A stretch of DNA of 64,000 nucleotides from Nanobdellota archaeon (GTDB taxonomy: Archaea; Nanobdellota; Nanobdellia; Pacearchaeales; JAHJTO01), in the NCBI GenBank assembly GCA_042572295.1, contig JBHPFA010000001.1, positions 79,788 through 143,787 on the forward strand, read 5' to 3'. Made by a program: the position numbers and the translations under genes. Below the pieces are notes generated by a model. It had not been told where the DNA came from. It ran no database searches and saw nothing but the letters and a program-made list of their open reading frames with translations. Positions 1 to 64,000 of the stretch are shown here, one piece after another (within the stretch, counting starts at the first letter, position 1; each line of letters begins with the position of its first letter).

Positions 1-888
1 AATCCCTTTTTGACAGAAAACCACTTTTGCTCCGGATTGTTTTATTTTTCTAACCATCTCTTTTAAGGTTCTTTCTTCATTATCTAAGAAAGCTTGGAAT
101 TGTTGTGGAGAATTAATAGAAATCTTAGTATCTGTCTCAGGAGACTTGATTTCAAGAGCAGCATCAATTAAAGCTATTGTTGCGTCTTGAACAAAATGAG
201 GCATGTCAGGGTGTACTCTTTCTTTATCTAAAACTATCCCTCCAATCAGTTCTGTGTCTTCCACACCACCGCCTTTTTGTTTTTCTATTTTAATGTCACT
301 CATATTAACTATAACCTTTCCTTTCCTGTCTGTAGTCATGACTTGTCTTACAGACTTAACAATCAAATCTGCAAAGATTTCTTTTGCATTTTCTGCAGAC
401 TTGCCAGTCATAGCAGTCATTGAGATGTCTTTGATTATTTGATCATCTTTTACCTGGATGTTTCTTGATAACTTGTCCAATATTTCTAAAGACTTCTCAG
501 CAGCAAGCTTGTAACCTTTGATGATTGCTGTGGGATGTATCTTTTGATCTAGTAATTTCTCTGCATTTTCTAATAGCTTTCCAGCTAATATAACTGAAGT
601 TGTTGTTCCGTCTCCAACGGCTTCTTCTTGTGTTTTGGAGACTTCTACTATCATTTTAGCTGCTGGATGTTCAATATCCATTTCAGAAAGAATTGTGACT
701 CCATCATTTGTTATTATGATGTCACCCATTTGATTAACAAGCATTTTGTCCATGCCTTTAGGACCTAAAGTCGTTTTTACAGTGTCAGCAACCATTCGAG
801 CTGCTAGAATATTATTTCTTTGAGCATCCTTGCCCATCATTCTTTGGACGTTTTCAGGTAGGATGTAGATTGGTTGTTTTTCGCTCAT
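1..888 (-). CDS. ths: Thermosome / group II chaperonin subunit (first ~296 codons; rest lies beyond window start)
   Basis: Reverse-strand translation from ATG (888-886) reads [51 protein letters not shown]...[16 protein letters not shown]. It carries the GDGTTT nucleotide-binding motif of the Cpn60/TCP-1 family. The frame stays open to position 1, so it is absent from the ORF track. Confidence 0.9.
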
Positions 889-1043
889 TTTAGTCCTAAT
901 TATATATTATATATGGCCAAATAACCGTTTAAATGTTTATTGGTAATATAACATAGGCTTGGAGAGGGCTTAATTAATAGTTCGAAGGGGCTACAGAAGA
1001 TTTATAAATAAAAGTTATTTAAAAAGAACAAGAAAAGAGGACG

Positions 1044-2786
1044 ATGAAAAAATTATTATTTACAATCTTTACAGCACTGTTTCTTGTGCTTTTGATTACA
1101 AACGCTTTTGCATTCCCCTTCTTTACAACATCTTCCAGTGCTACAAATGAATTTGGCTCTGCATTCGTGTTTGATGTGAATGCAACTGGATTTAATGAGA
1201 CTGATTTAACTGGAGATGTAAATATAAGCAAATATACTCTAAACGACACTACTAACTTTACTATTAATTCCACTACAGGAATTATGACTAATGCGAGCAC
1301 ATTAGCATTGGGGAGTTATGTCTTGAATATATCTGTAAATGACACAAGCAATAACCTAAATTATACGATATTTACTATAACTGTTTCAGACACAACAGTT
1401 CCTTTATTCACAACTCTTCCTACAGATCAAACAATAAATAACACTGCAGCTTTTGGATTGAATGCTGGTGGAACAGACTTAACAACAGTAGGTTATTCTG
1501 TAAATGATACTACTAATTTTGCAATAAATACTAGTGGATATGTAGTAAATAACACTTTATTGAGTGTTGGAGAATATAACTTCAATATTTCAATAAATGA
1601 TACAAGTGGAAATGTAAATTCTTCTGTAATAAAGGTGGTTGTTAATTTAATACAATCAAGTGAAGTTCTAGTAGATAATGCTACAACTATTGATTTGACA
1701 AGTGCAAGTGCAAATTTAACTTTGGTTTTAGCAAACAACACAAATTCAACTGTTACTGCTGCATTAAGATCAATCAATGCTTCAGGAACAACTGCAAACC
1801 TAACTGTCTTGAAAGGAATCAACTTAACAGTTGATTCTACAACTTCAGGAAACTTGACTTGGGCATTGATTAAGATATATTACACTGCTGCACAATTAAC
1901 TACAGCTGATATAAATGAAAGTAGTTTATTGATTTATTATTATAATAACACTGCAAGTGATTGGCAATTAGAAGGAACACAAGGAATTGATGAAGCAAAT
2001 AATTATGTTTGGGCAAATGTAACTCACTTTAGCTTATTCGGAGCTTTTGGAACTGCTCCTAATACAACAGTGGTTGCTGATACATCCTCAAGTTCGTCAG
2101 ATACTCCAAGTGATGGCACTCCTACTCCAAGTTATACATACAGCAAGAAATTTGATAGTATTGACAAAAATGAAGAAGTAAGTTTAGTGCCTACATCCAC
2201 TGTATTGAAGGAAACAAGAGTATTGAGAGTTAGGTTTACTCCAAATACCAACCTTAAAGATATTAGAGTGGGTGTAAAGAATGTTAATGAAGCTGATCTT
2301 GAAGAGAAATTAGACCTTGTAGCTAATTATTTTGAAATAACTAAGCAAAATCTGTTTGATTCAGATCTTAAGGAAACAAAGGTTGAATTTGAGGTAGATA
2401 AAGACTGGCTTGAAGAAAATGACTTTGAGAAAGAAGATGTTGTATTAATGAAATTAGATGGAGATGTTTGGAAGGAAATTGAGACTACTTACTTATCTTC
2501 AACAACAGACACTTTCAAATTTGTTGGAATTTCTGATGGATTCAGCTTTTATGGAATAAGTGCAAGAAAAGAAGTTGCAGATGTCGCTGAAGGTGAAGGA
2601 ACTGAAGATGAAGAGACAACTACTGGAAAAAAGAAAGGCTTGAGCAAGTGGATAACTGTTCCATTGTGGACTTTAGGAATAATCGGGCTTTTAGTTGGGA
2701 TGTACTTTATTCTCTTGAAACAAGGAATAATAGGTGCATGGCACACTTGGAAATGGCCATTTAAAAAATTCTGGAAATTTAAGTAG
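1044..2786 (+). CDS. Secreted, heavily N-glycosylatable cell-surface protein with C-terminal membrane anchor
   Basis: N-terminal signal-like helix (LLFTIFTALFLVLLITNAFA). Dozens of N-x-S/T sequons and a Ser/Thr/Pro linker (SSSSSDTPSDGTPTPS). C-terminal TM helix (VPLWTLGIIGLLVGMYFILL) followed by a basic tail. Confidence 0.65.
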   Translation: MKKLLFTIFTALFLVLLITNAFAFPFFTTSSSATNEFGSAFVFDVNATGFNETDLTGDVNISKYTLNDTTNFTINSTTGIMTNASTLALGSYVLNISVNDTSNNLNYTIFTITVSDTTVPLFTTLPTDQTINNTAAFGLNAGGTDLTTVGYSVNDTTNFAINTSGYVVNNTLLSVGEYNFNISINDTSGNVNSSVIKVVVNLIQSSEVLVDNATTIDLTSASANLTLVLANNTNSTVTAALRSINASGTTANLTVLKGINLTVDSTTSGNLTWALIKIYYTAAQLTTADINESSLLIYYYNNTASDWQLEGTQGIDEANNYVWANVTHFSLFGAFGTAPNTTVVADTSSSSSDTPSDGTPTPSYTYSKKFDSIDKNEEVSLVPTSTVLKETRVLRVRFTPNTNLKDIRVGVKNVNEADLEEKLDLVANYFEITKQNLFDSDLKETKVEFEVDKDWLEENDFEKEDVVLMKLDGDVWKEIETTYLSSTTDTFKFVGISDGFSFYGISARKEVADVAEGEGTEDEETTTGKKKGLSKWITVPLWTLGIIGLLVGMYFILLKQGIIGAWHTWKWPFKKFWKFK

Positions 2787-2825
2787 TAACACAACAAATA
2801 AAAAGGAAAAAACCTTACTTTTTCT

Positions 2826-3410
2826 ATGAAAATTGGAATTAAAACTGGTGATATCATGACCAGGACTTTTGTTTCAGTATCTCCCAATGTTTCTGTAGCA
2901 GTATGTTCTAAAGAAATGCTTTCTAAGAAAGTAGGTTCACTCATTGTCAAAGAGGGCCAGAAATTACTAGGGATTCTTACTGAAGGAGATGTAATCAAAG
3001 CAATTGCTATGAAAAACGAACTCAGTAAGATAAAGGCTAGAGAAATAATGACTAAAAAAGTCGTTACAGTAAGTCCAAATGAAGACCTTTATGGGGCCTT
3101 GAAGAAAATGAAAGTTAAGAAAGTGAGATGGCTTCCAGTTACTGTAAAAGGAAGAGTTATTGGACTTATCACTGTCAAAGATATAATTGTTTTAGAGCCT
3201 AGATTGTTTGATATTGTTGCTGAATTTACACCAATCAGAGAAGAAGCTAAGAAAATCAAAACGATACAAGCAAGAAGAAGCAAAAAAGCTCTACAGATGG
3301 GAGAGGTCTGGATAAGAGAAGGTGCTTGTCAAGAATGTGGTGCTTATGGAGTCCTATATCAAAGAGATGGTGCTTTGATTTGTGAAGATTGTAAAGATAA
3401 TCTTGAATAA
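2826..3410 (+). CDS. CBS-domain pair protein with C-terminal CxxC..CxxC zinc ribbon
   Basis: Two CBS-like units (GDIMTRTFVSVSP..., EIMTKKVVTVSP...). C-terminus is CQECGAYGVLYQRDGALICEDC. Paralog of 7052..7624. Confidence 0.75.
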   Translation: MKIGIKTGDIMTRTFVSVSPNVSVAVCSKEMLSKKVGSLIVKEGQKLLGILTEGDVIKAIAMKNELSKIKAREIMTKKVVTVSPNEDLYGALKKMKVKKVRWLPVTVKGRVIGLITVKDIIVLEPRLFDIVAEFTPIREEAKKIKTIQARRSKKALQMGEVWIREGACQECGAYGVLYQRDGALICEDCKDNLE

Positions 3411-3411
3411 A

Positions 3412-4701
3412 TTAAAGTCCTAAGTTTTCTTTAAGTATTTCATACCAATTCTTTTTGGGCATCTTAAGAAGATTTCCTTTAATGTATAATTTAGATAATA
3501 TCTCTGCCATCTCTTTTGCAGGTGCTAATCCATAATCTTCACCCAGAGTTTTTAATTGAGATTCAATTGCAGTCATTATATTTCCAGGATCTTCTCCTTT
3601 AAGTTCATATTCAGTTAATAGATTTGCATTTGCACATACTGCTCCTACATAAAAAGACTTAGTTAATAACTGAAAATCAATATTTGATTTGGGTGTATGG
3701 AATTGTAAACTTATAGCTCTACTTCTTGAAGCATAATTACGATTTATTAAGGTTTCAATCTCATTTTTTGGATTTTCCATTTTTAGGTATACATCAGGAT
3801 GTCCAAATAATGCACCAAGAGTAAGTCCACGAGATCCATAACAAATGTTCCCATTATCAAAAAGATGTAAGTTATTGTTGTGCCAAGGATAGGCATCTGC
3901 CTGTATCAGAGTTTCTAAATCACTTGCTAAAGTTACATTAACTAAAAAGTTAAGATTTCCTTTAAGATCTTCTCTCATAGTCTTATCAACATAACTTAAC
4001 CCAAGATCTACTAATTTTGAAAACCCTTTAGTATAATCACTGATATATTCTCCATTTGCATTTATTTTGTGTTCCAGTCTTTTAATCTCACTTAATACTG
4101 GATAATTCTTTTCTTTTCTTTTCATAATAGGCTCAAGTAACAAAGGAACTCTATCAAACAATAAAGCATATTGATCTAAAGAAGGTAATAAATGCTCAGC
4201 AGTACAGTTTTCTTCTTCTCTAAGCTCTTCTAAAGCTTCATCAAGAGGGATTCTACCACTAAATTTAGTAAGTGAAAGATTATTTCTTTTTAATTCATCA
4301 CTGTTTATGGCCATTGGCTTCAAAAATAGGGGGATTTTTCTTCTGGATTCTGGGACCAATTCTGCAGTATGTAAATGATTTTTTATCCTCTCGAATTCCT
4401 CATTAAATATCTCATAAAGCGCAAGACCAATTCTCCTATTTAGGTAGACATTCCTGTCACTAAAAGGTTTTTTCTTTTTTATAACATAAGAAGAGTCTGA
4501 CCAAGTTCTATCTACATAGATATCTGTGGATAATTTAACTGCAAGTTCATTTTTCCTATAACGTCTTGTTATTTCTGCTTCTCCATTGATCTTTAATTTA
4601 ATCGGCTGATCAAATTCTTTTCCCAGATTTGTTATTAGAACACTCTTTAAATCTTCTTTTAGATAACCTAATTGTTTATAGACTTTTGAGGAGTCTGCCA
4701 T
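3412..4701 (-). CDS. Divergent protein-kinase-like (APH/CotS-type) fold protein, possibly catalytically altered
   Basis: Paralogous to 4703..5848 in the region IQADAYPWHNNNLHLFDNGNICYGSRGLTLGALFGHP. This resembles the APH catalytic loop HxDxxxxN plus a D-x-G metal loop, but the His is replaced by Ala. Separated by 1 nt from the upstream gene. Confidence 0.4.
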   Translation of the reverse strand: MADSSKVYKQLGYLKEDLKSVLITNLGKEFDQPIKLKINGEAEITRRYRKNELAVKLSTDIYVDRTWSDSSYVIKKKKPFSDRNVYLNRRIGLALYEIFNEEFERIKNHLHTAELVPESRRKIPLFLKPMAINSDELKRNNLSLTKFSGRIPLDEALEELREEENCTAEHLLPSLDQYALLFDRVPLLLEPIMKRKEKNYPVLSEIKRLEHKINANGEYISDYTKGFSKLVDLGLSYVDKTMREDLKGNLNFLVNVTLASDLETLIQADAYPWHNNNLHLFDNGNICYGSRGLTLGALFGHPDVYLKMENPKNEIETLINRNYASRSRAISLQFHTPKSNIDFQLLTKSFYVGAVCANANLLTEYELKGEDPGNIMTAIESQLKTLGEDYGLAPAKEMAEILSKLYIKGNLLKMPKKNWYEILKENLGL

Positions 4702-4702
4702 T

Positions 4703-5848
4703 TTAGATTTTCCATCCCAATCTCAAAAATGAACTCTCAAGATCTCTTGCACCTTGATCTTTTTCTTTAAGTATAGAAACTTGTTCTAAAGCTGCTTTTC
4801 TGAATTTCCTCTTGTCTTGTTTATTGAAATCCTTAGCAGGCAGAAGCCTAACATTACCATATATCGCACCTACATAAATAGCCTTGTCTATTGTTTCTGG
4901 ATCTAATTTAAGCTCTAAAGAATAGTTTTTTGCTATTTCTCCTATACAATACTCCACATTTTCTCTTCTATTTGCATTTATTGGAGGTTTTGATAAACCA
5001 AATAATCTATTATAGATTCTAGGATTCCCATATAAACAGCCTAATTGAATTGCTGGAGAACCAATCTTTAAGTCTCCTGCATCAACTAATCTTCTTCCTA
5101 AATGATTCCAAGGATAGCTGTCATGTTGAATTAAACACATCAAATCAGGATTAGTTAGGTATTTTTCTGTTAAATATCTAAAAGAATTACCTACTTCTTC
5201 TTTAATTGATTCTGAAGCATTTTTTGGACAAGCATATCTAACAAATTTTTCTACATATTCATCAGTTGTTAGTTTTTCTAGTTTTTCTATTGGTTCTTCT
5301 CCCTTTAGATATAATTTGGAATTTTCCTTGAGCCTTTCTTCAATTTTTTTCACCTCAGGAGAATCTTCTTTTAGCCTGTTTAATGGTTTAAATGGTCTTA
5401 ATAATTCTATTTGTTCATCTTCAAAAGGAATAATTACATCTTCATCATATCTCCCATAAACTGTTTGGAATCTAGGAACTTCAAAGACCATTAAGTGATA
5501 ATCATTTTTTACCTTATGGCCCACAAGATTTACAAAAATATCCTTTAAAGGAGTGGGATCTTCTAATGCAGACAACTCAACAATTAAATCTTCAGCATTT
5601 TCTGGAGAAATTATCTTTGGAACATATCTATGCTTTCCAGATGAACCCTCATCATCACCTTCAATAGCTGTATAATAATCTATAATTGATCTAGTACCAC
5701 TTTTCCAATCTGGAATCCTTGTTCTAATCTTTGGAGAAAAATTGCCTTGTTTAGCTTCTGCTTCAGAAATTATTTTGAAAATGTCATCACCGAAGCTAGA
5801 TATAATTTCTTTTCTTTTTCTTTCTTCTTTGTTTTTTGGGCCAGTCAT
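4703..5848 (-). CDS. Divergent protein-kinase-like (APH/CotS-type) fold protein
   Basis: Motif LIQHDSYPWNHLGRRLVDAGDLKIGSPAIQLGCLYG matches the aminoglycoside/choline-kinase pattern H-x-D-x4-N ... D-x-G. Confidence 0.4.
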   Translation of the reverse strand: MTGPKNKEERKRKEIISSFGDDIFKIISEAEAKQGNFSPKIRTRIPDWKSGTRSIIDYYTAIEGDDEGSSGKHRYVPKIISPENAEDLIVELSALEDPTPLKDIFVNLVGHKVKNDYHLMVFEVPRFQTVYGRYDEDVIIPFEDEQIELLRPFKPLNRLKEDSPEVKKIEERLKENSKLYLKGEEPIEKLEKLTTDEYVEKFVRYACPKNASESIKEEVGNSFRYLTEKYLTNPDLMCLIQHDSYPWNHLGRRLVDAGDLKIGSPAIQLGCLYGNPRIYNRLFGLSKPPINANRRENVEYCIGEIAKNYSLELKLDPETIDKAIYVGAIYGNVRLLPAKDFNKQDKRKFRKAALEQVSILKEKDQGARDLESSFLRLGWKI

Positions 5849-5875
5849 TTTTGTGATCTAGAGTTTTTACCTAGT

Positions 5876-6856
5876 TTAGAGATAATATCCAATCACCCTT
5901 GAAATGTTGTGGATTGAGCCTGTAAGAGACTTCAATTTTTCAACCACACTTTCAGTTCCTTTTTTTATGTTATTCGATTTAGAAAAGAATAATTTTTCGT
6001 ATTGATCCATTCTTTCTTTCTTTCTAGTTGCAAGTTTACGTGCACTAATCAGATCCTTGTTATAATATGAATTAATCATATCCACATAGCTTTTTTCTAA
6101 GTCGTTCAAAGCAAGAGATAATTCTTTCTGATTTAATACCCCATTATTATGAAGAATCTTTGCTAATCTTTTCAATTCATCACCTATTTGTTCTAAATGC
6201 AGAACTACCCACTGAATATCTGAAAGCTTTCTTGAATCTAACTTAAATTTAGATAAGATTCTTGGATCTTCTTGGCATTTTCTAATGAGCTTCCAGCTTA
6301 AGAAATAGAATTTATTGATTCCCTGGTCTATAGAGTAAATTTCCTTTAATGTCCAGTCCTTTATTTTTCCAGAATTCACTCCTTCCCCGATTTCTTCAAA
6401 AATTGCACGAATCATGTTATCCAGACGTCTTATTGTTTTTTCTAAAGAAATTGCTTCTAAGTCTAAAATGTCTTTAATGATGATTTTTTCATTGTTTTGG
6501 TCTGAAATTTCAAGTCCAATCTTATCTTGTACTGCTTTTGTAATAGCATTTGATCTTTGATTTAAGTTTTTTCCAGTAATATTTATCTCAGAATAGTTAT
6601 TTATGTAAACAGAAGTCAATTCTCTTTCAATACTATTAATGTCTTTTCCCCCAATATCGATATCAATAGTTTTAGTCTCTTTTGATTTGTCTGCCTTTGT
6701 TTTTATGATCAATTCATTATTAGGAGTTTCTTCAACAAAGAGTAAATCTCCCTTCTTTAGCTTGTTTTTAGATATCCAAGGTTTCGGAATTGCGATTATA
6801 TAAGAAGAATTTCCGAAACGGATTAATTTTCTCTGTTCTGGGTTTGAATTTGTCAT
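5876..6856 (-). CDS. AbrB/SpoVT-domain + PhoU-domain regulator (archaeal PhoU-like)
   Basis: N-terminus RKLIRFGNSSYIIAIPKPWISKNKLKKGDLLFVEE is a swapped-hairpin AbrB/SpoVT domain. The remainder is helical, with PhoU-like repeats (RRLDNMIRAIFEE..., IGDELKRLAKIL). Confidence 0.65.
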   Translation of the reverse strand: MTNSNPEQRKLIRFGNSSYIIAIPKPWISKNKLKKGDLLFVEETPNNELIIKTKADKSKETKTIDIDIGGKDINSIERELTSVYINNYSEINITGKNLNQRSNAITKAVQDKIGLEISDQNNEKIIIKDILDLEAISLEKTIRRLDNMIRAIFEEIGEGVNSGKIKDWTLKEIYSIDQGINKFYFLSWKLIRKCQEDPRILSKFKLDSRKLSDIQWVVLHLEQIGDELKRLAKILHNNGVLNQKELSLALNDLEKSYVDMINSYYNKDLISARKLATRKKERMDQYEKLFFSKSNNIKKGTESVVEKLKSLTGSIHNISRVIGYYL

Positions 6857-7051
6857 TTTTAAAGGTTGGGGCCATTATTTAGACATCTTCTTACTTTATC
6901 GTCGCTGTTTCTGTCACTACTTTATTGGTATATACTTTCTGTCACTAGTTTTTCTAGGTATATGTTGTATATATTCTATATGGGATTGTTATTTATATAG
7001 CTTTCCCTTTCCCTATTTCATAATAAGAAAAGGAATTAAGGCTAAGGGAAT

Positions 7052-7624
7052 ATGAAAATCGGTATTAAAGTTGGAGATGTAATGACTAGACAGCTTATAG
7101 CTGTCACGCCTAGTGAGAAAGTTATTGACTGTGCTAAAATGATGGTCGGCAAAGATGTCGGTATCATCATTGTTAAGAAAAGCAACAAGTTGATGGGCGT
7201 TCTTACTGAGAAAGACGTTATCTGGGCATTGACAAAGAAAGGAGACTTGAGAAATGTGAAAGCAGGTGATATAATGTTGAGGAAAATCAACACTATAAGG
7301 CCTTCACGAGACATATACGAAGCTTTGGTGCGTATGAAGAAACAGAACACCAAGTGGTTGCCAATAACAGTGAATGGTAGAGTCATTGGTATATTGACTA
7401 TCAATGATATCTTGAGGATTGAACCCGGGCTTTTTGAGTTGGTTCGTGGAAACATGAACATAAGAGAGGCTGAAAACAAGTTCAAGATGAGAGATTCTGC
7501 TATTTCTGGAGAAGAATCTTGGCGAGAAGGAGAATGTGAATCTTGTGGAGAGTTTGACTTGCTTCGCGGAATCGATGGTGAGATGATGTGCGAAGGTTGT
7601 CGTGACAATATCCAAACAACATAG
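7052..7624 (+). CDS. CBS-domain pair protein with C-terminal zinc ribbon (paralog of 2826..3410)
   Basis: MKIGIKVGDVMTRQLIAVTP aligns with MKIGIKTGDIMTRTFVSVSP. C-terminus is CESCGEFDLLRGIDGEMMCEGC. Confidence 0.75.
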   Translation: MKIGIKVGDVMTRQLIAVTPSEKVIDCAKMMVGKDVGIIIVKKSNKLMGVLTEKDVIWALTKKGDLRNVKAGDIMLRKINTIRPSRDIYEALVRMKKQNTKWLPITVNGRVIGILTINDILRIEPGLFELVRGNMNIREAENKFKMRDSAISGEESWREGECESCGEFDLLRGIDGEMMCEGCRDNIQTT

Positions 7625-7632
7625 GAGGAAAA

Positions 7633-7767
7633 ATGAAAAGACAACAATTTTTGGCTGAATTCGTGAATGGAGAATGCCCAGAATGTGGCATGATCGGTCC
7701 ACTGATTTCAGTAGGATACAAAAACCTTTGCGAATCTTGTGAGCGTGACTTTAAAGCACTAGACTGA
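7633..7767 (+). CDS. 44-aa stand-alone zinc-ribbon protein
   Basis: Not in ORF track. ATG at 7633 preceded by AGGAGG (7623-7628). Translation is MKRQQFLAEFVNGECPECGMIGPLISVGYKNLCESCERDFKALD. Its CxxC..CxxC resembles the C-terminal module of the preceding CBS protein. Confidence 0.55.
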   Translation: MKRQQFLAEFVNGECPECGMIGPLISVGYKNLCESCERDFKALD

Positions 7768-7907
7768 ATATCTCCCTTAAAATAGGGAATTTGGTTGTAT
7801 TTTTAGAGAGTTAGCTCTATCTTATTCTTAAGTAACTTTAAATACTATAACTGTACGATAAAACAAGAGGTGGTAGCACCTCAGATGCTTATTCTGAGAG
7901 AGATAAA

Positions 7908-8156
7908 ATGGGAAAAACAGATGTAATCTATGGGGAAACAAAGAATCCTTATGTAAAGACAGTCACTCATGTGATAATCCAAACTGATACTAAACCAGCA
8001 TATGTTTGGCAAGCAATTCGTGCCGGGACATTTAATCCAGAGGAATATGTCAAGGAACAATTTCCAAGAGTGTCCGAAGATATGTTGTTATTACCAATTA
8101 AACAAGCAAAGAAACTCTTTAATTTTAAGAAAGGGAAGCTTGAAGATTGTGTATAA
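7908..8156 (+). CDS. Hypothetical protein
   Basis: 82-aa ORF. The start context GAGATAAAATGGGA recurs at the next gene. Confidence 0.45.
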   Translation: MGKTDVIYGETKNPYVKTVTHVIIQTDTKPAYVWQAIRAGTFNPEEYVKEQFPRVSEDMLLLPIKQAKKLFNFKKGKLEDCV

Positions 8157-8167
8157 GGGGAGATAAA

Positions 8168-8449
8168 ATGGGAAGACTTGAACAACTATTGAAAGCAAAA
8201 GAGTCTTTTGATAAGAAGTTTATTGAATTTCGTAATAATATAATGGCTATTCATTTCAGAAAGGATGGAGGAAAACCTTCTCCTGGTGGTGCAAAATTAT
8301 ACACAGTTTTTGGCGGCAATTCTTATCTAATAACTTTAGATCAATTTGCAAGAGGAAACTATGGATGGGGAGCAGCGGCTGGATTATTTACTGTTAGTTG
8401 TGTTTTTGGTGCTTATTCATGTATTAAAGGAAAAGCACCTGATTTTTGA
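8168..8449 (+). CDS. Hypothetical protein with C-terminal hydrophobic segment
   Basis: Start moved to the ATG at 8168 (MGRLEQLL), which has the same GAGATAAAATGGGA context as 7908. C-terminal WGAAAGLFTVSCVFGAYSCI is TM-like. Confidence 0.45.
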   Translation: MGRLEQLLKAKESFDKKFIEFRNNIMAIHFRKDGGKPSPGGAKLYTVFGGNSYLITLDQFARGNYGWGAAAGLFTVSCVFGAYSCIKGKAPDF

Positions 8450-8501
8450 AGTGATTCACAACATATTTAAATGAGTTTTTACTGTAATATCTAATAAAAA
8501 G

Positions 8502-9002
8502 ATGGCTGAAAAAGATAAAATTTTTGAAGAGAAATTAGTTCATGACGGAATTTTTGATTTAAAGAATACCTATAATTTTCTATATACCCTTCTTACTGAT
8601 GATGAATTTAGTATGGAAGAGAACTCATATAAGGAAAAGAATGCAGGTACATCAAAAGAAATTGAGATTGCATGGACTGCAAAAAAGAAAATAAGTGATT
8701 ATTTTAGGTTCTTAGTTAAGATTAGCTGGAGAGTTCTTGGGATGCAGACTGTTGAAGTGACTAAAGATGGGCAGAAAGTTAAGATGAATAAAGGACTTTT
8801 AGAGATCAAGATTGCTGGTTTCTTAGAAAGAGACTATGAAAACAAATGGGAATCTTCTGCTTTGTATAAATTCTTAAGAGGAGTATATGATCAATTTGTA
8901 GTTGCTAAGACAATTAAAGGTTATGAAGGCAAGTTGGGTGAAGAAATGAGTGCAGCTATAAATCAATTAAAATCATTCTTGGTTTTAGAAGCTAAGCGTT
9001 AA
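8502..9002 (+). CDS. Hypothetical protein
   Basis: 166-aa ORF with a TATA-like ATTTAAAT about 30 nt upstream. No recognisable motif. Confidence 0.55.
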   Translation: MAEKDKIFEEKLVHDGIFDLKNTYNFLYTLLTDDEFSMEENSYKEKNAGTSKEIEIAWTAKKKISDYFRFLVKISWRVLGMQTVEVTKDGQKVKMNKGLLEIKIAGFLERDYENKWESSALYKFLRGVYDQFVVAKTIKGYEGKLGEEMSAAINQLKSFLVLEAKR

Positions 9003-9040
9003 GTTTAAATATCTGATTTTGAATGTTCTATTATAATAAG

Positions 9041-10432
9041 ATGAAAAAGGGGTTAATGTTTTTATCATTTGGAATAATTCTTGTATTATCTATGCAATTA
9101 GTTCTTGCAGAGACAAATATTAAGTATGATGTTATAAATAATCTGGTTGTTAAAGAATTAACAAATTCTGCTAAATTTAACTTAAGTGTCACAAACAATG
9201 GAGATAATGCTGATGATTTCATTGTTGATTCATTATTAGCTGTTACTTTTACTCCAAGAGAATTGGGTGAAATTAAAGCTGGGCAAACAAAGATGTTTGA
9301 GATTTCAGTTGCTCCTAGTTCTAAAATAAGAGATGGTGGAGATGAAAAGTCTTCATTTGAATACTTTGTAAAAGGAGACAATACACAAACTGTAAAAGGT
9401 TCATTAATTGTTAAGGTTGTTTCATTTTCACAAGTCATGAATATAATATTCCCAACAGTCATTAAAGCTGAAGATGAAAGTATCACAATGGATTTTAAAC
9501 TTGAAGAAGATTTAGAGTTTGAAGGTATTGTGAGTATTGAATCTGAATTATTCTCAGAAGAATTTGAAGAAAGCTTTGAATTAGGTTCAAATGAAGTTAC
9601 TTTTGATCTAGAAGGTTTGGATGAGATGAATTCAGGAGTTTATGAAACAACTTTCACTTTTGAAGTTGGAGAAGATGTCGTTGTATTGACTAAAGATATC
9701 ATATTAGGTTCAGTTCTTGCTGTAGAAGAGACAGTGACTAAGGAAGGAATCTTCCTTTCAAGAGATGTTACAACAACTAAAACAAATAACGGAAACAGTG
9801 TAACAGAAGTAACAATTTCAATTACTAAATCTACATTAGCTAGTTTATTCACATCATTCACAGGAGCACCTAAGACAAAGAAAGAAGGTGGAAAGTATAT
9901 TTATGAATGGTCTAAGGAATTGAATCCTGGAGAAACATATTCAGTTACTGTGACTACAAATTATTACTTGCCTTTGTTAGTCTTGTTATTATTAATAGTA
10001 GCAGTAATTGTGTACAGAATTGTAACTGCTCCAGATGTTAAAATAACTAAGAAAGCTATGAGATTAAAAACAAAGTCAGGAGTGTTTGCTTCAAAGATAG
10101 TGGTCAATGTAAAAAATATAGGTAAGCCTATAACTAATATTAAAGTCATTGAAAGACTACCTGCATTTACAGAAATATTAAAAGATAAATTTGGAACTGT
10201 AACACCTTCTGAAATAAAAAAGAGATCAGTCATTTGGGATTTCTCAAAATTAGATGTTGGAGAAGAATTAATGTTTTCTTATGTAATCTACAGTAAAATA
10301 GATGTTTTTGGGAAATTAGAAGTTCCTCCAGCAGTCATAACTTATAGAGACCAAAAAGAAGAATTTAGAGAAGAACAAAGTAATAGAATATATCTTCTTT
10401 CTGAAGAAAAAACTCATGCTGAAGAGTATTGA
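9041..10432 (+). CDS. Surface/membrane protein, beta-rich ectodomain and mid-protein TM helix
   Basis: Signal-like MKKGLMFLSFGIILVLSMQLVLA from the ATG at 9041 (track start 9023). TM helix LPLLVLLLLIVAVIVYRIV. TATA-like TTTAAATA at about 9004. Confidence 0.6.
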   Translation: MKKGLMFLSFGIILVLSMQLVLAETNIKYDVINNLVVKELTNSAKFNLSVTNNGDNADDFIVDSLLAVTFTPRELGEIKAGQTKMFEISVAPSSKIRDGGDEKSSFEYFVKGDNTQTVKGSLIVKVVSFSQVMNIIFPTVIKAEDESITMDFKLEEDLEFEGIVSIESELFSEEFEESFELGSNEVTFDLEGLDEMNSGVYETTFTFEVGEDVVVLTKDIILGSVLAVEETVTKEGIFLSRDVTTTKTNNGNSVTEVTISITKSTLASLFTSFTGAPKTKKEGGKYIYEWSKELNPGETYSVTVTTNYYLPLLVLLLLIVAVIVYRIVTAPDVKITKKAMRLKTKSGVFASKIVVNVKNIGKPITNIKVIERLPAFTEILKDKFGTVTPSEIKKRSVIWDFSKLDVGEELMFSYVIYSKIDVFGKLEVPPAVITYRDQKEEFREEQSNRIYLLSEEKTHAEEY

Positions 10433-10441
10433 TTCTTTAGC

Positions 10442-10456
10442 AAAGGTATTTAAATT
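10442..10456 (+). promoter_or_regulatory. BRE/TATA-like box upstream of tRNA-Tyr
   Basis: AAAGGTATTTAAATT ends about 22 nt before tRNA position 1. The same motif class recurs upstream of many genes here. Confidence 0.45.
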
Positions 10457-10477
10457 AAATTTTGGTTTTATATTCAT

Positions 10478-10610
10478 CCCTGCGTAGCTCAACGGTGGAG
10501 CGCTCGGCTGTAGCTCAACGCGTTAAGTTGATATTCCTACGGGATTAAGATGATACTTAATTAGCCGAATAGAACCCGGGAGGTTGGCGGTTCAAGTCCG
10601 CCCGCAGGGA
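10478..10610 (+). tRNA. tRNA-Tyr(GUA) with 61-nt intron at canonical 37/38 position (intron 10514..10574)
   Basis: Acceptor CCCTGCG/CGCAGGG with C1:G72 and A73 (archaeal Tyr identity). D arm GCTC-AACGGTG-GAGC. Anticodon stem CTCGG (10503-07)/CCGGG (10576-80). Loop CUGUAG|...|C. Variable loop AGGTT. T arm GGCGG-TTCAAGT-CCGCC. A 4-bp BHB central helix is possible (CUGU 10508-11 with AUAG 10569-72), flanked by 3-nt bulges AG|C and AA|C. No encoded CCA. Confidence 0.8.
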
Positions 10611-10642
10611 TATTATCCTCATTGAGTAGTAGTGACAAATAG

Positions 10643-10656
10643 TAAGTTTTAAATAC
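10643..10656 (+). promoter_or_regulatory. TATA-like box upstream of mraZ-like gene
   Basis: TAAGTTTTAAATAC lies about 21 nt upstream of the ATG at 10677. Confidence 0.4.
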
Positions 10657-10676
10657 CAGCTCTTGTTCTATATTTT

Positions 10677-11069
10677 ATGAATGAATACACTAATACTAAA
10701 TATTTTGGAGCTTATCTAAGGAATGTGGACTCTAAAGGCAGAGTTGCTATACCTAAAGGTCTGAGAAAGATCTTACAAAGCCGTATTAATGAAGAAGGAC
10801 AAGAGGAAATAACAATATATGTTGAAGCTTCAAAGGGCGCTATAAAAGTTTATGATTCTAAATACTTGAAGAAGGATGAGGAAAGTTTGAACAAAAAGTT
10901 GAATTATTCTAAGTTACATAAGGCAATAATTGATAATCAAGGAAGGATACTGCTTCCTAGAGATTCTGAGATAAGGAAGAATTTAGAAGGTTTATTCAGA
11001 GTTAAGGTGGTTGCTTCTGAGGATGGCGAGTTTTTGAAGATAAAAAAGGCTAAAACTGCGAGGAAATAG
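10677..11069 (+). CDS. mraZ: MraZ-like duplicated AbrB/SpoVT-fold DNA-binding protein
   Basis: Two repeats carry the MraZ DxxxR signature: FGAYLRNVDSKGRVAIPKGLRK and AIIDNQGRILLPRDSEIRK. Length (130 aa) and the F-G start match the MraZ family layout. Confidence 0.6.
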   Translation: MNEYTNTKYFGAYLRNVDSKGRVAIPKGLRKILQSRINEEGQEEITIYVEASKGAIKVYDSKYLKKDEESLNKKLNYSKLHKAIIDNQGRILLPRDSEIRKNLEGLFRVKVVASEDGEFLKIKKAKTARK

Positions 11070-11177
11070 ATACATTTATAATGGAACACAACGCTGATAT
11101 TTTAAGTAAGAACCGGTATTCATTTAAGCTGTTTCTTATAGAATATATAAATGAATGGAGGACATAAGTCATAAATA

Positions 11178-11501
11178 ATGGAACATAGATTTAGAGAAGG
11201 CTCTGGTGGACGATCTGGCGGCGGCGGAAGATTTGGCGGCGGCGGAAGATCTGGTGGAGGCTTCAGAAGAGACTTTGGACCACGTGAAATGCACAAGATT
11301 AAGTGTACTGAATGTGGCAAAGACGCAGAAGTTCCCTTTAGACCTAAAGAAGGATTGCCTGTATTTTGTAGGGAATGTTTCTTTAAGAAGAAAGGAATAA
11401 CACCAAGAGAACCTAGAGAAAGCGAAGAATCTGAACCGACTGCTGAAGCTAAGACTGAAGAAGTTAAAGCTGAAGAAGTTAAAGATTCTGAAGAATTCTA
11501 A
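11178..11501 (+). CDS. RGG-box + CxxC..CxxC zinc-ribbon protein with acidic tail (probable nucleic-acid binding)
   Basis: GGRSGGGGRFGGGGRSGGGFRRDFG, followed by CTECGKDAEVPFRPKEGLPVFCRECF, then a Glu-rich C-terminus. Confidence 0.65.
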   Translation: MEHRFREGSGGRSGGGGRFGGGGRSGGGFRRDFGPREMHKIKCTECGKDAEVPFRPKEGLPVFCRECFFKKKGITPREPRESEESEPTAEAKTEEVKAEEVKDSEEF

Positions 11502-11527
11502 GTATTTTGGAGTTTAAAAACACCTAA

Positions 11528-11556
11528 TTCTTTTTTTATTTTTTTATTTTTTTAAT
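11528..11556 (+). terminator. Oligo-T tract terminator after 11178..11501
   Basis: TTCTTTTTTTATTTTTTTATTTTTTTAAT. Archaeal termination typically occurs at T-runs. Confidence 0.5.
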
Positions 11557-11605
11557 TGCTTGAGAGCACCATCTAACTTAAAAAGAGTGAATTTGCTAGT
11601 TTTCT

Positions 11606-11896
11606 ATGAAACAAGACAGTTCTGAAAAAAATTGTGGCCTTGAGGCATATTTAGGATGCTTAACTTCTAAAGAATGTTATGAAGGAAAGAGAAAAGAATA
11701 CACTAAAGGGAAGTATGTTGTTACATTAAGCAATGTTGAATGTAGTGTCAAAAAGGAACTTTATGGTATTGTTTTGGGTGTTGGAAAAGAATATGACTTT
11801 GACAACCCAAAAGGAAAGGAAAGGAAAAAGAACATGTTTTTATCATGTTCTCAGATAAACAACAAAGAAGTCTTAGTACTAGGCATACATTCATAA
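11606..11896 (+). CDS. Hypothetical protein
   Basis: 96-aa ORF, Lys/Cys-containing, with no recognisable motif. Confidence 0.35.
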   Translation: MKQDSSEKNCGLEAYLGCLTSKECYEGKRKEYTKGKYVVTLSNVECSVKKELYGIVLGVGKEYDFDNPKGKERKKNMFLSCSQINNKEVLVLGIHS

Positions 11897-11956
11897 GACC
11901 TGCAGAAGATGACGAAGAAAGTGATATTGAGAAGAAACTAAGAGAAGTCGGAGTTC

Positions 11957-12175
11957 TTAAGAAATAATCTCTATCTCTTTTTGATTTGAAGTCAGTCCTT
12001 TATTTATCTTAATGTTTGTTTTCTTTGTTTTGAAGTGTTTGGATAGAATATCTATTAATTCCTTATTTGCCCTTCCCTTTATTGGGGGAGAAGTTAGGTG
12101 TACTTTTAATTGATTTTCCAGCTGTTCTACTTTTTGCTGTTTTGAATTAGCTATGACTTTTATTTTAAATCTCAT
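11957..12175 (-). CDS. DUF167 (YggU/UPF0235) family protein
   Basis: IKVIANSKQQKVEQLENQLKVHLTSPPIKGRANKELIDILSKHF matches the YggU pattern (V.P.a....i......l.v.v.A.P..GkAN.eli..L...). Confidence 0.65.
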   Translation of the reverse strand: MRFKIKVIANSKQQKVEQLENQLKVHLTSPPIKGRANKELIDILSKHFKTKKTNIKINKGLTSNQKEIEIIS

Positions 12176-12225
12176 GGTTTTAAGAGGTAAGAATAGTTTA
12201 AAAAGATAAACTGTAGTAAATACAA

Positions 12226-12834
12226 ATGGAAAATCTGCTCTTTATCAAGGACGTAAAAGGAAAAGAAGGAGTTTATCCAATTATAAAACAAAGACTTAGA
12301 GAGTTTTCTTCTTTTGAAAATAAAGGCAATAAAGAGTGGTTTAGTGAAATGTGTTTTTGTTTACTTACAGCAAATGCTTCTGCAAAAGGAGGTATTGCTG
12401 TTCAGGAAGCTTTAGGAAGTAAAGGTTTCTTATCACTTCCTGAGAAGAAGTTAGCTAAGAGATTGAAAGAAATAGGTTATAGGTTTCCTAATGTCCGTGC
12501 TAAATACATTGTAGAGGCTAGGAAACATACCAATATTAAAAACGTGATAAACGGAATGACTTCACACCAAGCTAGGGAGTGGTTAGTCAAGAACATTAAA
12601 GGTTTGGGGATGAAAGAAGCAAGTCATTTTTTGAGAAATGTTGGAAGGAAAGATGTTGGAATTTTAGATAAACATATATTGAGAAGCATGAAAGTTGAGG
12701 CAAAACCTCTTTCTCCAAAGAAGTATGTTGATGTTGAAAAGAAGTTGTTTAGTTTAGCTAAATCTGCCAAGACAAATATGGCAGAGTTGGACTTGATTTT
12801 GTGGTATGGTCAAACTGGTGAAGTGTTAAAGTAA
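12226..12834 (+). CDS. ogg: HhH-GPD 8-oxoguanine DNA glycosylase/AP lyase (archaeal Ogg2-type)
   Basis: FCLLTANASAK ... IKGLGMKEASHFLRNVGRKDVGILDKHILR carries the helix-hairpin-helix with catalytic Lys and the following Asp. Size is about 200 aa. Confidence 0.75.
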   Translation: MENLLFIKDVKGKEGVYPIIKQRLREFSSFENKGNKEWFSEMCFCLLTANASAKGGIAVQEALGSKGFLSLPEKKLAKRLKEIGYRFPNVRAKYIVEARKHTNIKNVINGMTSHQAREWLVKNIKGLGMKEASHFLRNVGRKDVGILDKHILRSMKVEAKPLSPKKYVDVEKKLFSLAKSAKTNMAELDLILWYGQTGEVLK

Positions 12835-12849
12835 ATAACCACTTGTTTT

Positions 12850-13176
12850 TCATTCATGATTTTCAAACCACTCTGGAAATTTCCATTTTTCTTTAAGTTC
12901 CTTCTGCTTATCTTTAATCCTCTGAGTACCAGGGTTTTCAATACTATAATCCACTCTCCCATGATACTCCTTACCAAAATGTCTCTCTTCTATTAATTCC
13001 TGATTTTCAATTTCTACAAGTAACTCTTTGAGTTTCCTCCAGTGGCCTTCATCTTCAGAATACTCTTTGATTCCATTAAGTTTAAGGAAGTCCTTAATTT
13101 CTAAAAGAGTAAATGCTAATTCTCCTTCAAATTGTAAGAGATAGAGTATCCCCTCAATTATTTCATCTTTTTCCAT
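12850..13176 (-). CDS. Hypothetical protein
   Basis: 108-aa ORF, acidic, no recognisable motif. Confidence 0.5.
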   Translation of the reverse strand: MEKDEIIEGILYLLQFEGELAFTLLEIKDFLKLNGIKEYSEDEGHWRKLKELLVEIENQELIEERHFGKEYHGRVDYSIENPGTQRIKDKQKELKEKWKFPEWFENHE

Positions 13177-13339
13177 AATGCATAGTGAAATAGGTTCTTT
13201 ATTAAATTTTTCTAAAAATAAACAAACAGTAATTTATTTGTCACTTAAAGAGCCAGAGAAACCTTTATAATCTCTTTATTTCTAAATAATTTGGAACACA
13301 AGTTAGTTATTAGCAGTGATTTCGGTGTTTCAAAATCAT

Positions 13340-13411
13340 GCCTCGATGGTGTAAGGGCTAGCATATCACCCTGTCACGGTGGTGATCCGAGTTCGAATCT
13401 CGGTCGAGGCG
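13340..13411 (+). tRNA. tRNA-Asp(GUC)
   Basis: Acceptor GCCTCGA/TCGAGGC. Anticodon arm TCACC-CTGTCAC-GGTGG. T arm CCGAG-TTCGAAT-CTCGG. Discriminator G. 72 nt, no CCA. Confidence 0.9.
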
Positions 13412-13464
13412 TTTCATAGTTAAGAGGTGGTGGTGCCTTAGAACCTAATTCTAAGAAAATTAAA

Positions 13465-14172
13465 ATGGGAAATCCAAGAGATAAAAAAAAGAGAGATATG
13501 TATAGGACTTCTAAAGAGAGAAATGAAGATGATGCTAAAGAAAAACCTACAGGAGTAAAAGAACAATCTGCACCATTAAGAGTTGTACAAGTCACTAATG
13601 CTTTAATCAATCATCCTGATTTTCCTAAGATTTACAAAATAGCTAATTTGATACCCGATAGGGGAAATAAATGGGCTTATTTACTTAGGACTATAAATGA
13701 GGAGATTGTTGAGGGATATAGTGTTGCACAAGCCAATGATATGGAGACTAGACAAAAGCTTCAAGGGTGTGGGCTAGAAGGATTGATATGTCCTTATCTA
13801 GAAGGAAATTGGACATTAGAAGAAAAAAGAAAGTCAACTATAGGACATGGTCTTTGCTATATTAATCGTGAAGAAATAGATACATTATGTCATGGAGATT
13901 ATGAGCATTGTAACCAATTCAAAGGGCATGCTCAGCAAATAGCATTGGGTTATAAAGAACCTACAAAATTCATAAGAACGAAAAATCCTTTGAAAGTTCC
14001 TGATGTTGATATTGGAGAATTTAATCTAAGAGATTTCATACAAGATTTAGATGATTGGTGGAAACAAGAGGGGAAGTATGGAGAAAATGAAGAATGGGAT
14101 CATTCACAAACCAATGCCTATGGTGGATTACATCCTAACCGCGGAGAAGGAGGACCCTATAGTGGACGATGA
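13465..14172 (+). CDS. Hypothetical Cys/His-rich protein with basic N-terminal peptide
   Basis: N-terminus RDKKKRDMYRTSKER is shared with the next ORF. Cys/His cluster CPYLEG...HGLCYINREEIDTLCHGDYEHC. The stop overlaps the next start (ATGA at 14169). Confidence 0.55.
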   Translation: MGNPRDKKKRDMYRTSKERNEDDAKEKPTGVKEQSAPLRVVQVTNALINHPDFPKIYKIANLIPDRGNKWAYLLRTINEEIVEGYSVAQANDMETRQKLQGCGLEGLICPYLEGNWTLEEKRKSTIGHGLCYINREEIDTLCHGDYEHCNQFKGHAQQIALGYKEPTKFIRTKNPLKVPDVDIGEFNLRDFIQDLDDWWKQEGKYGENEEWDHSQTNAYGGLHPNRGEGGPYSGR

Positions 14173-15029
14173 AAGATACTGGAATGCTTGGAGATAGAAA
14201 GAAGAGAGGCTTATATCAGAAAGCCAAGGCTAGAAGTGTAGAGATAAGTAAAGAGGTTGAAAGAAAGGCTAGACTAAGTCCTGGATCTGATGCTAAGAAA
14301 GCAAAGCCGAAGAAGAAAAGAGTAAAAAAATCAGGCACTCAAATAAAACTTGATAGAGTTAAGCCAGGCAGGGGCTTGGTTCCTCTCAAATATCAGATGA
14401 ACTTAAGCAAGCTTGAACAACCAAAAGATGTTTTTTATATCAGATTAACTCCTCCGGAAACAGCACATGTAAAAAGTCATATAAAAGAAATAAAAAAATA
14501 TATGGCTTCTATAGATGAGAAATACTATTTGATAGCAGGTGTTGGGGGAGTTTTAAGGAATCAAAATCATCGTAAAGCCAAAGATATTGACTTAGCAGTT
14601 GTCGGACTGAAATATGCTTGGGGGAATCATAATTTTCAAGATGTTGAGAAATTCACTAAACATGCCAAAGGTTATTTTGACAATTATTGCAGCTCATTGA
14701 ATAATCAATTTGAAAGTCAATTGCATGGAGGAAGTGATTGGAAGCCAATAGGTTTGGGAAGCGGGCCTATGGCAAACCTAAACACTGCTCTTGAAGGAGA
14801 AATGGCTGGAAGGAAAGTTGAAGTTGTCTCTTCATTGGAAGACTTTGGGATGTGGGGCTCAAAAGGGTTTCAAGTAAACTATGAGGATTCTAGACCTATT
14901 GATGTACAATTTTTGTTTAACAAATCGATTGAAGAATGGTTCATTGATCAGAAAAAACCTAGACATGCTGGATTCAATAAAAATAACATGAAAGAATTAT
15001 ATTATTCTATATTGTACAAGAACAAATAA
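14169..15029 (+). CDS. Pol-beta-superfamily nucleotidyltransferase-like protein with basic N-terminal peptide
   Basis: GVGGVLRNQNHRKAKDIDLAV fits the minimal NTase motif hG[GS]x9-13Dh[DE]h. A downstream Asp lies in RPIDVQFLF. N-terminus is GDRKKRGLYQKAKAR. Confidence 0.5.
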   Translation: MKDTGMLGDRKKRGLYQKAKARSVEISKEVERKARLSPGSDAKKAKPKKKRVKKSGTQIKLDRVKPGRGLVPLKYQMNLSKLEQPKDVFYIRLTPPETAHVKSHIKEIKKYMASIDEKYYLIAGVGGVLRNQNHRKAKDIDLAVVGLKYAWGNHNFQDVEKFTKHAKGYFDNYCSSLNNQFESQLHGGSDWKPIGLGSGPMANLNTALEGEMAGRKVEVVSSLEDFGMWGSKGFQVNYEDSRPIDVQFLFNKSIEEWFIDQKKPRHAGFNKNNMKELYYSILYKNK

Positions 15030-15060
15030 AGCTTTAAACCCTGTTTATTCTCAAAATAAC

Positions 15061-15098
15061 GGAGAGAGTTGCGGCATTTGGAGCTCTCTCCACTTTTT
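15061..15098 (+). terminator. Hairpin plus T-run after 14169..15029
   Basis: GGAGAGAG (15061-68) pairs perfectly with CTCTCTCC (15084-91), followed by ACTTTTT. Confidence 0.5.
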
Positions 15099-15142
15099 AA
15101 TAAGGTTTAAATTCAAGATATTCCTTCGGTTTCTGTAAAAAG

Positions 15143-16093
15143 ATGGTGAGACAAGATCTAGTTGATTGGATAAAGAATGGAATCTCTCAAGGACATGATG
15201 TTGATTCTTTAAGAAATCATTTGATTCAAGGTGGATATCCCCAAGTAGATGTTGATGGAGCGATTATTGCAATTCAAAATCCTCCCCATGTTAAAATGCC
15301 ACAAGAACAACCATTACATCCTCAACCCCTTCCTCAACAACCAGTGCCTGCTCAAAAAGTTTCAAAATCACTGCCAAGATGGATATGGATTGCAGGGGCA
15401 GCGTTAGTTGCTGTTATCGTCGTTGTTTCTATGATATTATTATTTTCAAGCGAATCTCCTGCACCGGCTCCTGCTGAAGATATAGGAGAGCCGATTATTA
15501 AAGAATCTGAAGAGCCTGAAGTTCTACAAACAGGGTGCAGAGATACCGACGGTGGAAAAGACTATGATTCAATAGGAGTAATTACTTATAATGGGGATAA
15601 ATACAAAGATTATTGTTATGAAGATGATGTTGCACTTCAAGAGTATTATTGTGAAGGTACAGAACTAAAAGAAGAGTTGTATAGATGTTCAGATTCTTGT
15701 ACTGGTGGAGAATGTACTTACAAATGTCAATATAATGACTTATGTCTTCCAAATCAAATTTATTATTTCTCACAGACTTGTATTTCTAAAGAGCCTGACA
15801 ATGAAAGATGTATAAAACCTCAAGGAGATTCAGGATGTCATAAACAATGTTTTAGAGATTCTGACTGTAATAATGCTACTAAGGAACAATGTAAGACTTT
15901 TGAGCAATATTTTTGTGATGATATAATAAATATTGAAAGCTTCTGTATAAAACCATTATGTAATAATCTTGAGGAAGTTAAATGTAAGGTAAGCAAAGGA
16001 TGTGATGCAGTCTATAATTCTACAACAAAAGAGTTCCAACAATGTTTAATGAAGAATGAGAGGCCAAGACATAATATCTCTATATATAATTAG
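15143..16093 (+). CDS. Type-II membrane protein: small cytoplasmic helical domain, P/Q-rich linker, TM, Cys-rich ectodomain
   Basis: N-terminus LVDWIKNGISQGHDVDSLRNHLIQGGYP. Linker PQEQPLHPQPLPQQPVP. TM WIWIAGAALVAVIVVVSMILLF. About 28 Cys in the C-terminal half. Confidence 0.6.
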   Translation: MVRQDLVDWIKNGISQGHDVDSLRNHLIQGGYPQVDVDGAIIAIQNPPHVKMPQEQPLHPQPLPQQPVPAQKVSKSLPRWIWIAGAALVAVIVVVSMILLFSSESPAPAPAEDIGEPIIKESEEPEVLQTGCRDTDGGKDYDSIGVITYNGDKYKDYCYEDDVALQEYYCEGTELKEELYRCSDSCTGGECTYKCQYNDLCLPNQIYYFSQTCISKEPDNERCIKPQGDSGCHKQCFRDSDCNNATKEQCKTFEQYFCDDIINIESFCIKPLCNNLEEVKCKVSKGCDAVYNSTTKEFQQCLMKNERPRHNISIYN

Positions 16094-16191
16094 ACCCAAA
16101 AAAAATGTTGTCTCTAAACGATGAGAGTATCTCTTTCTTAAGAATCAAAAAGGTTTTTAAAGAAGAAAGTTCTATCTCCGTGAAGAAAAAG

Positions 16192-19100
16192 ATGGTGGAA
16201 AATAGAAATCTCATAAAAGTTTTTGGAACTTTTGTCATCTTAGGGATTCTTTTATGTTTATATCCAGTTATTGCAGATCATGTTGTTACAGTTTTTGATG
16301 GCACTACATCAACTAACTTTGATGAGGATTCATCTTCTCTTTATAACATCACAGTAAACAATACTGATGTAGTAGTTGACTCAAATATAACTCAAGTTAA
16401 TATTACTGTACCTTCTGGTTTTACTATTCAAGCAGAGACTAACGAAACTGAAGGTGAAGAATCTATATTTATTATTGATGGAGACACTTTAAGTTGGACA
16501 AACTTAAGTGTGGGACTTCTTTCAGAGATTAATTATAACTGGAGCCAATTTTTATTCAATGCGACTGCCCCAAATCCTGGATACTATAATCTTTCCGTTG
16601 TAACTTCCAATTCTACAACCATTGTTCAAACAAACATTTCAATTACTATAGATGATATAACTGCTCCTACAGTGAGTTTAGTTTATCCTAATCTCGGAAC
16701 AAACACATCAAATACTGCAATTGATGTAAACCTTACTGTAACTGATGGTGCAGGACTTGGATTGCAAGCTTGTTGGTGGACAAATGATACAGGAACAACA
16801 AATAACTCTGTAACTTGTGGAGATAATATTACAGGACAGACATGGGATGCAGGAGTAAATACTGTAATTTTTTATGCTAATGATACTTCAGGAAATGAAG
16901 GAAGTGGAACTTCTGTATTCACACTTGACACAACTGCTCCTACAGTCACTTTAGTAACTCCAACACTTGGAGCAAATACAACTAATACTATAATTGATGT
17001 AAACTTTACAGTAACTGAGAATGGTGCTGCAGGAATAGGCTCTTGTTGGTGGACAAATGATACTGGAACAACAAATAACTCAATCACTTGTGGAGATAAT
17101 GTAACAGGATTGACTTGGGATGAAGGAATAAATACAGTAATACTTTATGCTAACGATACTGCAGGAAATGAAGGAAGTGGAACTTCTGTGTTTACTTTAG
17201 ATACAACTGCTCCTTCAGTGACTTTAGTAACTCCCGCACTTTACTCAAACACAACAAATAACCAAATCAATGTTAACTTTACATTAACAGATGGAGCAGG
17301 AATCGGATTACAATCTTGTTGGTGGTCAAATGATACAGGAACAACAAATAACTCAATCACTTGTGGAGAGAACATAACTGGACAAGTTTGGAATGCTGCT
17401 ACACAAACAGTTTATTTGTATGCAAATGATAGTTTAGGAAATGAAAATTATTCAACTGCTGCTGTGTTTACAGTTGATAATATCGGACCAACATTGACAC
17501 GTATAACTCCTACTGAAGTTGGAACAAATACAACTAACAACCAATTAGATATTAATTTTAGTGCAGTGGATAGTGGAGTCGGATTAGGTAGTTGTTGGTT
17601 CACAAATAACAGTGGAATAACTAATAACTCAATGGCTTCATGTACTGGAAATTTAACTGGACAGACATGGGATGAGGGAGTTAATTCCATCCAAATTTAT
17701 GCAAATGATAGTTTAGGCAATACAGGAGCAGGTGCAGTTATAACTACTGAATTCACACTTGACACAACAGCTCCAGTTTTAACTTTAGTATCTCCTACAT
17801 TGGGAGCGAATGTGACCAATGCTGAGAATGTAACCTTCACAGTAACTGACGGTGCAGGACTTGGATTAGAAACTTGTTGGTGGACAAATGATACTGGAAC
17901 AACAAATAATACTGTAACTTGTGGAACAAATATTACAGCAGCAGTTTGGGATGAAGGTGTCAATACAGTAATACTTTATGCTAATGATACATTAAATAAT
18001 ATAGGAACAACAACATCTGTGTTTACAGTTGATAGTACACCTCCGGCAGTAGTTCTTGTATCTCCTGCTTTGGCTACAAACACAACAAATACTGTTATTA
18101 ATGTTAACTTTACAGCTTCAGATGTTTCAACAGCATTACAAGCTTGTTGGTGGACAAACAGCAGTGGTGCAGTAAATAATTCTATTACTTGTGGAGCAAA
18201 TATTACAGGACAAACTTGGGATGAAGGATCAAACACAGTAGTTTATTATGTAAATGATACTATGGGTAATGAAAATTCTTCAACTGCTCAATTTACAATT
18301 GATACAACTGGTCCTACATTTGTTTGGGTAAGTCAACCAGCTACTGCAAGTGTTGGAGATAATGTTTCAATGAATGTTACAGTATCTGATGGAGTTCTTC
18401 CAGTAACTGCAAATATTACAATAAACAATACTGTTTATGTGATGACAAATGATGGATCAGACACATTTAACCTAACTTATCAATACATTTCAGCTGTTGA
18501 GTATAATGTAACTGCATGGGATGGATTGGCAAACTCAGCAATTTCAGCAAGTACAACACTTTCAACTACTTCAACAACATCAAACGCACCAAGTGGTGGA
18601 GCTTCACCTCCTACATGGACAGAATTAGATTTAGGAGATCAAACAACTGAGGAAACACAAGAAGTAGTGGATGATGTTAAGGAATTAATAGATGATAAAG
18701 ATGAGGGCTTGATTAAGTCAGCAGTATTAGAAGAAGCAAGAGTCGGTGAAGAGATCAAGTTCACCTTGAAGAAAAGTACAGTTTCTGAAGGACAAGAGCA
18801 CACAGCAACAATTAATAAGATTTCAAGTTCATATATAAAAATGACAATAGAATCAGACCCAATCACATTATTGTTATTCGAAGGAGATTCTAAGAAAGTT
18901 GACACTGATGGAAATGGAAAATATGACTTATTAGTTGTATTAAAAGAGATTGGAAAGACAACAGCAGATGTTGTATTTGCAGAGATAAGAGAAATTACAA
19001 TGACTACCACTGAAGTAGAAGAAGCAGAAGTGGCTGAAGAAGTGATGGAAGAGAAGTTGGAAGAAATAGAAAAGGTTGAAGCAGAAGAAGTGGCTAAGGA

Positions 19101-19224
19101 GAAAGCAGCTTACAACTTTATGGTGTTAGGAATTGCTTTAGCAGTTATAGTCTTGGGTGGAATAATCTATGCAGGATATAGCTTTCGTAAGAAGAAACAT
19201 AAAAAGCATCACAAGAAAAAGTAA
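16192..19224 (+). CDS. Giant repeat-containing, N-glycosylatable surface protein with acidic stalk and C-terminal TM anchor
   Basis: Track ORF starts at 16105. The ATG at 16192 (MVENRNLIKVFGTFVILGILLCLYPVIA) gives a proper signal peptide and sits about 35 nt after TTTTTAAA. Six ~91-aa repeats plus one degenerate copy, a Glu-rich segment, TM FMVLGIALAVIVLGGIIYAGY and tail KKKHKKHHKKK. Confidence 0.75.
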   Translation: MVENRNLIKVFGTFVILGILLCLYPVIADHVVTVFDGTTSTNFDEDSSSLYNITVNNTDVVVDSNITQVNITVPSGFTIQAETNETEGEESIFIIDGDTLSWTNLSVGLLSEINYNWSQFLFNATAPNPGYYNLSVVTSNSTTIVQTNISITIDDITAPTVSLVYPNLGTNTSNTAIDVNLTVTDGAGLGLQACWWTNDTGTTNNSVTCGDNITGQTWDAGVNTVIFYANDTSGNEGSGTSVFTLDTTAPTVTLVTPTLGANTTNTIIDVNFTVTENGAAGIGSCWWTNDTGTTNNSITCGDNVTGLTWDEGINTVILYANDTAGNEGSGTSVFTLDTTAPSVTLVTPALYSNTTNNQINVNFTLTDGAGIGLQSCWWSNDTGTTNNSITCGENITGQVWNAATQTVYLYANDSLGNENYSTAAVFTVDNIGPTLTRITPTEVGTNTTNNQLDINFSAVDSGVGLGSCWFTNNSGITNNSMASCTGNLTGQTWDEGVNSIQIYANDSLGNTGAGAVITTEFTLDTTAPVLTLVSPTLGANVTNAENVTFTVTDGAGLGLETCWWTNDTGTTNNTVTCGTNITAAVWDEGVNTVILYANDTLNNIGTTTSVFTVDSTPPAVVLVSPALATNTTNTVINVNFTASDVSTALQACWWTNSSGAVNNSITCGANITGQTWDEGSNTVVYYVNDTMGNENSSTAQFTIDTTGPTFVWVSQPATASVGDNVSMNVTVSDGVLPVTANITINNTVYVMTNDGSDTFNLTYQYISAVEYNVTAWDGLANSAISASTTLSTTSTTSNAPSGGASPPTWTELDLGDQTTEETQEVVDDVKELIDDKDEGLIKSAVLEEARVGEEIKFTLKKSTVSEGQEHTATINKISSSYIKMTIESDPITLLLFEGDSKKVDTDGNGKYDLLVVLKEIGKTTADVVFAEIREITMTTTEVEEAEVAEEVMEEKLEEIEKVEAEEVAKEKAAYNFMVLGIALAVIVLGGIIYAGYSFRKKKHKKHHKKK
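16663..18309 (+). repeat. Six in-frame tandem repeats of 273-285 bp inside the surface-protein gene
   Basis: Units start at 16663, 16936, 17209, 17485, 17770 and 18043. Consensus is APxVxLVxPxLGxNTxNxxIDVNFTVTDGAGLGLQxCWWTNDTGTTNNSxTCGxNITGQTWDEGVNTVxLYANDTxGNEGxxTSVFTLDTT. A degenerate seventh unit starts at 18310. Confidence 0.9.
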
Positions 19225-19320
19225 TTCTTTCTTTTTTAGATTTTAAAGGGTGTTTAGAGGCCATTATAGCCCCACAGTAAGCTATTTAAGTCCAATTATA
19301 TAAATATACTTAAGAAAAAA

Positions 19321-20070
19321 GTGGAAATGGTGAGTACTTTATTATGGATTATTTTAAGCACAGTCTTAGTTAGCTTAATTGCTTTCGTAGGCATACTTTC
19401 TTTATCTATTAAAAGAAAATTATTTGATAAGATTGTTTTGATGTTGGTTGCTTTATCTGCTGGAGCATTGATGGGTGGAGCTTTTCTACATTTAATTCCT
19501 GAAGCTATTGAAAAATTTCCAGATTATAATGTATTACTCCTTGTATTAATTGGATTTGTTTTTTTCTTCTTTATAGAGAAAGTGCTGTGTTGGAGACATT
19601 GTCATAATGGCAAGTGTGAAGTACATACTTTCGCTTATATGAACTTAATAGGAGAAGGAATACACAATTTCGTTGATGGATTGATAATTGCAGGAAGCTT
19701 TGTTGCAAGCATTCCTTTAGGTATTAGCACTACAATTGCAGTTGCTTTACATGAGATTCCTCAAGAGATAGGAGATTTTGGAGTGTTAGTGCATGGAGGC
19801 TTCAAAAGAGGAAAAGCTTTGTTATTGAACTTCTTAATAGCCTTATTAGCTGTTTTGGGAGGTATTATAGGGTTTTTCTTGACAAGGGCCGTCGATAATG
19901 CAATGGTTTTCTTATTATCCTTAGCTGCTGGAGGGTTTATTTACATCTCAGCTAGTGATTTAATCCCAGAAATAAGAAAAGAGACTGATTCTAAGAAGTC
20001 TTTGTTAGTTCTGTTAGTTTTCTTAATAGGAATTTGCTTAATGTTCGGTTTAAAACTTCTAAATATATAG
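19321..20070 (+). CDS. zupT: ZIP-family divalent metal (zinc) transporter
   Basis: HNFVDGLIIA and HEIPQEIGDFGVL motifs with multiple TM helices. The start is either GTG 19321 or ATG 19327. Confidence 0.8.
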   Translation: MEMVSTLLWIILSTVLVSLIAFVGILSLSIKRKLFDKIVLMLVALSAGALMGGAFLHLIPEAIEKFPDYNVLLLVLIGFVFFFFIEKVLCWRHCHNGKCEVHTFAYMNLIGEGIHNFVDGLIIAGSFVASIPLGISTTIAVALHEIPQEIGDFGVLVHGGFKRGKALLLNFLIALLAVLGGIIGFFLTRAVDNAMVFLLSLAAGGFIYISASDLIPEIRKETDSKKSLLVLLVFLIGICLMFGLKLLNI

Positions 20071-20103
20071 ATTTAAATACTATTTTTTAGTTTTTGTAAC
20101 CCT

Positions 20104-20637
20104 ATGAAAAGAAAGTTCAAACTACAAGAGATAACATTTGGAGAATTCAAGAGACATTGGACAGATTCTGGAAGACCTCCAAAAAAGCAGGACTCCTTAT
20201 ATGGAACATTTCCTCCAAAGCATTTTAAGATAATGGAAGAAACAGGATATGCTGATTTTGGAGAGCTACTTGACTCTATGGAAGATGATTTCCAGAGACC
20301 AAAAAATATTTGGTTTTCAGATGGGCCTGTTAAGCCATGGATCTCTGAAAGGAAGATTGCTAATTCAGATAAAGATTATTTTTTTAAGCTATTTGATTTG
20401 AGTAAGGAATGTAGTAAGCTTGCTGTAGAAGTAACTAAAGATCCCCTGTCTTCATACAAGAATATAGATGTTTTTAATTTTAAAAAAGATAATGGATTGT
20501 GGTACGTTGATTATTTCCACATAAGGAATAAGAATTTTGGTCTTTATACATTTGAAGGTATTCGAGATAGAATAACTAGGTCCACACCAAATATTACTGG
20601 CCTTTATACTGGGCCCCAATATGCAAATGCCTACTGA
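20104..20637 (+). CDS. Hypothetical protein
   Basis: 177-aa ORF with TATA-like ATTTAAATA about 30 nt upstream. No motif recognised. Confidence 0.55.
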   Translation: MKRKFKLQEITFGEFKRHWTDSGRPPKKQDSLYGTFPPKHFKIMEETGYADFGELLDSMEDDFQRPKNIWFSDGPVKPWISERKIANSDKDYFFKLFDLSKECSKLAVEVTKDPLSSYKNIDVFNFKKDNGLWYVDYFHIRNKNFGLYTFEGIRDRITRSTPNITGLYTGPQYANAY

Positions 20638-20678
20638 CAAGGTTTTTATAAGGAAAAACACTAACTTATCTAGTAAAA

Positions 20679-21632
20679 ATGGGTGATATAATTGTTGTAG
20701 GTAACATAACTAGTGACTTTTTTATGGACACAAAAGTTGCAGAAAGTTTACAAGATAAACAGACAAGTATATGTTATCCTATAAGTTCTAAGATCTTTGT
20801 TAAGAAGATGAATATGTTTACTGGTGGAGGAGGATATAACTCTTCTGTCTCTTTTTCACGTTTAGGATTAAAACCTTCCTTTTTAGGGAAGATAACTAAA
20901 GATGCTCAAGGTAAAGGGCTGTTGAAAGCTTTAAGAAAAGAGAAAATTAAATTTATTGGAAGTTTAGGAAATGGAATAGGTTCATACTCTGTAATACTTG
21001 ACTCTGCAGAACATCATAGGACTATTTTTGTTTTCAAAGGGAAAGATAATCACTTACTTAAGAAAGATTTCAAACATCCTAAAACAAAATGGTATTATTT
21101 TGCATCTATGATTGGAGAATCAATGAAAACTCAGATAGAGATTGCAAAACATGCTAAAAAAGTCGGTTCAAAGATTGCTTATAATCCTAGTGAATATTTG
21201 ATTAGAGAAGATAAGGAAAAGGTTTTGAGATTAGTCAAGTTAGTTGATGTTTTGATATTAAATAAAGAAGAAGCAGATCTTATTGTTGGTAAAGAGAAAG
21301 TTGCTGAGAAAATAAGAGCTTTAGGTCCTGAAATAGTGTGTATCACTGACGGTAAGAATGGTGCTGTTGCTTATGAAGGAGATAAAGTATATGGTGTGCT
21401 TCCAAAGAATGTTAAAGTGAAAGAAACTGCTGGAGCCGGAGATGCATTTGCTTCTGGATTTTTGGCAGGGTGGATAAAAAGGGAAAACATGAAAGAAGCT
21501 TTAGAATTTGGAGTAACAAATGCTGAAAGTGTTATTGGTCATTTGGGAGCTACAAATAATTTATTGACTTGGCAACAAATGCTTTCAAAAGTTAAGAAAA
21601 ATCCACACAGGATAAAGGTTTCAAGATGGTGA
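20679..21632 (+). CDS. PfkB-family sugar/sugar-phosphate kinase
   Basis: N-terminal GGGGYN and C-terminal TAGAGDAFASGFLAG signatures of the ribokinase/PfkB family. First gene of the aldolase-TIM cluster. Confidence 0.8.
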   Translation: MGDIIVVGNITSDFFMDTKVAESLQDKQTSICYPISSKIFVKKMNMFTGGGGYNSSVSFSRLGLKPSFLGKITKDAQGKGLLKALRKEKIKFIGSLGNGIGSYSVILDSAEHHRTIFVFKGKDNHLLKKDFKHPKTKWYYFASMIGESMKTQIEIAKHAKKVGSKIAYNPSEYLIREDKEKVLRLVKLVDVLILNKEEADLIVGKEKVAEKIRALGPEIVCITDGKNGAVAYEGDKVYGVLPKNVKVKETAGAGDAFASGFLAGWIKRENMKEALEFGVTNAESVIGHLGATNNLLTWQQMLSKVKKNPHRIKVSRW

Positions 21633-22363
21633 AGAGGAAAATAACAAAAAAAGGCAGAGTATTGGCTCTTGCTTATGATCAGGGAATGGAACATGGTACT
21701 GATGATTTTAATGATAAGAATGTAAATCCAGAATATATCTTTGAGATTGCAAGAAAAGGAGGAGTTACTGCAATTGTTGTGCAGAAAGGGATTGCTGAAA
21801 GATATTATGATAAGAAAAAAGATGTTCCACTTATTGTTAAGTTAAATGGAAAAACTAAGTTGAGAAAAGGAGAAGCATTGTCTTTACAAGTCTGTTCTGT
21901 TAAAGAAGCTTTGAGACTTGGTGCTTCAGCTGTGGGTTATACTGTTTATTTTGGTTCTAAATATGAAGCTCAAATGATGAAAGAGTTCGGAAAGATTGAA
22001 GAAGAATGTGATAAAGCAGGGATTCCTGCTATATTATGGGCATATCCGCGTGGAAAAGATATAAAGAAAATAACTCCTAGAATAATTGAATATGCTGCAC
22101 GTGAAGGTTTGGAATTAGGAGCTGAGATGGTTAAAGTAAATTATACTGGTTCTTTGCAGAGCTTCAAGAAAGTTGTTCGCGCTGCTGGAAGATGTAAAGT
22201 TGTGAGTTTAGGTGGTGGAAAAAGGCCTGAGAAAGAACTTTTAGTGCAAGCTAGAGACACAATCAAAGCAGGTGGTGTTGGAATGATTGTTGGAAGAAAT
22301 ATCTGGCAACATAAAGACCCTATTGCTTTTATTAAGAAACTTAAGAAGGAGATTTGGAAATGA
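21626..22363 (+). CDS. fbaB: Class I fructose-bisphosphate aldolase (archaeal DhnA/FbaB type)
   Basis: LAYDQGMEHG, LIVKLNG, VKVNYTG and VGRNIWQ blocks typical of the DhnA-family TIM barrel. Confidence 0.8.
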   Translation: MVKRKITKKGRVLALAYDQGMEHGTDDFNDKNVNPEYIFEIARKGGVTAIVVQKGIAERYYDKKKDVPLIVKLNGKTKLRKGEALSLQVCSVKEALRLGASAVGYTVYFGSKYEAQMMKEFGKIEEECDKAGIPAILWAYPRGKDIKKITPRIIEYAAREGLELGAEMVKVNYTGSLQSFKKVVRAAGRCKVVSLGGGKRPEKELLVQARDTIKAGGVGMIVGRNIWQHKDPIAFIKKLKKEIWK

Positions 22364-22626
22364 AAAAGAAGAAAACAAACTGGGAAAGGCAACCTTCTTG
22401 GGTTAAATCGTTGGTTACTGGACAGAGTATAGCCCTAGTCATTATAGCCATCATGTTTCCAATAGTAATATTCTTGATTAAGCCAAAAGACCCTATTGAT
22501 TTTCTTGCTATAGTCTTTATAGCAATTATATTTTTGATCCTCTTATTCTTTAACGTTCTCATGAGATTTGGTTGGATTGATCCTCTTGGAATGATTAAGA
22601 AACTTAAGAAGGAGATTTGGAGATGA
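22354..22626 (+). CDS. Small membrane protein, chimeric (C-terminus derived from duplicated aldolase 3' end)
   Basis: Two TM helices. Ends in DPLGMIKKLKKEIWR, against the aldolase end DPIAFIKKLKKEIWK. A 28-nt exact DNA repeat is present (22331-58 = 22594-621). Confidence 0.5.
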   Translation: MEMKKKKTNWERQPSWVKSLVTGQSIALVIIAIMFPIVIFLIKPKDPIDFLAIVFIAIIFLILLFFNVLMRFGWIDPLGMIKKLKKEIWR

Positions 22627-22865
22627 ATTGGAAAGAATGGCCTTATTGGGTTAAAGGAGGAGTAATTGGATTAATTATTGGAATCCTCTCAAGTATAAGC
22701 GCCCCAATGTATACTGTACTTGCATTAATGCTAATTGGAGGAGCTTTAGGATTTGGAGCAGAGGGTCAAGGTTATTTTATAATTATATCTGGTCTAACCT
22801 TAATATTTCTATTTTTTGTAATCGGAGCATTAATTGGTTGGATTTATGAGAGGTATAAAAAATGA
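22617..22865 (+). CDS. Small membrane protein (paralog of the N-terminal part of 22354..22626)
   Basis: MEMNWKEWPYWVKGGVIG aligns with MEMKKKKTNWERQPSWVKSLVTG. Two to three TM helices. Confidence 0.55.
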   Translation: MEMNWKEWPYWVKGGVIGLIIGILSSISAPMYTVLALMLIGGALGFGAEGQGYFIIISGLTLIFLFFVIGALIGWIYERYKK

Positions 22866-23491
22866 AACCATTGATTGGATTAAATTTTAAGAAATATAAG
22901 CAAGCAACTGGAAAAAATGCTTTGAAGTTGTTAAAGATTCTAGATAAATATAGGAATAATGTTAAAATGCTTGCTGGTGTGTATGAAAAAGATTATTCTT
23001 ATGTAAAGAAAGTAAAGATTCCTGTTTATTCTCAAAAATTACACATTTTTGAGGTTGGAGAAGCAAAGAAAAAAGGTTTGAAAGGAACTTTCTTGAATCA
23101 TTCTGATCATAGATTGAAATTTGATGTTCTGAAAGAGATTGTTAAAGAATGTAAAAAGAAAAAGTTCAGTACAATTGTATTTGCAGCTAGTCTAAAGGAA
23201 GCTAAGAAGATTATTTCTTTACGTCCAGATTATGTTGCTTATGAAGATCCTCTTTTAATAGGAACAACAAGATCCATCACTAAATATAGGTCTGGAAAGG
23301 TTAAAGCATTTGTAGGGATGTGCAAAGGAAAAACAATCCCTTTATGTGGAGCAGGAATACATGAAAAAGAAGATTTAGATGCTGCAATAAAACTTGGCTG
23401 CAAAGGTATTTTAATGGCTTCAGCGTTTGTAAAATCAAGAGATCCTAATAAGTTTATTAAGGATTTTGTTAAAAGAAGAGGGAAAATATGA
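22862..23491 (+). CDS. tpiA: Triosephosphate isomerase (short archaeal type)
   Basis: GLNFKKY, LNHSDHRL and CGAGI blocks. About 209 aa, as in archaeal TIMs. Confidence 0.75.
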   Translation: MKPLIGLNFKKYKQATGKNALKLLKILDKYRNNVKMLAGVYEKDYSYVKKVKIPVYSQKLHIFEVGEAKKKGLKGTFLNHSDHRLKFDVLKEIVKECKKKKFSTIVFAASLKEAKKIISLRPDYVAYEDPLLIGTTRSITKYRSGKVKAFVGMCKGKTIPLCGAGIHEKEDLDAAIKLGCKGILMASAFVKSRDPNKFIKDFVKRRGKI

Positions 23492-24492
23492 AGATAGTGT
23501 TTTTTGATATACAAGGTTGGGAGAAGAAGTACATAGACAAAGAACTGAAAGGTCATAAAGTAGTTTTGTTCAAAGAGCCTTTAAATTCTGAAACTGTAAA
23601 GGCTGCTAAAGATGCAAATATTGTTTCTGTGTTTGTTAAGTCAAAGATAGATAAAGAAGTCCTTAAGAAAATGCCTAAATTAAAGATGATTGTGACTAGG
23701 TCTACTGGATTTGATCATATTGATGTTAAAGCTTGTAAAAAGAAGAAAATTAATGTAACTTACATCCCTTCTTATGGGGAAAATACCGTTGCTGAACATG
23801 CTTTTGCCTTAATTCTTTCAATGTCAAGAAATATTTACAAAGCAACTCTAAAGATGAGGAATGAAGACTTTACAATAGATGAAAGCCTAAAAGGATTTGA
23901 CCTTAAAGGAAAAACTTTAGGAGTTGTTGGAGCAGGAAAGATTGGAACAAATATAATAAGGATGGCCAAAGGGTTTGATATGAATGTTTGTGTTTATACA
24001 AGACATCCAAAACCAGAGATGGCTAAAGAAATGGGATTTAAGTTCACTAAATCCTTGAAAGAGTTGTTAGGTCAATCAGATATCATTACTTTACATGTTC
24101 CTTATAATAAAGAAACACATCATATGATTAATAAGAAGTCAATAAAGTGGATTAAGAAAGGGGCTAGACTAATTAATACAGCAAGAGGCGGTTTAGTTGA
24201 TAATGATGCCTTGATTGAAGCACTAGATAAAGGAATCATTTCAGAAATAGGAGTGGATGTATTAGAAACAGAAGAATTATTGTTTGGAAATAGGCAGTCT
24301 TTATTTGATTTGAAGAAATCTAAGATGTTTAATGAATTGATCAAAGACTATAATCTAATGCATAGACCTAATGTGTTGTTTACACCACATATGGCCTTTT
24401 ACAGTGAAGAAGCTTTAGTGAGAATAATCAAGACCACAATACAGAACATACATGCTTTCTTAGCTAAGAAACCAATCAATCTTGTAAAATGA
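23488..24492 (+). CDS. D-isomer-specific 2-hydroxyacid dehydrogenase (lactate/glycerate/phosphoglycerate DH family)
   Basis: NAD-binding [23 protein letters not shown]. Catalytic-region blocks NTARGGLVD and [11 protein letters not shown]. Confidence 0.8.
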
Positions 24493-25019
24493 ACAAAAGT
24501 TTATTAATAGGGATAGGAATAATATTTGTAATAGTATTAGGAGTTTTATTGTTTACAATGGACAAAACAGGAGATAAAGTAAAATTAGAAACTAGTTTAG
24601 GAGTAGTAGTTATTGAATTACATGAATTCATGCCTATAACTTCTGGAAACTTCAAGAAGTTAGTTAGTGAAGGGTTTTATGATGGAATAATCTTCCATAG
24701 AGTTATTGATGGATTTATGATACAAGGCGGAGATCCTAAAGGAGATGGTACTGGAGGACCAGGATATAAGATAGAAGATGAATTCTCAGACCATAATCTT
24801 AATGAAAGAGGAACTATATCAATGGCAAATGCTGGACCTAACACTGGGGGAAGCCAGTTTTTCATTAATCTAATTGATAATAACTTCTTAGACTCAAAAC
24901 ATCCTGTTTTTGGAAGAGTTGTTGAAGGAATGGATGTTATTGATAAGATTGCAAAGGTAGAAACTTCTAATGATAGACCATTAGAAGATGTCAAGATTAT
25001 CAAAGCTGAAATTATCTGA
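24489..25019 (+). CDS. ppiB: Cyclophilin-type peptidyl-prolyl isomerase with N-terminal membrane anchor
   Basis: [30 protein letters not shown] and HPVFGRV. N-terminal helix [18 protein letters not shown]. Confidence 0.85.
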
Positions 25020-25034
25020 TTCTACACATAAATG

Positions 25035-25042
25035 TATTTAAA
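25035..25042 (+). promoter_or_regulatory. TATA-like box upstream of guaB
   Basis: TATTTAAA lies about 29 nt upstream of the ATG at 25072. Confidence 0.4.
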
Positions 25043-25071
25043 CTAAAGATAACCAATTAGCTTGGTAAAAG

Positions 25072-26502
25072 ATGGTAGATATTAGAACAGGATTGACTTT
25101 TTCTGACGTATTATTAGTTCCTAAAAGAACTCCTTTGAATTCTAGAGCAGAAGCTGATCTAAGTACAAGATTTACTAAGAACATCAGGTTGAATGCTCCT
25201 TTAGTCAGTGCTAATATGGCTACTGTTACTGAACATAAAATGGCTATAGCAATGGCTCGTGAAGGTGGTTTGGGAGTAATTCATCAATTCAATACAATTG
25301 AAGAGCAAGTTGAAGAGGTTAAGAAAGTAAAAAGAAGCACAAGTTATGTTATTGAGAATCCTCTTTCAGTTGGTTCTGGTTTGACTATTGAAGAAGCAGA
25401 TAAAGTCATGTTAGAGACAGGGGTTACAAGTCTATTGATAGTGGATAATAGAGAATTACAAGGAATATTCACTAAAAGAGATTATTTGTTCATAAATGAT
25501 CATTCAAAGAAACTTTCCGAAGTGATGACTCCTAAAGAAAAGCTAGTTACAGCTGATTGGGGGATTAGTACAGATGAAGCTAAGCACCTCTTGTATAAGA
25601 ATAGGATTGAGAAGTTGCCTTTGTTAGAAAATGGAAAGTTAAAGGGATTGATAACTACCCAAGATATTGTTAAATTGGAGAAATGGAAGGATGCAGCAAG
25701 AGATGAAAAAGGAAGCTTATTGTGTGGAGCTGCTATTGGAGTTAAAGATACTTTGGAAAGAGCTGAAGCTTTGATTAAAGCTGGAGTTGATGTTATTGTT
25801 TTAGATATTGCCCATGCACATTCTGATTTGATGATTAATAGAGTTAAAGAGTTTAAGGAAAAGTTTCCATCTGTTGATTTGATGGTTGGGAATATAGGGA
25901 CTGGAGATGCAGCTAGAGATCTGATTGAAGCTGGAGCTGATGGATTGAAAGTTGGAATTGGTCCAAGTCCTGTTTGTACTACAAGAGTTATTTCTGGAAG
26001 CGGAATGCCCCAAATAACTGCAATAATGGATGTCTGTTCTATTGCTAAATTATATGGAGTACCTGTATGTGCAGATGGAGGGATGAGTTATCCTGGAGAT
26101 GCTGCAAAAGCGATAGGTGCTGGAGCAAGTACTGCTTTTTCAGGAACTTTCTTTGCAGGAACTGATGAAGCTCCTGGAATGATAATAATGAAGAATGGTA
26201 AGAGGTATAAGAGATATGCTGGAAGCGCTTCTTATGAGAGCAGTCATGAAAGGAAAGAGAGATCTGAAAATAAGAGGTTAAAAGAGAAGATTGATGTGTT
26301 TGTAGAAGGTGTTTCAAATCTTGTTGACTATAAAGGGCCTGTTGAAGGTGTTATAAGATCAATTCTTAAAGGAATTAAAAGTGGTGCTAGTTATTGTGGA
26401 GCAATAAATATACAAGAGATGCATAAAAGGGCAGAGTTTGTAAGAATCACTTCAAGTGGATGGCAAGAAAGCCTTTCTAGAGGCCAGAGATTATCTGAGT
26501 GA
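25072..26502 (+). CDS. guaB: IMP dehydrogenase (with CBS subdomain)
   Basis: LTFSDVLLVP, VSANMATVTE and the catalytic loop GIGPSPVCTTR. CADGG and a CBS pair insert are present. Confidence 0.85.
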   Translation: MVDIRTGLTFSDVLLVPKRTPLNSRAEADLSTRFTKNIRLNAPLVSANMATVTEHKMAIAMAREGGLGVIHQFNTIEEQVEEVKKVKRSTSYVIENPLSVGSGLTIEEADKVMLETGVTSLLIVDNRELQGIFTKRDYLFINDHSKKLSEVMTPKEKLVTADWGISTDEAKHLLYKNRIEKLPLLENGKLKGLITTQDIVKLEKWKDAARDEKGSLLCGAAIGVKDTLERAEALIKAGVDVIVLDIAHAHSDLMINRVKEFKEKFPSVDLMVGNIGTGDAARDLIEAGADGLKVGIGPSPVCTTRVISGSGMPQITAIMDVCSIAKLYGVPVCADGGMSYPGDAAKAIGAGASTAFSGTFFAGTDEAPGMIIMKNGKRYKRYAGSASYESSHERKERSENKRLKEKIDVFVEGVSNLVDYKGPVEGVIRSILKGIKSGASYCGAINIQEMHKRAEFVRITSSGWQESLSRGQRLSE

Positions 26503-27423
26503 TTCTTTAGGAGCATAAGTCCTAAATGCTTCTTTATTGAAAAGTTCCTTTAAAGCATAAATATCAAACTTATGGTCTGTTTTATTGAATTCAAAATAAG
26601 TATTCTTGAAATGCCTTCCAGTAAGTGCTAATGTTCCTAGAATATCCAACATTTTGTGCCTTACTAGCTCATTTCCATCATATCTGAATCCTCTCATGTT
26701 TGGATCTCCATTTGATTCCTCACTTAGAAAACAATAGTTTGTCTTAGTTGCACCATGGATTCCTAAACTTCTTGTAATGTCCACTAAAGATTCTGGTAAT
26801 TTGTATTTTGTCTTTATAGGAGGTCTTGCAGACATTACTTCTTTTTCATAATTTGAAGGGCTTACATCGAAAAGAAATTCTCTGTTCCCTATGGCTTTAT
26901 GGTTGTAAAAAGCCTTGCTTCTTATATTAAATCCATTACCATGCATCACTTCTAGGCTGCAAGGTTCTTTTTTATGAGTATTATCTTTATTGCTCCATAA
27001 CAATGTTGGAGATTCTTTAGAATACTCCCAAAACTCTTTTGGAGAGTCTTGTATGTATAAACCTGCTCTTTTTAGTGCTTCAAAATATTCCTTTCCACAG
27101 TTATCTGTTGTTGGGCAAGTATCATCTGATAATTCAATTACTAAATTGTCTATGCCTAAAGCATAAACTGAAGATAAGATGTGTTCGACAATATGGATTT
27201 TTGCATTGCCATTCTCTACAGCAAGAGTCCTTCCAAACGTTCTTTGGACTTGTTTAGCGTTTTCTAAGTTAGCCTCAACTAAATCTTTCCCTAATAGAAA
27301 AGCTAATCCACTGTCTTGTTTTGCAGGGTGGAACACTGCTTGATTGTTTAGATTGTTGAATATATTTATTCCTTTCACCACCACTGGGCGATTAATAGTA
27401 GTTTGTAAATCCGGTCTACTCAT
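26491..27423 (-). CDS. LpxC-fold (UDP-3-O-acyl-GlcNAc deacetylase-like) zinc deacetylase homolog
   Basis: [23 protein letters not shown] aligns with E. coli LpxC [39 protein letters not shown] aligns with EFVRHKMLDAIGDLYM, so the Zn ligands His/His/Asp are conserved. Confidence 0.65.
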   Translation of the reverse strand: [310 protein letters not shown]

Positions 27424-27476
27424 AGTTTATTATGTTACTTGAAGGGTTTATAAAAGATTTGTTTCTACAGTATTAT

Positions 27477-27902
27477 ATGAAAAGAGTGTTGCTGTTAGTG
27501 CTTTTGTTGTTTATTTCTGGATGTGTGGAATGTAAAGAAGTAGTTATTAATACAGATTCGGGAGAACATGTTTTTAGTGTGGAAATAGCAGATAATGATA
27601 GGGAAAGAGCAAAAGGATTAATGTATAGAGAAGAGATGAATTTGGATAAAGGGATGTTATTTGTTTATGAAGATGAGGAGATTAGAAGTTTTTGGATGAA
27701 AAACACTCTTATCCCATTAGATATAATTTTTATTGATTCTGATTTAAGTGTGGTTGATATTAAAGAAGATGTTTTGCCTTGTGAAGAAGTTTGTGAGGGT
27801 TACATGTCTTTGAAGCCTGCAAAGTATGTTCTAGAGATTAATGCCGGACTGTCTAAGGAGATGGGCTTAGATATTGGAGCGAATATTGAGTTAAAGGTTT
27901 AA
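27477..27902 (+). CDS. DUF192 family secreted protein
   Basis: Start taken at the ATG at 27477 (MKRVLLLVLLLFISGC), with TTTATAAAA about 25 nt upstream. Carries the GLMYREEMNLDKGMLFVY...FWMKNTLIPLDIIFID block. Confidence 0.7.
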   Translation: MKRVLLLVLLLFISGCVECKEVVINTDSGEHVFSVEIADNDRERAKGLMYREEMNLDKGMLFVYEDEEIRSFWMKNTLIPLDIIFIDSDLSVVDIKEDVLPCEEVCEGYMSLKPAKYVLEINAGLSKEMGLDIGANIELKV

Positions 27903-27926
27903 ATAATTGGATTGCATACAATAAAT

Positions 27927-28157
27927 ATGGTTAGAAAAAGGGGTTGGAGCTCTATTAAGACTCATTTGTTGGAGTTCTTTCTGATAGGGGTTGTGTTTGG
28001 TATTTTAGAAGATATAATAGCGATTATGCTTTATGGTGGAAGTTTTGTTCTAGATCCTAAGATGTTTTATATTGCAGCTGCTGTTGCAATCCCTTTTGCT
28101 ATAATTTCTGAGTTAGTTGTTGATTGGTCTGAAATATTTAGACTAGGTAAGAAGTAA
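27927..28157 (+). CDS. Small membrane protein
   Basis: ATG at 27927 (track uses TTG 27912). Two TM helices. Confidence 0.45.
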   Translation: MVRKRGWSSIKTHLLEFFLIGVVFGILEDIIAIMLYGGSFVLDPKMFYIAAAVAIPFAIISELVVDWSEIFRLGKK

Positions 28158-28188
28158 TTCTTTAGCCCCTCTGGAATAGTGACAAAGG

Positions 28189-28203
28189 GGAAGGTTTAAA
28201 TAA
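28189..28203 (+). promoter_or_regulatory. BRE/TATA-like box upstream of receiver-domain gene
   Basis: GGAAGGTTTAAATAA ends about 21 nt before the ATG at 28224. Confidence 0.4.
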
Positions 28204-28223
28204 GCTTAAATTTTAATTTCTTA

Positions 28224-28628
28224 ATGGAAGAAAAGAAAAAAATTGTAATCGCAGATGACAATGCAGCATGCAGAAGAGTTCTTGTAAGATTACTAGAGAA
28301 AGAGTATGAAGTTGAGCAACATATTTCTGGAGAAACAGTGTATAATAGAGTTACTGGAGAGGATGGGAAAGGATCTCTTTCTGGAATTGATGCTTTAATC
28401 TTAGATAATAACATGCCCCCTGGTCCAACTGGAGTAGAAATAGCATGTGAAGCAAGAGAAAAATATCCAAATCTTCCAATAGTAATACAAAGTTCTGGAT
28501 TAAACTACTTTGAGGAAGATATAATCACTAAAAATAATATTAGTTATATATCAAAGCCTTTCAATATTTACTCTTTCTTAGAGCATGTTAATGAAGAAGT
28601 AAAAAAGGCTAGAAATGGAAAAAAGTAA
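28224..28628 (+). CDS. Stand-alone response-regulator receiver (CheY-like) domain protein
   Basis: IVIADDN (acidic pair), ALILDNNMP (phospho-acceptor Asp), VIQSS (Thr/Ser position) and ISKPF (conserved Lys-Pro). Confidence 0.7.
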   Translation: MEEKKKIVIADDNAACRRVLVRLLEKEYEVEQHISGETVYNRVTGEDGKGSLSGIDALILDNNMPPGPTGVEIACEAREKYPNLPIVIQSSGLNYFEEDIITKNNISYISKPFNIYSFLEHVNEEVKKARNGKK

Positions 28629-29034
28629 GTTAGTTGTTATTGTTAATAGAGGATTTCCTGTTTTGAATGTTCAAGAGAATGTTGTAAAAAAAATGGGTTA
28701 TTCTGTAAAAACTTGTAAAAATTCTAAAGAAGTAAAAGAAATGCTTGAAGAGTATAATGCTGGAGAATTGAGGATTGGGGCATTTATAATTGATGAAGGT
28801 TTCACCACAGAATCGCTCAGGGGAAATGGAGCAATAACTTCTACAGAATTGATAGGAAAAATAAGAGATTTAGATGATACTGTTCCAATAAGGTATAAAC
28901 CAAGAGAGTGGGATTCAAAATATGAAAAAATGTTTGAAGGAAAATGTCTTGATTTCTATAAAGGTAAAAGTGAAAAATTATCCACAGTAGATCATCTAAA
29001 AGAGTATCTTCCGAAGAAGTTCCCTCTTAGATAA
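28615..29034 (+). CDS. Degenerate receiver-like domain protein
   Basis: LVVIVNRGF (acidic pair lost) and AFIIDEGF (Asp retained). Overlaps the upstream gene by 14 nt. Confidence 0.4.
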   Translation: MEKSKLVVIVNRGFPVLNVQENVVKKMGYSVKTCKNSKEVKEMLEEYNAGELRIGAFIIDEGFTTESLRGNGAITSTELIGKIRDLDDTVPIRYKPREWDSKYEKMFEGKCLDFYKGKSEKLSTVDHLKEYLPKKFPLR

Positions 29035-29081
29035 GTTTTATAAACACATTTTTTCTTAAATAATCGTGCAGTAATGCATAT

Positions 29082-29154
29082 GGCTCCGTAGCTCAATGGC
29101 TAGAGTACTGGCCTTTTAAGCCAGGTGTTGCGGGTTCGAGTCCCGTCGGAGTCA
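29082..29154 (+). tRNA. tRNA-Lys(UUU)
   Basis: Acceptor GGCTCCG/CGGAGTC. D arm GCTC-AATGGCTA-GAGT. Anticodon arm CTGGC-CTTTTAA-GCCAG. T arm GCGGG-TTCGAGT-CCCGT. Discriminator A. 73 nt. Confidence 0.9.
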
Positions 29155-29155
29155 T
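29143..29155 (+). repeat. att-like core copy 0 (inside tRNA-Lys 3' end)
   Basis: CCGTCGGAGTCAT. The 18-nt version GAGTCCCGTCGGAGTCAT starts at 29138. Confidence 0.85.
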
Positions 29156-29214
29156 GTACCCTTTTGACTGATTCAAGAGATGCCAACTATTTCTTAGAAA
29201 TCTTCTAAAATTAT

Positions 29215-30186
29215 TTAATTTTCAAAGATCATTTTCTTTGCTGGGAAAAGGTGATCTTCACCCATTATTGCAGTCTCTACTTTATTGATAACTTTTGAAA
29301 ATTCTTTTGTTAAATCCGAAATAATCTCAAGATAATCATGATAACTTTCACTCATAATCTCTAACTCTATATCCCAAGGACTTATTTGTTTTACCAAATG
29401 AATTATTTTTGGATTTCTCTTTGAATAATTCATCAATCTTTTTTCATCTTCTATTGCCAAATTCTTGAAATATAAAAAAGTTTTATAGAATTCATACCCT
29501 AAAAGATTAAAGTCTATCTTAGCAGCATATCTAAAGATGATCCCCTTATCTCCTAATTTCTTCATCCTACTTCTTATAATATCTATTGTGGAGTTATACT
29601 TTCTTGCAATATCAACGAGATTGATTCTGGCATTGCTGAATAATTCTTTGAGTATCTTCTTCTCTACTTCATCCAAGATGTAATCTCCTTGTATGCCAAA
29701 CATAACTTTCCATTCTGTTTCTGATTCATAAAGAAAAGTTTTATCATGCACACTAACATCTACCAATACCCCTGTATAACTTTCTAAAATAAGATCTTTG
29801 AATTTTGAAAATAATTCATTTTTCAGTTCAAAGAATTCTCTGTTTGACTTTACAAAATATGTTAGGCCAGCATTCCAAGCTCCCTCTGCAATTCCAAGCC
29901 ATAAAAGCCTTTTATCTCTCTTTACAAATTCTACAAATTTCTTCTTTTGTTCAGGCTTATTAGAAAATTTAAGATATATCTTCGCAGTAGTATACCCTAC
30001 TTTTGTAGGATCTATCCAAATAGTATATCCTTTTAGGACTCCTTTATTCTCTAGTTGTTTAATTCTATACCTTACTGATTCCTTAGATTTCCCAATTATT
30101 TTTGCTAATTTTGTTTCTGGAATTCTACAATTCCTATCTAGCTCAAAGAGGATCCTTCTATCTGCCTTATCTAAGTTTACTACCAT
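29215..30186 (-). CDS. Tandem-duplicated Lrp/AsnC-family transcriptional regulator
   Basis: Two HTH+RAM-like units: LDKADRRILFELDRNCRIPETKLAKIIGKSKESVRYRIKQLENKGVLKGY and LDEVEKKILKELFSNARINLVDIARKYNSTIDIIRSRMKKLGDKGIIFRY. Confidence 0.75.
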   Translation of the reverse strand: MVVNLDKADRRILFELDRNCRIPETKLAKIIGKSKESVRYRIKQLENKGVLKGYTIWIDPTKVGYTTAKIYLKFSNKPEQKKKFVEFVKRDKRLLWLGIAEGAWNAGLTYFVKSNREFFELKNELFSKFKDLILESYTGVLVDVSVHDKTFLYESETEWKVMFGIQGDYILDEVEKKILKELFSNARINLVDIARKYNSTIDIIRSRMKKLGDKGIIFRYAAKIDFNLLGYEFYKTFLYFKNLAIEDEKRLMNYSKRNPKIIHLVKQISPWDIELEIMSESYHDYLEIISDLTKEFSKVINKVETAIMGEDHLFPAKKMIFEN

Positions 30187-30286
30187 TTTAGTAAATAATC
30201 GTTTATATTTATAAATATTTCCATTTTTTGACTAAAATACTGAAGAAACTTTAATATATAAAGTATTACTATCCAGTAATAATAAA

Positions 30287-31021
30287 ATGGGAATTATAAA
30301 AAACCACAAGACCTTAATAGAAAAACTAAAAGAATCAATTAGTGAAACTAGTAAAGAGCTCATTGCTATTCAAGCAGGCCATTTCCCTCTTCGCCTTAAT
30401 AAGGGGAAAAGAATTCTTGAAGAAGGGTTAGATACATGGGGAGAATTTAGTGAGTATACTTTTGATGTAGGGTGTGAACTTGCAAAATACTCTCAAGAAT
30501 TAGGAAAAAAGACAAGAGTTTACATTGTTTGTGATGACTTACGTTATGCGAAAGGGTATAACCTCTCCCGTGAAAAAGATCCGAGACTCATTAAATGGCA
30601 AAAAGCAAGATTAAAATTTTATAGGGACCAATCAAAGACTCTGCCAAATAAATATGAGGAAATTTTGAAAAAGTATCACTTGGGCAATGAATTAATTGTT
30701 AAACCAAATAATCCAAAAAATAATTCTAATTATTTTTCAGAGGTAAGTTTAAGAGACAAGAATAAAGATAGGCTATGTCTTAGCTATTCAGCATGTAAAG
30801 ATGAATACCTTGGATTATTAGACAAATATATCTCTGAAGAAAAAGATTATTTCATTAGTTTTATCCCAAATATCTGCTCCCATGCAATACAAGATGCGAT
30901 CTGGGTAGATAAGCCAAATTTGAAAACAAGTCATATTTTTGTGGATACAGGGGTTAATTCCCCTCTAAAGTCAATTGATAGGCAATATATCGATGAAGAT
31001 ATCACAGTCTATAGAAAGTAG
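30287..31021 (+). CDS. Hypothetical protein (element A cargo)
   Basis: 244-aa ORF divergent from the Lrp-like gene across an AT-rich palindromic TATA region. No motif recognised. Confidence 0.55.
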   Translation: MGIIKNHKTLIEKLKESISETSKELIAIQAGHFPLRLNKGKRILEEGLDTWGEFSEYTFDVGCELAKYSQELGKKTRVYIVCDDLRYAKGYNLSREKDPRLIKWQKARLKFYRDQSKTLPNKYEEILKKYHLGNELIVKPNNPKNNSNYFSEVSLRDKNKDRLCLSYSACKDEYLGLLDKYISEEKDYFISFIPNICSHAIQDAIWVDKPNLKTSHIFVDTGVNSPLKSIDRQYIDEDITVYRK

Positions 31022-31095
31022 GAATCTATAAATACTGGTGCCACTTTGGTGCCTTATAATCATTTGGCATCTCTGTGATCAGTCACAATGGTGTA

Positions 31096-31113
31096 GAGTC
31101 CCGTCGGAGTCAT
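31096..31113 (+). repeat. att-like core copy 1
   Basis: GAGTCCCGTCGGAGTCAT, identical to tRNA-Lys 29138-29155. Confidence 0.85.
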
Positions 31114-31244
31114 CTACTCTCATGGTAAATCCAAGAGTCACAAACCTGTACAAGTCCTGTATAAGTTTAAGCCTTAATTCTAACATAAACTAAACAGTTT
31201 AAAAGGATTGTCGAGAGTGAGTGGATGTGTTAAGCATTGGCGAG

Positions 31245-31637
31245 CTAATCTGATTTTATTGGTCCTCTTGACAACAATTCTAATTTAACCACCTTTTTAC
31301 AATAATCAAAGAATGTTCTCCGCTTCACCCCTATTGCAGCCGCCCCAATATATCCCATTCCTCTTTCAACTTGAATACAAGATCTTCTTAATACATGCGC
31401 CCTTATCTTATCTTCTAACTTTAGATCTACTGGAGATGTTACTATCTTGCTATCCACCTTTGAAAAGAAGAAAATGTTATGCTCCCTGTATGCTGGGGGG
31501 CTTGTCTTCTGGTGAATTGTATAAACTGAGATATATCTGTTTAAACCTAAAATTTCAATATAGTTTGTTTGTAATCCACGAATATCTCCTTCTATTTCTT
31601 CAAGATACATTCTTTGAAATCGATTTAAATTTTTCAT
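31245..31637 (-). CDS. 130-aa minimal tyrosine-recombinase-like protein (tentative)
   Basis: GAGAGGAG RBS and TTTATA/TTATAAAT boxes lie upstream. Candidate catalytic residues in order: GLNR, HQK, AHVLRR (HxxR), then Tyr in FFDY 31 residues after the His. No N-terminal DNA-binding domain and no second His. Confidence 0.35.
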   Translation of the reverse strand: MKNLNRFQRMYLEEIEGDIRGLQTNYIEILGLNRYISVYTIHQKTSPPAYREHNIFFFSKVDSKIVTSPVDLKLEDKIRAHVLRRSCIQVERGMGYIGAAAIGVKRRTFFDYCKKVVKLELLSRGPIKSD

Positions 31638-31796
31638 TTTACTCCTCTCAGAATTAGGTTCTGAGGCACCAACACCTCTAATTTATAAGAAGGTTAGGGG
31701 TATAAAAGCTTTCCCAAGACTTACAATTTTATATTTAACCTGTATAAAACCTGTATAACTTTGTGTCTCTCTAATTTACCACAACTATCCAGTGTG

Positions 31797-31809
31797 CCGT
31801 CGGAGTCAT
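31797..31809 (+). repeat. att-like core copy 2
   Basis: CCGTCGGAGTCAT. Confidence 0.8.
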
Positions 31810-31900
31810 TCCAAAATTTCTATGGCCCTTAAGTGTCCTCTTCAGAAGTTTTATATATCTCTCTAACGAGGAATATAATATCAAAAGGGAGGCTGATTAA

Positions 31901-32056
31901 ATGATAGAATATAAAACAATGGGTTGGTTACAGCTAATTGGGGCTGTTGTTGCAGGTTTTTTTGGATATCAAGATAGTAATTGGGGTGTTTTAACTCTTG
32001 CAATAGTGCTACTATTAACATCCATACACCACCTAACCACTAAAAAGAAACATTAA
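31901..32056 (+). CDS. 51-aa two-helix membrane peptide
   Basis: Not in ORF track. GGGAGG lies 8 nt upstream of the ATG. Translation is MIEYKTMGWLQLIGAVVAGFFGYQDSNWGVLTLAIVLLLTSIHHLTTKKKH. Confidence 0.45.
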   Translation: MIEYKTMGWLQLIGAVVAGFFGYQDSNWGVLTLAIVLLLTSIHHLTTKKKH

Positions 32057-32090
32057 TTTTTAATTAGTAAATGAAAGGGGGAAATGATAA

Positions 32091-32735
32091 ATGAAAAAAA
32101 TATTTATTTTATTAGCAACTTTAGTTTTAGCAAGTGCTTTTGTTTTAGCTCAAGGTCAAGGAATTCATGAACCTGGAACTGGCATTGAAAATCCTGAATT
32201 AAAAGCTGTAGGCCAAGGAACTGGACAAGGCTTAGAAGAGGGTGAAGTAATGGGTGCCGGAGAAGGTAAAAAATTAAGAGCTGAGGCTGGAACCTATAAA
32301 AATCAGGCAGGTATGCAAATGCAATTACATAGGCAAGAAAATGGCCAATGTAGGCTTGAAGTTGAAGGGGTTATTGCAGATTGTCCGAATAACATGACTC
32401 AAGAGATGTTCCAAAATAGGACAAGGTTACATACAATGCTTTCAAATGGAAGGGATGCAGAAATTAAAGTTATGCCAAATACTGCTTCAGAAACTGCTTT
32501 ACAGAGATTGAGGTTAAGAAATTGTGACGAAGATTGTCAAATTGAACTTAAAGAAGTAGGTGCTGGAGAACAAGTAAGAGCAGCTTATGAAATGAAAGCT
32601 CAAAGAAACTCAAAAGTTTTTGGATTATTCAGGGCGAGAATGCAAGTTCAAGCACAAGTTGATGCTGAAACTGGAGAGTTGATTCAAACCAAGAAACCTT
32701 GGTGGGCTTTCTTAGCAACAGAAGCTGAAGAGTAA
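32091..32735 (+). CDS. Secreted protein, unknown function
   Basis: Signal peptide MKKIFILLATLVLASAFVLAQG. Gly/Gln/Glu-rich N-terminal region and two Cys pairs. C-terminal block VDAETGELIQTKKPWWAFL. Confidence 0.6.
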   Translation: MKKIFILLATLVLASAFVLAQGQGIHEPGTGIENPELKAVGQGTGQGLEEGEVMGAGEGKKLRAEAGTYKNQAGMQMQLHRQENGQCRLEVEGVIADCPNNMTQEMFQNRTRLHTMLSNGRDAEIKVMPNTASETALQRLRLRNCDEDCQIELKEVGAGEQVRAAYEMKAQRNSKVFGLFRARMQVQAQVDAETGELIQTKKPWWAFLATEAEE

Positions 32736-32774
32736 TTTTTTAATTTATTTTTTCTTTTTCTTTATTTTTTTATT
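32736..32774 (+). terminator. Long oligo-T tract after 32091..32735
   Basis: TTTTTTAATTTATTTTTTCTTTTTCTTTATTTTTTTATT. Confidence 0.45.
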
Positions 32775-33065
32775 TTATTGACTTGGGTCTCTACTCTCTA
32801 TCTTAATCGCTTTTCCTTTTACTATTGCTTCTGCTATTTTCTTTCTTCCAGATTTTAGAATTCTTGATAATGTAGGCTGAGAAACATTCATTTTCTTTCC
32901 TGCCTCTTCTTGAGGAATTTCATTTAAATCTACTAATCTAATTGCCTCAAATTCTGGCATGCTTAGGACAGTTTCTTCTAGATCAATCATCCTTATACCT
33001 GCAGGTTTAAAATATGAAGAGTTAGGCTCTCCCCTAACTCTCCTTCTAATACAAGGTCTAGGCAT
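32775..33065 (-). CDS. DUF134 (UPF0251) HTH DNA-binding protein
   Basis: MPRPCIRRRVRGEPNSSYFKPAGI...LSMPEFEAIRLVDLNEIPQEEAGKKMNVSQPTLSRIL. Start taken at the ATG at 33065, because the track's longer start at 33104 would overlap the upstream DUF5320-like ORF. Confidence 0.75.
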   Translation of the reverse strand: MPRPCIRRRVRGEPNSSYFKPAGIRMIDLEETVLSMPEFEAIRLVDLNEIPQEEAGKKMNVSQPTLSRILKSGRKKIAEAIVKGKAIKIESRDPSQ

Positions 33066-33066
33066 T

Positions 33067-33213
33067 TTATTGGTTATTTCTTCTTCTACCAAGACCTCTT
33101 CCACAAGGCCCTAAACCTTTTCCAACTACAGGTTTTGCATCTTTGCAATCTCCTAATTGTCTTCCAGTTTTAGGCCCTTTTCCATCAGGTCCTGTTCCGT
33201 CTTTATTTGGCAT
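33067..33213 (-). CDS. DUF5320-like small Gly/Pro-rich protein
   Basis: Not in ORF track. GGAGGT lies 8 nt upstream. Translation is MPNKDGTGPDGKGPKTGRQLGDCKDAKPVVGKGLGPCGRGLGRRRNNQ. The stop is 1 nt before the DUF134 start, and DUF134/DUF5320 pairs are a known association. Confidence 0.6.
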   Translation of the reverse strand: MPNKDGTGPDGKGPKTGRQLGDCKDAKPVVGKGLGPCGRGLGRRRNNQ

Positions 33214-33380
33214 ATTATTGTACCTCCATGTTATGAATACCTATTCATTACTACTATATATACTTTTTGGTTATCCCTTAATAAGTCCTGATTATAGAAA
33301 ATTATTTAAACTCCAGCGACGTTAAATGATTAACAGGCACATTAAACTCTTGTAAGAGTCATAGATTTTCTGTAATGGCA

Positions 33381-33393
33381 CCGTCGGAGTCAT
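33381..33393 (+). repeat. att-like core copy 3
   Basis: CCGTCGGAGTCAT. Confidence 0.8.
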
Positions 33394-33420
33394 AACTTAG
33401 AATTCTAGGACCCACGATTT

Positions 33421-34599
33421 CTAGAATGTCTTTCCGAGAGTTAGTGAATGAAGATTTCCTTTAAAATCACATAACTCTCTGGCAATATTTCCTAAAGACC
33501 TTATTTGAGAACCACTAGTATAAACATCATCAAATAAAATAACATTTTTGAACTCTCTGAGGGATGTTCCTTTCTTTACGCCAGTGGTTGAGTAATGCCC
33601 TTCTCTGTTTCCCCCTTCGTGTGAGGAAGATTTTGGATATACTCTATAAAAAACCCTTTTTGATAAACTATTGCCAAAATGATTTGAATTAAGACTTTTT
33701 GTAATTACATTATTGATATCATAAAAATAGCAAAACTCTGGAAGAGAGTTGGGTGCTGCAAGAATTGCTGTTTCTCCTACAAGATTCATTGAGTCTATCT
33801 TTTTTAGAAGGGTGCTATAAAAATTTTGAATAACATCCTTAAATCTCTTTCCTTCTTTGATCCTTCCATTGAAAAAATATTCGCTTCTTTGCCCCTCTTT
33901 TATTTTTGATCTTCTAATTTCTTTACTTTCTTTGAACCTTAAAACATCTGAAGCAAAGTCGTATTTGGGATTATTTGCATAAGGATATTTAGTAACAGGA
34001 TAGTAATCATCTAGGAAAGATAACTTTATTTCAGGGTCTCTTAAGGGGGCTGTTTCTAGAAATGCATATTTTTCAGTGTTTTCTCTTTTGTTATAATTTA
34101 TTTTTCCTTCCCCAAACTTTTCTATTGCTTCTTCCAGCTCAGAAATATCTGAAACAATAATGGAGGGTTCTGATTTTGCCAGTCTTTTGGGAGTACTTTC
34201 TCCCCAAGTAACTGCAATAGAAGGTATTTCGAGCCCATGGGCAGTTAGCATATCTATAGGATTATCTCCAATTATTATTGCATCTAAAAACATTGAGGAT
34301 TTGTGTAATAGCTCTGCCTTATTTGGTTTTCCCAGTGAGGCATTTATTTTTATTTCAGAAAAACCATGTTTTCTTAGTAAAACCTCTGAATAGTCATGTG
34401 GAGAGTTTGTTACTATCTCTGCTTTTTTATGTTTACTAAGTTTATTTACTAGTTTAACCAACTGATCATAATAGGGCTTAGTAGGGACCTTATCTGGATT
34501 CTCCACCACAAATTGTTTTCCCTCTCTTGTGCAATTGAATGGTCTAAGTCTACTTGTATCAATTAATGTTCCATCCAGGTCAAATAAGCATTCTCTCAT
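33421..34599 (-). CDS. HAD-phosphatase domain fused to ComFC-like phosphoribosyltransferase domain
   Basis: N-terminal HAD motifs are LFDLDGTLIDT (I), IVTNSP (II) and K...IIGDNPIDMLTA (III/IV). The C-terminal PRTase PRPP loop is NVILFDDVYTSGSQIRSL, as in ComF/ComFC. Confidence 0.65.
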   Translation of the reverse strand: MRECLFDLDGTLIDTSRLRPFNCTREGKQFVVENPDKVPTKPYYDQLVKLVNKLSKHKKAEIVTNSPHDYSEVLLRKHGFSEIKINASLGKPNKAELLHKSSMFLDAIIIGDNPIDMLTAHGLEIPSIAVTWGESTPKRLAKSEPSIIVSDISELEEAIEKFGEGKINYNKRENTEKYAFLETAPLRDPEIKLSFLDDYYPVTKYPYANNPKYDFASDVLRFKESKEIRRSKIKEGQRSEYFFNGRIKEGKRFKDVIQNFYSTLLKKIDSMNLVGETAILAAPNSLPEFCYFYDINNVITKSLNSNHFGNSLSKRVFYRVYPKSSSHEGGNREGHYSTTGVKKGTSLREFKNVILFDDVYTSGSQIRSLGNIARELCDFKGNLHSLTLGKTF

Positions 34600-35462
34600 T
34601 TTTTGTTAATCCTTTTGATATTCTCTTTGTAATTTTCAAGCCAATTATGGTTCTTTAAGAAATTATTGGCTAAAACATAGATTGGCTTGTCCTGTTCTGC
34701 ACAAGACTTTATAGCATGTTGGGTTCCAGACTTATCTGAAGCCTTTATTACAACAATCCCTTCTGTAGAAAGTGAGACTGTTGTGAGGTTTCTATGTGCA
34801 AAATAAGAACTAAACGTTCTTATGCCGATAGGGTACTGGGAAACTAGTAAGTGCTCTTTAGCGATTATTTCCTGCAATTTTTTGTTTGAGCTAGGGTAAT
34901 ATTGATTGAGAGGAGTTCCTAAAACTGCAATTGTGCTTTTTCCAGCTTCAACTGCTTTAGTATGGGCAAGAGTATCACAACCTTTTGCCAGCCCGCTAAC
35001 AATAACATAATCTTTCTCCAGAAGTCTTTTCAATACATTAAATGCTTCCCCATATGCTGCTCGGTCTTTGTTTGGATAAATGTGTCTTGTTCCAACAACT
35101 GCAATATTTTCCCTATTTAGTAAACTTTTATCTCCCCTTGTATAAATTACAGGAGAATTTCCTTCTTTTTTCATGCTTTCAGGGAAGTTAGAATCATTTA
35201 CTGTTAGGACATCAAAGTCAAAATCTACCTTGTCTAGTGTGCTTATGACTTTTTCTATTCCTTTGATACTCCTTATAGAGTCCCCTACAGATAAAACATC
35301 TGGATTAAGGCTTTTGTAGATATTCTCAAAGCTCCCATATTCTAGAAGTTTTTCTCTAACAGAATCATTAGAACTTTTGGTTCCAATATTCATTTTTTTT
35401 GAGTAAATTAGGGCTGCATGAAACAGGCTTTCGTTTTTACTCTTATTTTCATATAGGGCCAT
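34596..35462 (-). CDS. dprA: DprA/Smf-like (SLOG Rossmann) protein
   Basis: IAVVGTRHIYP...VIVSGLAKGCDTLAHTKAVEAGKSTIAVLGTPLNQYYPSSNKKL...LLVSQYP...FAHRNLTTVSLSTEGIVVIKASDKSGTQH follows the DprA Rossmann-domain consensus. A 4-nt overlap links it to the downstream HAD-PRTase gene. Confidence 0.7.
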   Translation of the reverse strand: MALYENKSKNESLFHAALIYSKKMNIGTKSSNDSVREKLLEYGSFENIYKSLNPDVLSVGDSIRSIKGIEKVISTLDKVDFDFDVLTVNDSNFPESMKKEGNSPVIYTRGDKSLLNRENIAVVGTRHIYPNKDRAAYGEAFNVLKRLLEKDYVIVSGLAKGCDTLAHTKAVEAGKSTIAVLGTPLNQYYPSSNKKLQEIIAKEHLLVSQYPIGIRTFSSYFAHRNLTTVSLSTEGIVVIKASDKSGTQHAIKSCAEQDKPIYVLANNFLKNHNWLENYKENIKRINKK

Positions 35463-35709
35463 TATTTAAGAACAAGATTGAGGCACTTGTTAATCCACCA
35501 CCTCAGTTAATTAACTAATTTGAAGGATTTAAACTTAATGTATTGTAAAAGATAATTATCCTCAAATCAGATAATGCTTTTAAAATGAAATATCTTTAAG
35601 ATTCCAAATAAAAGTAGAGTTTATGGAGATTGTGATTTTGATGGAATTAAAAGAGAGGTTAGTCCACTCATTAAAAAAATAAAAGAAGAAGAAAATAAAT
35701 AAAACTAAA

Positions 35710-36201
35710 TTAAAAGAGCTTTTTCTTTAGATCTTTCCAAGCAACGAATCCTATTACGATTAGGTCTAGGATTCCTCCAATATTAGGAATAATTATTGCT
35801 AAACTAAAAAATCCAGGGTACTTTCTCTTTTCATAAAGTCTCCATCTAGCTATTATTAATAGAACTAATAAAGCTATCCATCCTAAAACTGGAATCAAGA
35901 CTAAGAATACCCATGCCCAATGGAACTTTCCAAGTTGTAGAACCATTGACCATCTTGCTATTGGAATCCATGCAAGCCAAGAATGTTTATACTTGAACTT
36001 CTTTCCAATAGTCTGCCATGCTAACGAAGTATAAACATAAAACGCAAGCACTGCAAAAAGAGCTGCTGTTATTCCTAATACCATCAAACCTCCCATTGCT
36101 CCGCCTGCTAAAGCATCGGCAAAAGGACATTGTGCAATAAGATTAACAGGGTCTCCTGTGAAATTACCAGACATTAGTTGTTGACAAACTTCAAATACCA
36201 T
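35710..36201 (-). CDS. Integral membrane protein (4 TM), unknown function
   Basis: Hydrophobic helices GGLMVLGITAALFAVLAFYVY, WVFLVLIPVLGWIALLVLLII and IGGILDLIVIGFVAW. Confidence 0.6.
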   Translation of the reverse strand: MVFEVCQQLMSGNFTGDPVNLIAQCPFADALAGGAMGGLMVLGITAALFAVLAFYVYTSLAWQTIGKKFKYKHSWLAWIPIARWSMVLQLGKFHWAWVFLVLIPVLGWIALLVLLIIARWRLYEKRKYPGFFSLAIIIPNIGGILDLIVIGFVAWKDLKKKLF

Positions 36202-36383
36202 TTAACACCTCCTTTTATCACCACATTTCTTACTATCTTACGAGGTACTATGTACTTAAAAGACTTTCTGAAGGAAATTTCTAAAGTTGTTCTCTGGAGA
36301 GATAATGCTCTTTCATTGCCCCTCTTAAGTGGTGACATTGGGTAAGATTTATATACCTGTAAGGCCTTATATAATAGGAAAAA

Positions 36384-37190
36384 ATGGGGCTAAAAGAACT
36401 AGTTGATGTCAATAATGAGAAGCTCGTAATTAAGCATAGACTGGGCAATAATTCTAAAATTAACTATGAAGCAGAAGCTGATGAGATGCGTGAATCTCTA
36501 GGAGATTCTCTAGGGGATAAGAAGCCAATTCTTACTCTAGAAGGAGATGTTATGAGATTGGAAAAAACTGGAGAGATTGTTCTTGCACATCCACCAACAG
36601 CAAAATATTGGGGATTATATTCACATATGTCAAAAGAAGCTTTTGATAATTACCGTGAACAAGGAAAAGCTGCATATCTTGGAGAGATTTTGGAGAAGGT
36701 TTCTGAATATCAAAATAGAGGGCATGACATTGCCCTTTCTATAGAAGCAAAGCCTACTGGAACTGACGCAGATGTAGCTAAAAGAACTGCTAAAGCAGTT
36801 AAAGAAGTAGGAATCGAACGTGCTTATTTCTATTCATTCTGGCAAAAACATCTGGAAGCTTTTGCCAAAGGAAATGAGGAAGCTGGAACAGACTTACCTA
36901 TTGGGTTGACTCTTATGGGGAGACTTACTAAAATGAAGCCTAGTGAATTACTAGGAAGTTCAGATGTATATCCTGATATTCTAGTCATGCCATATATGTC
37001 TGATTTTGTTAAAGATCATGAAAAACCAGTTATTTATGGAGAGGTGAGTGGTAAGGAAGATGCAAGAAAAATTGCTTTAGATGATAATGCTCTTGGATTT
37101 TACTGGAAAGGTGAAAATAAAAGATCTATCTCCTCTATGGTAAAAGATTATTGGGGATTGGGTCCTGAAAATGAAGAGCCATTTAGTTAA
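36384..37190 (+). CDS. Hypothetical; weak GDPD/PI-PLC-like phosphodiesterase pattern
   Basis: IKHRLG ... YEAE ... LTLEGDVMRLEKTGEIVLAHP ... LSIEAKP loosely follows the HRG / E / ExD / H / IEiK blocks of glycerophosphodiester phosphodiesterases. Confidence 0.3.
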   Translation: MGLKELVDVNNEKLVIKHRLGNNSKINYEAEADEMRESLGDSLGDKKPILTLEGDVMRLEKTGEIVLAHPPTAKYWGLYSHMSKEAFDNYREQGKAAYLGEILEKVSEYQNRGHDIALSIEAKPTGTDADVAKRTAKAVKEVGIERAYFYSFWQKHLEAFAKGNEEAGTDLPIGLTLMGRLTKMKPSELLGSSDVYPDILVMPYMSDFVKDHEKPVIYGEVSGKEDARKIALDDNALGFYWKGENKRSISSMVKDYWGLGPENEEPFS

Positions 37191-37205
37191 CTTTTTATAG
37201 TATTA

Positions 37206-38525
37206 ATGAGCAGATATTTAAGAGGTGTTCAGCCTCAGACTGTTTCTGAGATAAATATAATGGTAAAGAAGATAGTAGATTATAGTCCAGAAGCGATTAA
37301 AGGAGTTTATGATATATGTAATGGTGATTTATATGTTAAAAATAAGAAGAGTCTGAAGCCTTTGTTAAGCCATTTAAAGGATGCTGGATATAAGGTTAAA
37401 GATACAAGTTCTGATAAATGTTTTGATGGAAAGAAACCTCCAAGAAAAGTTCAAGAAAAGGAAGGGTCCTCACTTTGGCATGGTAGTTTGACTGAAAGGG
37501 TGCTTAAAAGAAAGGGAGAATGTGGATCTTGTCATAAATTGATGGATTTGAGGAAAGCTTGGAAAGAGGGACATAAATGTGGGAAATGTGGAGATGTCAC
37601 TTATAAAAAATTCCCCGATGGAAGCAGGATTAATTTCAATGTTGTAAACTATGACAATGAAACTGTTGGGAGCGTCATGAGAGATCTTACCTTGATAGTC
37701 CACAGTTATGATGATAAAAAGAAAAGATTGAATTTGTATGCTGATCATAAAGACTACAAAGGAAAACCAAGAGAATTTAGCATGCGTGGACTTAGGAAAC
37801 CAGTAGAAGATTCATATGATGATCTTTCAACTATGATAAAGCTATATCCAAAGACTTTTTCTGTAGGGAAAGTGAAGAAAACAAAAGTGGTTTCAGTCCC
37901 TTATGACATTAAAGACTCTTATTTAAAAGAACATGGGATAAACACTTGTGAAAGAAGTGGAGAATTAAAAAATTTTGATCAGGTAAAAGTATTCAAGGGA
38001 AAGAAGATGGATGAATGGGCCCAATTACCAATTCCTGATAGCGTAAGTATATATGAAGCCTGGCATTGGGCACCATTAAAACCAAGTCCTGGATTATATC
38101 AAGAAATAATGCATGCTGCTGGGCAACCACCAAGAAAAGATTATTATCATCAAGATGGAAGACCTGCTTTTTCAGATTGTATTATTGGAAGAATGCTTAA
38201 GTTTGTGGAGCATTTTACAACTGTTGATGAAAAAATGGTTGCTCGTCATTTAGATGCAAGATTATCTGGACCTGGGTTGATTGATGTTCTTGCAAAAATC
38301 ACAGGACATACAAAATTTATCGAGACTGCTCCCAATCCAATGGGTGCGTTAAGTATCGTTGCAAAGGCTCTTTCAGGAAAAAGGTTAACTGAAAATGAAT
38401 TAGTTCAAGGAGAAAAAAGTCTAATTGCCGATATGGAAGGTGATAATGTCGTAGGAGAAACATTGGGTGCTTACCTATACCAGGAAAGGGCAAAGAAGTT
38501 GAGAAAAAGGAAAAAGAGAAGATAG
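37206..38525 (+). CDS. Hypothetical 439-aa protein with internal zinc ribbon and basic tail
   Basis: CGSCHKLMDLRKAWKEGHKCGKCGD. C-terminus is KKLRKRKKRR. No other motif recognised. Confidence 0.55.
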   Translation: MSRYLRGVQPQTVSEINIMVKKIVDYSPEAIKGVYDICNGDLYVKNKKSLKPLLSHLKDAGYKVKDTSSDKCFDGKKPPRKVQEKEGSSLWHGSLTERVLKRKGECGSCHKLMDLRKAWKEGHKCGKCGDVTYKKFPDGSRINFNVVNYDNETVGSVMRDLTLIVHSYDDKKKRLNLYADHKDYKGKPREFSMRGLRKPVEDSYDDLSTMIKLYPKTFSVGKVKKTKVVSVPYDIKDSYLKEHGINTCERSGELKNFDQVKVFKGKKMDEWAQLPIPDSVSIYEAWHWAPLKPSPGLYQEIMHAAGQPPRKDYYHQDGRPAFSDCIIGRMLKFVEHFTTVDEKMVARHLDARLSGPGLIDVLAKITGHTKFIETAPNPMGALSIVAKALSGKRLTENELVQGEKSLIADMEGDNVVGETLGAYLYQERAKKLRKRKKRR

Positions 38526-38531
38526 GAAGAA

Positions 38532-39086
38532 ATGAAAACAGAAATAGAAAGAAAGTTTTTGATCTGTGAAGGAACAGACTGGGATGAAAAAGTTCATGCA
38601 ACTAAAGAATTCTTTAATATTTATGAATCAATCATGTATTGCCGAGGGGGTGTAAGGATGTATGGAGAAAATATTGTTCAAGGATATCTTCCAACTAAAG
38701 AAGGGAAGAAATTAGCAAGGGCAATGAAATTAAAATGCGACTTTCCGCCAGAAGAATTTAGATTAAGAAAAAGATCTCAAAACCATTGTTTTACAATTAA
38801 AGGAGAAGGAGATATAGAAAGGCCTGAATTAGAAACTGACATATCCAAAGAAACTTTTGGTTACAATTGGTATTTGACGGGGGGGAAAAGAATCTGGAAA
38901 AACAGATTAGTGATTCCCTATAAGGGATTTAACATTGACATGGATGTTTATGATAATAAAAGTGGAAGAATTCTAGCAGAAGTTGAGTTTCCTTCGAGAA
39001 AAGATGCTGATTCTTATCCATTATTAGGAAAAGAAGTCACAGAAGATCCTAAATATAAATCAATAAACATGGTGGAGCGAAGATGA
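38532..39086 (+). CDS. CYTH-domain (triphosphate tunnel metalloenzyme) protein
   Basis: N-terminal signature MKTEIERKFLI (the ExExK motif). Further acidic/basic strands are FRLRKR and LAEVEF. About 184 aa. Confidence 0.7.
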   Translation: MKTEIERKFLICEGTDWDEKVHATKEFFNIYESIMYCRGGVRMYGENIVQGYLPTKEGKKLARAMKLKCDFPPEEFRLRKRSQNHCFTIKGEGDIERPELETDISKETFGYNWYLTGGKRIWKNRLVIPYKGFNIDMDVYDNKSGRILAEVEFPSRKDADSYPLLGKEVTEDPKYKSINMVERR

Positions 39087-39595
39087 GAATTAAACCCTTA
39101 TATGAAATAGCTGAGAATAGAAAAAGGAGAACAGATAAAATACTAGAAGAGATCACAGTAGTTGATGCGCTTAGTTCTTTAGAAGTTCCTTGTATTATTT
39201 ATGTGCCTAGAAGATTGGGTAATCCTTTTGGAAGTGAAAAAAGAAGATTAGGGGAGATAACTCCTGGAGCAATTAATTATGGTAATTTGATTGGAAAACA
39301 TTTTGGATTAGCCCAAGTAGGAATATCTGCACTCAAATATGATAGAAATTACATGTTGATCAATAATCCAAATAATAAACATAAGTTATTCAAGGGATTA
39401 AATAAGAAGATAATCCACACAACAGTAAACATAGACAGAGACTTCAGTACACTAATACGTTCAAAGAGAACTAAAGTTTGTTTCTATAATGGAAATGTCT
39501 ATGACATGAAACAAGAATTTCTCAAAAGAGGATATTCTGACTTAAAGAAGAATGTCTTGAAAGAAAGGATAGAATCCCTCTATAAAAGAAAATAA
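39083..39595 (+). CDS. Hypothetical protein (translationally coupled to CYTH gene)
   Basis: ATGA overlap with the upstream stop. 170 aa, basic, no motif recognised. Confidence 0.55.
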   Translation: MRIKPLYEIAENRKRRTDKILEEITVVDALSSLEVPCIIYVPRRLGNPFGSEKRRLGEITPGAINYGNLIGKHFGLAQVGISALKYDRNYMLINNPNNKHKLFKGLNKKIIHTTVNIDRDFSTLIRSKRTKVCFYNGNVYDMKQEFLKRGYSDLKKNVLKERIESLYKRK

Positions 39596-39751
39596 GTTAT
39601 ACTCCTGAAGTAGTATTATCCTATACAAAACCTATAAATACTTCTTAGTCTTGTAAAAAGAGTAGTAGGCGATTAGTGCCTTGGGGTTTTATACCTTAAT
39701 TGTATTTATTTCTGGCTAGAGTGAATAATGTAGCTTTGGCTGGAAAAAACG

Positions 39752-39766
39752 AAAGGTTTATAAATG
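39752..39766 (+). promoter_or_regulatory. BRE/TATA-like box of the RNAP operon
   Basis: AAAGGTTTATAAATG lies about 35 nt upstream of the rpoH ATG. Confidence 0.45.
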
Positions 39767-39800
39767 GTTCTTTTGATAAAATAGTGTTCTAAGCCCTAAA

Positions 39801-40013
39801 ATGCATCAGCTACAGCCAAAACACTCAAAATTAAAACCAGAAGAGGTAAAGAAAGTTCTCAAAAAATATAACATCTCTTCTACACAATTACCGACTATGA
39901 AAGTTACAGATAAGGCTCTTTCGGTAGATGTTATGGCTGGAGATATAATTAAAATTGATAGGAAAGATGAAAAGGGAGAAAAAATCCCTTATTACAGACT
40001 CGTAGTAGTATAA
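39801..40013 (+). CDS. rpoH: DNA-directed RNA polymerase subunit H (Rpo5)
   Basis: QLQPKHSKLKPEEVKKVLKKYNISSTQLPTMKVTDKA...GDIIKIDRKDEKGEKIPYYRLVV matches the RpoH pattern. It occupies the first position of the operon. Confidence 0.85.
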   Translation: MHQLQPKHSKLKPEEVKKVLKKYNISSTQLPTMKVTDKALSVDVMAGDIIKIDRKDEKGEKIPYYRLVVV

Positions 40014-40021
40014 TTTTCAAA

Positions 40022-41491
40022 ATGGATAAACAACACACATTAATCAAAAATTTCCTTAAGAATCACTCCTTAGTGGAGTCTAATATTCTATCTTTCAATG
40101 ATTTTGTCGATAATAGAATGCAAGTTATTGCAAAAGAAGTTGCTGCTAACTTATCAAGTGAAGATATTAAAGTTGAAGTGGGAAAGATTAAGGTTGGAAG
40201 ACCAAATATTATTGAAGCTGATGGAAGCAGACACAATTTACTACCAGCAGAAGCAAGAATGAGAAACTTAACTTATTCAGCCCCTGTACATATGGAGATT
40301 ACTATAAAGAAAGATGATGAATCAGAACATTGTGACGTTGAGATTGGAAGAATGCCAATCATGGTTAGAAGTAAGTATTGCCACTTACACAATATGACTG
40401 ATGATCAATTAATTGAAAACCATATTGACCCAGCAGACCCTGGAGGTTATTTTACAGTCAATGGTAATGAAAGAATTCTAGTTTTATTAGAAGACTTAGC
40501 ATCAAATCAACCTTTTATTAACATAGATTCTAAAAATAAAAAGAAAAAGATACTTAGATTATTCTCACAAAGAGGATCTTACAAGATTCCGACTTCAATT
40601 CTTGAAGCAACTGATGGAATTCTTGAAATAAGTTTCTCAAGATTCAAGAATATTCCTTTAATTCCTTTGATTAAGTCATTGGGAGTTACAAAAGATGCAG
40701 ACATCGCTAAGTTAGTCGGAGTAGAAAGTGATAGTTTTGTTGTTAATCTTTATGAATATACTGGAATGCACTCAGCACTTGATGCATTGAATTTCATTGT
40801 TGACAGAACTTCAATGTTAGGAACAAAGAAAGAAGTTCAAGATAAATTAAAAACAAGAATTGATTCTTATCTTCTTCCTCATATCGGAGTCACACCTGAA
40901 AGTAGAGTAGAGAAAGCAGTAACTTTATGTAAATTAATGAAACAATTCTTTGTAGCTAAGCAAACTAAATACTTAAGTGATAAAGACCATTATGCTAACA
41001 AGAGAGTAAAGCTTTCCGGAGATTTATTCACAGACTTATTCAGAATTAACTTAACAATGTTGTTAAGAGACTTGCAAAACAATTTAATTAGACTTGCAAA
41101 GAAAAAGAAAATATATTCATTGATGACTCTTGCAAAGGCAACTTTGTTCACACAAAGAATTGAATCAGCTATTGCAACAGGTTCATGGATTGGAGAAAGA
41201 ACTGGAGTGACTAAAAACATGGATAAGACTAATTTCTTATCAATATTCTCTGACTTACAGAGAGTTATTTCATTACTTCCTTCCGAACAAGAGAACTTCA
41301 AAGCAAGAACCCTACACCCAACACATTATGGAAGGTTCTGTCCTATTGAAACTCCAGAAGGAACACCTATTGGTTTGAGAAAGAACCTAGCATTGTTAAG
41401 TAAGATTTCAACTGCTGTTGACTTAGACAGCAGACACTTTGTAGATACTCTAAAAGAAATTGGAATGGAGGTTCCAAGTAATATAAAATAA
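40022..41491 (+). CDS. rpoB2: RNA polymerase subunit B'' (N-terminal half of split RpoB)
   Basis: LPAEARMRNLTYSAP, DPGGYFTVNGNERILV, HYANKRVKLSGDL and THYGRFCPIETPEGTPIGL. Confidence 0.95.
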   Translation: MDKQHTLIKNFLKNHSLVESNILSFNDFVDNRMQVIAKEVAANLSSEDIKVEVGKIKVGRPNIIEADGSRHNLLPAEARMRNLTYSAPVHMEITIKKDDESEHCDVEIGRMPIMVRSKYCHLHNMTDDQLIENHIDPADPGGYFTVNGNERILVLLEDLASNQPFINIDSKNKKKKILRLFSQRGSYKIPTSILEATDGILEISFSRFKNIPLIPLIKSLGVTKDADIAKLVGVESDSFVVNLYEYTGMHSALDALNFIVDRTSMLGTKKEVQDKLKTRIDSYLLPHIGVTPESRVEKAVTLCKLMKQFFVAKQTKYLSDKDHYANKRVKLSGDLFTDLFRINLTMLLRDLQNNLIRLAKKKKIYSLMTLAKATLFTQRIESAIATGSWIGERTGVTKNMDKTNFLSIFSDLQRVISLLPSEQENFKARTLHPTHYGRFCPIETPEGTPIGLRKNLALLSKISTAVDLDSRHFVDTLKEIGMEVPSNIK

Positions 41492-41492
41492 A

Positions 41493-43286
41493 ATGACAGA
41501 CATATTTTACAATGGAAAATTCGTAGGAGAAACTAATGAACCTAAAGAATTTGCTGAAAAAGTAAAAGACAAAAGAAGGCAAAGCCTACTTCCTCAAGAA
41601 ATGAGCATCAGACTTGTGGAAGAGAATGACATGATTCTTATTACTACAGAAACTGGAAGAGTTATCAGACCTTTAATTGTTGTAAAGAACGGCGAACCAA
41701 TGATTAATAATGAGCATCTTGAACAAATAAAAGAAGGAAGACTTAATTTCAGTGATTTAGTAAAACAAGGAATTATAGAATATTTAGATGCTGCAGAAGA
41801 AGAGAATGCATTAGTTGCATTAAACAAAGAAGACATCACTCCAGATCACACACACTTAGAAGTTGATAAGATTGCATTCTTGGGATTAATTACAGCATTG
41901 GTTCCTTTCGGAAACCATGACCAGAGTTCAAGATTAAACAGAGGAAGCAAGACTCAAAAGCAGGCTTTAGGCCTTTATTCAGCTGCATTCCCTATTAGAT
42001 TAGATACAGATGTAAGTATTCTTCATTATCCACAAAAGCCACTTGTTAGAAGTTTTATATATGATACTATTTCATTTTATCCTGCAGGACAAAACATGGT
42101 TGTTGCAATCATGCCTTACCAAGGATATAATGTTGAGGATGCAGTTATATTAAACAAAGGTTCTGTTGACAGAGGACTTGCAAGAAGCACTTATTTTAGA
42201 CCATATTCTGGAACTGAATTACATTATGCTGGAGGTCTAGCAGATGAAATTACTATTCCTTCAAAAGATGTTGGAGGATATAGAACTGAGAAAAGTTATA
42301 TGTATCTAGAAGAAGATGGAATCGTTTATCCTGAAGCTAAATTACGTGGTGGAGATATTGTTATAGGAAGAACTTCACCTCCAAAATTCTTATCAGAAAT
42401 GGAAGAAATGGCTATTGCTAAAGCGAGAAAAGAAAACAGTGTAATGATTAGACAAGAAGAGAAAGCTACAATTGATGGAGTTTTCATAACAAGAGACTCA
42501 GAAGGAAACAAAGTTATTCAAGTTCGTGCAAGAGATTTAAGAATTCCTGAATTTGGAGACAAATTCTCAACACCTCATGGACAGAAAGGAGTTGTTGGTT
42601 TAATTGCTCCGGAAGATGAATTACCTTTCACATCAAGTGGAATGAAACCAGATTTAGTTTTCAATCCTCACAGTATCCCGTCAAGAATGACAGTAGGTTA
42701 TCTATTAGAGCTACTTAATGGAAAGATTGGTGCTTTGAAGGGAGAATCAATGGATGGAACTTCATTCCAAGAAAGAGATGTTGCAGACCTTGAAAAGCAA
42801 TTGACTGAATTAGGTTTCAGAGCTGATGGAAAAGAAACTTTCTATGATGGAATTAGTGGAAAGATGATTGATGCTAAGATTTACGTCGGAAACATGTATT
42901 ATCTTAAACTTAAATACATGGTTGGAAACAAGCTTCACGCAAGAGGTATTGGAAAAGTTACATTACTTACAAGACAGCCAGTTGAAGGAAGAAGTAAAGG
43001 TGGAGCATTGAGACTTGGAGAAATGGAGAAGGATGCAATTATTGGACATGGAGCATCATTACTGCTTAAAGAAAGATATGATTCAGATAAAGTAACTATC
43101 CCTATCTGTATAAAATGTGGTTCATTAGCAATTGTAGACAAACTAAGAAAGAAAGAGTTCTGTCCAGTATGTAATGGAGCTGCTATCGAACCTATAGAGA
43201 TTAGTTATGCGTTCAAGTTATTCATGGAAGAATTAACTGCAATGCATATTTTCCCACACTTAGAATTAACAAATAAATACGAATAA
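41493..43286 (+). CDS. rpoB1: RNA polymerase subunit B' (C-terminal half of split RpoB)
   Basis: PFGNHDQSSRLNRGSKTQKQA, GYNVEDAVILNKGSVDRG, GDKFSTPHGQKGVV, GEMEKDAIIGHGAS and the C-terminal Zn ribbon CIKCG...CPVC. Confidence 0.95.
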   Translation: MTDIFYNGKFVGETNEPKEFAEKVKDKRRQSLLPQEMSIRLVEENDMILITTETGRVIRPLIVVKNGEPMINNEHLEQIKEGRLNFSDLVKQGIIEYLDAAEEENALVALNKEDITPDHTHLEVDKIAFLGLITALVPFGNHDQSSRLNRGSKTQKQALGLYSAAFPIRLDTDVSILHYPQKPLVRSFIYDTISFYPAGQNMVVAIMPYQGYNVEDAVILNKGSVDRGLARSTYFRPYSGTELHYAGGLADEITIPSKDVGGYRTEKSYMYLEEDGIVYPEAKLRGGDIVIGRTSPPKFLSEMEEMAIAKARKENSVMIRQEEKATIDGVFITRDSEGNKVIQVRARDLRIPEFGDKFSTPHGQKGVVGLIAPEDELPFTSSGMKPDLVFNPHSIPSRMTVGYLLELLNGKIGALKGESMDGTSFQERDVADLEKQLTELGFRADGKETFYDGISGKMIDAKIYVGNMYYLKLKYMVGNKLHARGIGKVTLLTRQPVEGRSKGGALRLGEMEKDAIIGHGASLLLKERYDSDKVTIPICIKCGSLAIVDKLRKKEFCPVCNGAAIEPIEISYAFKLFMEELTAMHIFPHLELTNKYE

Positions 43287-43287
43287 A

Positions 43288-46200
43288 ATGGAAGAAACTG
43301 TAACAAAAAAAGTAGGAGCAATCAATTTTACGTTGATTTCACCAGAACAAATAAAGAGAATGGGTGTTGCAAAAGTTGTAACTCCAGAACTTTATGACAT
43401 GGGTGGTTATCCTGTTGATGGTGGATTAATGGATTTAAGACTTGGAGCTATTGATCCTGGAATCAGATGTAGAACTTGTGGAGGAAAATTAAAAGAATGT
43501 TTGGGACACTTTGGTTACATCGAAATGGCAAGGCCAACAGTCCACGTGAAATATGTTCCTATGATTGAATTATTATTAAGATCTTCATGTCAAGAATGTG
43601 GAAGAATCTGTTTAAGTCCTGAAAACATAGAGAAACATAAAGATAATATCCTTAAGAAAGCAAAAGATGCTAAGAAATGTCCTTATTGTAAAGCTGATCA
43701 AGAAAAAGTTAAAGTTGACAAGCCAACAAGCTTCATATCTGGAAAGAAAAGAATCTTTCCAACAGAAGTTAGAGCTAGACTTTCAAGAATCCCTGATGAA
43801 GACTTAAGACTTTTGAAGATTGATCCAGATTCAGCAAAGCCTGAATGGGGAATATTAACATTACTGCTTGTTCCACCAGTTACAGCAAGACCAAGTATTA
43901 CTTTAGATACTGGTGAGAGAAGTGAGGATGACTTAACACACAAGCTTGGAGACATTGTAAGAAGTAACCAGAGATTATGGGAGAATTTGAATGCTGGAGC
44001 TCCAGAGGTCATTATTGAGGACTTGTGGGACCTATTGCAATATCATATTACAACATTCTTTGACAATAGCATTGCTTCAGTACCCCCTGCAAGACATAGG
44101 TCAGGACAACCCTTGGAGACATTACATGAAAGAATTAAAGGGAAAGAAGGAAGAATTAGACACAACTTAGCAGGAAAGAGAGTAAACTTCTCCGGAAGAA
44201 CTGTTATTTCTCCAGATCCATTCATTAAATTAAATGAAGTAGGAATTCCTTTAGAAGTTGCAAAAATATTAACTGTTCCTGAAAGAGTTACAACTGCTAA
44301 TATGGCTAAATTAAAGGTATTGATGAAAAGAATTGACAAATGGCCTGGAGCATCTTACATAATAAGACCTGATGGTAAGCATAAAAAAATTACTGAAGAG
44401 CTTAAAGACGAATTAGTTGATGAAATTCAAATTGGTTATATTGTAGAAAGATATCTTCAAGATGGAGATATGGTCTTGTTCAACAGACACCCTAGCTTGC
44501 ATAGGGCAAGTTTAATGGGACACGCTGTAAGAATCCTACCTGGAAGAACTTTCAAACTACACCCTGGAACTGCAGGACCTTATAATGCAGACTATGATGG
44601 GGATGAGATGAATGTACACGTTCCACAAAATGAAGAAGCAATGGCTGAAACAAAGGTTTTGTTAAATGTTAATAATAACTTGATCAGCCCTAAAAATAAT
44701 ACAAACCTTCTTGGATGTATTGCAGATGCAGTTACTGGAAACTATCTGTTAAGTAAAAATGAGATTTCTAAAGATGACGCAGCACAATTGATTGCTACTG
44801 CTGGTGGAGATCTAGACAGAATAGAAAAGATGAAAGGTAAGGTTCTAGATGGAAAGGCAGTTTTCTCAGCATTACTTCCTAAATTAGATTATGTAGGAAA
44901 ATCCAGAACAAATGAGAAAGTGGATATTAGAGGGGGATTATTGACTTCTGGAGTAATTGATAATAGTACAATTGGAAAAGAAGGTGGAGCTTTAATCAAA
45001 GATATAGATAAACACGCTGGAAGAGAAGAAGCTATGAAGATTTTGCACAGTATCTTCACATTAGGAATAGCTTATTTGTCAAAACATGGATTCACAATCT
45101 CATTAGCTGATGTTAACATGCCAACAATTAAGAATGCTGTATCAAACGCAGTAAAAGATTCTTGGAAAAAGACTCAAGAACTAATTGAAGCATATCATGC
45201 TAACAAATTACCAGTTATTCCTGGAAAGACTAGAGAAGAATCTAGAGAAATGAAGATTTTGCATACTCTGAATGACGTAAGAACAAAGCTTGGAGATCTT
45301 GTAAAGAAAGAAATTCCAGATTCAAACAATGCAAACATGATGATTCTGTCAGGTTCTGCAGGAAATATCCTTCATGTAACTCAAATGGCTTGTTCAGTCG
45401 GACAGCAAGACTTATGGGCTAAGAGAATTGAGATAGGTTATACTGGAAGAACATTGCCTTTTTTCAAGAAAGGAGATTTAAGTCCTACTTCAAAAGGATT
45501 CATTAAATCAAGCTATGGAGACGGTTTAAAACCTCATGAATTCTTTTTCGGAGCTATCACAGGAAGAGATGCATTAATGGATACTGCATTAAGAACTCCT
45601 AGATCCGGATATCTTTATAGAAGATTGGCAAATGCTTTGCAAGACATCAGAATTGAATATGATGGAACTGCAAGAGATGCTAGAGGTAAGATTATTCAGT
45701 ATGTTTACGGAAATGATTTGAAAGATGTAAGCAAATTACACTTAAAGAATGATAAGATTGATGCTGGAGAAGCAATTGGAATTGTTACTGCTCAATCTTT
45801 TGGTGAACCTTCAACTCAGATGACTTTGAATGTATTCCACTTCGCTGGAGTTTCCGAAATGCAGGTAACTTTAGGTTTACCTAGACTTATCGAAATTTTC
45901 GATGCAAGAAAAAAGCCTTCAACTCCACAAATGGAGATTTTCTTAGAAGAACAATATAACAAAGACGAAAGTGCAAGGCTAATTGCAGAAAGAATCAAAG
46001 AAATAAACTTTACAGGCATTGCTACTGAATTCAGTGTATTGTTTACAGAAGGAAAAATTGAAGTTAAATTAGATAGACCTTCAATGAGATCTGCTCGTAT
46101 TACTCCTAAATCAGTAATTGATAAATTAAAGGAAGCAAAATACAAGGTAAGATTGAAAGATGATGAAACAATTATCATTAGCACAGAAACTGATTCATTC

Positions 46201-46776
46201 AAAGAGATGTACAAGATGAAAGAGAAGCTTAAAGACTTCAATATAAGTGGAGTTAAAGGAATTAGCCAAGTTTTGATTGTTAAGAGAGATAATAAATTTG
46301 CTATCTTAACAGCAGGAACAAACCTTGAAGAAATTTTAAAGATTAAAGGAATACATAAAGAAAAGACAACTACTAATGATCTCCATGAAACTTCAAATGT
46401 TTTAGGAATTGAAGCAGCAAGAAACGTAATTATTAAGGAAATCAACAAAGTTGTATCACAACAGGGTTTGGATATTGACAAAAGACATACTTTGCTTATT
46501 GCAGATACAATGACTGCTAGCGGTGAAGTGAAAGGTATCACTAGAATCGGAATTATTTCAGAGAAAAGTTCTATTTTAGCGAGAGCAAGTTTCGAAACAC
46601 CAATAAAGCATTTTGTAAATGCATCAATTCAAGGAAGTAGAGATGATTTGAGATCAGTTATCGAAAATGTAATCTTAAACCAGCCAGTACCTATTGGAAC
46701 AGGACTACCTGGACTGCTTGTTAAGATTACTGGATCTTTAGGTAAACCAAAGAAAAAACCTAAGAAGAAAAAGTAA
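43288..46776 (+). CDS. rpoA: RNA polymerase subunit A, with A' and A'' regions in one uninterrupted 1162-codon ORF
   Basis: A' motifs are the Zn ribbon CRTCGGKLKECLGHFG, NRHPSLHRASLMGH and NADYDGDEMNVHVPQ. A'' motifs are GEAIGIVTAQSFGEPSTQMTLNVFHFAGV and GLPRLIEIFDARK. No stop codon between them; the junction is near 45700-45790. Confidence 0.9.
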   Translation: MEETVTKKVGAINFTLISPEQIKRMGVAKVVTPELYDMGGYPVDGGLMDLRLGAIDPGIRCRTCGGKLKECLGHFGYIEMARPTVHVKYVPMIELLLRSSCQECGRICLSPENIEKHKDNILKKAKDAKKCPYCKADQEKVKVDKPTSFISGKKRIFPTEVRARLSRIPDEDLRLLKIDPDSAKPEWGILTLLLVPPVTARPSITLDTGERSEDDLTHKLGDIVRSNQRLWENLNAGAPEVIIEDLWDLLQYHITTFFDNSIASVPPARHRSGQPLETLHERIKGKEGRIRHNLAGKRVNFSGRTVISPDPFIKLNEVGIPLEVAKILTVPERVTTANMAKLKVLMKRIDKWPGASYIIRPDGKHKKITEELKDELVDEIQIGYIVERYLQDGDMVLFNRHPSLHRASLMGHAVRILPGRTFKLHPGTAGPYNADYDGDEMNVHVPQNEEAMAETKVLLNVNNNLISPKNNTNLLGCIADAVTGNYLLSKNEISKDDAAQLIATAGGDLDRIEKMKGKVLDGKAVFSALLPKLDYVGKSRTNEKVDIRGGLLTSGVIDNSTIGKEGGALIKDIDKHAGREEAMKILHSIFTLGIAYLSKHGFTISLADVNMPTIKNAVSNAVKDSWKKTQELIEAYHANKLPVIPGKTREESREMKILHTLNDVRTKLGDLVKKEIPDSNNANMMILSGSAGNILHVTQMACSVGQQDLWAKRIEIGYTGRTLPFFKKGDLSPTSKGFIKSSYGDGLKPHEFFFGAITGRDALMDTALRTPRSGYLYRRLANALQDIRIEYDGTARDARGKIIQYVYGNDLKDVSKLHLKNDKIDAGEAIGIVTAQSFGEPSTQMTLNVFHFAGVSEMQVTLGLPRLIEIFDARKKPSTPQMEIFLEEQYNKDESARLIAERIKEINFTGIATEFSVLFTEGKIEVKLDRPSMRSARITPKSVIDKLKEAKYKVRLKDDETIIISTETDSFKEMYKMKEKLKDFNISGVKGISQVLIVKRDNKFAILTAGTNLEEILKIKGIHKEKTTTNDLHETSNVLGIEAARNVIIKEINKVVSQQGLDIDKRHTLLIADTMTASGEVKGITRIGIISEKSSILARASFETPIKHFVNASIQGSRDDLRSVIENVILNQPVPIGTGLPGLLVKITGSLGKPKKKPKKKK

Positions 46777-46824
46777 GTTCTTAAGAACCGTTATATTTTA
46801 AAACAAGAGGAATAACATAAAGAT

Positions 46825-47232
46825 ATGGGATTAAAACTTGATCAGCAATCAATTCAATGTTTAACTTTGTTTTCAAGGATAGCAAATGTTAGAACAAAAG
46901 AATGCTTTGATTACAATAACACTAAAGTCTTTATCGTTAAACGTGAACTTCTATCAAAAGCTGTTGGTGAAAAAGGAAGGAATGTTAAACGATTAAGCAA
47001 TTTACTCAGAACTAAAGTAAGAATCATTCCAGATTCTGAACTTGCGGATTTTATAAAAGACGTTATTCAGCCTGTGAAGTTTAAGAAAATACTTATTGAG
47101 AATAATATGATTACAATATTTGCTGGTCAACAAGCAAAAGCATCACTTATTGGAAGAAATAAAGTGAGATTGGAAGAGCTTGCTAATATTCTTAAGAGAC
47201 AATATGGTGTAAAGTCTTTGAGGATTGTTTAA
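46825..47232 (+). CDS. nusA: Archaeal NusA-like KH-domain transcription termination/antitermination protein
   Basis: Two KH-like units with GxxG-type loops (AVGEKGRNVKRL, LIGRNKVRLEEL). About 135 aa. Canonical position after rpoA. Confidence 0.75.
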   Translation: MGLKLDQQSIQCLTLFSRIANVRTKECFDYNNTKVFIVKRELLSKAVGEKGRNVKRLSNLLRTKVRIIPDSELADFIKDVIQPVKFKKILIENNMITIFAGQQAKASLIGRNKVRLEELANILKRQYGVKSLRIV

Positions 47233-47884
47233 TTTTTTTAGAATAACCATTACTGTTTACTATTTTTTCTACTGAATCTAAAACAAAAGGTGTACCTTCC
47301 AAATTCTTTAACCAAGTATGAGCACGATAAACCGTTTTTGGGCTAACTCTTTGATTCCAAGGAGAATCAAATAAAATTGCCTTGCCAGACTTTAATGAAG
47401 GAAGACATTCTTTGACTGTTGGAAGTGCATCTTCAATGAGAATATCTATTTCTTTATCTTTACAAATTCCCGATTTAGAATTACTAGGGCCTCCAGGACC
47501 ATATTTGTTTGTTAACAAGATATCTGAAAAAATTCCTTGGAAGTTTGTTTCAACAAATTTCTCAGTGCTCTTTTGCATATAATCTGGCCTGTTGCTGATT
47601 ATATATAACTCTGCACCTTTCCCAACAAGAATTTTCATTGCTTCAAAAGCACCTTTTCTAGGTCTTAGGTTTGAATCAGCCATCCCTCCTTCTTTTTGAA
47701 ACTCATCAATTATTGGCCTTACTGTCTTATCATCTAATCCAAAAATCTTATAATCAAACTTATACATCTCTTCTAATCTGAAGGTCTTATTCAATTTTTT
47801 ACTCATGAAAGGAAGGTATTTCTCATGATAGTCATTACAAACATCATCTAAATCTATTCCTATTTTCAGCTTTTTGTATATCAT
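47192..47884 (-). CDS. HAD-superfamily 5'(3')-deoxyribonucleotidase-like phosphatase
   Basis: KIGIDLDDVCNDY (DxDxV motif I), IISNRP (motif II) and IDILIEDA (motif IV). Its 3' end overlaps the nusA 3' end by 41 nt (convergent). Confidence 0.6.
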   Translation of the reverse strand: MIYKKLKIGIDLDDVCNDYHEKYLPFMSKKLNKTFRLEEMYKFDYKIFGLDDKTVRPIIDEFQKEGGMADSNLRPRKGAFEAMKILVGKGAELYIISNRPDYMQKSTEKFVETNFQGIFSDILLTNKYGPGGPSNSKSGICKDKEIDILIEDALPTVKECLPSLKSGKAILFDSPWNQRVSPKTVYRAHTWLKNLEGTPFVLDSVEKIVNSNGYSKKIKQSSKTLHHIVS

Positions 47885-47962
47885 TTTGAGGGGTTGTAAA
47901 TCTGTTTCTTAGTTTATTAATCTACCGATTAATTATTTAAAGGGTTATATGTGATAGAGAAT

Positions 47963-48538
47963 ATGGTAAAAAGAGTCTTCATAATTCATGGATGGGGAGG
48001 TTCTCCAGGTGGATGGCATTTATGGATGAGAGATGAATTAAAGAAAAAGGGTTTTGAAGTTTTCAACCCTCAAATGCCAAATACTGACACTCCAAAAATA
48101 GAAGAATGGGTAGGGCATTTAGAAAAGCTCGTTGGCAAAGCCGATGAAGATACTTATTTTCTAGGCCATAGTATTGGTTCCCAAGCAGTCATGAGGTATC
48201 TAGAAAGACTTCCTGAAGGTGTTAAAGTCGGAGGAGTTGTCTTCGTTGCAGGTTTCTTCTATTCAAATACTGAGAGAATGGAAGATCTTGGGAAAAGTAT
48301 AATAAAGCCTTGGCTAGAAACACCTATAGACTGTGAGGAGATTAAGAAACATGCTGGGAAAATTGTAGCTATTTTTTCTGACAATGATAAGCATATTCCA
48401 TTAAAGAATAAAAAATTATTTGCTGAAAAGTTACATGCAAAGATCATTGTAGAACACAATAAAGGGCACTATATTGCTGAAGATAAAATAAGTACTGTTC
48501 CAGTGGCCCTAGCAGCATTAAATTCAATGTATGAGTGA
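47963..48538 (+). CDS. Alpha/beta serine hydrolase (YdeN/RBBP9-like)
   Basis: VFIIHGWGGSPGGWHLW, nucleophile elbow LGHSIGSQAV, and late Asp/His (SDNDKHIP, KGHY). Start taken at the ATG at 47963 (track uses GTG 47951). Confidence 0.65.
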   Translation: MVKRVFIIHGWGGSPGGWHLWMRDELKKKGFEVFNPQMPNTDTPKIEEWVGHLEKLVGKADEDTYFLGHSIGSQAVMRYLERLPEGVKVGGVVFVAGFFYSNTERMEDLGKSIIKPWLETPIDCEEIKKHAGKIVAIFSDNDKHIPLKNKKLFAEKLHAKIIVEHNKGHYIAEDKISTVPVALAALNSMYE

Positions 48539-48593
48539 AGATTTAAATAGGGAAATCTTTAAAAACGTACATTTTCTTCAAGTTCTGTAAAAA

Positions 48594-49016
48594 ATGGGAG
48601 TAATGGGTGGAAAAAAGCTAATCCAAAGAAGGAAAAAGTATAAATGGAATTCTAAGCAGCATAGACAAAGAACACTTAAAACAGGTCTTAAAGCAGACCC
48701 TCTTAAAGGTGCAAGTCAAGCTAAAGGAATAGTTCTTGAAAAAATAGAAAAAGAGGCTAAACAGCCTAACTCAGCGATGAGAAAATGTTGTAAAGTTCAA
48801 TTGATCAAAAATGGAAGGCATGTAACTGCTTTTATTCCTGGAAATCTAGCACAAAAGTTTGTAGATGAACACGATGAAGTTCTGATTGAAAGAATTGGTG
48901 GGAAGATGGGAAGATCTAAAGGGGATATTCCTGGAGTTAGATTCCAAGTTATTCAAGTTAATGATCAGCCTTTGAAGATGCTTGTTAAAGGTAAGATTGA
49001 GAAGGGTAGAAGATAA
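48594..49016 (+). CDS. rps12: 30S ribosomal protein S12 (uS12)
   Basis: [46 protein letters not shown]...[13 protein letters not shown]. Confidence 0.95.
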
Positions 49017-49612
49017 TGGTACAAATGAAGATATTTGATATGTTTGATGTTTCAGAAGTAAAAGTTGAAGACCCAGGTCTTAGAAGATATCTTAATTTAT
49101 CTGCAAAATTAGTTCCTAAAAACAGGGGAAGAGAAAGAGTGAGATTTGCTAAAGCTAATATTAATATTATTGAGAGAACAATAAATTTGTTATCAGTTCC
49201 TGGACACAGAGGAAAGAAACACAAAATTATGACAAAACATGCTACAGGAAAATGGGGGAAGAATGCTAAGGTTTTAATCGGAGCATTAAAGATTGTTGAA
49301 GAGAAGACAAAACAAAACCCAGTTCAAGTTTTTGTTAAAGCAATAGAAAATGCTTCTCCCCGTGATGAGATTACTACAATTGAGTATGGTGGAGCAAAAT
49401 ATCCTCAATCAGTTGATGTAGCTCCTTTGAGAAGAATTGCTATTTCAGTAAGAAATTTAGTTCATGGTGCACAAGATAAAGCTTTTAACAAAAAACCGAC
49501 TATATCCCAAACACTAGCAATAGAAATAATTGGAGCGGCTAATGAAAATAATGATAGTTTTGCTTATTCTAAAAAAGTTGAGACTGAGAAAATGGCTGAT
49601 TCTGCGAGGTAA
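49016..49612 (+). CDS. rps7: 30S ribosomal protein S7 (uS7)
   Basis: ERTINLLSVPGHRGKKHKIMTKHATGK and the uS7 C-terminal blocks NPVQVFVKAIENASPRDEITTIEYGGAKYPQSVDVAPLRR. Start overlaps the S12 stop. Confidence 0.9.
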   Translation: MVQMKIFDMFDVSEVKVEDPGLRRYLNLSAKLVPKNRGRERVRFAKANINIIERTINLLSVPGHRGKKHKIMTKHATGKWGKNAKVLIGALKIVEEKTKQNPVQVFVKAIENASPRDEITTIEYGGAKYPQSVDVAPLRRIAISVRNLVHGAQDKAFNKKPTISQTLAIEIIGAANENNDSFAYSKKVETEKMADSAR

Positions 49613-49614
49613 AA

Positions 49615-49920
49615 ATGGTGAAAGTAATTTATTCAAAGAAATTTAAACTAAAAGTTCATGAAGAGGGATTAGAGACTCTTGAGTTAGGTATAGAGAGAAT
49701 TGCAGGATATCCTGTAAAACCTAATTTATCTATTGCAAGCGTCAGTCAGGAAGGCAGAGACTATGTAGCTATAAGAGGATTTGGCGAGAGAGTAAGAAAA
49801 TATGACTCAAGCAAAAACAATCTTAAAGATGTAAAAAATCATATTGAACAATCATTTAGACAATCTATGGAAGCTAGATTATTGGCCGAAGAACTAAAAG
49901 AGGAATATAGATTTAATTAA
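49615..49920 (+). CDS. Orphan 101-aa protein inserted between S7 and EF-2
   Basis: 2-nt gap to S7. Shares the block RVRKYDSSKNNLKDV with the next ORF (PVREYNTSTHTLKDA). Confidence 0.55.
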   Translation: MVKVIYSKKFKLKVHEEGLETLELGIERIAGYPVKPNLSIASVSQEGRDYVAIRGFGERVRKYDSSKNNLKDVKNHIEQSFRQSMEARLLAEELKEEYRFN

Positions 49921-49921
49921 A

Positions 49922-50200
49922 ATGGAAATAAAATTTACTCATTACACAGACAAAAAGACAGGAGACAAAAAACTTTATGGTAGAGTCCTTAAAGGAGAAT
50001 TTGTAGGAAATAAACAATTGGTCGCTACTTGTAAAAGAATAGAAGACAAAATTGTTGTACTTGATCCTAAGAGCAAACCTGTACGTGAATATAATACTAG
50101 CACTCATACATTAAAGGATGCGATAATGCTTGCTGAAGAGAGATATAGGCGCCCAATACTGGCTTATGAAAGAAACAAATCAAGGAGAATGTTAAACTAA
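49922..50200 (+). CDS. Orphan 92-aa protein, apparent paralog of 49615..49920
   Basis: 1-nt gaps on both sides. Local similarity to the preceding ORF. Confidence 0.55.
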   Translation: MEIKFTHYTDKKTGDKKLYGRVLKGEFVGNKQLVATCKRIEDKIVVLDPKSKPVREYNTSTHTLKDAIMLAEERYRRPILAYERNKSRRMLN

Positions 50201-50201
50201 A

Positions 50202-52349
50202 ATGGCTGGAGATGTTGTAGAAAAAATTCAGAAATTAATGACTACTCCTAAAAACATCAGAAATATAGGTATAGTTGCACATATTGACCACGGAAAGACA
50301 ACTCTTTCTGATTCATTGCTTGCTGGAGCAGGAATGATTTCACAAGATCTTGCTGGAGATTTGATGGTAATGGATTTCCACAAAGATGAGCAAGAAAGGG
50401 GAATCACTATTGACTCAGCTAATGTAAACATGGTCTGTACTGTTGATGGTGAAGATTATTTAATTAATATGATTGATACTCCTGGACACGTAGATTTCTC
50501 AGGAGAAGTTACAAGAGCTATGAGGGCTACTGATGGAGCTGTTGTAGTTGTAGATGCAGCTGAAGGAATGATGCCTCAGACTGAAACTGTTTTAAGACAG
50601 GCATTAAAGGAAAAAGTAAAACCTATTTTATTCTTAAACAAAGTTGACAGACCTATTAAAGAATTGAAATTAACTCCAGAAGAAATGCAGAAGAGATTCC
50701 TTGGTGTTATTGATTCTGTAAATAAATTCATAGCTGGAAACACAACAGAGCCTTGGAGAGTAAGTGTTATGGATGGTTCAGTTATTTTCGGTTCTGCTAA
50801 AGATAAATGGGGATTAAGCTTTACTATGATGAAGAAAATCGGTTTAACTTTCGCAGATATCATAAAAGCTTATGAGACTGAAACTCAAAGTGAATTAGTT
50901 AAGAAAGCTCCAGTACATCAAGCAATTTTTGATGCTGTTGTTAAACACTTACCAAATCCAACAGACTCACAAAAATATAGAATTAAGAAGATTTGGCATG
51001 GAGACTTTGAGAGTGAAGAAGGAAAAGCATTATATAATGCTGATCCAAAAGGGCCAGTCATTTTTGTCCCTACAAAAGTTGTTATTGACCCTCATGCAGG
51101 AGAAGTTGCTGGTGGAAGATTATTCTCAGGAACTATTGAGAAAGGTCAAGAGCTTTACTTAAACCAAGCTAAGAAATGGATTAGAACACAACAAATTAAT
51201 CTTTACAAAGGACCACACAGATTGGTTGTTGATAAGATTCCAGCTGGAAATATTATAGGAGTAGTCGGATTAAAAGGAATTGCCTCCGGAGAAACTGTAA
51301 GTTCCAAACCTATGGAACCATTTGAAGCTTTAAAACACATGTTTGATCCAGTAGTTACTATCAGTATTAATGTAAAGAAAGCTGCTGACTTGCCAAAGTT
51401 AGTTGAAGTTTTGAAAAAAGTTGGAAAAGAGGACCCAACTGTTAAGATTGAGATTAATGAAGAGACTGGAGAGAACTTACTTTCAGGAATGGGAGAATTA
51501 CACTTAGAAGTTATTTCAAACAGAATTATAACAGAAAAAGGAGTTGAAGTTATTACTTCACCACCTATCGTTGTTTACCGTGAGACTGTACACAAGAAAT
51601 CAAAAGTTGCTGAAGGAAAATCCCCTAACAAGCACAACTTATTCTTCATTGAAGTTGAACCATTAGAACCTGGAGTTTATGATGCTATTAAGAGTGGAGA
51701 TATTGCAGAAGGAAGACTGAAAAAGAAGAATGAAGAATTATGGAATAAACTTTCAACTTTAGGAATAAGCAATGAAGAAGCAAGACAATACAAAGCAATT
51801 TACAAAGGAAATGTTTTCTTAGATGCTACAAGAGGGATCGTTCAGATTGGAGAAGTCATTGAATTATTTATGGATGGATTTGAACAAGTCATTAATGCTG
51901 GAGGAATTGCAGCAGAACCAGTAATGGGAATTAAAGTAAGACTAGTTGATGCTAAACTTCATGAAGATGCTATCCACAGAGGTCCTGCACAGGTTTATCC
52001 TGCAGCAAGAGATGCTATTAGATCCGCAATGATTAGCGGAAATCCTGTACTACTCGAGCCTATTCAAGAGATTCAGATTGAATCTCCTGCAAGATATCTT
52101 GGAGAATTAACAAAACTTGTACAAAGTAAGAGAGGACAACTTCTTGACATGAAACAAGAAGGTGAACACTTAAGTACAAGAGTTAAGATGCCAGTTGCAG
52201 AAATGTTTGGATTAGCTGGAGACTTAAGAGGAGCAAGTGAAGGAAGAGCTACTTATTATGTAGTAGACCAGACTTTTGCAAAGACTCCAACTGAGATACA
52301 AAACAAAGTTGTAAGGCAGATTAGACAAAGAAAAGGAATGCCTTTATAA
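50202..52349 (+). CDS. fusA: Translation elongation factor 2 (aEF-2)
   Basis: GIVAHIDHGKTTLSD, DTPGHVDF and NKVDR G-motifs. The diphthamide-site loop HEDAIHRGPAQ is present. Confidence 0.95.
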   Translation: MAGDVVEKIQKLMTTPKNIRNIGIVAHIDHGKTTLSDSLLAGAGMISQDLAGDLMVMDFHKDEQERGITIDSANVNMVCTVDGEDYLINMIDTPGHVDFSGEVTRAMRATDGAVVVVDAAEGMMPQTETVLRQALKEKVKPILFLNKVDRPIKELKLTPEEMQKRFLGVIDSVNKFIAGNTTEPWRVSVMDGSVIFGSAKDKWGLSFTMMKKIGLTFADIIKAYETETQSELVKKAPVHQAIFDAVVKHLPNPTDSQKYRIKKIWHGDFESEEGKALYNADPKGPVIFVPTKVVIDPHAGEVAGGRLFSGTIEKGQELYLNQAKKWIRTQQINLYKGPHRLVVDKIPAGNIIGVVGLKGIASGETVSSKPMEPFEALKHMFDPVVTISINVKKAADLPKLVEVLKKVGKEDPTVKIEINEETGENLLSGMGELHLEVISNRIITEKGVEVITSPPIVVYRETVHKKSKVAEGKSPNKHNLFFIEVEPLEPGVYDAIKSGDIAEGRLKKKNEELWNKLSTLGISNEEARQYKAIYKGNVFLDATRGIVQIGEVIELFMDGFEQVINAGGIAAEPVMGIKVRLVDAKLHEDAIHRGPAQVYPAARDAIRSAMISGNPVLLEPIQEIQIESPARYLGELTKLVQSKRGQLLDMKQEGEHLSTRVKMPVAEMFGLAGDLRGASEGRATYYVVDQTFAKTPTEIQNKVVRQIRQRKGMPL

Positions 52350-52357
52350 TTCTTAAA

Positions 52358-52606
52358 ATGGTTAAGCCAATAACTGGTATAGTTCTTGAGAAATTGGTGA
52401 CATTAGCGGTGATTAATGAAAGATTCCGTAATATTGAAAAAAGTAATCTAGAACATTTTCACTTATCAGCAGAAGAAACTCAACAAAGTTATTTGAGACA
52501 AGTGGAACCTATTTTGAAACCTTATGCACCTCATTATAAGGAAATAAGGATGCAAATGGAAACGAGAGAAGCAATATATCAGAGACAAAAAAATCTCAAA
52601 AACTAA
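52358..52606 (+). CDS. Hypothetical 82-aa protein downstream of EF-2
   Basis: ORF 8 nt after the EF-2 stop. No motif recognised. Confidence 0.4.
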   Translation: MVKPITGIVLEKLVTLAVINERFRNIEKSNLEHFHLSAEETQQSYLRQVEPILKPYAPHYKEIRMQMETREAIYQRQKNLKN

Positions 52607-52638
52607 AAATGGAAAACCTTCTTTAGAAAGAGAGGGGA

Positions 52639-53403
52639 TTAAGTAGCTTTTTGTTTTGTGACTTCATAATCGACTATTGTCAAGAAGTCTATTCTTTCTT
52701 TTGGAACAGTATCATAGAGCCTGTTTAAATCTTTTTCATCGTGACCTATCAAAGTCAGATAAAAATTTTTAGAAGGTAAGTAGTTTTGCAATTCTCCTAG
52801 GGCCTCATTAAATAAATCCTTTCCAGTGTTTTTTCTAAAATTTTCTTGGTTTGTTCCTTTCAAACATCCTGTCAACACAAAATTTTTCAAGTTAAGATAT
52901 TGCCAAGGTTTGTTCTTGTAAAAATGATCTTCTAAAAGAATAACATCAGAAAATAGAACAGTGTCTTCAAGTCCCTTTTTGTCTAGGGAGTTTCTTAGTT
53001 CAGGCCAAAATTCTGCATAAGCTCCTGGAGCACCACCCATGAAGTGGAAAACATTAAGCTTAGTGTCAAAGCTTGGTTCGACTTCACTTTTGAAAATAGC
53101 AAATTTGTCCACAAGTTCATCTGCATTCATAGAAACATCTGATTTAAGATTGTCAACATAACAATAATTACATTTCAATGGACATTTAGCAGATTGAACA
53201 ATGAAGTGGTTGTTGTAGTCTTTCCATTCTTTACCTAAGAGATTAGCCATCCTATAAGGGGATTTATCTCCTCTATTGTCGTGTGCGTTTTCTTTTTTAA
53301 TTACGGTACAGATTCTTCCGACGTCGTCATGAAAAACTATGCCTGAAGATTTTTCCACATCAATCTTTTGTGTTTTGCCTATCTTAGAAATTGGAACTTC
53401 CAT
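52639..53403 (-). CDS. Radical SAM domain protein
   Basis: CPLKCNYC (CX3CX2C cluster motif) and FMGGAPGAY (GGEP-like SAM-binding motif). Confidence 0.6.
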   Translation of the reverse strand: MEVPISKIGKTQKIDVEKSSGIVFHDDVGRICTVIKKENAHDNRGDKSPYRMANLLGKEWKDYNNHFIVQSAKCPLKCNYCYVDNLKSDVSMNADELVDKFAIFKSEVEPSFDTKLNVFHFMGGAPGAYAEFWPELRNSLDKKGLEDTVLFSDVILLEDHFYKNKPWQYLNLKNFVLTGCLKGTNQENFRKNTGKDLFNEALGELQNYLPSKNFYLTLIGHDEKDLNRLYDTVPKERIDFLTIVDYEVTKQKAT

Positions 53404-53500
53404 AGATTTTATACCTTACCTGAGTCTTATAAGGTTTATTATAATTCTTTATAATAGAAAAGTTTATAAATGGCTTTTTTCTGATGATATAGTAAAAAAA

Positions 53501-54787
53501 ATGGCAGCAGACAAAACAAATTTAAATATTATTTTCGTCGGTCACGTAGACCACGGAAAGAGCACAACTGTTGGAAGATTAATGTTTGATAGTGGAGCTC
53601 TTCCTGAAAACGAATTGCAAAAGTATAGAGACCTTGCTGAAAAATATGGTAAGAAAGGATTCGAATTTGCTTTCGTTATGGACAAATACAAAGAAGAGAG
53701 AGAAAGGGGAGTTACAATTGACTTAGCTTACAAGAAATTAGTAACTAAGACTCACAACGTTACAATCATCGATGCACCAGGTCACAAGGACTTCGTAAAG
53801 AACATGATCACAGGTGCAAGCCAGGCAGATGCTGGTTTCTTAACTGTAGCAGCTCCAGAAGGAGTTAAGCCACAGACACAAGAACATGCTTTCTTAATGA
53901 GAACAATGGGAGTTGCTCAAATTGCTGTTTGGGTGAACAAAATGGATGTTGCAAACTATGATGAAAAGGTTTACAACAAAGTTAAGGAAGACTTAACAAA
54001 ATTACTTGCAGGTGCAGGTTACAAAGTTGCTGATATTAACTTTATCCCTGGAAGTGGATTCATGGGAGAAAATGTAGTTAAGAAATCTGAAAAGATGCCT
54101 TGGTATAAAGGACCTTGCTTACTAGAACAATTAGACATATTCAAAACTCCTGAAAAACCAGTAGGATTGCCAATGAGAATGCCAGTTCAAGATGTTTATG
54201 AAATTACAGGAATTGGAACAGTTCCAGTTGGAAAAGTTGAAACAGGAGTTCTAAAACAAGGACACAAAGTTATTGTATTACCAGGAAGATCTGGAAAAGG
54301 AATCCTTGGAGAAGTTAAGACTATTGAAGCACACCACGAAACATTGCCAGAAGCAAAGGCTGGAGAAAATGTTGGAATTAATATTAAAGGAATCGGTAAA
54401 AAAGACATCGCTAGAGGAGATGTAATTGCAGATGCTGCTCAACCGCCTACAATGGCTACTGAGTTCACAGCAAGAATTGCAGTTATCAATCACCCAACAG
54501 TTATTGCTAAAGGATATACACCAGTATTCCACGTACACACTGCACAAGTACCTTGTCAGTTTGTAGAATTAGTTTCTAAGCTTGATCCTAAGACAGGACA
54601 AGAATCAGCTAAGAATCCAGACTTCTTAAAGAATGGAGATGTAGCTGTTGTAAAGATTAAGCCAATGGGGAACTTAGTTATTGAGAAGTCTTCAGTAAAC
54701 CCACACATGGCTAGATTCGCTATCAGAGATGCTGGATCAACAGTTGCTGCAGGTGTTTGTATTGAAATCATTGCTAAACAACTTTAA
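53501..54787 (+). CDS. tuf: Translation elongation factor 1-alpha (aEF-1a)
   Basis: Start reset to MAADKTNLNIIFVGHVDHGKST. DAPGHKDF and NKMD are present. The upstream 54 codons of the track ORF overlap the divergent gene and look non-coding. Confidence 0.95.
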   Translation: MAADKTNLNIIFVGHVDHGKSTTVGRLMFDSGALPENELQKYRDLAEKYGKKGFEFAFVMDKYKEERERGVTIDLAYKKLVTKTHNVTIIDAPGHKDFVKNMITGASQADAGFLTVAAPEGVKPQTQEHAFLMRTMGVAQIAVWVNKMDVANYDEKVYNKVKEDLTKLLAGAGYKVADINFIPGSGFMGENVVKKSEKMPWYKGPCLLEQLDIFKTPEKPVGLPMRMPVQDVYEITGIGTVPVGKVETGVLKQGHKVIVLPGRSGKGILGEVKTIEAHHETLPEAKAGENVGINIKGIGKKDIARGDVIADAAQPPTMATEFTARIAVINHPTVIAKGYTPVFHVHTAQVPCQFVELVSKLDPKTGQESAKNPDFLKNGDVAVVKIKPMGNLVIEKSSVNPHMARFAIRDAGSTVAAGVCIEIIAKQL

Positions 54788-54905
54788 ATTTTCTTTAAGT
54801 TAACTTATAGAGTGACTTCAGTCTCCTAAACTTTTAAGAAAAGTTTAATCAAAAGAGTATCTGATTCTTGATTAAGTTTAAAAGGGAAGAATATTGTTCC
54901 CTTAT

Positions 54906-55313
54906 ATGAATTTAAACGAGAGGTTAAAAGAAGCTTGGAGAGATATACCTGTTAAAGATGTATTATTTCTTTTTCCAGGAGGAAAAAGGCATATCAATGA
55001 AGAAAGAATTGATTATGATTGTGTTAAGAGTATTCTAGAAAGTTTAGATACGAATAAGAGAATGAAGATTTGTCTAAATGTAAATGAGTATGTTCAAGAA
55101 ACTGTTCATGATGTATACACTACTTTGAGTCTCATTGATCTTTGGTTTTCTAATAAGGCTTTTCCAAAAAATTCAGAGATAGAGTATAAAGGGTGGCATA
55201 AAGAGTATCTTGGAAAGAAAGAAGAATTACATTATATTGAATTAGAAGTTACCGACGGTAAAAAACAACATCGCAAAATATGTATCGACTACAAATCTAA
55301 TGGGAAACGTTAG
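54906..55313 (+). CDS. Orphan protein inserted between EF-1a and S10
   Basis: ATG at 54906 (track uses TTG 54894). No motif recognised. Confidence 0.5.
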   Translation: MNLNERLKEAWRDIPVKDVLFLFPGGKRHINEERIDYDCVKSILESLDTNKRMKICLNVNEYVQETVHDVYTTLSLIDLWFSNKAFPKNSEIEYKGWHKEYLGKKEELHYIELEVTDGKKQHRKICIDYKSNGKR

Positions 55314-55343
55314 GTTTTTATACCCTCCTTTTCAATAATTTTT

Positions 55344-55652
55344 ATGCCTTCAGCAAGAATAAAATTAGCGAGTGTAGATATTGCCAAACTTAACGAAGTT
55401 TGTGTTTCTATTAAAGATATTGCTGGCAAATCAGGAGTAGTTATTCGTGGACCTATTCCACTTCCAACAAAGAGATTAAGAGTGACTACAAGAAAAAGTC
55501 CTTGTGGTTCTGGAACAGCTACATTTGATCATTTTGAAATGAGAATACACAAAAGAGTTATTGATCTTCCAATGGATGAAAGAGTTCTTCATAATATTAT
55601 GAGAGTTCCTATTCCAAGAGAAATCAACATCGAAATTGAGATGCTTGATTAA
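55344..55652 (+). CDS. rps10: 30S ribosomal protein S10 (uS10)
   Basis: ARIKLASVDIAKLNEVCVSIKDIAGKSGVVIRGPIPLPTKRLRVTTRKSPCGSGTATFDHFEMRIHKRVIDL. Confidence 0.95.
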   Translation: MPSARIKLASVDIAKLNEVCVSIKDIAGKSGVVIRGPIPLPTKRLRVTTRKSPCGSGTATFDHFEMRIHKRVIDLPMDERVLHNIMRVPIPREINIEIEMLD

Positions 55653-55670
55653 GTTTAATTCTATATTAAA

Positions 55671-55937
55671 ATGCAAGAAATCAAAAAAGCTGCTGAGAGA
55701 GAAATGGAAAGAATGAAAGAGGTCTTTGCTTCTTTAAAGATAAAGAAAAAAGGCAAGGCCAAAGATTTTTATGATTTTGCAAAGAACTACCACAAAGATG
55801 GATTGTATTTCTATAATAAGAAAATGTATGTTGAGGCATTTGAAGCACAAGTTATTGCTTGGGCATATATTGATACTGGATTAAAATTAGGTTATTTCTC
55901 TGCTCCTAAAGAGCAAAAAGAGTGGTTCACAGCTTAA
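55671..55937 (+). CDS. Small helical protein (DUF357-like)
   Basis: FAKNYHKDGLYFYNKKMYVEAFEAQVIAWAYIDTGLKLGYF resembles the archaeal DUF357 pattern. Assignment is from memory only. Confidence 0.4.
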   Translation: MQEIKKAAEREMERMKEVFASLKIKKKGKAKDFYDFAKNYHKDGLYFYNKKMYVEAFEAQVIAWAYIDTGLKLGYFSAPKEQKEWFTA

Positions 55938-55998
55938 TTCTTTTTACTATGTATTAATAGTTGGCAATGCTTTTAAGTGGTTTATTCCTTGTTTTATT

Positions 55999-56343
55999 AT
56001 GCCTAATAATTTTGATCTTGAAAAACGAGTAAAAAGATTCTTTGCTAGAACAATCAGTGAAGATGGAAAAATAAACTGGAAAGCTGTTGAAAGATTAACT
56101 AAAAGAGAGAAGCCGATACGTTATCGTGAGAAAGCTTATGATCTATTTATTAAGTATTTAGTAAAGAAAAAAATTCTTTCTTATGAAAAAGAAGAGAATT
56201 ATGGTTTGTTTATATTGCATGATGTTGATTTTCATCCAATAAGAAGTGAAAAGGGGTCTTTATACTTCATAAAGGAAGAAGATGCAGACCATTACAAGCA
56301 ATTGATAGACAAAAATGCAATAAGAGTCGCTAAAGTGAAGTGA
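55999..56343 (+). CDS. Hypothetical protein
   Basis: 114-aa ORF, basic, no motif recognised. Confidence 0.5.
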   Translation: MPNNFDLEKRVKRFFARTISEDGKINWKAVERLTKREKPIRYREKAYDLFIKYLVKKKILSYEKEENYGLFILHDVDFHPIRSEKGSLYFIKEEDADHYKQLIDKNAIRVAKVK

Positions 56344-56429
56344 TCTACAGTGGAAAAGATTGTTTTTCTTAACATGAATACTTTTAAAGTAAACTCTTCT
56401 AGAAAGATAGGAAATTAAAAAGAGATAAA

Positions 56430-57122
56430 ATGTTAACTGATTATTTTGGGCCGATGTTTGCAGAAAAGACCCATACTTTGAGAGCTGCAGGAGTAAAGGA
56501 ATTAGTTGCTAAAAGACACGTCCTGGCATATAAACATGTTAAAGATAAAGCAAGGTATGGCGAAAATCTAATGACTCATGATGGGTTTTCTTTTCCTGGA
56601 AAAACTGTTGAAAATGCTGTTCAAATTTATGAACATATGAGGAAAGAAGTTAAAAGAAATAAGATAAGGAACTTATCTCGGCTTGTAATACTAATTGATG
56701 AGGTACAATTCTTTACTCCAGATATAATCGATTTCTGTGCAGAGTTTAAACCATATATGGGAATCTACACTGCACATCTAGATAGGGACTTCTTGGCTAG
56801 ACCATTTAAATTTGAAAAATCTGAAAAAACTGTTGGACATTTGATGGCTTTGGCAGATAGAAGAATTGCTCTGACTGCTGTTTGCAATTATACTAAGAGG
56901 GAGAGTTTAGATCCTTGTTCTGAACCTGCATCATTTACACAGAGAGTAGACAAACATGGCATGCCTATTCTTACTGGAAAGACTGTAGAAGTTGGTGGTG
57001 ATGAAAAATATGCCCCTAGATGTATAAAGTGTTATGTACCTCACCAAGGAGATCATGCAATATTCTCCCCTGAAGATTTGCTCTTTGCTTCTGAAGAAAA
57101 GCGCGAAAACAAGCGTAGATAA
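56430..57122 (+). CDS. tdk: Thymidine kinase (TK1 type) with atypical P-loop
   Basis: GPMFAEKT (canonical GPMFSGKS/T), LIDEVQFF, LDRDFLARPF, and zinc-site cysteines in LTAVCNY...C and RCIKCY. Confidence 0.75.
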   Translation: MLTDYFGPMFAEKTHTLRAAGVKELVAKRHVLAYKHVKDKARYGENLMTHDGFSFPGKTVENAVQIYEHMRKEVKRNKIRNLSRLVILIDEVQFFTPDIIDFCAEFKPYMGIYTAHLDRDFLARPFKFEKSEKTVGHLMALADRRIALTAVCNYTKRESLDPCSEPASFTQRVDKHGMPILTGKTVEVGGDEKYAPRCIKCYVPHQGDHAIFSPEDLLFASEEKRENKRR

Positions 57123-57155
57123 TCTTTAAAAACAACCTTCTGTTCTATTTTTCAT

Positions 57156-57237
57156 GCCCAGGTCGCATAATGGAATTGCGCAAGCTTGGAAAGCTTGTTT
57201 CCTTCGGGATACCCAGGTTCGATTCCTGGTCTGGGCG
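57156..57237 (+). tRNA. tRNA-Ser(GGA)
   Basis: Acceptor GCCCAGG/TCTGGGC. Anticodon arm CAAGC-TTGGAAA-GCTTG. Long variable arm TTTCCTTCGGGATA. T arm CCAGG-TTCGATT-CCTGG. Discriminator G. Confidence 0.85.
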
Positions 57238-57239
57238 TA

Positions 57240-58247
57240 TTAAACTAAAGAAGTACTGTCTTCTGTTTCTTCAACTTCTTCTGTTCTATCATCACAATAA
57301 TCGAACAGATTAGTTACTTCAACATCATGTCTAGGGACGCCTCTCAACTTATACTCTTCTTGAGTCTTTCCGTTAAATATCCCTTCCCCTACTCTTTCGA
57401 CTAAACGTTCTAAACCACGGTCTCTTGTTAAAATGTGTACTGGTTGAAAATAAGCTAAAGAATAAGCAGTTGCAACAATTTTATTATCAGTATTCATAAC
57501 TAAGCCATTTCCTGCTTTTTTACGTCTAGTTAGGTTTCCTACAGCTTTAAATCTCATATCCTTTCCATAGTTTAAAGCTAATGAGATAAGGGGGATGTAA
57601 TTTCTATAACCCATCTTGAATTTTCCATTTAATTCTTCTGAATCTATATCTGCAAGACCATTCATTTTTGCAAGAACAGATTCAAGAACTTTTTTCTCCT
57701 TAGGAATTAAACATCTTCTGAATCTTTCCATTTCATCCTTATATAAATCACTCAATTTCTTTGTTTGATCGTTAGTTTTCTTGAAGAAAGAAACTCTTAG
57801 ATCGTGCTTTTTTAGTCTCTTTAAGATACTATGGAAATCATTAGAATAATCTTCAAGGAGTTCTAATTTGTCTCCGTATTTCATTACAGCCCCTCTATTC
57901 AAGTCATTTCTCAAAAAGCTTAGAGAATTATGAACACTGTCTAATCCTACTTTTAGTTCTTCATAAACTTCTCTAAGAATTACTATATCCCTATTAGGAA
58001 AGTGATCAACAAAAGCATTTACTTGATCTATTTTTCCTTTCAAATAATTCTCAGTTAGATCTTTAACACCATGCCAACCACTTCCAATTTTCCAAAGAAG
58101 TTCCTCATTTTTAGGTGAGAAAGCACAGGTGTCTACGATTACAATTTGTTCTTTTGGAATCTTTTTTAGCTCTTCTAGAGCCTCTAATACGTCTTCCATG
58201 TATATAATAGGCCTATAGAGTTTTAAAACCTTTCTAAATGTAACCAC
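57240..58247 (-). CDS. PIN-domain-like nuclease with large internal insertion
   Basis: Acidic quartet in PIN order: IVIVDTCAF, VILREVYEEL, MNTDNKIVATA and ILTRDRG. An alternative start at 58199 (MEDVLEAL) has TTTTAAAA about 27 nt upstream. The stop is 2 nt from tRNA-Ser. Confidence 0.45.
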   Translation of the reverse strand: MVTFRKVLKLYRPIIYMEDVLEALEELKKIPKEQIVIVDTCAFSPKNEELLWKIGSGWHGVKDLTENYLKGKIDQVNAFVDHFPNRDIVILREVYEELKVGLDSVHNSLSFLRNDLNRGAVMKYGDKLELLEDYSNDFHSILKRLKKHDLRVSFFKKTNDQTKKLSDLYKDEMERFRRCLIPKEKKVLESVLAKMNGLADIDSEELNGKFKMGYRNYIPLISLALNYGKDMRFKAVGNLTRRKKAGNGLVMNTDNKIVATAYSLAYFQPVHILTRDRGLERLVERVGEGIFNGKTQEEYKLRGVPRHDVEVTNLFDYCDDRTEEVEETEDSTSLV

Positions 58248-58312
58248 TTTGAAGTTGTAAATGGAATTAGAGGATTCTAAAACTTTAAAAGGGGCGATTT
58301 ATAGTAAGAATC

Positions 58313-58567
58313 ATGTGTTCAGAAGATAAAGATGAAGGTTATAATTGGAATGCAGGACAAGCTCCTAGTGAGGGCAATTCAGTGATCTATAATATTGTAA
58401 ATCATAAGCCTCTTACAAGAGGATATGCAGATAATTTAGCTGATATGATTAATGCAAGAAGTGGTACTGAAGCAGATAGGGCTTATCACAGAGCAGAAGA
58501 AGCTCATAGAGTACTAGAAGCCCCTTATTGTGCTACAAAACCTAGAGACCACAACGTCAAGTACTAA
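58313..58567 (+). CDS. Hypothetical protein
   Basis: 84-aa ORF, no motif recognised. Confidence 0.4.
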   Translation: MCSEDKDEGYNWNAGQAPSEGNSVIYNIVNHKPLTRGYADNLADMINARSGTEADRAYHRAEEAHRVLEAPYCATKPRDHNVKY

Positions 58568-58605
58568 GCGTTTAGTTTATAAATTACTAATTCATTATTA
58601 TATTT

Positions 58606-59304
58606 ATGAAAAGAGGCGCAGTCATAGAACTGAAAAATGTGTGGAAAACTTACATGCCTGGAGAGGTTCCAGTACATGCATTAAGAGGTTTGACACTTAA
58701 GATTCCTAATGAAGACTTTGTAGTTGTTCTGGGTTCAAGTGGATCTGGAAAGAGTACTGCTATGAATATGATAGGGGCTTTAGATATTCCTTCAAAAGGG
58801 ACTATTTACTTGGAAGGAAAAGATATTTCAAAATTAGATGAAAGTGATCTTGCACAAATTCGTGGAAAGAAGATAGGTTTTATCTTTCAGCAGTTTAATT
58901 TAATCCCTTCATTAGATGCATTGCATAATGTAACTCTTCCAATGATTTTTCAAAGATATAGTTATGAAGAAAGAAAAGCACGTGCTGAAGAATTACTTAA
59001 ACTGGTTGGATTGGGTGAGAGAATGTATCACAAACCAAAAGAACTTTCTGGTGGAGAGCAACAAAGAGTTGCTATTGCAAGATCTTTAGCAAATAATCCT
59101 GATGTAATATTAGCAGATGAACCTACTGGAAATTTAGATACTAAAACTGGAGAGCAGATTATGGAGATCTTATGTAAGTTACATAAAGAAGAGAAGAAAA
59201 CTGTAATTATGGTAACTCACGATTTAGATTTAGTGAAGTATGCCCATAGGGTAATCTATTTAAAGGATGGACAAGTTCTTAAAGAGAGAATAAGAAAGAG
59301 GTAA
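58606..59304 (+). CDS. ABC transporter ATP-binding protein (MacB/LolD/FtsE-like)
   Basis: Walker A GSSGSGKST, Q-loop, signature LSGGEQQRVAIARS and Walker B ILADEPTGNLD. Confidence 0.9.
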   Translation: MKRGAVIELKNVWKTYMPGEVPVHALRGLTLKIPNEDFVVVLGSSGSGKSTAMNMIGALDIPSKGTIYLEGKDISKLDESDLAQIRGKKIGFIFQQFNLIPSLDALHNVTLPMIFQRYSYEERKARAEELLKLVGLGERMYHKPKELSGGEQQRVAIARSLANNPDVILADEPTGNLDTKTGEQIMEILCKLHKEEKKTVIMVTHDLDLVKYAHRVIYLKDGQVLKERIRKR

Positions 59305-59305
59305 A

Positions 59306-60190
59306 ATGAAAAAATTAATATTTTTGGTGTTAGCTATGTTATTAAGTACATCTTTAGTCATGGCTTTAGAATTTAGTGGACCAGATATTCAGGTTACTTT
59401 GTTAAATCAAGATCCAGATCCTGTAAGACAAGGAGACATTGTAGAAGTTAGATTAAAAGTTGAAAATAGTGGGGCTGAAACTGCAGATAATGTTCAGATT
59501 CAAATTTCTCCCCAATATCCTTTCTCTATATATAGTGGGAGTTCAATCAAAGATATAGGAACATTAAGAGCTTTACAAAGTGGAGCTGATTCAGTTATTG
59601 TTGATTTCAAATTAAAAGTTGATGAAGATGCAGCTGAAGGAGATAATGAATTAGAAGTAAAATTAAGAGTTGGTCAAGATCAATGGTTGGTATATGATGA
59701 AGATGATTTTGTGATTGATATTGAAGATTATGAATTCCCTGAGATAAAAGTTTATGTTAAAGATTCAACAGTAAATTCTGCTGGACAAAAAGGAGAAGTT
59801 GTTTTAGAGATTGCTAACACTGATATTGAAGATGTTAAGTTCTTACAACTTACATTATTACCAAGTGCAGATTATGACTTATTATCTGCAAGCAATTATG
59901 TTTATCTAGGAGATGTTGATTCTGATGACACTGAAAGTGAAGAGTTTGAAATTTATATAAATCCTGGAGTTAGTGAAAACTTAATGATTCCAGTTCAATT
60001 AGAATATGAAGATTCAAATGAAAAAGAATACACAAAGGAATTTATGCCTAAATTAAGAATATTCAATGGAAAAGATTCTAAAAAGTTTGGATTAGATGCA
60101 GGCAAGTCAAGTTCTGTTGTTGTTATTGTATTAGCTGTTCTTGCAGTTGCAATTTATTTCTACTGGAGAAGAAAAAGGAAAAAAAAATAA
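59306..60190 (+). CDS. Secreted beta-rich (CARDB/S-layer-domain-like) protein with C-terminal anchor, ABC-operon associated
   Basis: Signal peptide MKKLIFLVLAMLLSTSLVMA. Repeated beta-sandwich-like units (DPDPVRQGDIVEVRLKVENSG...). TM plus RRKRKKK tail. Confidence 0.6.
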   Translation: MKKLIFLVLAMLLSTSLVMALEFSGPDIQVTLLNQDPDPVRQGDIVEVRLKVENSGAETADNVQIQISPQYPFSIYSGSSIKDIGTLRALQSGADSVIVDFKLKVDEDAAEGDNELEVKLRVGQDQWLVYDEDDFVIDIEDYEFPEIKVYVKDSTVNSAGQKGEVVLEIANTDIEDVKFLQLTLLPSADYDLLSASNYVYLGDVDSDDTESEEFEIYINPGVSENLMIPVQLEYEDSNEKEYTKEFMPKLRIFNGKDSKKFGLDAGKSSSVVVIVLAVLAVAIYFYWRRKRKKK

Positions 60191-60200
60191 GGGGTAAAAA

Positions 60201-61418
60201 ATGATAGGTGATTACCTCAGACTTTCTATAAACACATTAAAAGTCAGGAAACTAAGGACTTCTTTGACTATGTTGGGTATTTTTATTGGTATAGCTGCTG
60301 TTGTAGCTCTAATTTCTTTAGGCCAAGGAATGCAAGAAGCAATCAATGATCAATTTGAAAAAGTTGGAATCAATAGAGTTATGATAATGCCTGGAGGAAG
60401 TCAATTCGGTCCTCCTGGAGGCTCTTTATCTGTTGCAAAGTTAACTGAAGATGACTTTGAATTAATAAGAGATGTTAGAGGTATAGAGAAGGCCCAGGGA
60501 ATCTATGGAGAAACTATAGAGGTAAGTTTCCATGACGAAGTTCTATTTACTTCAGTATGGGGTGGTTATACTGACAGTGATGCTTTAGAATTCATGGGAG
60601 AAATTGATTTCTTTGATATAGAATATGGAAGAGAATTAAGAGATGGAGATGATAGGCATGTTGTTTTAGGATATAATGTCGCAAATAAAGAATTTGATGA
60701 AAAGATTGAGATTGGGGACAGAATAGAAATAGATGGAGACAAATTTACAGTAGTAGGTATTCAGAAAAAAGCAGGAACTGGAATACATGATCAGTTTGTT
60801 AGAATAACTATGGATACTGCTAGAGAAATATTTAATGAGACTGATGAGATAAGCCAAATATTTACTTCTTCTGGAAATGAAGAACCAGGAATTGTTGCTG
60901 AAAGAGTTGAGAAAGCATTGAGAAAAGCCCATGATGTTGATGAAGGGGAAGAAGACTTTACTGTACAGACTTCTGAACAAAGTATCAGACAACTTACAGA
61001 TATTTTGAATATAATCCAAGTATTTTTAGTAGGGATTGCTGCAATTTCATTATTTGTTGGTGGAGTAGGAATCATGAATACAATGTATACTGCAGTTATG
61101 GAAAAGACTAGTGAGATTGGAGTGATGAAAGCTGTAGGTGCTAAGAATTCGCATATATTCTCATTATTTTTAATGGAATCTGGTATGTTAGGACTGGCTG
61201 GAGGAATTGTAGGAGTTGTTATTGGTTTAACAATGAGTAAATCTGTAGAGATTATTGCAAAGCAAATGGATCTTGTTGAGATATTCAAAGCTTCAACAAG
61301 TCTTTATTTGATTTTTGGTGCGTTATTATTTTCATTTTTAGTTGGAGGACTTTCAGGAGTGTTTCCTGCAATGCAAGCTTCAAAGTTACATCCAGTGGAG
61401 GCTATTAGAAAAAGATGA
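60201..61418 (+). CDS. ABC transporter permease, FtsX/MacB family
   Basis: N-terminal TM (LRTSLTMLGIFIGIAAVVALISLG), a large extracytoplasmic domain, and the C-terminal FtsX block GGVGIMNTMYTAVMEKTSEIGVMKAVGA. Confidence 0.85.
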   Translation: MIGDYLRLSINTLKVRKLRTSLTMLGIFIGIAAVVALISLGQGMQEAINDQFEKVGINRVMIMPGGSQFGPPGGSLSVAKLTEDDFELIRDVRGIEKAQGIYGETIEVSFHDEVLFTSVWGGYTDSDALEFMGEIDFFDIEYGRELRDGDDRHVVLGYNVANKEFDEKIEIGDRIEIDGDKFTVVGIQKKAGTGIHDQFVRITMDTAREIFNETDEISQIFTSSGNEEPGIVAERVEKALRKAHDVDEGEEDFTVQTSEQSIRQLTDILNIIQVFLVGIAAISLFVGGVGIMNTMYTAVMEKTSEIGVMKAVGAKNSHIFSLFLMESGMLGLAGGIVGVVIGLTMSKSVEIIAKQMDLVEIFKASTSLYLIFGALLFSFLVGGLSGVFPAMQASKLHPVEAIRKR

Positions 61419-62635
61419 TTGCAGATTATTTTAAATATGTTACACAAGGAATAAAACAAAGAAAATTAAGAGCTTGGCTTACAATGCTTGGAGTTATTGT
61501 GGGTATTGCAGCTGTTGTTTCTCTTGTTAGTTTAGGTCAAGGGTTACAAAATGCTGTTGGAGAACAATTTGAATTGTTAGGGACTGATAAGATATTCGTA
61601 GCTCCTGGAGAATCATTGATGGGAGCATTTGGTGCGCCTGCCGGAATAGAATTGACTGATGATGATTTAGATGTTATAAAAGGTGTTAATGGGGTAGAAT
61701 TTGCTGGAGGATTTATATCTAAGATTGGAGAGATTAAATTCCGTGATGAAATAAAATATACTTTTGCTAATGGAATGCCTGCAGATGAATCTATAATGGA
61801 AATATTCAGTAGTTTTCAAGGTTTTGAGATAATTAGAGGTCGTAATTTAAAACCTTCCGATAAATACAAGGCCTTGGTAGGAATAATGCATTATGAAGGA
61901 GATGTTTTCGATAAAGAAGTAGATTTGAGAGATACTTTAATAATTGAGGGCCAGGAGTTTAAAGTTGTTGGAGTTATTGGAAGAATTGGAAATCCTTCAG
62001 ATGATAGTCAGGTTTACATTCCTTTAGAAACTTCAAGAGAAGTTTTTGATGAGCCAACAGCTTATACTGTTTTATTGGTTCAAACTAAAAAAGGTATAGA
62101 TGTTTCTAAAGTTGCTGAGGACATAGAAAAAGCCTTAAGAAAATCTAGAGACGTTGAAGAAGGCGAAGAAGACTTTGCTATTCAAACTTCTGAACAATTA
62201 GTTGAGGTTTATGGAAGTGTTCTTGGAATTGTTACTGCTGTTTTGATAGGAATTGCTGCAATTTCTTTGTTGGTTGGAGGAATTGGAATCATGAACACTA
62301 TGTATACTGCTGTTCTACAAAGAACTTCGGAGATAGGAGTCATGAAGGCTATTGGGGCCAGGAATTCAGATATATTAACTCTATTCTTAATTGAATCTGG
62401 TTTGTATGGAATGCTTGGTGGTGGAATTGGAATATTGATTGGAATGGCAATTGCTTATGTTGTTGTTTTAGTAGGCCAACAATATGTTGGAGAAGCCTTG
62501 CTTAAAGCTGATTTCTCATTACTCATAATTGGTGGATCATTGGCATTTTCATTCTTTGTTGGAGTGTTGTCAGGAGTTGCTCCAGCTTATCGTGCTTCTA
62601 AGCTTAAACCTGTAGATGCTTTAAGGTATGAGTAA
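61415..62635 (+). CDS. ABC transporter permease, FtsX/MacB family (paralog)
   Basis: Same architecture as the preceding permease, with GGIGIMNTMYTAVLQRTSEIGVMKAIGA. ATGA overlap with the preceding gene. Confidence 0.85.
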   Translation: MIADYFKYVTQGIKQRKLRAWLTMLGVIVGIAAVVSLVSLGQGLQNAVGEQFELLGTDKIFVAPGESLMGAFGAPAGIELTDDDLDVIKGVNGVEFAGGFISKIGEIKFRDEIKYTFANGMPADESIMEIFSSFQGFEIIRGRNLKPSDKYKALVGIMHYEGDVFDKEVDLRDTLIIEGQEFKVVGVIGRIGNPSDDSQVYIPLETSREVFDEPTAYTVLLVQTKKGIDVSKVAEDIEKALRKSRDVEEGEEDFAIQTSEQLVEVYGSVLGIVTAVLIGIAAISLLVGGIGIMNTMYTAVLQRTSEIGVMKAIGARNSDILTLFLIESGLYGMLGGGIGILIGMAIAYVVVLVGQQYVGEALLKADFSLLIIGGSLAFSFFVGVLSGVAPAYRASKLKPVDALRYE

Positions 62636-62688
62636 ATGTGTTCTTTAGTGAGATAATCTTTATAACGGTTGAACTAGACCTAATTCTT

Positions 62689-63462
62689 ATGACTAACATA
62701 GAGGATCTGGAAAAACGTGTAAAGAAAAATTTAGGAATAACCAGTGATTATGTTCATGGTAAGTTAAAGTTATTAGGAGAATTTACTCCTGAAGACCAAA
62801 AAAAGCCAGGCAAGGTAGATAGAGGATATTGGAAAGAAACTTTTAAGGATGATCATGGTATATTTTATATGAGGTATATTGAATTAAAAAACGAAAAATG
62901 GGTAACTATCTCACATTTAGACTTAAAAGAGGATGACGATTTTATTTACCTACCTGTAAGAGCAGAATATGATATAATTTACAGAGGAAATCTTTCTCTT
63001 CAACGCAATAATTTAGTAAGTAGCCTAAAAGGAGAAGCCAAATTCAATCTTGATGGCTGTTTAGAAGGATTACAAAGATTCAAAATAAAGAAGTCTGATA
63101 TAGAGCACAATTTATTTGCTACACGCTTAGTTCCACAACATGCATGTTATATGACTACTGCATGTGTCGAACATGCAGGACTTAGTGATAATTGTTTTGA
63201 ATTAGAGACATTAAGAGGATTAAGAGATAATTATGTTGAAAAAATTGAAGGTGGAAAGGATTTGATAAGAGAGTATTATCAAAAAGCTCCTGAATTAGTT
63301 AGAAGAGTTAAAGCACATCCTTCATCTGATAAGTTATTAGATCAAAGTTTTGTCGAAATTAGGAAAGTAGTTGATTTGACTGCAAGAGGACAATACTCTG
63401 AAGCAGTAGAACATTACAAGAATACAATGTTTGAATTAGAAAATACTGTGGGGAAACATTAA
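62689..63462 (+). CDS. Hypothetical protein
   Basis: Start taken at the ATG at 62689 (MTNIEDLEKRV), because the track start at 62638 adds a hydrophobic non-coding-looking extension. Cys cluster ACYMTTACVEHAGLSDNCFELETLRGLRDNY. Confidence 0.5.
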   Translation: MTNIEDLEKRVKKNLGITSDYVHGKLKLLGEFTPEDQKKPGKVDRGYWKETFKDDHGIFYMRYIELKNEKWVTISHLDLKEDDDFIYLPVRAEYDIIYRGNLSLQRNNLVSSLKGEAKFNLDGCLEGLQRFKIKKSDIEHNLFATRLVPQHACYMTTACVEHAGLSDNCFELETLRGLRDNYVEKIEGGKDLIREYYQKAPELVRRVKAHPSSDKLLDQSFVEIRKVVDLTARGQYSEAVEHYKNTMFELENTVGKH

Positions 63463-63463
63463 C

Positions 63464-63706
63464 ATGATAGGAATGTGTCCTTGGGGACCTGAATTGATGA
63501 AGGCAATGAGAGATCCTAAGATGCAGGAAATCTTAGAAACGATGGTAAAAGATCCTCATAATGTGGACCATTTAGATTTGGGTAAAAAAGAGCTTCATAT
63601 GAATGATGGTTATGTTCTGAATTCTAAAGGAGATTATTACAAGGGTGCAGTGAAGTTAAAAGATAAAGTATCTCCAGCAGAGTATAGAATGTACCTTACT
63701 GGATGA
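63464..63706 (+). CDS. Hypothetical 80-aa protein
   Basis: 1-nt gap to the upstream gene. No motif recognised. Confidence 0.45.
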   Translation: MIGMCPWGPELMKAMRDPKMQEILETMVKDPHNVDHLDLGKKELHMNDGYVLNSKGDYYKGAVKLKDKVSPAEYRMYLTG

Positions 63707-63762
63707 GTAAAGTAAACTATAAAAAGGTGAAATCTAATTATTAATCATTAAAAGAGAGATAA

Positions 63763-64000
63763 ATGGCAATAGACTGGAGTGTGATAACTAATTATTTTAG
63801 TACAAATGTTGGTGGAGACTATGTTACAGCATTTTGGGTGTTTATAATTATATTAATAGGGCTTAAGTTATTGGGAGTGTATATATTATATTTCTTTAAG
63901 AGTATATCAAAAAGGACAAAGACACAAATTGATGATATGATGGTCAATTTCATATCTAGAATAAAGTGGCCTTTCTTTCTGTATATGGCTTTTTATGCTG
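63763..64000 (+). CDS. Membrane protein, N-terminal fragment (possibly MscS-type channel), runs off window
   Basis: ATG at 63763. Translation is MAIDWSVITNYFSTNVGGDYVTAFWVFIIILIGLKLLGVYILYFF...TQIDDMMVNFI. This topology resembles the MscS N-terminus. Weak evidence. Confidence 0.35.
   Translation, partial: MAIDWSVITNYFSTNVGGDYVTAFWVFIIILIGLKLLGVYILYFFKSISKRTKTQIDDMMVNFISRIKWPFFLYMAFYA

Follow-up and report, generated by a model that had tools for sequence, protein, structure and literature searches.

Three tandem cassettes with mirror-image ends at the 3' end of a tRNA-Lys gene in a Nanobdellota archaeon

A tRNA-Lys(UUU) gene in a 64-kb stretch of DNA from a Nanobdellota archaeon (the whole stretch is called the window here) is followed by three discrete cassettes, which were probably inserted serially into its 3' end by conservative site-specific recombination, with the enzyme supplied in trans (probability about 0.6). 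The cassettes look like insertions made by an enzyme encoded elsewhere because each rebuilds the tRNA end and has ends that mirror each other about one base of the core repeat. The array is a real feature, of a kind already known: integrase-less elements that have accreted in tandem at a tRNA. The cassettes may be, or may once have been, mobile.

Results

Repeats of the tRNA end

Rfam places the tRNA at 29082-29154, so the 13-mer CCGTCGGAGTCAT corresponds to the final 12 nt of tRNA-Lys(UUU) plus one base. As reported in the initial annotation, this core is present in four copies of the same orientation; all are exact, all lie on the plus strand (Table 1), and a search of the window tolerating up to two mismatches yielded no fifth. 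None of 100 shuffled sequences had four copies; for a GC-rich 13-mer in such AT-rich DNA, 0.16 would be expected. The 7-mer CCGTCGG has just two further sites in the window. Direct repeats matching the 3' part of the tRNA flank the inserts, and the proximal junction carries a rebuilt tRNA, as is the case for tRNA-targeting integrative elements. The right end of cassette A mimics the tRNA over 18 nt, an extension noted previously and confirmed here.

Table 1. Coordinates of the features of the array and its flanks in the window
Feature	Position	Strand	Details
tRNA-Lys(UUU), intact	29082-29154	+	Rfam RF00005, 69.2 bits; ARAGORN; putative integration target (attB left part and rebuilt 3' end)
Core copy 1 (J1, tRNA/A)	29143-29155	+	centre T at 29146 (tRNA position 65)
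Core copy 2 (J2, A/B)	31101-31113	+	centre 31104; tRNA identity runs 18 nt from 31096
Core copy 3 (J3, B/C)	31797-31809	+	centre 31800
Core copy 4 (J4, C/chromosome)	33381-33393	+	centre 33384; 27 nt from stop codon of HAD gene
Cassette A	29156-31113	+	1958 bp including one core copy
A arms	29147-29191 (strongest 29165-29186) and 31059-31103 (strongest 31064-31085)		matches 30/45, 26/36 outside core; rejoined fold -22.1 kcal/mol, z = -6.7
A: tandem Lrp/AsnC-type regulator	29215-30186	-	323 aa; two HTH_24 / HTH_AsnC stretches, E 1e-19
A: p244	30287-31021	+	244 aa; function unassigned
Cassette B	31114-31809	+	696 bp
B arms	31105-31149 (strongest 31123-31144) and 31755-31799 (strongest 31760-31781)		matches 26/45, 22/36 outside core; rejoined fold z = -3.2
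B: ORFan	31245-31637	-	130 aa; no recognisable recombinase
Cassette C	31810-33393	+	1584 bp
C arms	31801-31845 (strongest 31813-31836) and 33339-33383 (strongest 33347-33370)		matches 25/45, 18/36 outside core; rejoined fold z = -1.3
C: membrane peptide	31901-32056	+	51 aa
C: p214	32091-32735	+	214 aa, secreted
C: DUF134	32775-33065	-	ATG at 33065 taken; Pfam E 2e-22
C: DUF5320	33067-33213	-	Pfam E 5e-10
Operator-like palindrome TGAATACCTATTCA beside DUF134/DUF5320	33234-33247		
HAD-family gene (392 aa) and dprA	33421-35462	-	chromosomal flank; pair conserved in distant relatives

Symmetry of the cassette ends

The ends of each cassette had been described as inverted repeats lying about 10 nt inside the cores, matching at 19/22 positions in A, 18/22 in B and more weakly in C. 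The repeats are there; their placement can be refined to a gapless register about core position 4. The end pair of each cassette is centred on the same nucleotide, the T of CCG-T-CGG. About this base, 25 to 30 of 45 arm positions match (Table 1; background about 11); none of the other centres tested, on a base or between bases, gave a signal, with 4-23 matches each. When the shared core is left out, 18 to 26 of 36 positions match (background 9.9 +/- 2.7); the three independent end pairs each lie 4-6 standard deviations above background. Outside the core, pairing across the junctions is far weaker (16 of 36 between the right end of A and the left end of B, 8 of 36 between those of B and C), and the reconstructed attB is without a palindrome (9/36).

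Since pairing about the one base is gapless, each rejoined (circular) junction would form an imperfect palindrome, about 80-90 bp long, with its centre in the core. Rejoined junctions fold into hairpins with z scores between -6.7 and -1.3, whereas the junctions existing in the chromosome are not palindromic (fold z = -1.9 to +1.4). Positions 4-9, beside the proposed overlap, are asymmetric in A and B, and C has arms unlike those of the other two cassettes. With respect to the 13-nt repeat, the inverted repeats show a constant offset of 6 nt in all three cassettes (9 nt on one side, 3 on the other); despite the differing arms, the same 9 nt of the tRNA stand at the left end of every cassette.

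The arms are not gene-expression signals, since the register holds for either orientation of the adjacent genes; their position relative to gene starts and ends is inconsistent. Such a register is missing at four other tRNA-end repeats (unrelated contigs L029, L035, L086 and L089), which indicates that the palindrome is not a generic by-product of tRNA-end repeats. The window holds no further copies of the arms outside the array; a single 18/22 match at position 13466 is probably due to chance.

Gene content and surroundings

The cargo of the three cassettes is as described in the initial annotation, save for the "recombinase-like" label given to the 130-aa ORF of cassette B. This label found no support: the ORF has no match in Pfam, PHROG or PDB, and searches of 5.8 billion clusters and of 1.84 billion representatives yielded no homologue. 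It is probably a real gene, because its codon usage is host-like. Domain searches of the cargo and of window ORFs of at least 110 aa matched neither Phage_integrase nor any other recombinase, and elements of the tyrosine-integrase type encoding their own enzyme were rejected on this ground. Searches of the 64 kb by tblastn with two archaeal integrases were negative, pseudogene fragments included. No ORF in the window has a Cas1 casposase or transposase domain, and within these 64 kb no helper element encodes an integrase specific for this att site. As in CIMEs, functional-looking att sites bound the cassettes, and genes for recombination and transfer are absent.

Composition and codon usage of the array are host-like; a check of composition, put forward earlier, gave no deviation. 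The cargo consists of regulators and host-type genes whose families are mostly chromosomal elsewhere. Nothing therefore marks this DNA as foreign. Intact ORFs with good coding potential fill the intervals. The p244 family has six members (30-39% identity); the structure model of p244 (pTM 0.74) predicts a Rossmann-like alpha/beta fold and has no significant fold match in PDB. This host-type family occurs in chromosomal operons elsewhere (L099, L102), and in L099 the gene sits inside an ABC-transporter operon whose orthologue in the window is without it. A homologue of p214 of cassette C, 53% identical, is encoded in L040, where a DUF5320-DUF134 pair lies 3 kb away. C's own DUF134 and DUF5320 share 81% and 85% amino acid identity (about 83% nucleotide identity) with a pair in L016-L018 that directly follows a tyrosine integrase, together with a primase, in an integrative element. 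Because DUF134 is highly conserved in general (54-87% in 80 loci), an 81% match to the copy beside the integrase supports transfer weakly.

Two response-regulator-like genes, the tRNA-Lys gene and the HAD gene flank the array. The DprA-HAD neighbourhoods of relatives contain none of the cassette genes and no adjoining tRNA. In the collections searched there was no close relative of the source genome, the best flank homologue being 46% identical, and tRNA-Lys scans of these genomes and metagenomes gave nothing related, neither an empty site nor a variant array. Searches found no second copy of any cassette or arm in the window and no related element elsewhere, leaving the idea of a family of elements unsupported.

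Discussion

Proposed mechanism

Each cassette, as a circle, would carry the palindrome described above as its attachment site. The centre of this site would be CCG-T-CGG, that is tRNA positions 62-68, with the remaining tRNA (AGTCA) and one base to its right. With the tRNA end lying to the right of the centre, integration would rebuild the full tRNA proximally and leave a 13-nt copy of the tRNA end after each cassette. The symmetry axis coincides with a base, and strand exchange is therefore tentatively placed inside the 7-nt CCGTCGG. Such an axis would imply an overlap of odd length, as for lambda-type tyrosine integrases, whereas serine recombinases have a 2-bp stagger; the class of the enzyme is a guess, the cassettes and the window being without a recognisable recombinase. 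Since the cassettes encode no recognisable recombinase, the enzyme would act, or have acted, in trans; it might be encoded elsewhere in the genome or by a helper element at the same tRNA-Lys site, or be a host recombinase.

Several findings speak against this explanation. The collections searched gave no empty site and no variant array, and the window no second copy of a cassette or arm; composition and codon usage match the host, and the cargo families are mostly chromosomal elsewhere. The differing arms of C are not accounted for by one trans-acting enzyme reading arm sequence, and asymmetric positions 4-9 in A and B are unusual for core-type sites of a simple tyrosine recombinase. The serial use of one att site, already suspected in the initial annotation, gains from the common centre, the pairing of ends within each element, the rebuilt tRNA and the hairpins of the rejoined junctions; the recombinase candidate in B and the picture of a family mobile at present gain nothing. 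Also in favour of site-specific integration, cassette B has four same-orientation copies of (A)ACCTGTAYAA, at 31143-31164 and 31737-31758, which would flank the palindrome once the ends are rejoined, arranged like the arm-type or accessory sites of an integrase attP. The DUF5320-DUF134 pair beside an integrase in L016-L018, and p244, which is missing from the orthologous operon in the window, count on the same side.

Alternative explanations

The cassettes could be decayed relics, that is, immobile stubs of three larger autonomous integrated plasmids or proviruses that kept both att ends and lost the integrase and most genes by internal deletion. Loss of the integrase after integration is known for archaeal integrated elements (PMC8371274), and fully host-like composition and codon usage are expected of old insertions; the DUF5320-DUF134 pair directly following an integrase in L016-L018, and the stub-like intervals of 95-500 nt that tRNA-end repeats can bound in other contigs, point the same way. 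We regard such decay as rather unlikely, however, since each of the six ends is intact and keeps the exact register, the intervals are filled by intact ORFs and tblastn detected no integrase pseudogene fragment. In addition, p244 and p214 are host-type and not plasmid- or virus-type cargo, and the known archaeal cases span 9-23 kb with repeats of about 44 bp (PMC9897764).

A very unlikely reading is that of transposon-type passengers (MITE, mobile insertion cassette or mini-casposon), moved by a DDE transposase or Cas1 casposase acting in trans with a strong preference for the tRNA-Lys 3' end; on this view the 13-mer represents a target-site duplication, or the head-to-tail array arose by insertion beside an existing end. 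The cassettes do have long terminal inverted repeats and cargo without an enzyme gene, and, like insertion sequences with their two-part inverted repeats, they combine conserved CGG...CCG tips with inner parts specific to each element. The tRNA 3' end is also a target of casposons, which make duplications of about 14-15 bp and may be arranged in tandem; they and their derivatives are thus like the cassettes in insertion site, terminal inverted repeats, short flanking direct repeat and possible tandem arrays. But the constant 6-nt offset is explained by a single centre inside the repeat and not by duplication. Read as transposon ends, the cassettes would have duplicated 1 nt only, and all left ends carry the identical 9 nt of the tRNA although the arms differ. 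A casposon derivation is disfavoured because the inverted repeats are not flush with the direct repeat and both Cas1 and polymerase are absent from the window; for MITEs and mobile insertion cassettes, the arms are confined to the array and there is no transposase in the 64 kb. The ends fit conservative site-specific recombination; they do not fit the arrangement of casposons and DDE transposons, in which terminal inverted repeats directly adjoin the target-site duplication.

Host-like composition and host-type cargo families would also suit a locus at which nothing is mobile, the repeats having arisen by chance or local duplication, or serving a native gene cluster as regulatory or structural motifs. 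This is highly improbable given the excess of exact GC-rich 13-mers and the three end pairs in register about the same base, well over background; arms placed inconsistently relative to gene starts and ends, and relatives' DprA-HAD neighbourhoods devoid of these genes, argue against it as well.

Relation to known elements

The initial annotation considered the cassettes unlike described archaeal integrated elements. This holds for their very small size and long palindromic sites, which are unusual, but tandem integration and integrase-less integrated elements have been described in archaea (PMC8371274). Archaeal plasmids and proviruses integrated in tRNA genes by SSV-type or pNOB8-type tyrosine integrases (PMC8371274, PMC9897764) are alike in 3'-end insertion, direct repeats, rebuilt tRNA, tandem arrays and occasional integrase loss. 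They are larger (about 9-23 kb or more), with longer repeats and with integrase, replication or virion genes, whereas the cassettes have 13-nt repeats, no such genes, and 40-nt inverted arms in register about the putative exchange point. Serial integration at one tRNA is documented for the tycheposons of Prochlorococcus (10.1101/2020.12.28.424599), which share with the cassettes a streamlined host genome, older elements pushed outward, partial tRNAs between elements and adaptive host-type cargo; unlike the cassettes, they have a tyrosine recombinase and replication genes and measure several kb or more. In Streptococcus, CIMEs and site-specific accretion at ICE/IME att sites have been reviewed (PMC5704250). 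CIMEs are likewise att-bounded, devoid of recombination genes and found in tandem at one site, and their integrase is provided by another element, as may hold for the cassettes, but they are bacterial, usually larger, and derived from and located beside a recognisable helper ICE; the cassettes are in a DPANN archaeon, measure 0.7-2 kb, have a long palindromic site each and no helper within 64 kb.

Integrative mobile elements exploiting Xer (IMEX), found at dif, have no recombinase gene, mimic the chromosomal site, occur in tandem arrays and rely on an enzyme of the host for integration, traits that the cassettes share or, for the host enzyme, may share. The dif site has an 11-6-11 layout with the axis between bases (PMC8371274). 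Xer-dif recombination was rejected: the target is a tRNA and not dif, a signal is obtained for the on-base axis only, and positions 4-9 are asymmetric in A and B. Integron cassettes are also small units of 1-2 genes without a recombinase, arrayed at one site and having an imperfect palindromic site each. Their attC, however, is contiguous at one cassette end and cut at its edge, whereas here the palindrome would be split by integration and cut at its centre. An integron array was rejected, as there is no IntI, attI or Pc, the existing junctions are not palindromic, and the genes lie in both orientations with upstream regions of their own.

It is conceivable, if distinctly unlikely, that DPANN archaea have an integron-like cassette system built differently, in which an outside recombinase shuttles units of 1-4 host-type genes (0.7-2 kb) into a tRNA gene and out again, the site combining a fixed CCG-T-CGG centre and tRNA end with cassette-specific 40-nt arms perhaps read by shape and not by sequence. 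If this were true, gene-poor symbionts could shuffle or exchange small gene sets through a tRNA cassette system.

Repeats of the tRNA-Lys end and symmetry of the cassette ends

The 13-mer CCGTCGGAGTCAT, which comprises the 12 terminal nt of tRNA-Lys(UUU) and one further base, occurs in four exact copies on the same strand of this AT-rich DNA (GC content of the window, 33.7%), starting at 29143, 31101, 31797 and 33381. The number of copies expected in the window is 0.16, and none of 100 shuffles reached four. No further match with up to two mismatches was found within the 64-kb window, nor is the 3' end of any other tRNA in the window repeated. The direct copies described in the initial annotation are therefore borne out, and this core is absent elsewhere in the window. 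The copies delimit three intervals, cassettes A, B and C, which together form the island.

Inverted repeats had been described at the ends of each cassette, and these are present (19/22 in A, 18/22 in B, weaker in C). For every possible centre, the stretch right of each junction was compared with the reverse complement of that left of the next junction. All three intervals gave a sharp, gapless maximum at base 4 of the core, the T of CCG-T-CGG, corresponding to tRNA position 65 (29146, 31104, 31800 and 33384 in the four copies). At this common centre, 30, 26 and 25 of 45 positions match in A, B and C, respectively, while all other centres, on a base or between bases, give 4 to 23 matches of 45. 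Beyond the shared core (positions 10-45), matches amount to 26/36 in A, 22/36 in B and 18/36 in C; the background for a 36-nt comparison, from random window pairs, is 9.9 +/- 2.7 (P of at least 21 matches, about 2e-4). Pairing across junctions is weaker (16/36 between the right arm of A and the left arm of B, 8/36 between those of B and C), and the empty site reconstructed from the tRNA side and the chromosomal flank yields 9/36.

When rejoined, the ends of A fold as a hairpin of -22.1 kcal/mol (z = -6.7); the corresponding z values are -3.2 for B and -1.3 for C. The four existing junctions and the empty site have folding z values between -1.9 and +1.4. Since ends pair within intervals and form hairpins only when rejoined, each interval constitutes a discrete unit whose ends belong together. 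Together the rejoined ends make up an imperfect palindrome, some 80-90 bp long, whose centre lies within the core.

A and B have related arms (16-20/36) that share the motif TG..T.AT.CAAGAG....CAA; those of C differ from both. The arms lie behind both gene 3' ends in A, next to one 3' and one 5' end in B, and before both 5' ends in C. As their register is kept regardless of the orientation of neighbouring genes, they are not expression signals. To the right of the centre, all three cassettes have CGGAGTCAT in common despite their differing arms; this segment is exactly what rebuilding the acceptor strand and discriminator base requires, which explains its sharing. To the left, extended tRNA mimicry is confined to A (18-nt identity). 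Cassette B also carries four copies of (A)ACCTGTAYAA in the same orientation (31737-31758 and 31143-31164), two on each side of the palindrome when the ends are rejoined, a layout that recalls attP arm-type or accessory-protein sites.

Elsewhere in the window, at 13466-13487 (+), TGGGAAATCCAAGAGATAAAAA agrees with the left arm of B at 18 of 22 positions. It lies 55 nt after tRNA-Asp, where an unannotated ORF of 235 aa has its start codon. No tRNA-Asp repeat lies nearby, so the match is probably due to chance.

Positions of the target tRNA, the cassettes and tRNA-end repeats in comparison contigs
Sequence	Feature	Position	Remark
window	tRNA-Lys(UUU)	29082-29154	target tRNA gene
window	cassette A	29156-31113	
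window	cassette B	31114-31809	
window	cassette C	31810-33393	
L029	tRNA-Gln	minus strand 3279-3353	repeats 95 nt apart
L035		1577-1900	three tRNA-end copies, then DUF5320-DUF134
L086	tRNA-Gln	minus strand 14869-14940	repeats ~500 nt apart
L089	1.45-kb insert at tRNA-Arg	5455-6981	repeats 1452 nt apart

Proposed recombination at tRNA-Lys

The serial use of one att site at tRNA-Lys, proposed in the initial annotation, holds in a refined form with a single symmetry centre. Judging from the sequence, we consider it probable (about 0.6) that three discrete cassettes without a recombinase of their own were inserted by serial site-specific integration, the likely exchange point being CCG-T-CGG and the recombinase being supplied in trans. 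One part of the proposal that found no support is the description of the B ORF as recombinase-like: it has no match in Pfam, PHROGs or PDB, and two very large searches, covering 5.8 billion clusters and 1.84 billion representatives, returned no homologue.

The register of the arms bears on how the cassettes could have been inserted. After target-site duplication by a transposon or casposon, the inverted repeats would directly abut the duplicated sequence on either side. Here they do not: in 3/3 cassettes the inverted repeats show the same 6-nt offset from the 13-nt repeat, with 9 nt of core at one end and 3 at the other, as explained by one centre inside the repeat and not by duplication, making a transposon or casposon mechanism very unlikely. 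An integron cassette array was likewise rejected. In an integron, the attC palindrome is contiguous and lies at one cassette end, whereas the palindrome seen here exists only in rejoined ends; the existing junctions are not palindromic and hence provide no contiguous attC-like site. An axis on a base leaves conservative recombination with an odd-length overlap as the remaining option. The 2-bp stagger of serine recombinases, or the 6-nt spacer of the dif structure used by Xer (PMC8371274), would place the axis between bases, and these candidates were discarded. The overlap would most simply be the 7-nt CCGTCGG, in the manner of lambda-type tyrosine integrases, whose overlap is 7 bp (PMC8371274). 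The predicted circle junction would consist of the right end, CCGTCGGAGTCAT and the left end, reading ...GGTGTAGAGTCCCGTCGGAGTCATGTACCCTTTTGACTG... for A. The principal rival to such serial integration of discrete cassettes is that the intervals are immobile remnants of larger elements, which we regard as rather unlikely; even so, they would record repeated use of the tRNA-Lys site in this lineage.

Pfam searches of essentially all window ORFs of at least 110 aa detected no integrase, resolvase, Cas1 or transposase domain; PHROGs and PDB sequence searches found no recombinase, and tblastn with two archaeal tyrosine recombinases gave neither a match nor a remnant in the window. The remainder of the window is core chromosome (RNA polymerase, S12, S7, EF-2, EF-1alpha). 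The recombinase, if one still exists, is encoded outside the 64 kb. A 335-aa ORF with good coding potential (57240-58247, minus strand) ends 2 nt from the 3' end of tRNA-Ser(GGA), where an integrase would be expected; the tRNA-Ser end is unrepeated, the ORF has no sequence match in Pfam, PHROGs or PDB, and nothing supports its identity as an integrase.

Cargo and composition of the island

Cassette A carries, as had been stated, a tandem Lrp/AsnC regulator and a 244-aa protein (p244). The p244 family is small (30-39% identity) and has conserved motifs; the predicted model of p244 (pTM 0.74) has a Rossmann-like alpha/beta fold, with no significant fold match in PDB and nothing recombinase-like among the structures. 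Homologues reside in ordinary chromosomal operons, between two MacB/FtsX genes (L099-L101) or after Kae1/TsaD (L102-L104). The window has an ABC_tran-MacB-MacB operon (58606-62635) orthologous to L099:4013-7936 and devoid of a p244-family gene; the window's copy of this family lies in cassette A, 30 kb away. The only cargo of B is its 130-aa ORF, for which the single-sequence model was unusable (pLDDT 44.7) and which, on account of its host-like codon usage, is probably a gene.

The cargo of C was also as described: a 51-aa membrane peptide, a 214-aa secreted protein and a DUF5320-DUF134 pair. In contig L040, a homologue of the 214-aa protein (53% identity) lies 3 kb from a DUF5320-DUF134 pair, and neither a tRNA nor repeats are present in that neighbourhood. 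The pair of C shares 81-85% of its protein sequence and about 83% of its DNA sequence, upstream operator-like palindrome included, with one in L016-L018 that directly follows a 389-aa tyrosine integrase; the best match of the host flank genes is 46%. This match was downgraded as a marker of foreign origin, since members of the family share 54-87% identity over 80 metagenome loci, are mostly chromosomal, and adjoin an integrase in only 2 of the 41 loci of at least 6 kb. From the match it follows that integrative elements can carry the module, but not that C is derived from one.

The palindrome upstream of the pair, TGAATACCTATTCA (33234-33247), is conserved in L016, where its counterpart TGAATATATATTCA occurs twice (5913-5972); it is likely an autoregulatory site of the DUF134 HTH protein. 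L016:4740-10682 (also L017, L018/L023) is a compact integrative element from marine or sediment contigs encoding the integrase, DUF5320, DUF134, about 8 small ORFs and a 519-aa primase-helicase. Beyond it lie three 120-nt tandem repeats (11031-11330) and a type I restriction gene. TCACTAATCCAAGAG, 24 nt after the last ORF of the element, resembles the A/B arm motif. The att sites of this element were sought and none was identifiable.

The check for k-mer and GC deviation suggested in the initial annotation found none: the island's tetranucleotide distance ranks at 0.16 among equal-sized windows, and its GC content and codon usage are host-like. Searches against phage and plasmid collections gave no match. 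A scan of viral contigs for the core plus left end returned a single match, in a GC-rich phage gene, which was dismissed as a chance hit. The evidence on foreign versus native DNA is weak either way.

Relation to known elements

Tandem tRNA integration, integrated elements without integrase, cis-mobilizable accretion and tycheposon arrays are already known (PMC8371274, PMC5704250, 10.1101/2020.12.28.424599), and archaeal integrated elements usually measure 9-23 kb and have ~44-bp repeats (PMC9897764). New in the present case are four features taken together: the very small size of the cassettes, cargo of an ordinary host type, long palindromic sites that are specific to each cassette and have a single base at their centre, and a DPANN host. 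If mobile, the cassettes would be among the smallest integrative units described, their cargo being ordinary regulators and enzymes, not selfish functions, and their reliance on a recombinase encoded outside them would point to a hidden route of gene exchange. DPANN archaea have genomes of about 1 Mb with few recognisable mobile elements, and their gene gain and rearrangement are little understood. From the one-base symmetry, the point of exchange and the sequences of the circular junctions can be predicted precisely. That tRNA-end repeats can be spaced well under 2 kb is relevant to tools that delimit integrated elements.

Relatives of the host and other tRNA-end repeats

No close relative of the host was found in species-representative genomes, JGI metagenomes or the protein collection. 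Looked up as exact sequences, the two flank proteins gave no match, and a 26-mer of the tRNA had none in JGI metagenomes. In a scan of 185,579 species genomes, the tRNA 3' end was matched by bacterial tRNA-Glu genes alone, which have the same 23-nt end and a single core each. The closest match to the host's flank genes is 46% (HAD homologues, 35-46% identity); the DprA-HAD pair is kept in distant relatives, with no tRNA nearby.

Repeats of tRNA ends in four unrelated contigs, taken as negative controls, lack the palindromic register. In these small archaeal contigs the repeats are spaced 61-1452 nt downstream of the tRNA 3' end, and very short att-bounded inserts may be common in such lineages. 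Downstream of the HAD gene in contig L009 (10333-16688), which comes from a distant relative, unrelated repeats of 64 nt (two copies), 114 nt (two) and 20 nt (three) sit between short ORFs and a gene for a tandem AsnC regulator, possibly a further region of cassette type built on another repeat.

The window also contains genes of bacterial type, an LpxC homologue (26491-27423, minus strand; Pfam E 4e-40) and DprA (34596-35462, minus strand; E 7e-46), whose pairing with HAD is conserved in several related small archaeal genomes (L009-L012). An intron-containing tRNA of 133 nt at 10478-10610 (+), scored at 50.3 bits by Rfam and missed by ARAGORN in default mode, confirms the archaeal origin. Most archaea have RNA polymerase subunit A in two parts, A' and A''; here it is a single 1162-aa ORF (43288-46776, plus strand) with Rpb1 domains 1-5, and subunit B is split into ORFs at 40022-41491 and 41493-43286.

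Follow-up and report, generated by a model that had tools for sequence, protein, structure and literature searches.

A miniature unit with matched, dyad-symmetric ends in a tandem array at the tRNA-Lys(UUU) gene of a DPANN archaeon

The 3' end of the tRNA-Lys(UUU) gene of a DPANN archaeon (Nanoarchaeota) is followed by three tandem units delimited by copies of one short sequence. They were studied in a 64-kb window, namely, the whole stretch of DNA that was analysed, which is part of a 200,740-bp contig. The short sequence, a 13-nt core (CCGTCGGAGTCAT), is present in four exact copies, with no further copy in the window at up to two mismatches and an expected number of 0.16. The first copy corresponds to the 3' end of the tRNA gene plus 1 nt and covers the T-stem to the acceptor stem and the discriminator. 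The cores delimit the units designated A (1.96 kb), B (0.70 kb) and C (1.58 kb), the coordinates of which are collected in table 1 with those of the other features. Identity to the tRNA end reaches 18 nt at the junction of the second core copy and 13 nt at the other junctions. The 5 nt at the left of the core vary with the unit (GAGTC, GTGTG and TGGCA), the 13-nt core being perfect in all copies; a confinement of identity to the core would be expected from a recombination that requires matching bases only between the exchange region and the end of the tRNA. As judged from the sequence, the array is typical of a tRNA 3' end into which elements have integrated repeatedly. B, in particular, was described in a first-pass annotation of this DNA as bounded by att cores, which is confirmed by the exact copies, same as the tRNA 3' end, on its two sides. 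No RNA gene was found in B with Rfam, whose only match is the tRNA. As for the protein-coding content, B has a single credible gene, here named ORF130, A encodes two proteins (table 1), and the genes of C code for a 51-aa small membrane protein, a 214-aa protein, a DUF134 and a DUF5320 protein.

Table 1. Features of the tRNA-Lys(UUU) array and of the related sequences, in window coordinates.
Feature	Position	Strand	Basis or remark
tRNA-Lys(UUU) gene, integration target (attB side)	Rfam 29082-29154; ARAGORN (ttt) 29081-29155	+	Rfam RF00005, 69.2 bits
Core copies	29143-29155, 31101-31113, 31797-31809, 33381-33393	all +	pattern scan, up to 2 mismatches
Core copy 2, left boundary of B	31101-31113	+	tRNA identity reaches 18 nt here (31096-31113)
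Core copy 4, array end	33381-33393	+	host HAD-family gene begins after it, at 33421
Unit A	29156-31100		between core copies 1 and 2
Unit A inverted-repeat arms	29158-29186 and 31064-31092		repeat search
A: 323-aa double AsnC-type wHTH protein	29215-30186	-	Pfam profile search
A: 244-aa protein, cellular type	30287-31021	+	homologue neighbourhoods
Unit B (696 bp with one core)	31114-31796		second of three; left boundary core copy 2, right boundary core copy 3
B left inverted-repeat arm TGGTAAATCCAAGAGTCACAAA	31123-31144	+	repeat search
B left direct-repeat pair CCTGTACAAGT / CCTGTATAAG	31145-31165	+	11-nt phase; whole iteron CCTGTACAAGTCCTGTATAAG
ORF130, 130 aa, basic (pI 9.73)	31245-31637	-	ORF call; NCBI hypothetical protein ACFLZZ_00775
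32-nt leader motif, palindrome CTCAGAA-N5-TTCTGAG	31647-31678	-	just upstream of ORF130
B right direct-repeat pair CCTGTATAAAA / CCTGTATAAC	31739-31759	+	whole iteron CCTGTATAAAACCTGTATAAC
B right inverted-repeat arm TGGTAAATTAGAGAGACACAAA	31760-31781	-	repeat search; sequence read on the - strand
Unit C	31810-33380		between core copies 3 and 4
Leader motif, second copy	13424-13455		after tRNA-Asp; motif scan

Both ends of B bear an inverted-repeat arm and, on its inner side, a pair of direct repeats. The 22-nt arms match each other at 18 of 22 positions, and their local inverted-repeat score of 19 is above all 3000 genomic control pairs (maximum, 16). The repeat is subterminal, with 9 nt (left) and 15 nt (right) between arm and core, and these spacers are not inverted copies of each other. 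The left and right iterons are identical at 17 of 21 positions and belong to a 26-nt direct-repeat family with 22/26 identity (85%). Each end contains two copies of CCTGTAYAA in 11-nt phase; the motif has five sites in the window (expected, 0.9), four of which are those at the ends of B. Inverted and direct repeats are thus matched at the two ends with 82-85% identity, and both the inverted repeat and the iteron pairs described in the first-pass annotation, including their positions, the extent of their match and the doubled CCTGTAYAA, were found to be correct. As with the arm-type sites of lambda attP, the direct repeats of B confer polarity on the site.

A also has an inverted repeat, better than that of B (24/29 matches; score, 20), which begins 2 nt from the core. 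No inverted repeat above background was detected in C by local repeat scoring, and the ends of C cannot be aligned with those of A or B in core register. When the ends of A and B are placed in register with the core, 39 of 68 positions are identical (21/37 and 18/31 on the two sides), compared with 18.9 on average and at most 35 in the 20000 trials of the null. This alignment identifies A and B as sister units, whose ends are homologous. The inverted repeats are nevertheless private to each unit, the own-unit scores (A, 20; B, 19) being opposed to cross-unit scores of 6-9.5, which makes it unlikely that the product of ORF130 acts in trans on A and C, as had been suggested.

The joined ends of A and B (81 nt each) were aligned without gaps, and columns 1-29 were paired with columns 81-53. 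Thirteen pairs are invariant, seven have changed on both sides and are still complementary, and none has changed on one side only while still paired. In the control, in which the partner was slid by 1-3 columns, only 0-1 double-changed complementary pairs were observed. The seven compensatory changes imply that the ends were under selection after the divergence of A and B, and the comparison, being between two sequences only, provides a moderate rather than strong indication that the dyad symmetry has been maintained since then. In both units the arms are offset by 6 nt so that the axis of the dyad falls on core position 4, that is, on the T of CCG-T-CGG, the seven bases with which the core begins. 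A 19-bp near-palindrome with the same axis is formed in C by the core and the 6 nt that precede it. The symmetric arms are located 12-40 bp from the axis; the core-type sites of tyrosine recombinases (lambda, Cre, Xer) are usually nearer to it. Folding of the joined ends as single-stranded DNA yielded z values of −5.9 for A and −3.1 for B, with the core at the apex. The geometry of the dyad is compatible with a symmetric, site-specific exchange by which the end of the tRNA is rebuilt.

The presence in B of a gene for a 130-aa protein with a ribosome-binding site, as proposed initially, is confirmed: the Shine-Dalgarno-like GAGAGGAG is found 5 nt upstream of the ATG. The codon-usage score of ORF130 (0.175) corresponds to the 5th percentile of real-gene windows and exceeds the 95th percentile of antisense frames (0.075), and the overlapping antisense ORF of 114 aa, with a score of −0.242, looks non-coding. 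ORF130 probably codes for a protein. An exhaustive HMMER search over 1.84 billion representatives returned ORF130 itself only, as did a word-index search. The whole protein has no convincing match in Pfam (E ≤ 1), NCBIfam, PHROGs or among PDB sequences, and the same is true of its two halves, for which Pfam was searched at E ≤ 10. No paralogue was detected by a six-frame search of the window, nor was an ORF130-like gene in the sister unit A. A weak resemblance to an IMPDH segment, the only one among PDB sequences (E 0.037), was judged to be due to chance, with no single domain being significant.

The first-pass annotation had also presented the product of ORF130 as recombinase-like and carrying, in order, candidates for the residues of tyrosine recombinases. 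The candidate residues are all present (R34, K44, H81-x-x-R84 and Y112), with 28-31 residues between HxxR and Tyr (31 from His, 28 from Arg). However, 9.1% of shuffles of ORF130 have the ordered R..K..HxxR..Y pattern, which is therefore not above chance, and R34 and H81 are separated by 47 residues only. The corresponding distance between the first Arg and HxxR is approximately 96-116 residues in lambda Int, XerD and Cre, roughly twice that of ORF130. The catalytic domain of tyrosine recombinases, with approximately 180 residues, exceeds the whole of ORF130 (PMC8371274), and a profile HMM search of ORF130 for Phage_integrase returned no match, even at E ≤ 1-10. With no family match, a length below that of the catalytic domain and a residue pattern at chance level, the recombinase-like assignment is not upheld, and of the minimal recombination module that B had been taken to be, the DNA ends stand but the recombinase identity of its protein does not. 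A single-sequence AlphaFold2 model of ORF130 contains a helix, three strands and two helices at a pLDDT of 44.7; with this low-confidence model, Foldseek yielded no match in the PDB at E < 0.2, the matches obtained being noise.

Other families fared no better. For resolvases (PF00239), there is no Pfam or NCBIfam match, and a YxRVSTxxQ-like motif is absent on reading the sequence. For the Y1_Tnp of IS200/IS605, there is no Pfam match and no HUH triplet in the sequence; moreover, assignment to this group asks that no target duplication be present, and B lies between the copies of a 13-nt direct repeat. For excisionases and recombination directionality factors (HTH_17, Xis), the C-terminal 54 aa have no Pfam match at E ≤ 10. 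By eye only, an HTH-like pattern can be seen in residues 96-115, and the sequence also contains a YCKK motif. Most likely, ORF130 is a fast-evolving, basic small protein that serves as a DNA-binding accessory, specificity or regulatory factor for the repeats of B; the alternative is that it is plain cargo.

A recombinase for B was sought in the other units and in the rest of the window. The 244-aa protein of A was considered as a shared recombinase and rejected: its six homologues belong to cellular operons, in one lineage between two MacB/FtsX permease genes and in another after tsaD, and its model (pLDDT 68) gave weak, non-significant fold matches only (best E, 0.028), none of which is recombinase-like. 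The 244-aa protein is cargo. Profile searches of the ORFs of A, B and C returned no recombinase or transposase family. The same is true, for recombinase, transposase and Cas1 families, of 27 further ORFs of the window, including those near tRNA-Asp and tRNA-Ser; many of these 27 ORFs match no family at all. Several further long ORFs of the window were taken, on reading their translations, to be those of RNA polymerase subunits, EF-2, EF-1 alpha and others. Near the other two tRNA genes of the window no integrase family was matched, and the 3' ends of these tRNAs are not repeated. Neither an autonomous element nor a recombinase for the att sites of B was found in the ORFs scanned within the 64-kb window.

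Relatives of B were also searched for in public collections. The 3' end of the tRNA-Lys gene matched only bacterial tRNAs in 185k species genomes, and the core had no match in viral contigs. The iteron pattern was found at at least 129 loci in viral and metagenome contigs, the pattern being too unspecific; among the matches listed, none is accompanied by the core, by further B sequence or by ORF130, and they are regarded as chance matches only. BLASTN of B against phages and plasmids returned nothing relevant. At the host flank, the nearest relative of the HAD gene is only 46% identical; in a JGI contig of 737 kb the DprA-HAD pair is kept with no tRNA there. B was not found a second time in the collections searched, nor was an empty site or an alternative junction, and mobility of B is therefore a candidate property only.

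Several known systems share features with B. In lambda attP, core-type inverted sites and arm-type direct repeats are bound by Int and Xis. In its formal layout a lambda-type attP is like B: both arms carry direct repeats, the central region of exchange is flanked by inverted repeats, and the gene of a small basic protein lies beside the site. It differs in that, here, Int was not found, ORF130 matches no Xis or HTH family and the arms of B begin 12 bp from the axis. The CIMEs (cis-mobilisable elements) are decayed att-bounded units of bacteria that are still mobilisable by the integrase of a neighbour or of a helper (PMC5704250). As in CIMEs and in the streptococcal ICE/IME islands, the array has attL/attR sites of a tRNA 3' end and no integration genes, and the streptococcal accretions are also in tandem at one tRNA, there too tRNA-Lys (PMC5704250). 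The likeness extends to the mode of growth, by which new arrivals insert at the att site and older units are pushed along (PMC5704250). With respect to B, att-type target copies are present on both borders as exact cores, and, since ORF130 has no recombinase signature, B appears to have no integration or transfer genes of its own, a reading that depends on the absence of a match. The differences from CIMEs are the DPANN host, the fact that no related autonomous element or integrase was found here, the far smaller size of the units (0.7-2 kb), the long, dyad-symmetric and covarying arms, and the orphan gene that B carries. In archaea, stacking in tandem at one tRNA is known, as are integrated elements that have no integrase (PMC8371274; PMC9897764). 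SSV, pNOB8, pTN3 and SNJ2-type integrated elements share with the array the tRNA 3'-end target and borders formed by direct repeats of a tRNA fragment, and archaeal tyrosine-integrase elements can also be integrated in tandem, some copies being without integrase (PMC8371274). However, B has neither an integrase gene nor split int(N)/int(C) parts at its borders, the identity block is of 13 nt rather than of about 44 nt as in PYG1 (PMC9897764), and B measures 0.7 kb as opposed to 9-23 kb or more for the archaeal tyrosine-integrase elements. Units that are bounded by att sites, devoid of an integrase and stacked in tandem at a tRNA are of a known kind; the novelty here lies in the group of the host, in the very small size, in the orphan gene and in the dyad arms, which are long and covarying.

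The reading that was preferred, with a probability of roughly 0.45, is that B is a miniature integrase-less unit that owes its movement to a recombinase of other origin, or the fossil of such a unit, with ORF130 as a DNA-binding accessory factor or cargo. B would be the middle one of three units stacked by repeated site-specific insertion at the 3' end of tRNA-Lys(UUU). On joining its ends through one core, a dyad-symmetric site of approximately 81 bp would be generated, in which the order is two direct repeats, arm, core, other arm and two direct repeats. Strand exchange may take place in or around the 7-bp CCGTCGG, the remaining AGTCAT of the core being carried by the element, so that insertion would restore the acceptor end of the tRNA and the sequence at the left of the exchange region would be unconstrained. 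B is read as non-autonomous (cis- or trans-mobilisable), or as a recent fossil, because no recognisable recombinase is encoded in it. The recombinase would be supplied in trans, from elsewhere in the genome or from a helper element, for the insertion of B and, if still active, for its excision. Whether B is still mobile or a fossil is the main uncertainty. Against the preferred reading count the fact that no helper recombinase was found among the ORFs scanned in the 64-kb window, nor an empty site or second copy of B in the collections searched, the basis of the covariation, which is two sequences, and the position of the arms, beyond that of usual core-type sites. Furthermore, private covarying arms are not what one shared recombinase would be expected to select for. 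They are poorly explained by the preferred reading and rather suggest unit-specific site-reading proteins or a hairpin substrate. A site-reading protein encoded by the unit would keep alive a reduced form of the idea that ORF130 takes part in recombination.

A less probable reading is that B is the inert fossil of a larger plasmid or virus, left by an internal deletion that included the integrase, with ORF130 as a remnant or a young ORF. It would account for the lack of an integrase in A, B and C alike, as in decayed archaeal integrated elements (PMC8371274), for the ends of C being already unrecognisable, and for an ORF130 with no homologue and a codon score at the low end of those of real genes. 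On the other hand, B has a ribosome-binding site and a promoter-like leader of its own and is both compact and complete, its ends keep matched inverted and direct repeats, the seven compensatory changes between A and B preserve the dyad, and all four cores are perfect. Clearly less probable still is that A, B and C are non-autonomous transposons with terminal inverted repeats, similar to casposons and served by a Cas1 in trans, which inserted into a 13-bp target at the tRNA end, with the cores as target-site duplications. Casposons do have terminal inverted repeats, target-site duplications of 14-15 bp or longer and tRNA 3'-end targets, and they also occur in tandem with one shared duplication between them (PMC4779613); those at tRNA-Leu resemble the array in their inverted repeats beside a short duplicated tRNA end, one copy of which is shared (PMC4779613). 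The private pair of inverted repeats in each unit, as in families defined by such repeats, and the start of the A repeat at 2 nt from the core would agree with this idea. The repeats of B, however, are subterminal and their spacers are not inverted copies, the arms have their centre of symmetry within the core and not in the middle of the unit, the identity to the tRNA varies in length (18 nt at one junction, 13 nt elsewhere), and the scanned ORFs matched no family of Cas1, PolB or transposases.

The private arms also lead to a broader reading, to which a low probability, slightly below that of the casposon-like one, was assigned, namely, that A and B represent an unrecognised class of self-specifying integrative cassettes of less than 2 kb in DPANN archaea. 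In each of them a small DNA-binding protein encoded by the cassette (ORF130 in the case of B) would read the arms and the direct repeats and either recruit a host recombinase to CCGTCGG or carry out the exchange itself. Very unlikely is the idea of the first-pass annotation, extended to any catalytic type, that ORF130 is a new minimal site-specific recombinase or nuclease that moves B autonomously. In its favour, the ends of B are complete and matched and ORF130 is its sole gene, the inverted repeat private to B suggests a specificity encoded by B, and the protein is basic, with HxxR, Tyr and YCKK in its sequence. No family, structure or homologue supports it, though; the length of the protein, the short distance from Arg to HxxR and a pattern found in 9% of shuffles speak against a tyrosine recombinase, and no ORF130-like gene exists in the sister unit A, although its ends are homologous. 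Equally doubtful is the possibility that the joined ends fold into a single-strand hairpin with the core in its loop, of which the structure rather than the sequence is recognised. Folded hairpins are the substrates in the case of integron attC, CTX-phage attP and the origins of HUH nucleases. The sequence of the ends of A and B has diverged with pairing kept, and the z values of the single-stranded fold and the apical core agree with a hairpin, but a dimeric protein on two half-sites predicts the same covariation, and no IntI or HUH family was matched in the ORFs scanned. An attC site has an R'' box (RYYYAAC) and an R' box (GTTRRRY), with exchange at G/TT, and the ORFs of cassettes are mostly co-oriented and promoterless. 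On reading the junctions, rather than by a covariance model, no GTT was found in the core and no R' box; furthermore, the repeat halves are split evenly across the unit ends, unlike those of attC, and the genes face both ways with their own start signals. Integrase-less integron cassette arrays do occur in Nanoarchaeota (PMC9668308), and integron CALINs, including those of Nanoarchaeota, resemble the array for their units of one to few genes, for imperfect palindromes kept in structure and for the lack of a recombinase nearby (PMC9668308), but differ from it for the R''/R' signature, which is missing here, for the tRNA-derived core, which is present here, and for the genes of the array, which face both ways and have expression signals of their own.

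The mobile elements of DPANN archaea are almost unknown, and a 0.7-kb unit with complete, selected ends and one orphan gene would rank among the smallest integrative units described. The comparison of A with B is one of the rare cases in which sequence alone points to selection on the dyad symmetry of an att site, and suggests CCGTCGG in the tRNA as a testable exchange region. If the recombinase is encoded by the host or is of an unknown type, the array offers a concrete substrate to find it. If B were a self-specifying cassette, it would be the smallest self-directed integrative element known; if it is a fossil, it would be an ordinary scar of past integrations.

Two minor observations concern the surroundings of ORF130. 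The 32-nt palindromic leader motif just upstream of the gene, for which a search of viral contigs gave no match, has a second copy in the window, after tRNA-Asp (table 1). The neighbour of ORF130 in the NCBI annotation of this Nanoarchaeota archaeon, ACFLZZ_00770, is also a hypothetical protein.

In another archaeal lineage, the homologues of the 244-aa protein encoded in unit A, one of three tandem inserts (A, B and C) at the tRNA-Lys(UUU) 3' end, are flanked by two MacB/FtsX permease genes. In the window, the two MacB/FtsX genes lie side by side, with no gene for the 244-aa protein between them, and that gene is found instead inside unit A at the tRNA, which suggests cargo of cellular origin, acquired by capture or relocation.

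Short repeats also link the units. The 17-nt stretch GTGCCTTATAATCATTT of the unit A right arm has an inverted copy (15/17) in the right arm of unit C. Each of the two lies roughly equally far (36-57 nt) from its own core, the tRNA-derived repeat bounding the units, and these segments may be sites for a common accessory protein. A further inverted repeat (18 nt, 17/18) relates the interior of ORF130, the orphan 130-aa gene of unit B, to the ORF for a 51-aa membrane protein in unit C, with TGGATA(G/T)CAAGATAGTAA being present in mRNA sense in both; matches at this level were obtained in 3% of shuffles and in one of 57 other 1.1-kb windows.

Upstream of ORF130 is found the 32-nt motif GAGGTGNTGGTGCCTYAGAACCTAATTCTRAG, of which the window contains exactly two copies (expected 0.00), the other being at the tRNA-Asp locus. 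In both cases an ATG is found 9 nt downstream of the motif end, and the 235-aa ORF that follows the tRNA-Asp copy is unrelated to ORF130. The motif includes a 7-bp palindrome (CTYAGAA-N5-TTCTRAG), in which the two copies differ by a paired T:A to C:G change. Since its folding as RNA is weak, the motif may be an operator.

Over its C-terminal 41 residues (88-128), ORF130 shows a weak similarity to part of the bacterial IMP dehydrogenases, the common pattern being RGMG..GA..G.K.R.F..KK.V....R.P.K (whole-sequence E 0.037); the IMP dehydrogenase encoded in the window does not contain it. With a single-domain E of 3.4, the relationship was judged to be due to chance.

The three ORFs directly adjoining tRNA-Ser and tRNA-Asp gave no Pfam or NCBIfam matches, no further copies of the 3' ends of these tRNAs were found nearby, and none of the ORFs is an evident integrase. 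As for the host genes, the genome carrying the LpxC-family and DprA genes is labelled Nanoarchaeota, and the pairing of DprA with the HAD-family gene that follows the array is also kept in a distant 737-kb JGI contig.

Positions of the features discussed
Feature	Position	Strand	Remarks
32-nt motif	13424-13455	+	first base 12 nt past tRNA-Asp; upstream of 235-aa ORF
32-nt motif	31647-31678	-	upstream of ORF130
235-aa and 286-aa ORFs	13465-15029	+	adjoin tRNA-Asp
335-aa ORF	57240-58247	-	adjoins tRNA-Ser
LpxC-family gene	26491-27423	-	clear match, E 4e-40
DprA gene	34596-35462	-	match, E 7e-46
244-aa protein gene	30287-31021	+	unit A
MacB/FtsX genes	60201-62635		
17-nt segment	31049-31065		unit A
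17-nt segment, inverted	33324-33340		unit C
18-nt repeat	31439-31456		ORF130
18-nt repeat	31963-31980		51-aa ORF
ORF130 residues 88-128	31245-31400	-

Follow-up and report, generated by a model that had tools for sequence, protein, structure and literature searches.

A DprA-like and HAD–PRTase gene pair of a DPANN archaeon as a probable ShosTA-family toxin–antitoxin module

Two overlapping genes in a Nanoarchaeota genome carry the NCBI labels 'DNA-processing protein DprA' and 'HAD family hydrolase', which raises the question of whether such a pair serves DNA uptake, nucleotide salvage, or defence. We examined the pair within a 64,000-nt stretch of DNA (hereafter, the window). The two genes probably constitute a type IV toxin–antitoxin module of the ShosTA family on a DPANN (Nanoarchaeota) chromosome, to which an antiviral role and the other functional properties are assigned by analogy, and we put the probability of this reading at about 0.82. 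The identification is grounded in the architecture of the two proteins, the conservation of their catalytic residues, the pairing of the genes, and family membership as judged by both profile and fold. According to defence surveys, ShosTA is one of the systems met most often in archaea, and the pair is a typical representative of a family whose frequent occurrence there has been catalogued before; the view taken in an earlier sequence-only reading of this locus, that a DprA-type pair is unexpected in archaea, is therefore out of date.

Gene layout and the DprA-like protein

Both open reading frames and the 4-nt overlap described in the sequence-only reading exist as such, and every motif quoted there is present in the translations (Table 1). 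At the junction, the minus strand reads ...AAAAAATGAGAGAA..., and the stop codon of the upstream gene and the start codon of the downstream gene share the letters ATGA. We refer to the two products as the antitoxin and the toxin, after their ShosTA counterparts. The long start of the antitoxin is backed by H15 and L18, which are conserved in its homologs. A scan for sigma-70 promoters and terminators looks for bacterial signals and was hence uninformative for an archaeal host.

Table 1. Positions of the gene pair, its domains and motifs, and the neighbouring att copies in the window
Feature	Position	Strand	Remark
shosA-like antitoxin gene	34596..35462	−	288 aa; upstream gene of the pair
shosT-like toxin gene	33421..34599	−	392 aa; coordinates include the stop codon; downstream gene
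ATGA stop/start overlap, antitoxin/toxin	34596..34599	−	sequence read directly; one operon, coupled
AT-rich intergenic region 5' of the shosA-like gene	35463..35709	−	presumed promoter region, from sequence only
HAD-type hydrolase domain	34105..34599	−	aa 1–165; PF13419 and TIGR01549 above cutoff
HAD motif I, D7-x-D9-x-T11	34567..34581	−	
PRTase domain	33424..34032	−	aa ~190–392
PRPP-loop D357-D358	33526..33531	−	
tRNA-Lys 3'-end att core, last of four copies	33381..33393	+	13-nt core CCGTCGGAGTCAT
Other three att-core copies	29143, 31101, 31797		

The antitoxin matched the Pfam family PF02481 strongly (6.8e-46; 156.5 bits against a cutoff of 29.6), in agreement with its earlier description as a DprA-like Rossmann protein. 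Among the more specific models, the PADLOC ShosA model (PDLC03961) gave a match of 1.6e-55, and its profile outscored the dprA profile (186.5 vs 125 bits); the PADLOC PsyrA model (3.8e-26) scored much lower than ShosA. The 125 bits obtained with the dprA equivalog TIGR00732 lie below its cutoff of 191.15, and the scores for NF008007 (101 bits, below 495) and LDcluster4 (20.5 bits, below 26.3) likewise fell short.

The AF2 model of the antitoxin (pLDDT 95.3) consists of five N-terminal helices (aa ~7–78) and a DprA-type Rossmann domain (aa ~84–285), immediately after which the chain stops at residue 288. Of the two DprA domains to which the sequence-only reading had drawn attention, the N-terminal SAM domain has its probable counterpart in this five-helix domain, judging by the number of helices and by the alignment over the whole protein, and the C-terminal winged-helix (DML1) domain is absent from the model. 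This absence is not decisive against DprA, because pneumococcal DprA also lacks a winged helix. In Foldseek searches with the antitoxin model, pneumococcal DprA (3UQZ), which is the best PDB match by both sequence and fold, had a TM of 0.70, and ShosA (8ZVA) had a TM of 0.70 over 309 columns.

The HAD–PRTase fusion protein

The sequence-only reading had described a complete HAD domain in the toxin, and this description held: PF13419 (25.9 bits against a cutoff of 23.8) and TIGR01549 HAD-IA (26.4 bits against 23.3) both matched, and motifs I–IV are all present (D7/D9/T11, T64-N65, K91, and G111-D112..D116) and conserved in homologs. Across 79 family members, residues D7, D9, K91, G111, D112, and D116 each reach at least 90% conservation. 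The C-terminal part carries a PRPP loop, FDDxxTSGSQ, in which, over the same 79 sequences, D357 is invariant and D358, T361, and Q365 are at least 90% conserved. By profile, this part is weak: PF00156 matched at E = 0.24, pyrE at E = 0.024, and comF (TIGR00201) at E = 0.0043, with 17 bits against a cutoff of 233.55. Weak matches nevertheless recurred across the family, to PRTase-CE in 22 of the 79 members and to Pribosyltran in 15, and one member matched PRTase_3 'ComF-like'. The PRPP loop, these recurring matches, the PADLOC ShosT model, and the AF2 model support the assignment of a C-terminal PRTase domain, so that the PRTase of the sequence-only reading stands; 'ComFC-like' is the least secure of the labels given there.

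The PADLOC ShosT model (PDLC03962) matched the toxin modestly, at 1.4e-5 over residues 237–368 only, and matched homologs at 2e-10 to 4e-11; no PADLOC model of PsyrT was matched by the toxin. When the AF2 model of the toxin (pLDDT 91.2) was searched with Foldseek, the ShosT structures 8ZVD, 8ZVC, and 8ZVB were the only PDB entries aligned over both domains (441–454 columns, E about 1e-6). The identity to E. coli ShosT in these alignments was 13–14% and the whole-chain TM was 0.25–0.32, a low value that we attribute to an apparently different orientation of the two domains in the model. Comparison by sequence, with phmmer, hhalign, and hmmsearch (using profiles of 12 and of 79 sequences), aligned the HAD region alone to characterised ShosT (hhalign probability 68–73%; hmmsearch E 6.5e-4 to 0.018), so it is the architecture, the neighbouring DprA-like gene, and the Foldseek and PADLOC matches that tie the toxin to ShosT.

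The fusion of the two domains, which the sequence-only reading did not recognise as a known combination, is the published architecture of ShosT. The E. coli protein consists of an N-terminal HAD-like pyrophosphatase and a C-terminal PRTase (PMC11961720, PMC12961424; 2025–26 structures), and Rousset et al. 2022 had already named this partner 'HAD/PRTase_3'. D357 and D358 of the archaeal toxin align with D331 and D332 of E. coli ShosT (VIDDFCTEG), where the D331A/D332A substitution abolished toxicity (PMC11961720).

Genomic context and alternative explanations

The pairing of a DprA-like gene with a HAD–PRTase gene was kept at 10/10 homolog loci, of which eight came from DPANN archaea or from metagenome contigs without assignment and two were bacterial, in E. 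coli and Pseudomonas; an abutting or overlapping antitoxin-then-toxin order was seen in L001, L003, L006, L048, and L049. The homologs lie in accessory or mobile contexts, with phage tail genes, integrases, and a MazEF pair as neighbours. Specifically, an integrase gene is located two genes away at L003, a MazEF pair follows directly at L049, the E. coli pair (L007) lies beside phage tail genes, and the Pseudomonas pair (L008/L009) shares an island with Multi_ubiq, ThiF, and BubE genes. The distribution of the pair is patchy over two domains of life. The E. coli L007 variant is rare, since megablast with this pair found no match in 5,426 complete E. coli genomes and thus yielded no annotated context. 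Scans of genome and viral contigs with the toxin alignment recovered HAD-only proteins only, and the generic HAD motif-I pattern swamped the results, which thus carried no taxonomic or viral information. Likewise, tblastn of the toxin found no match in GenBank phages and HAD-only matches in PLSDB plasmids, and Foldseek against viral structures found HAD nucleotidases only.

The pair lies beside an array of the att core CCGTCGGAGTCAT, which occurs four times where 0.16 occurrences are expected. With its end at 33393, the last copy precedes position 33421 by 28 nt, so the adjacency pointed out in the sequence-only reading is correct. The pair, however, lies outside this last copy, and searches with Pfam, PHROGs, and PADLOC of the ORFs between the att copies and to the right of the pair found neither an integrase nor a second defence system. 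We considered the pair as cargo of an att-bounded element and rejected this, because there is no att copy to its right. The array is context only.

A strong DprA domain, a best PDB match by sequence and fold to pneumococcal DprA, the weak comF match, and the family member that matches PRTase_3 'ComF-like' could all be read as signs of a natural-transformation or recombination-mediator module, in which DprA would load a recombinase on incoming ssDNA and the ComFC-like PRTase would help uptake. The sequence-only reading had offered this as one of two explanations, and it was not supported: the dprA and comF scores are both below their cutoffs, the ShosA profile outscores the dprA profile, the N-terminus of the toxin is a HAD domain, and no comEC, comEA, or pilus genes were found in the flanks of the pair in the window or in the 10 homolog neighbourhoods. 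We consider such a module extremely improbable. A housekeeping role in a host-dependent archaeon, with the PRTase making a nucleotide from a scavenged base, the HAD phosphatase trimming it, and a SLOG/LOG-like protein processing nucleotides, would suit the many salvage genes in the window (encoding thymidine kinase, NT5C nucleotidase, a PfkB kinase with DeoC, and IMPDH), the fully intact HAD catalytic motifs, and the commonness of the family in DPANN. It is nonetheless very unlikely in view of the patchy distribution and accessory gene contexts, and close ShosA homologs (45–49% identity) occur in a prophage region and in the Pseudomonas accessory island. Moreover, the standard salvage PRTase profiles (pyrE and PF00156) were missed, and the partner has DprA motifs and scores below the LDcluster4 cutoff.

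The remaining alternative accepts a ShosTA-type toxin–antitoxin module but sees its main role in addiction, or in stabilising the variable tRNA-Lys island, rather than in antiviral defence. Toxin–antitoxin modules often stabilise integrated elements, and the closeness of the pair to the last att copy, together with the integrase and MazEF neighbours at L003 and L049, points in this direction. On the other hand, the pair is outside the att-bounded segments, the island contains no integrase, and characterised ShosTA relatives give 10^6-fold protection against T7; we therefore regard a mainly stabilising role as improbable, noting that the addiction and antiviral roles are compatible with each other. 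The second explanation of the sequence-only reading, a nucleotide-centred defence pair, proved essentially right, given the PADLOC matches to ShosA and ShosT and the ShosTA architecture and gene order. Read as a ShosTA-family module, the pair accounts for the 'DprA' and 'HAD family hydrolase' annotations, and it should not be taken as a sign that a DPANN archaeon is naturally competent.

Proposed mechanism and comparison with known systems

With E. coli ShosTA as the model, toxicity, neutralisation, the trigger, and the antiviral role can be proposed for the archaeal host. The PRTase domain of the 392-aa toxin would bind PRPP and transfer or consume phosphoribosyl groups, and the fused HAD domain would pull the reaction forward by stripping off its pyrophosphate (or phosphate) product, so that the two reactions together would upset both DNA replication and the nucleotide pool. 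From the same transcript, the 288-aa DprA-like protein would be made first; without binding the toxin, it would bind ssDNA and a recombinase and thereby offset the damage. If a virus halted host expression or flooded the cell with ssDNA intermediates, the function of the antitoxin would be lost and the toxin would stop replication, resulting in abortive infection.

A more specific proposal, which we regard as tentative and on balance rather unlikely, concerns the DPANN-centred subfamily as a whole. Its HAD domain may be a fully competent Mg-dependent phosphatase, whereas that of E. coli ShosT is degenerate; PRTase and HAD may form a two-step drain from PRPP and base to nucleotide to nucleoside (or one that removes PPi); and the antitoxin may act without RecA, either through RadA or independently of a recombinase. 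If so, the two-step drain would be particularly deadly to an archaeon that depends on salvage, and the RecA-centred neutralisation model of ShosTA would not be general. Archaea have RadA in place of RecA. ShosTA is reportedly among the commonest archaeal systems, yet its proposed neutralisation needs RecA, which archaea lack. Because RecA is absent from archaea and the HAD site is intact in this subfamily, the pair would be a good test case for the generality of the E. coli mechanism, and it is modestly useful to the field.

The characterised ShosTA of E. coli APEC O1 / KTE181 corresponds to the 'DprA+PRTase' system pFR105 of Rousset et al. 2022 and is represented by the structures 8ZVA, 8ZVB-D, 9VZO, and 9W2P/Q. 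The archaeal pair shares with it a two-gene operon with the antitoxin followed by the toxin (as in the cloned APEC O1 system), an antitoxin that joins five N-terminal helices (which form a SAM domain in ShosA) to a DprA Rossmann domain and has no winged helix, a toxin that begins with a HAD-fold hydrolase and ends with a PRTase bearing a DD PRPP loop, and accessory, mobile genomic contexts. Judged by sequence, however, the subfamily is far removed from the E. coli toxin, the only ShosT characterised, and the host here is an archaeon. The antitoxin is only 28% identical to ShosA (over 181 aa), and the toxin, at the low identity given above, is aligned to ShosT by profile only within the HAD region. 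E. coli ShosT has no DxD in its first 20 residues and GRSQED as motif IV, whereas this subfamily keeps DxDxT and GDxxxD; in the E. coli toxin, the R56A substitution at the HAD site had no more than a marginal effect. The RecA-contact residues K200 and R206 of E. coli ShosA align with S191 and Q197 of the archaeal antitoxin, the latter being invariant in the subfamily. The archaeal antitoxin is also ~40 residues shorter at its C-terminus (288 vs 327 aa), and has nothing that corresponds to the additional C-terminal helix and the unstable tail of the E. coli protein.

PsyrTA and RqlHI resemble the archaeal pair in having a DprA-like antitoxin and a PRTase domain implicated in toxicity, but the toxin matches no PsyrT model and the antitoxin scores far higher with ShosA than with PsyrA. 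Pneumococcal DprA (3UQZ) shares the two-domain fold of the antitoxin, which has its GTR and SGxAxGxD motifs, and ComFC, like the toxin, is a type I PRTase-fold protein; the pair differs from the DprA and ComFC of competent bacteria in lacking a competence context, in missing the equivalog cutoffs, and in having its PRTase fused to HAD. Gammaproteobacterial pairs belong to the same subfamily, namely, those of E. coli JZNL01000037 (L007; 284 aa + 439 aa) and Pseudomonas (L008/L009; 292 aa + 441 aa), whose antitoxins are 45–49% identical to the archaeal one and which have the same gene order and match the same PADLOC models. Their toxins are ~45 aa longer than the archaeal toxin, owing to insertions and a C-terminal tail, and the E. 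coli L007 toxin is a full-length homolog (27% identity; BLASTP 4e-26; hhalign 99.96%) in which the HAD and PRPP motifs recur.

The gene pair and its probable assignment to ShosTA

Both ORFs proposed in the sequence-only reading are real, lie on the minus strand, and contain in translation every motif quoted there. The gene for the DprA-like protein (the candidate antitoxin) comes first and that for the HAD–PRTase protein (the candidate toxin) second, as in the cloned APEC O1 system, in which the DprA-like protein is protein 1 and the PRTase protein 2. Their junction on the minus strand reads AAAAAATGAGAGAA, so the antitoxin stop and the toxin start share ATGA, a layout typical of a translationally coupled operon.

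Features of the window, with strand and supporting evidence
Feature	Position	Strand	Evidence
Antitoxin ORF, 288 aa	34596..35462	-	translation
Toxin ORF, 392 aa	33421..34599	-	translation
tRNA-Lys(ttt)	29081..29155		
tRNA, 133 nt	10478-10610	+	Rfam match, missed by ARAGORN
LpxC (UDP-3-O-acyl-GlcNAc deacetylase)	26491-27423	-	PF03331, 3.9e-40
ORF, 1039 aa	16105-19224	+	no Pfam match at 1e-5
ORF, 580 aa	1044-2786	+	no Pfam match at 1e-5
ORF, 469 aa	9023-10432	+	no Pfam match at 1e-5
ORF, 439 aa	37206-38525	+	no Pfam match at 0.01

The antitoxin matched Pfam DNA_processg_A (6.8e-46) and the PADLOC ShosA profile (PDLC03961; 1.6e-55). The toxin scored slightly over the curated cutoffs of the HAD profiles PF13419 and TIGR01549, its C-terminal half matched PRTase profiles below threshold (PF00156, E=0.24; PRTase-CE, E=0.5), and the comF profile gave E=0.0043, with 17 bits against a cutoff of 233.55. 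The ComFC-like label is the least secure. In the PADLOC defence library, the sole match of the toxin was ShosT (PDLC03962; 1.4e-5).

ShosTA, a toxin–antitoxin system of two genes, protected E. coli against T7 and lambda (Rousset et al. 2022, as 'DprA+PRTase'; Millman et al. 2022), and its structures were solved in 2025–26. ShosT fuses an N-terminal HAD-like hydrolase (residues 1–164), which has pyrophosphatase activity, to a C-terminal non-canonical PRTase (residues 165–424) (PMC11961720, PMC12961424), and ShosA of a five-helix SAM domain and a DprA Rossmann domain (2025–26 structure papers). The HAD–PRTase fusion of the window, which the sequence-only reading did not recognise, therefore has the published ShosT architecture.

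When the AlphaFold2 model of the toxin (12 homologues as input; pLDDT 91.2) was searched against the PDB with Foldseek, ShosT structures 8ZVD, 8ZVC, and 8ZVB aligned over 441–454 columns (E about 1e-6), and non-ShosT matches spanned the HAD half only (about 200–240 columns). Identity to the ShosT structures was only 13–14% and the whole-chain TM 0.25–0.32, the low TM being attributed to a putative difference in inter-domain orientation. The antitoxin model (pLDDT 95.3) has five N-terminal helices (residues 7–78) followed by a Rossmann domain, and it ends at residue 288 with no C-terminal winged helix. It aligned over its full length with pneumococcal DprA (3UQZ) and ShosA (8ZVA), both at TM 0.70; on these alignments and the number of helices, the helical domain is read as equivalent to the SAM domain.

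The analysis shows the domain architecture, conserved catalytic residues, operon coupling, a recurring gene pairing, and family membership by both profile and fold; the window pair is very probably (roughly four chances in five) a ShosTA-type toxin–antitoxin module. The toxin is linked to characterised ShosT by its architecture, its partner gene, a modest HMM match, and a low-TM Foldseek alignment.

Homologues and genomic surroundings

When 1.84 billion representative proteins were searched with a profile, 108 relatives of the toxin scored E<=1e-30 and fell into two length classes; 11 close full-length homologues were 33–46% identical. Two collection scans with the toxin alignment returned matches dominated by the generic HAD motif. 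Eight loci were inspected (L001, L003–L006, and L047–L049), several source-named Pace-, Woese-, or 'archaeon' and others without assignment; L004 looks bacterial. A HAD-containing toxin homologue adjoined a DprA-like gene in all eight, mostly abutting it directly downstream, with a divergent arrangement in two, and comEC and pilus genes were absent from every one. Phage-like genes lay near the pair in L004. L003 (5313–9263) carried a tyrosine integrase two genes upstream of its pair, and in L049 (5001–7663), a Pacearchaeota-type contig, a MazE/PemK toxin–antitoxin pair followed directly.

The antitoxin was conserved far above the toxin: its identity to E. coli, Serratia, Dickeya, Pseudomonas, and Alteromonas proteins was 45–49%. 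The gene immediately downstream in E. coli and Pseudomonas encodes a 439–441-aa protein with no Pfam match that is nevertheless a full-length toxin homologue (BLASTP 4e-26, 27% identity; hhalign 99.96% over 387 columns). The E. coli copy adjoins phage tail-fibre genes; that of Pseudomonas shares an island with Multi_ubiq, ThiF, and BubE genes. In a rough neighbour-joining tree without support values, the gammaproteobacterial antitoxins nested as one clade among DPANN sequences, which indicates inter-domain transfer, in either direction. The gammaproteobacterial pairs form a putative ShosTA-like subtype with a 284–292-aa antitoxin, a 439–441-aa toxin, and intact HAD motifs (L007, E. coli JZNL01000037, 6001–8184; L008/L009, Pseudomonas, 6001–8185), and resemble the DPANN pairs more than they do the characterised APEC O1 ShosTA; megablast found no copy of the E. 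coli subtype in 5,426 complete E. coli genomes.

Within the window, a 13-nt core, CCGTCGGAGTCAT, at the 3' end of the tRNA-Lys gene is repeated exactly at 31101, 31797, and 33381 (four copies versus 0.16 expected). The att observation of the sequence-only reading holds: the final copy stops 28 nt short of the toxin stop codon. The copies bound three short segments (29081–33393) with genes for an AsnC-type HTH protein and a DUF134 protein, besides ORFs without known function; because neither Pfam nor PHROGs detected an integrase in them, they look like decayed tandem integrations. Proteins identical to those of the window carry NCBI names that place the source in a 200,740-nt Nanoarchaeota contig, which agrees with the split rpoB, rpoA', EF-2, and EF-1alpha genes of the window and with its intron-bearing tRNA; the 133-nt tRNA is presumably an intron-containing archaeal tRNA. 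The strong LpxC match is a surprise in an otherwise archaeal contig, since this enzyme belongs to the lipid A pathway.

Alternative roles and possible mechanism

Scores below the equivalog cutoffs and the absence of competence genes from the loci inspected leave a DNA-uptake module, one of the two roles initially proposed, poorly supported; the other, a defence pair, is favoured by the ShosA and ShosT profile matches together with ShosTA architecture and gene order. A housekeeping nucleotide-salvage pair is conceivable in a window that abounds in salvage genes (PfkB kinase with DeoC aldolase, IMPDH, NT5C-type 5'-nucleotidase, and thymidine kinase; 20679–22363, 25072–26502, 47192–47884, and 56430–57122), but it is contradicted by a distribution that is patchy and mobile and by bacterial homologues associated with prophages. 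An addiction function that stabilises the tRNA-Lys island would be compatible with the same molecular mechanism, although the pair sits beyond the att-bounded segments and no integrase is present.

By analogy with E. coli ShosTA, the toxin would use PRPP, and its HAD domain may strip PPi or phosphate to drive the reaction forward, disturbing nucleotide pools and replication. The antitoxin, binding ssDNA and a recombinase, would offset the damage, and the toxin might be released when a virus shuts off host expression, or by viral ssDNA intermediates. The concentration of salvage genes fits a salvage-dependent DPANN lifestyle, and such dependence bears on the harm done by a PRPP-consuming toxin.

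Comparison with known ShosTA systems

The sequence-only reading did not expect DprA and ComFC as archaeal core genes. DefenseFinder-based surveys found ShosTA in >25 of 45 archaeal taxa; it ranked among the eight systems seen most often in archaea, with a frequency above that in bacteria. It occurred in 15.95% of archaeal virus-host genomes and was enriched in Asgard archaea, and Millman's table lists 14 archaeal instances. Since archaeal ShosTA is already on record, the window pair would belong to a known system and be flagged by standard tools. What remains of interest is the mechanism, since the subfamily is divergent, keeps its HAD site intact, and is carried by a host without RecA.

We compared the pair feature by feature with the CHARACTERISED system (E. 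coli APEC O1 ShosTA). The antitoxins share only 28% identity over 181 residues, and profile methods align the toxins in the HAD region only. The window toxin family retains all four canonical HAD motifs, with D7, D9, K91, G111, D112, and D116 each >=90% conserved among 79 sequences, whereas the APEC O1 toxin starts with MYLKAVIFSIADVVLPLTSN, a stretch without DxD, and has GRSQED as motif IV. These degenerate motifs fit the reports that its pyrophosphatase is weak and independent of Mg and that R56A has only a marginal effect (PMC11961720). The PRPP-loop DD is common to both (D357/D358 in the window, D357 being invariant among the 79 sequences; D331/D332 in E. coli), and mutating D331/D332 abolished toxicity (PMC11961720). 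E. coli ShosA requires K200 and R206 for RecA binding and antitoxin activity, and these align to S191 and Q197 in the window antitoxin; therefore, the recombinase interface, if any, must differ. Q197 is invariant across the subfamily, bacterial members included. The archaeal recombinase is RadA, not RecA. The window ShosA is also about 40 residues shorter at its C-terminus than the 327-aa E. coli ShosA, and thus lacks any equivalent of the additional helix and the unstable tail, which Pu et al. linked to triggering.
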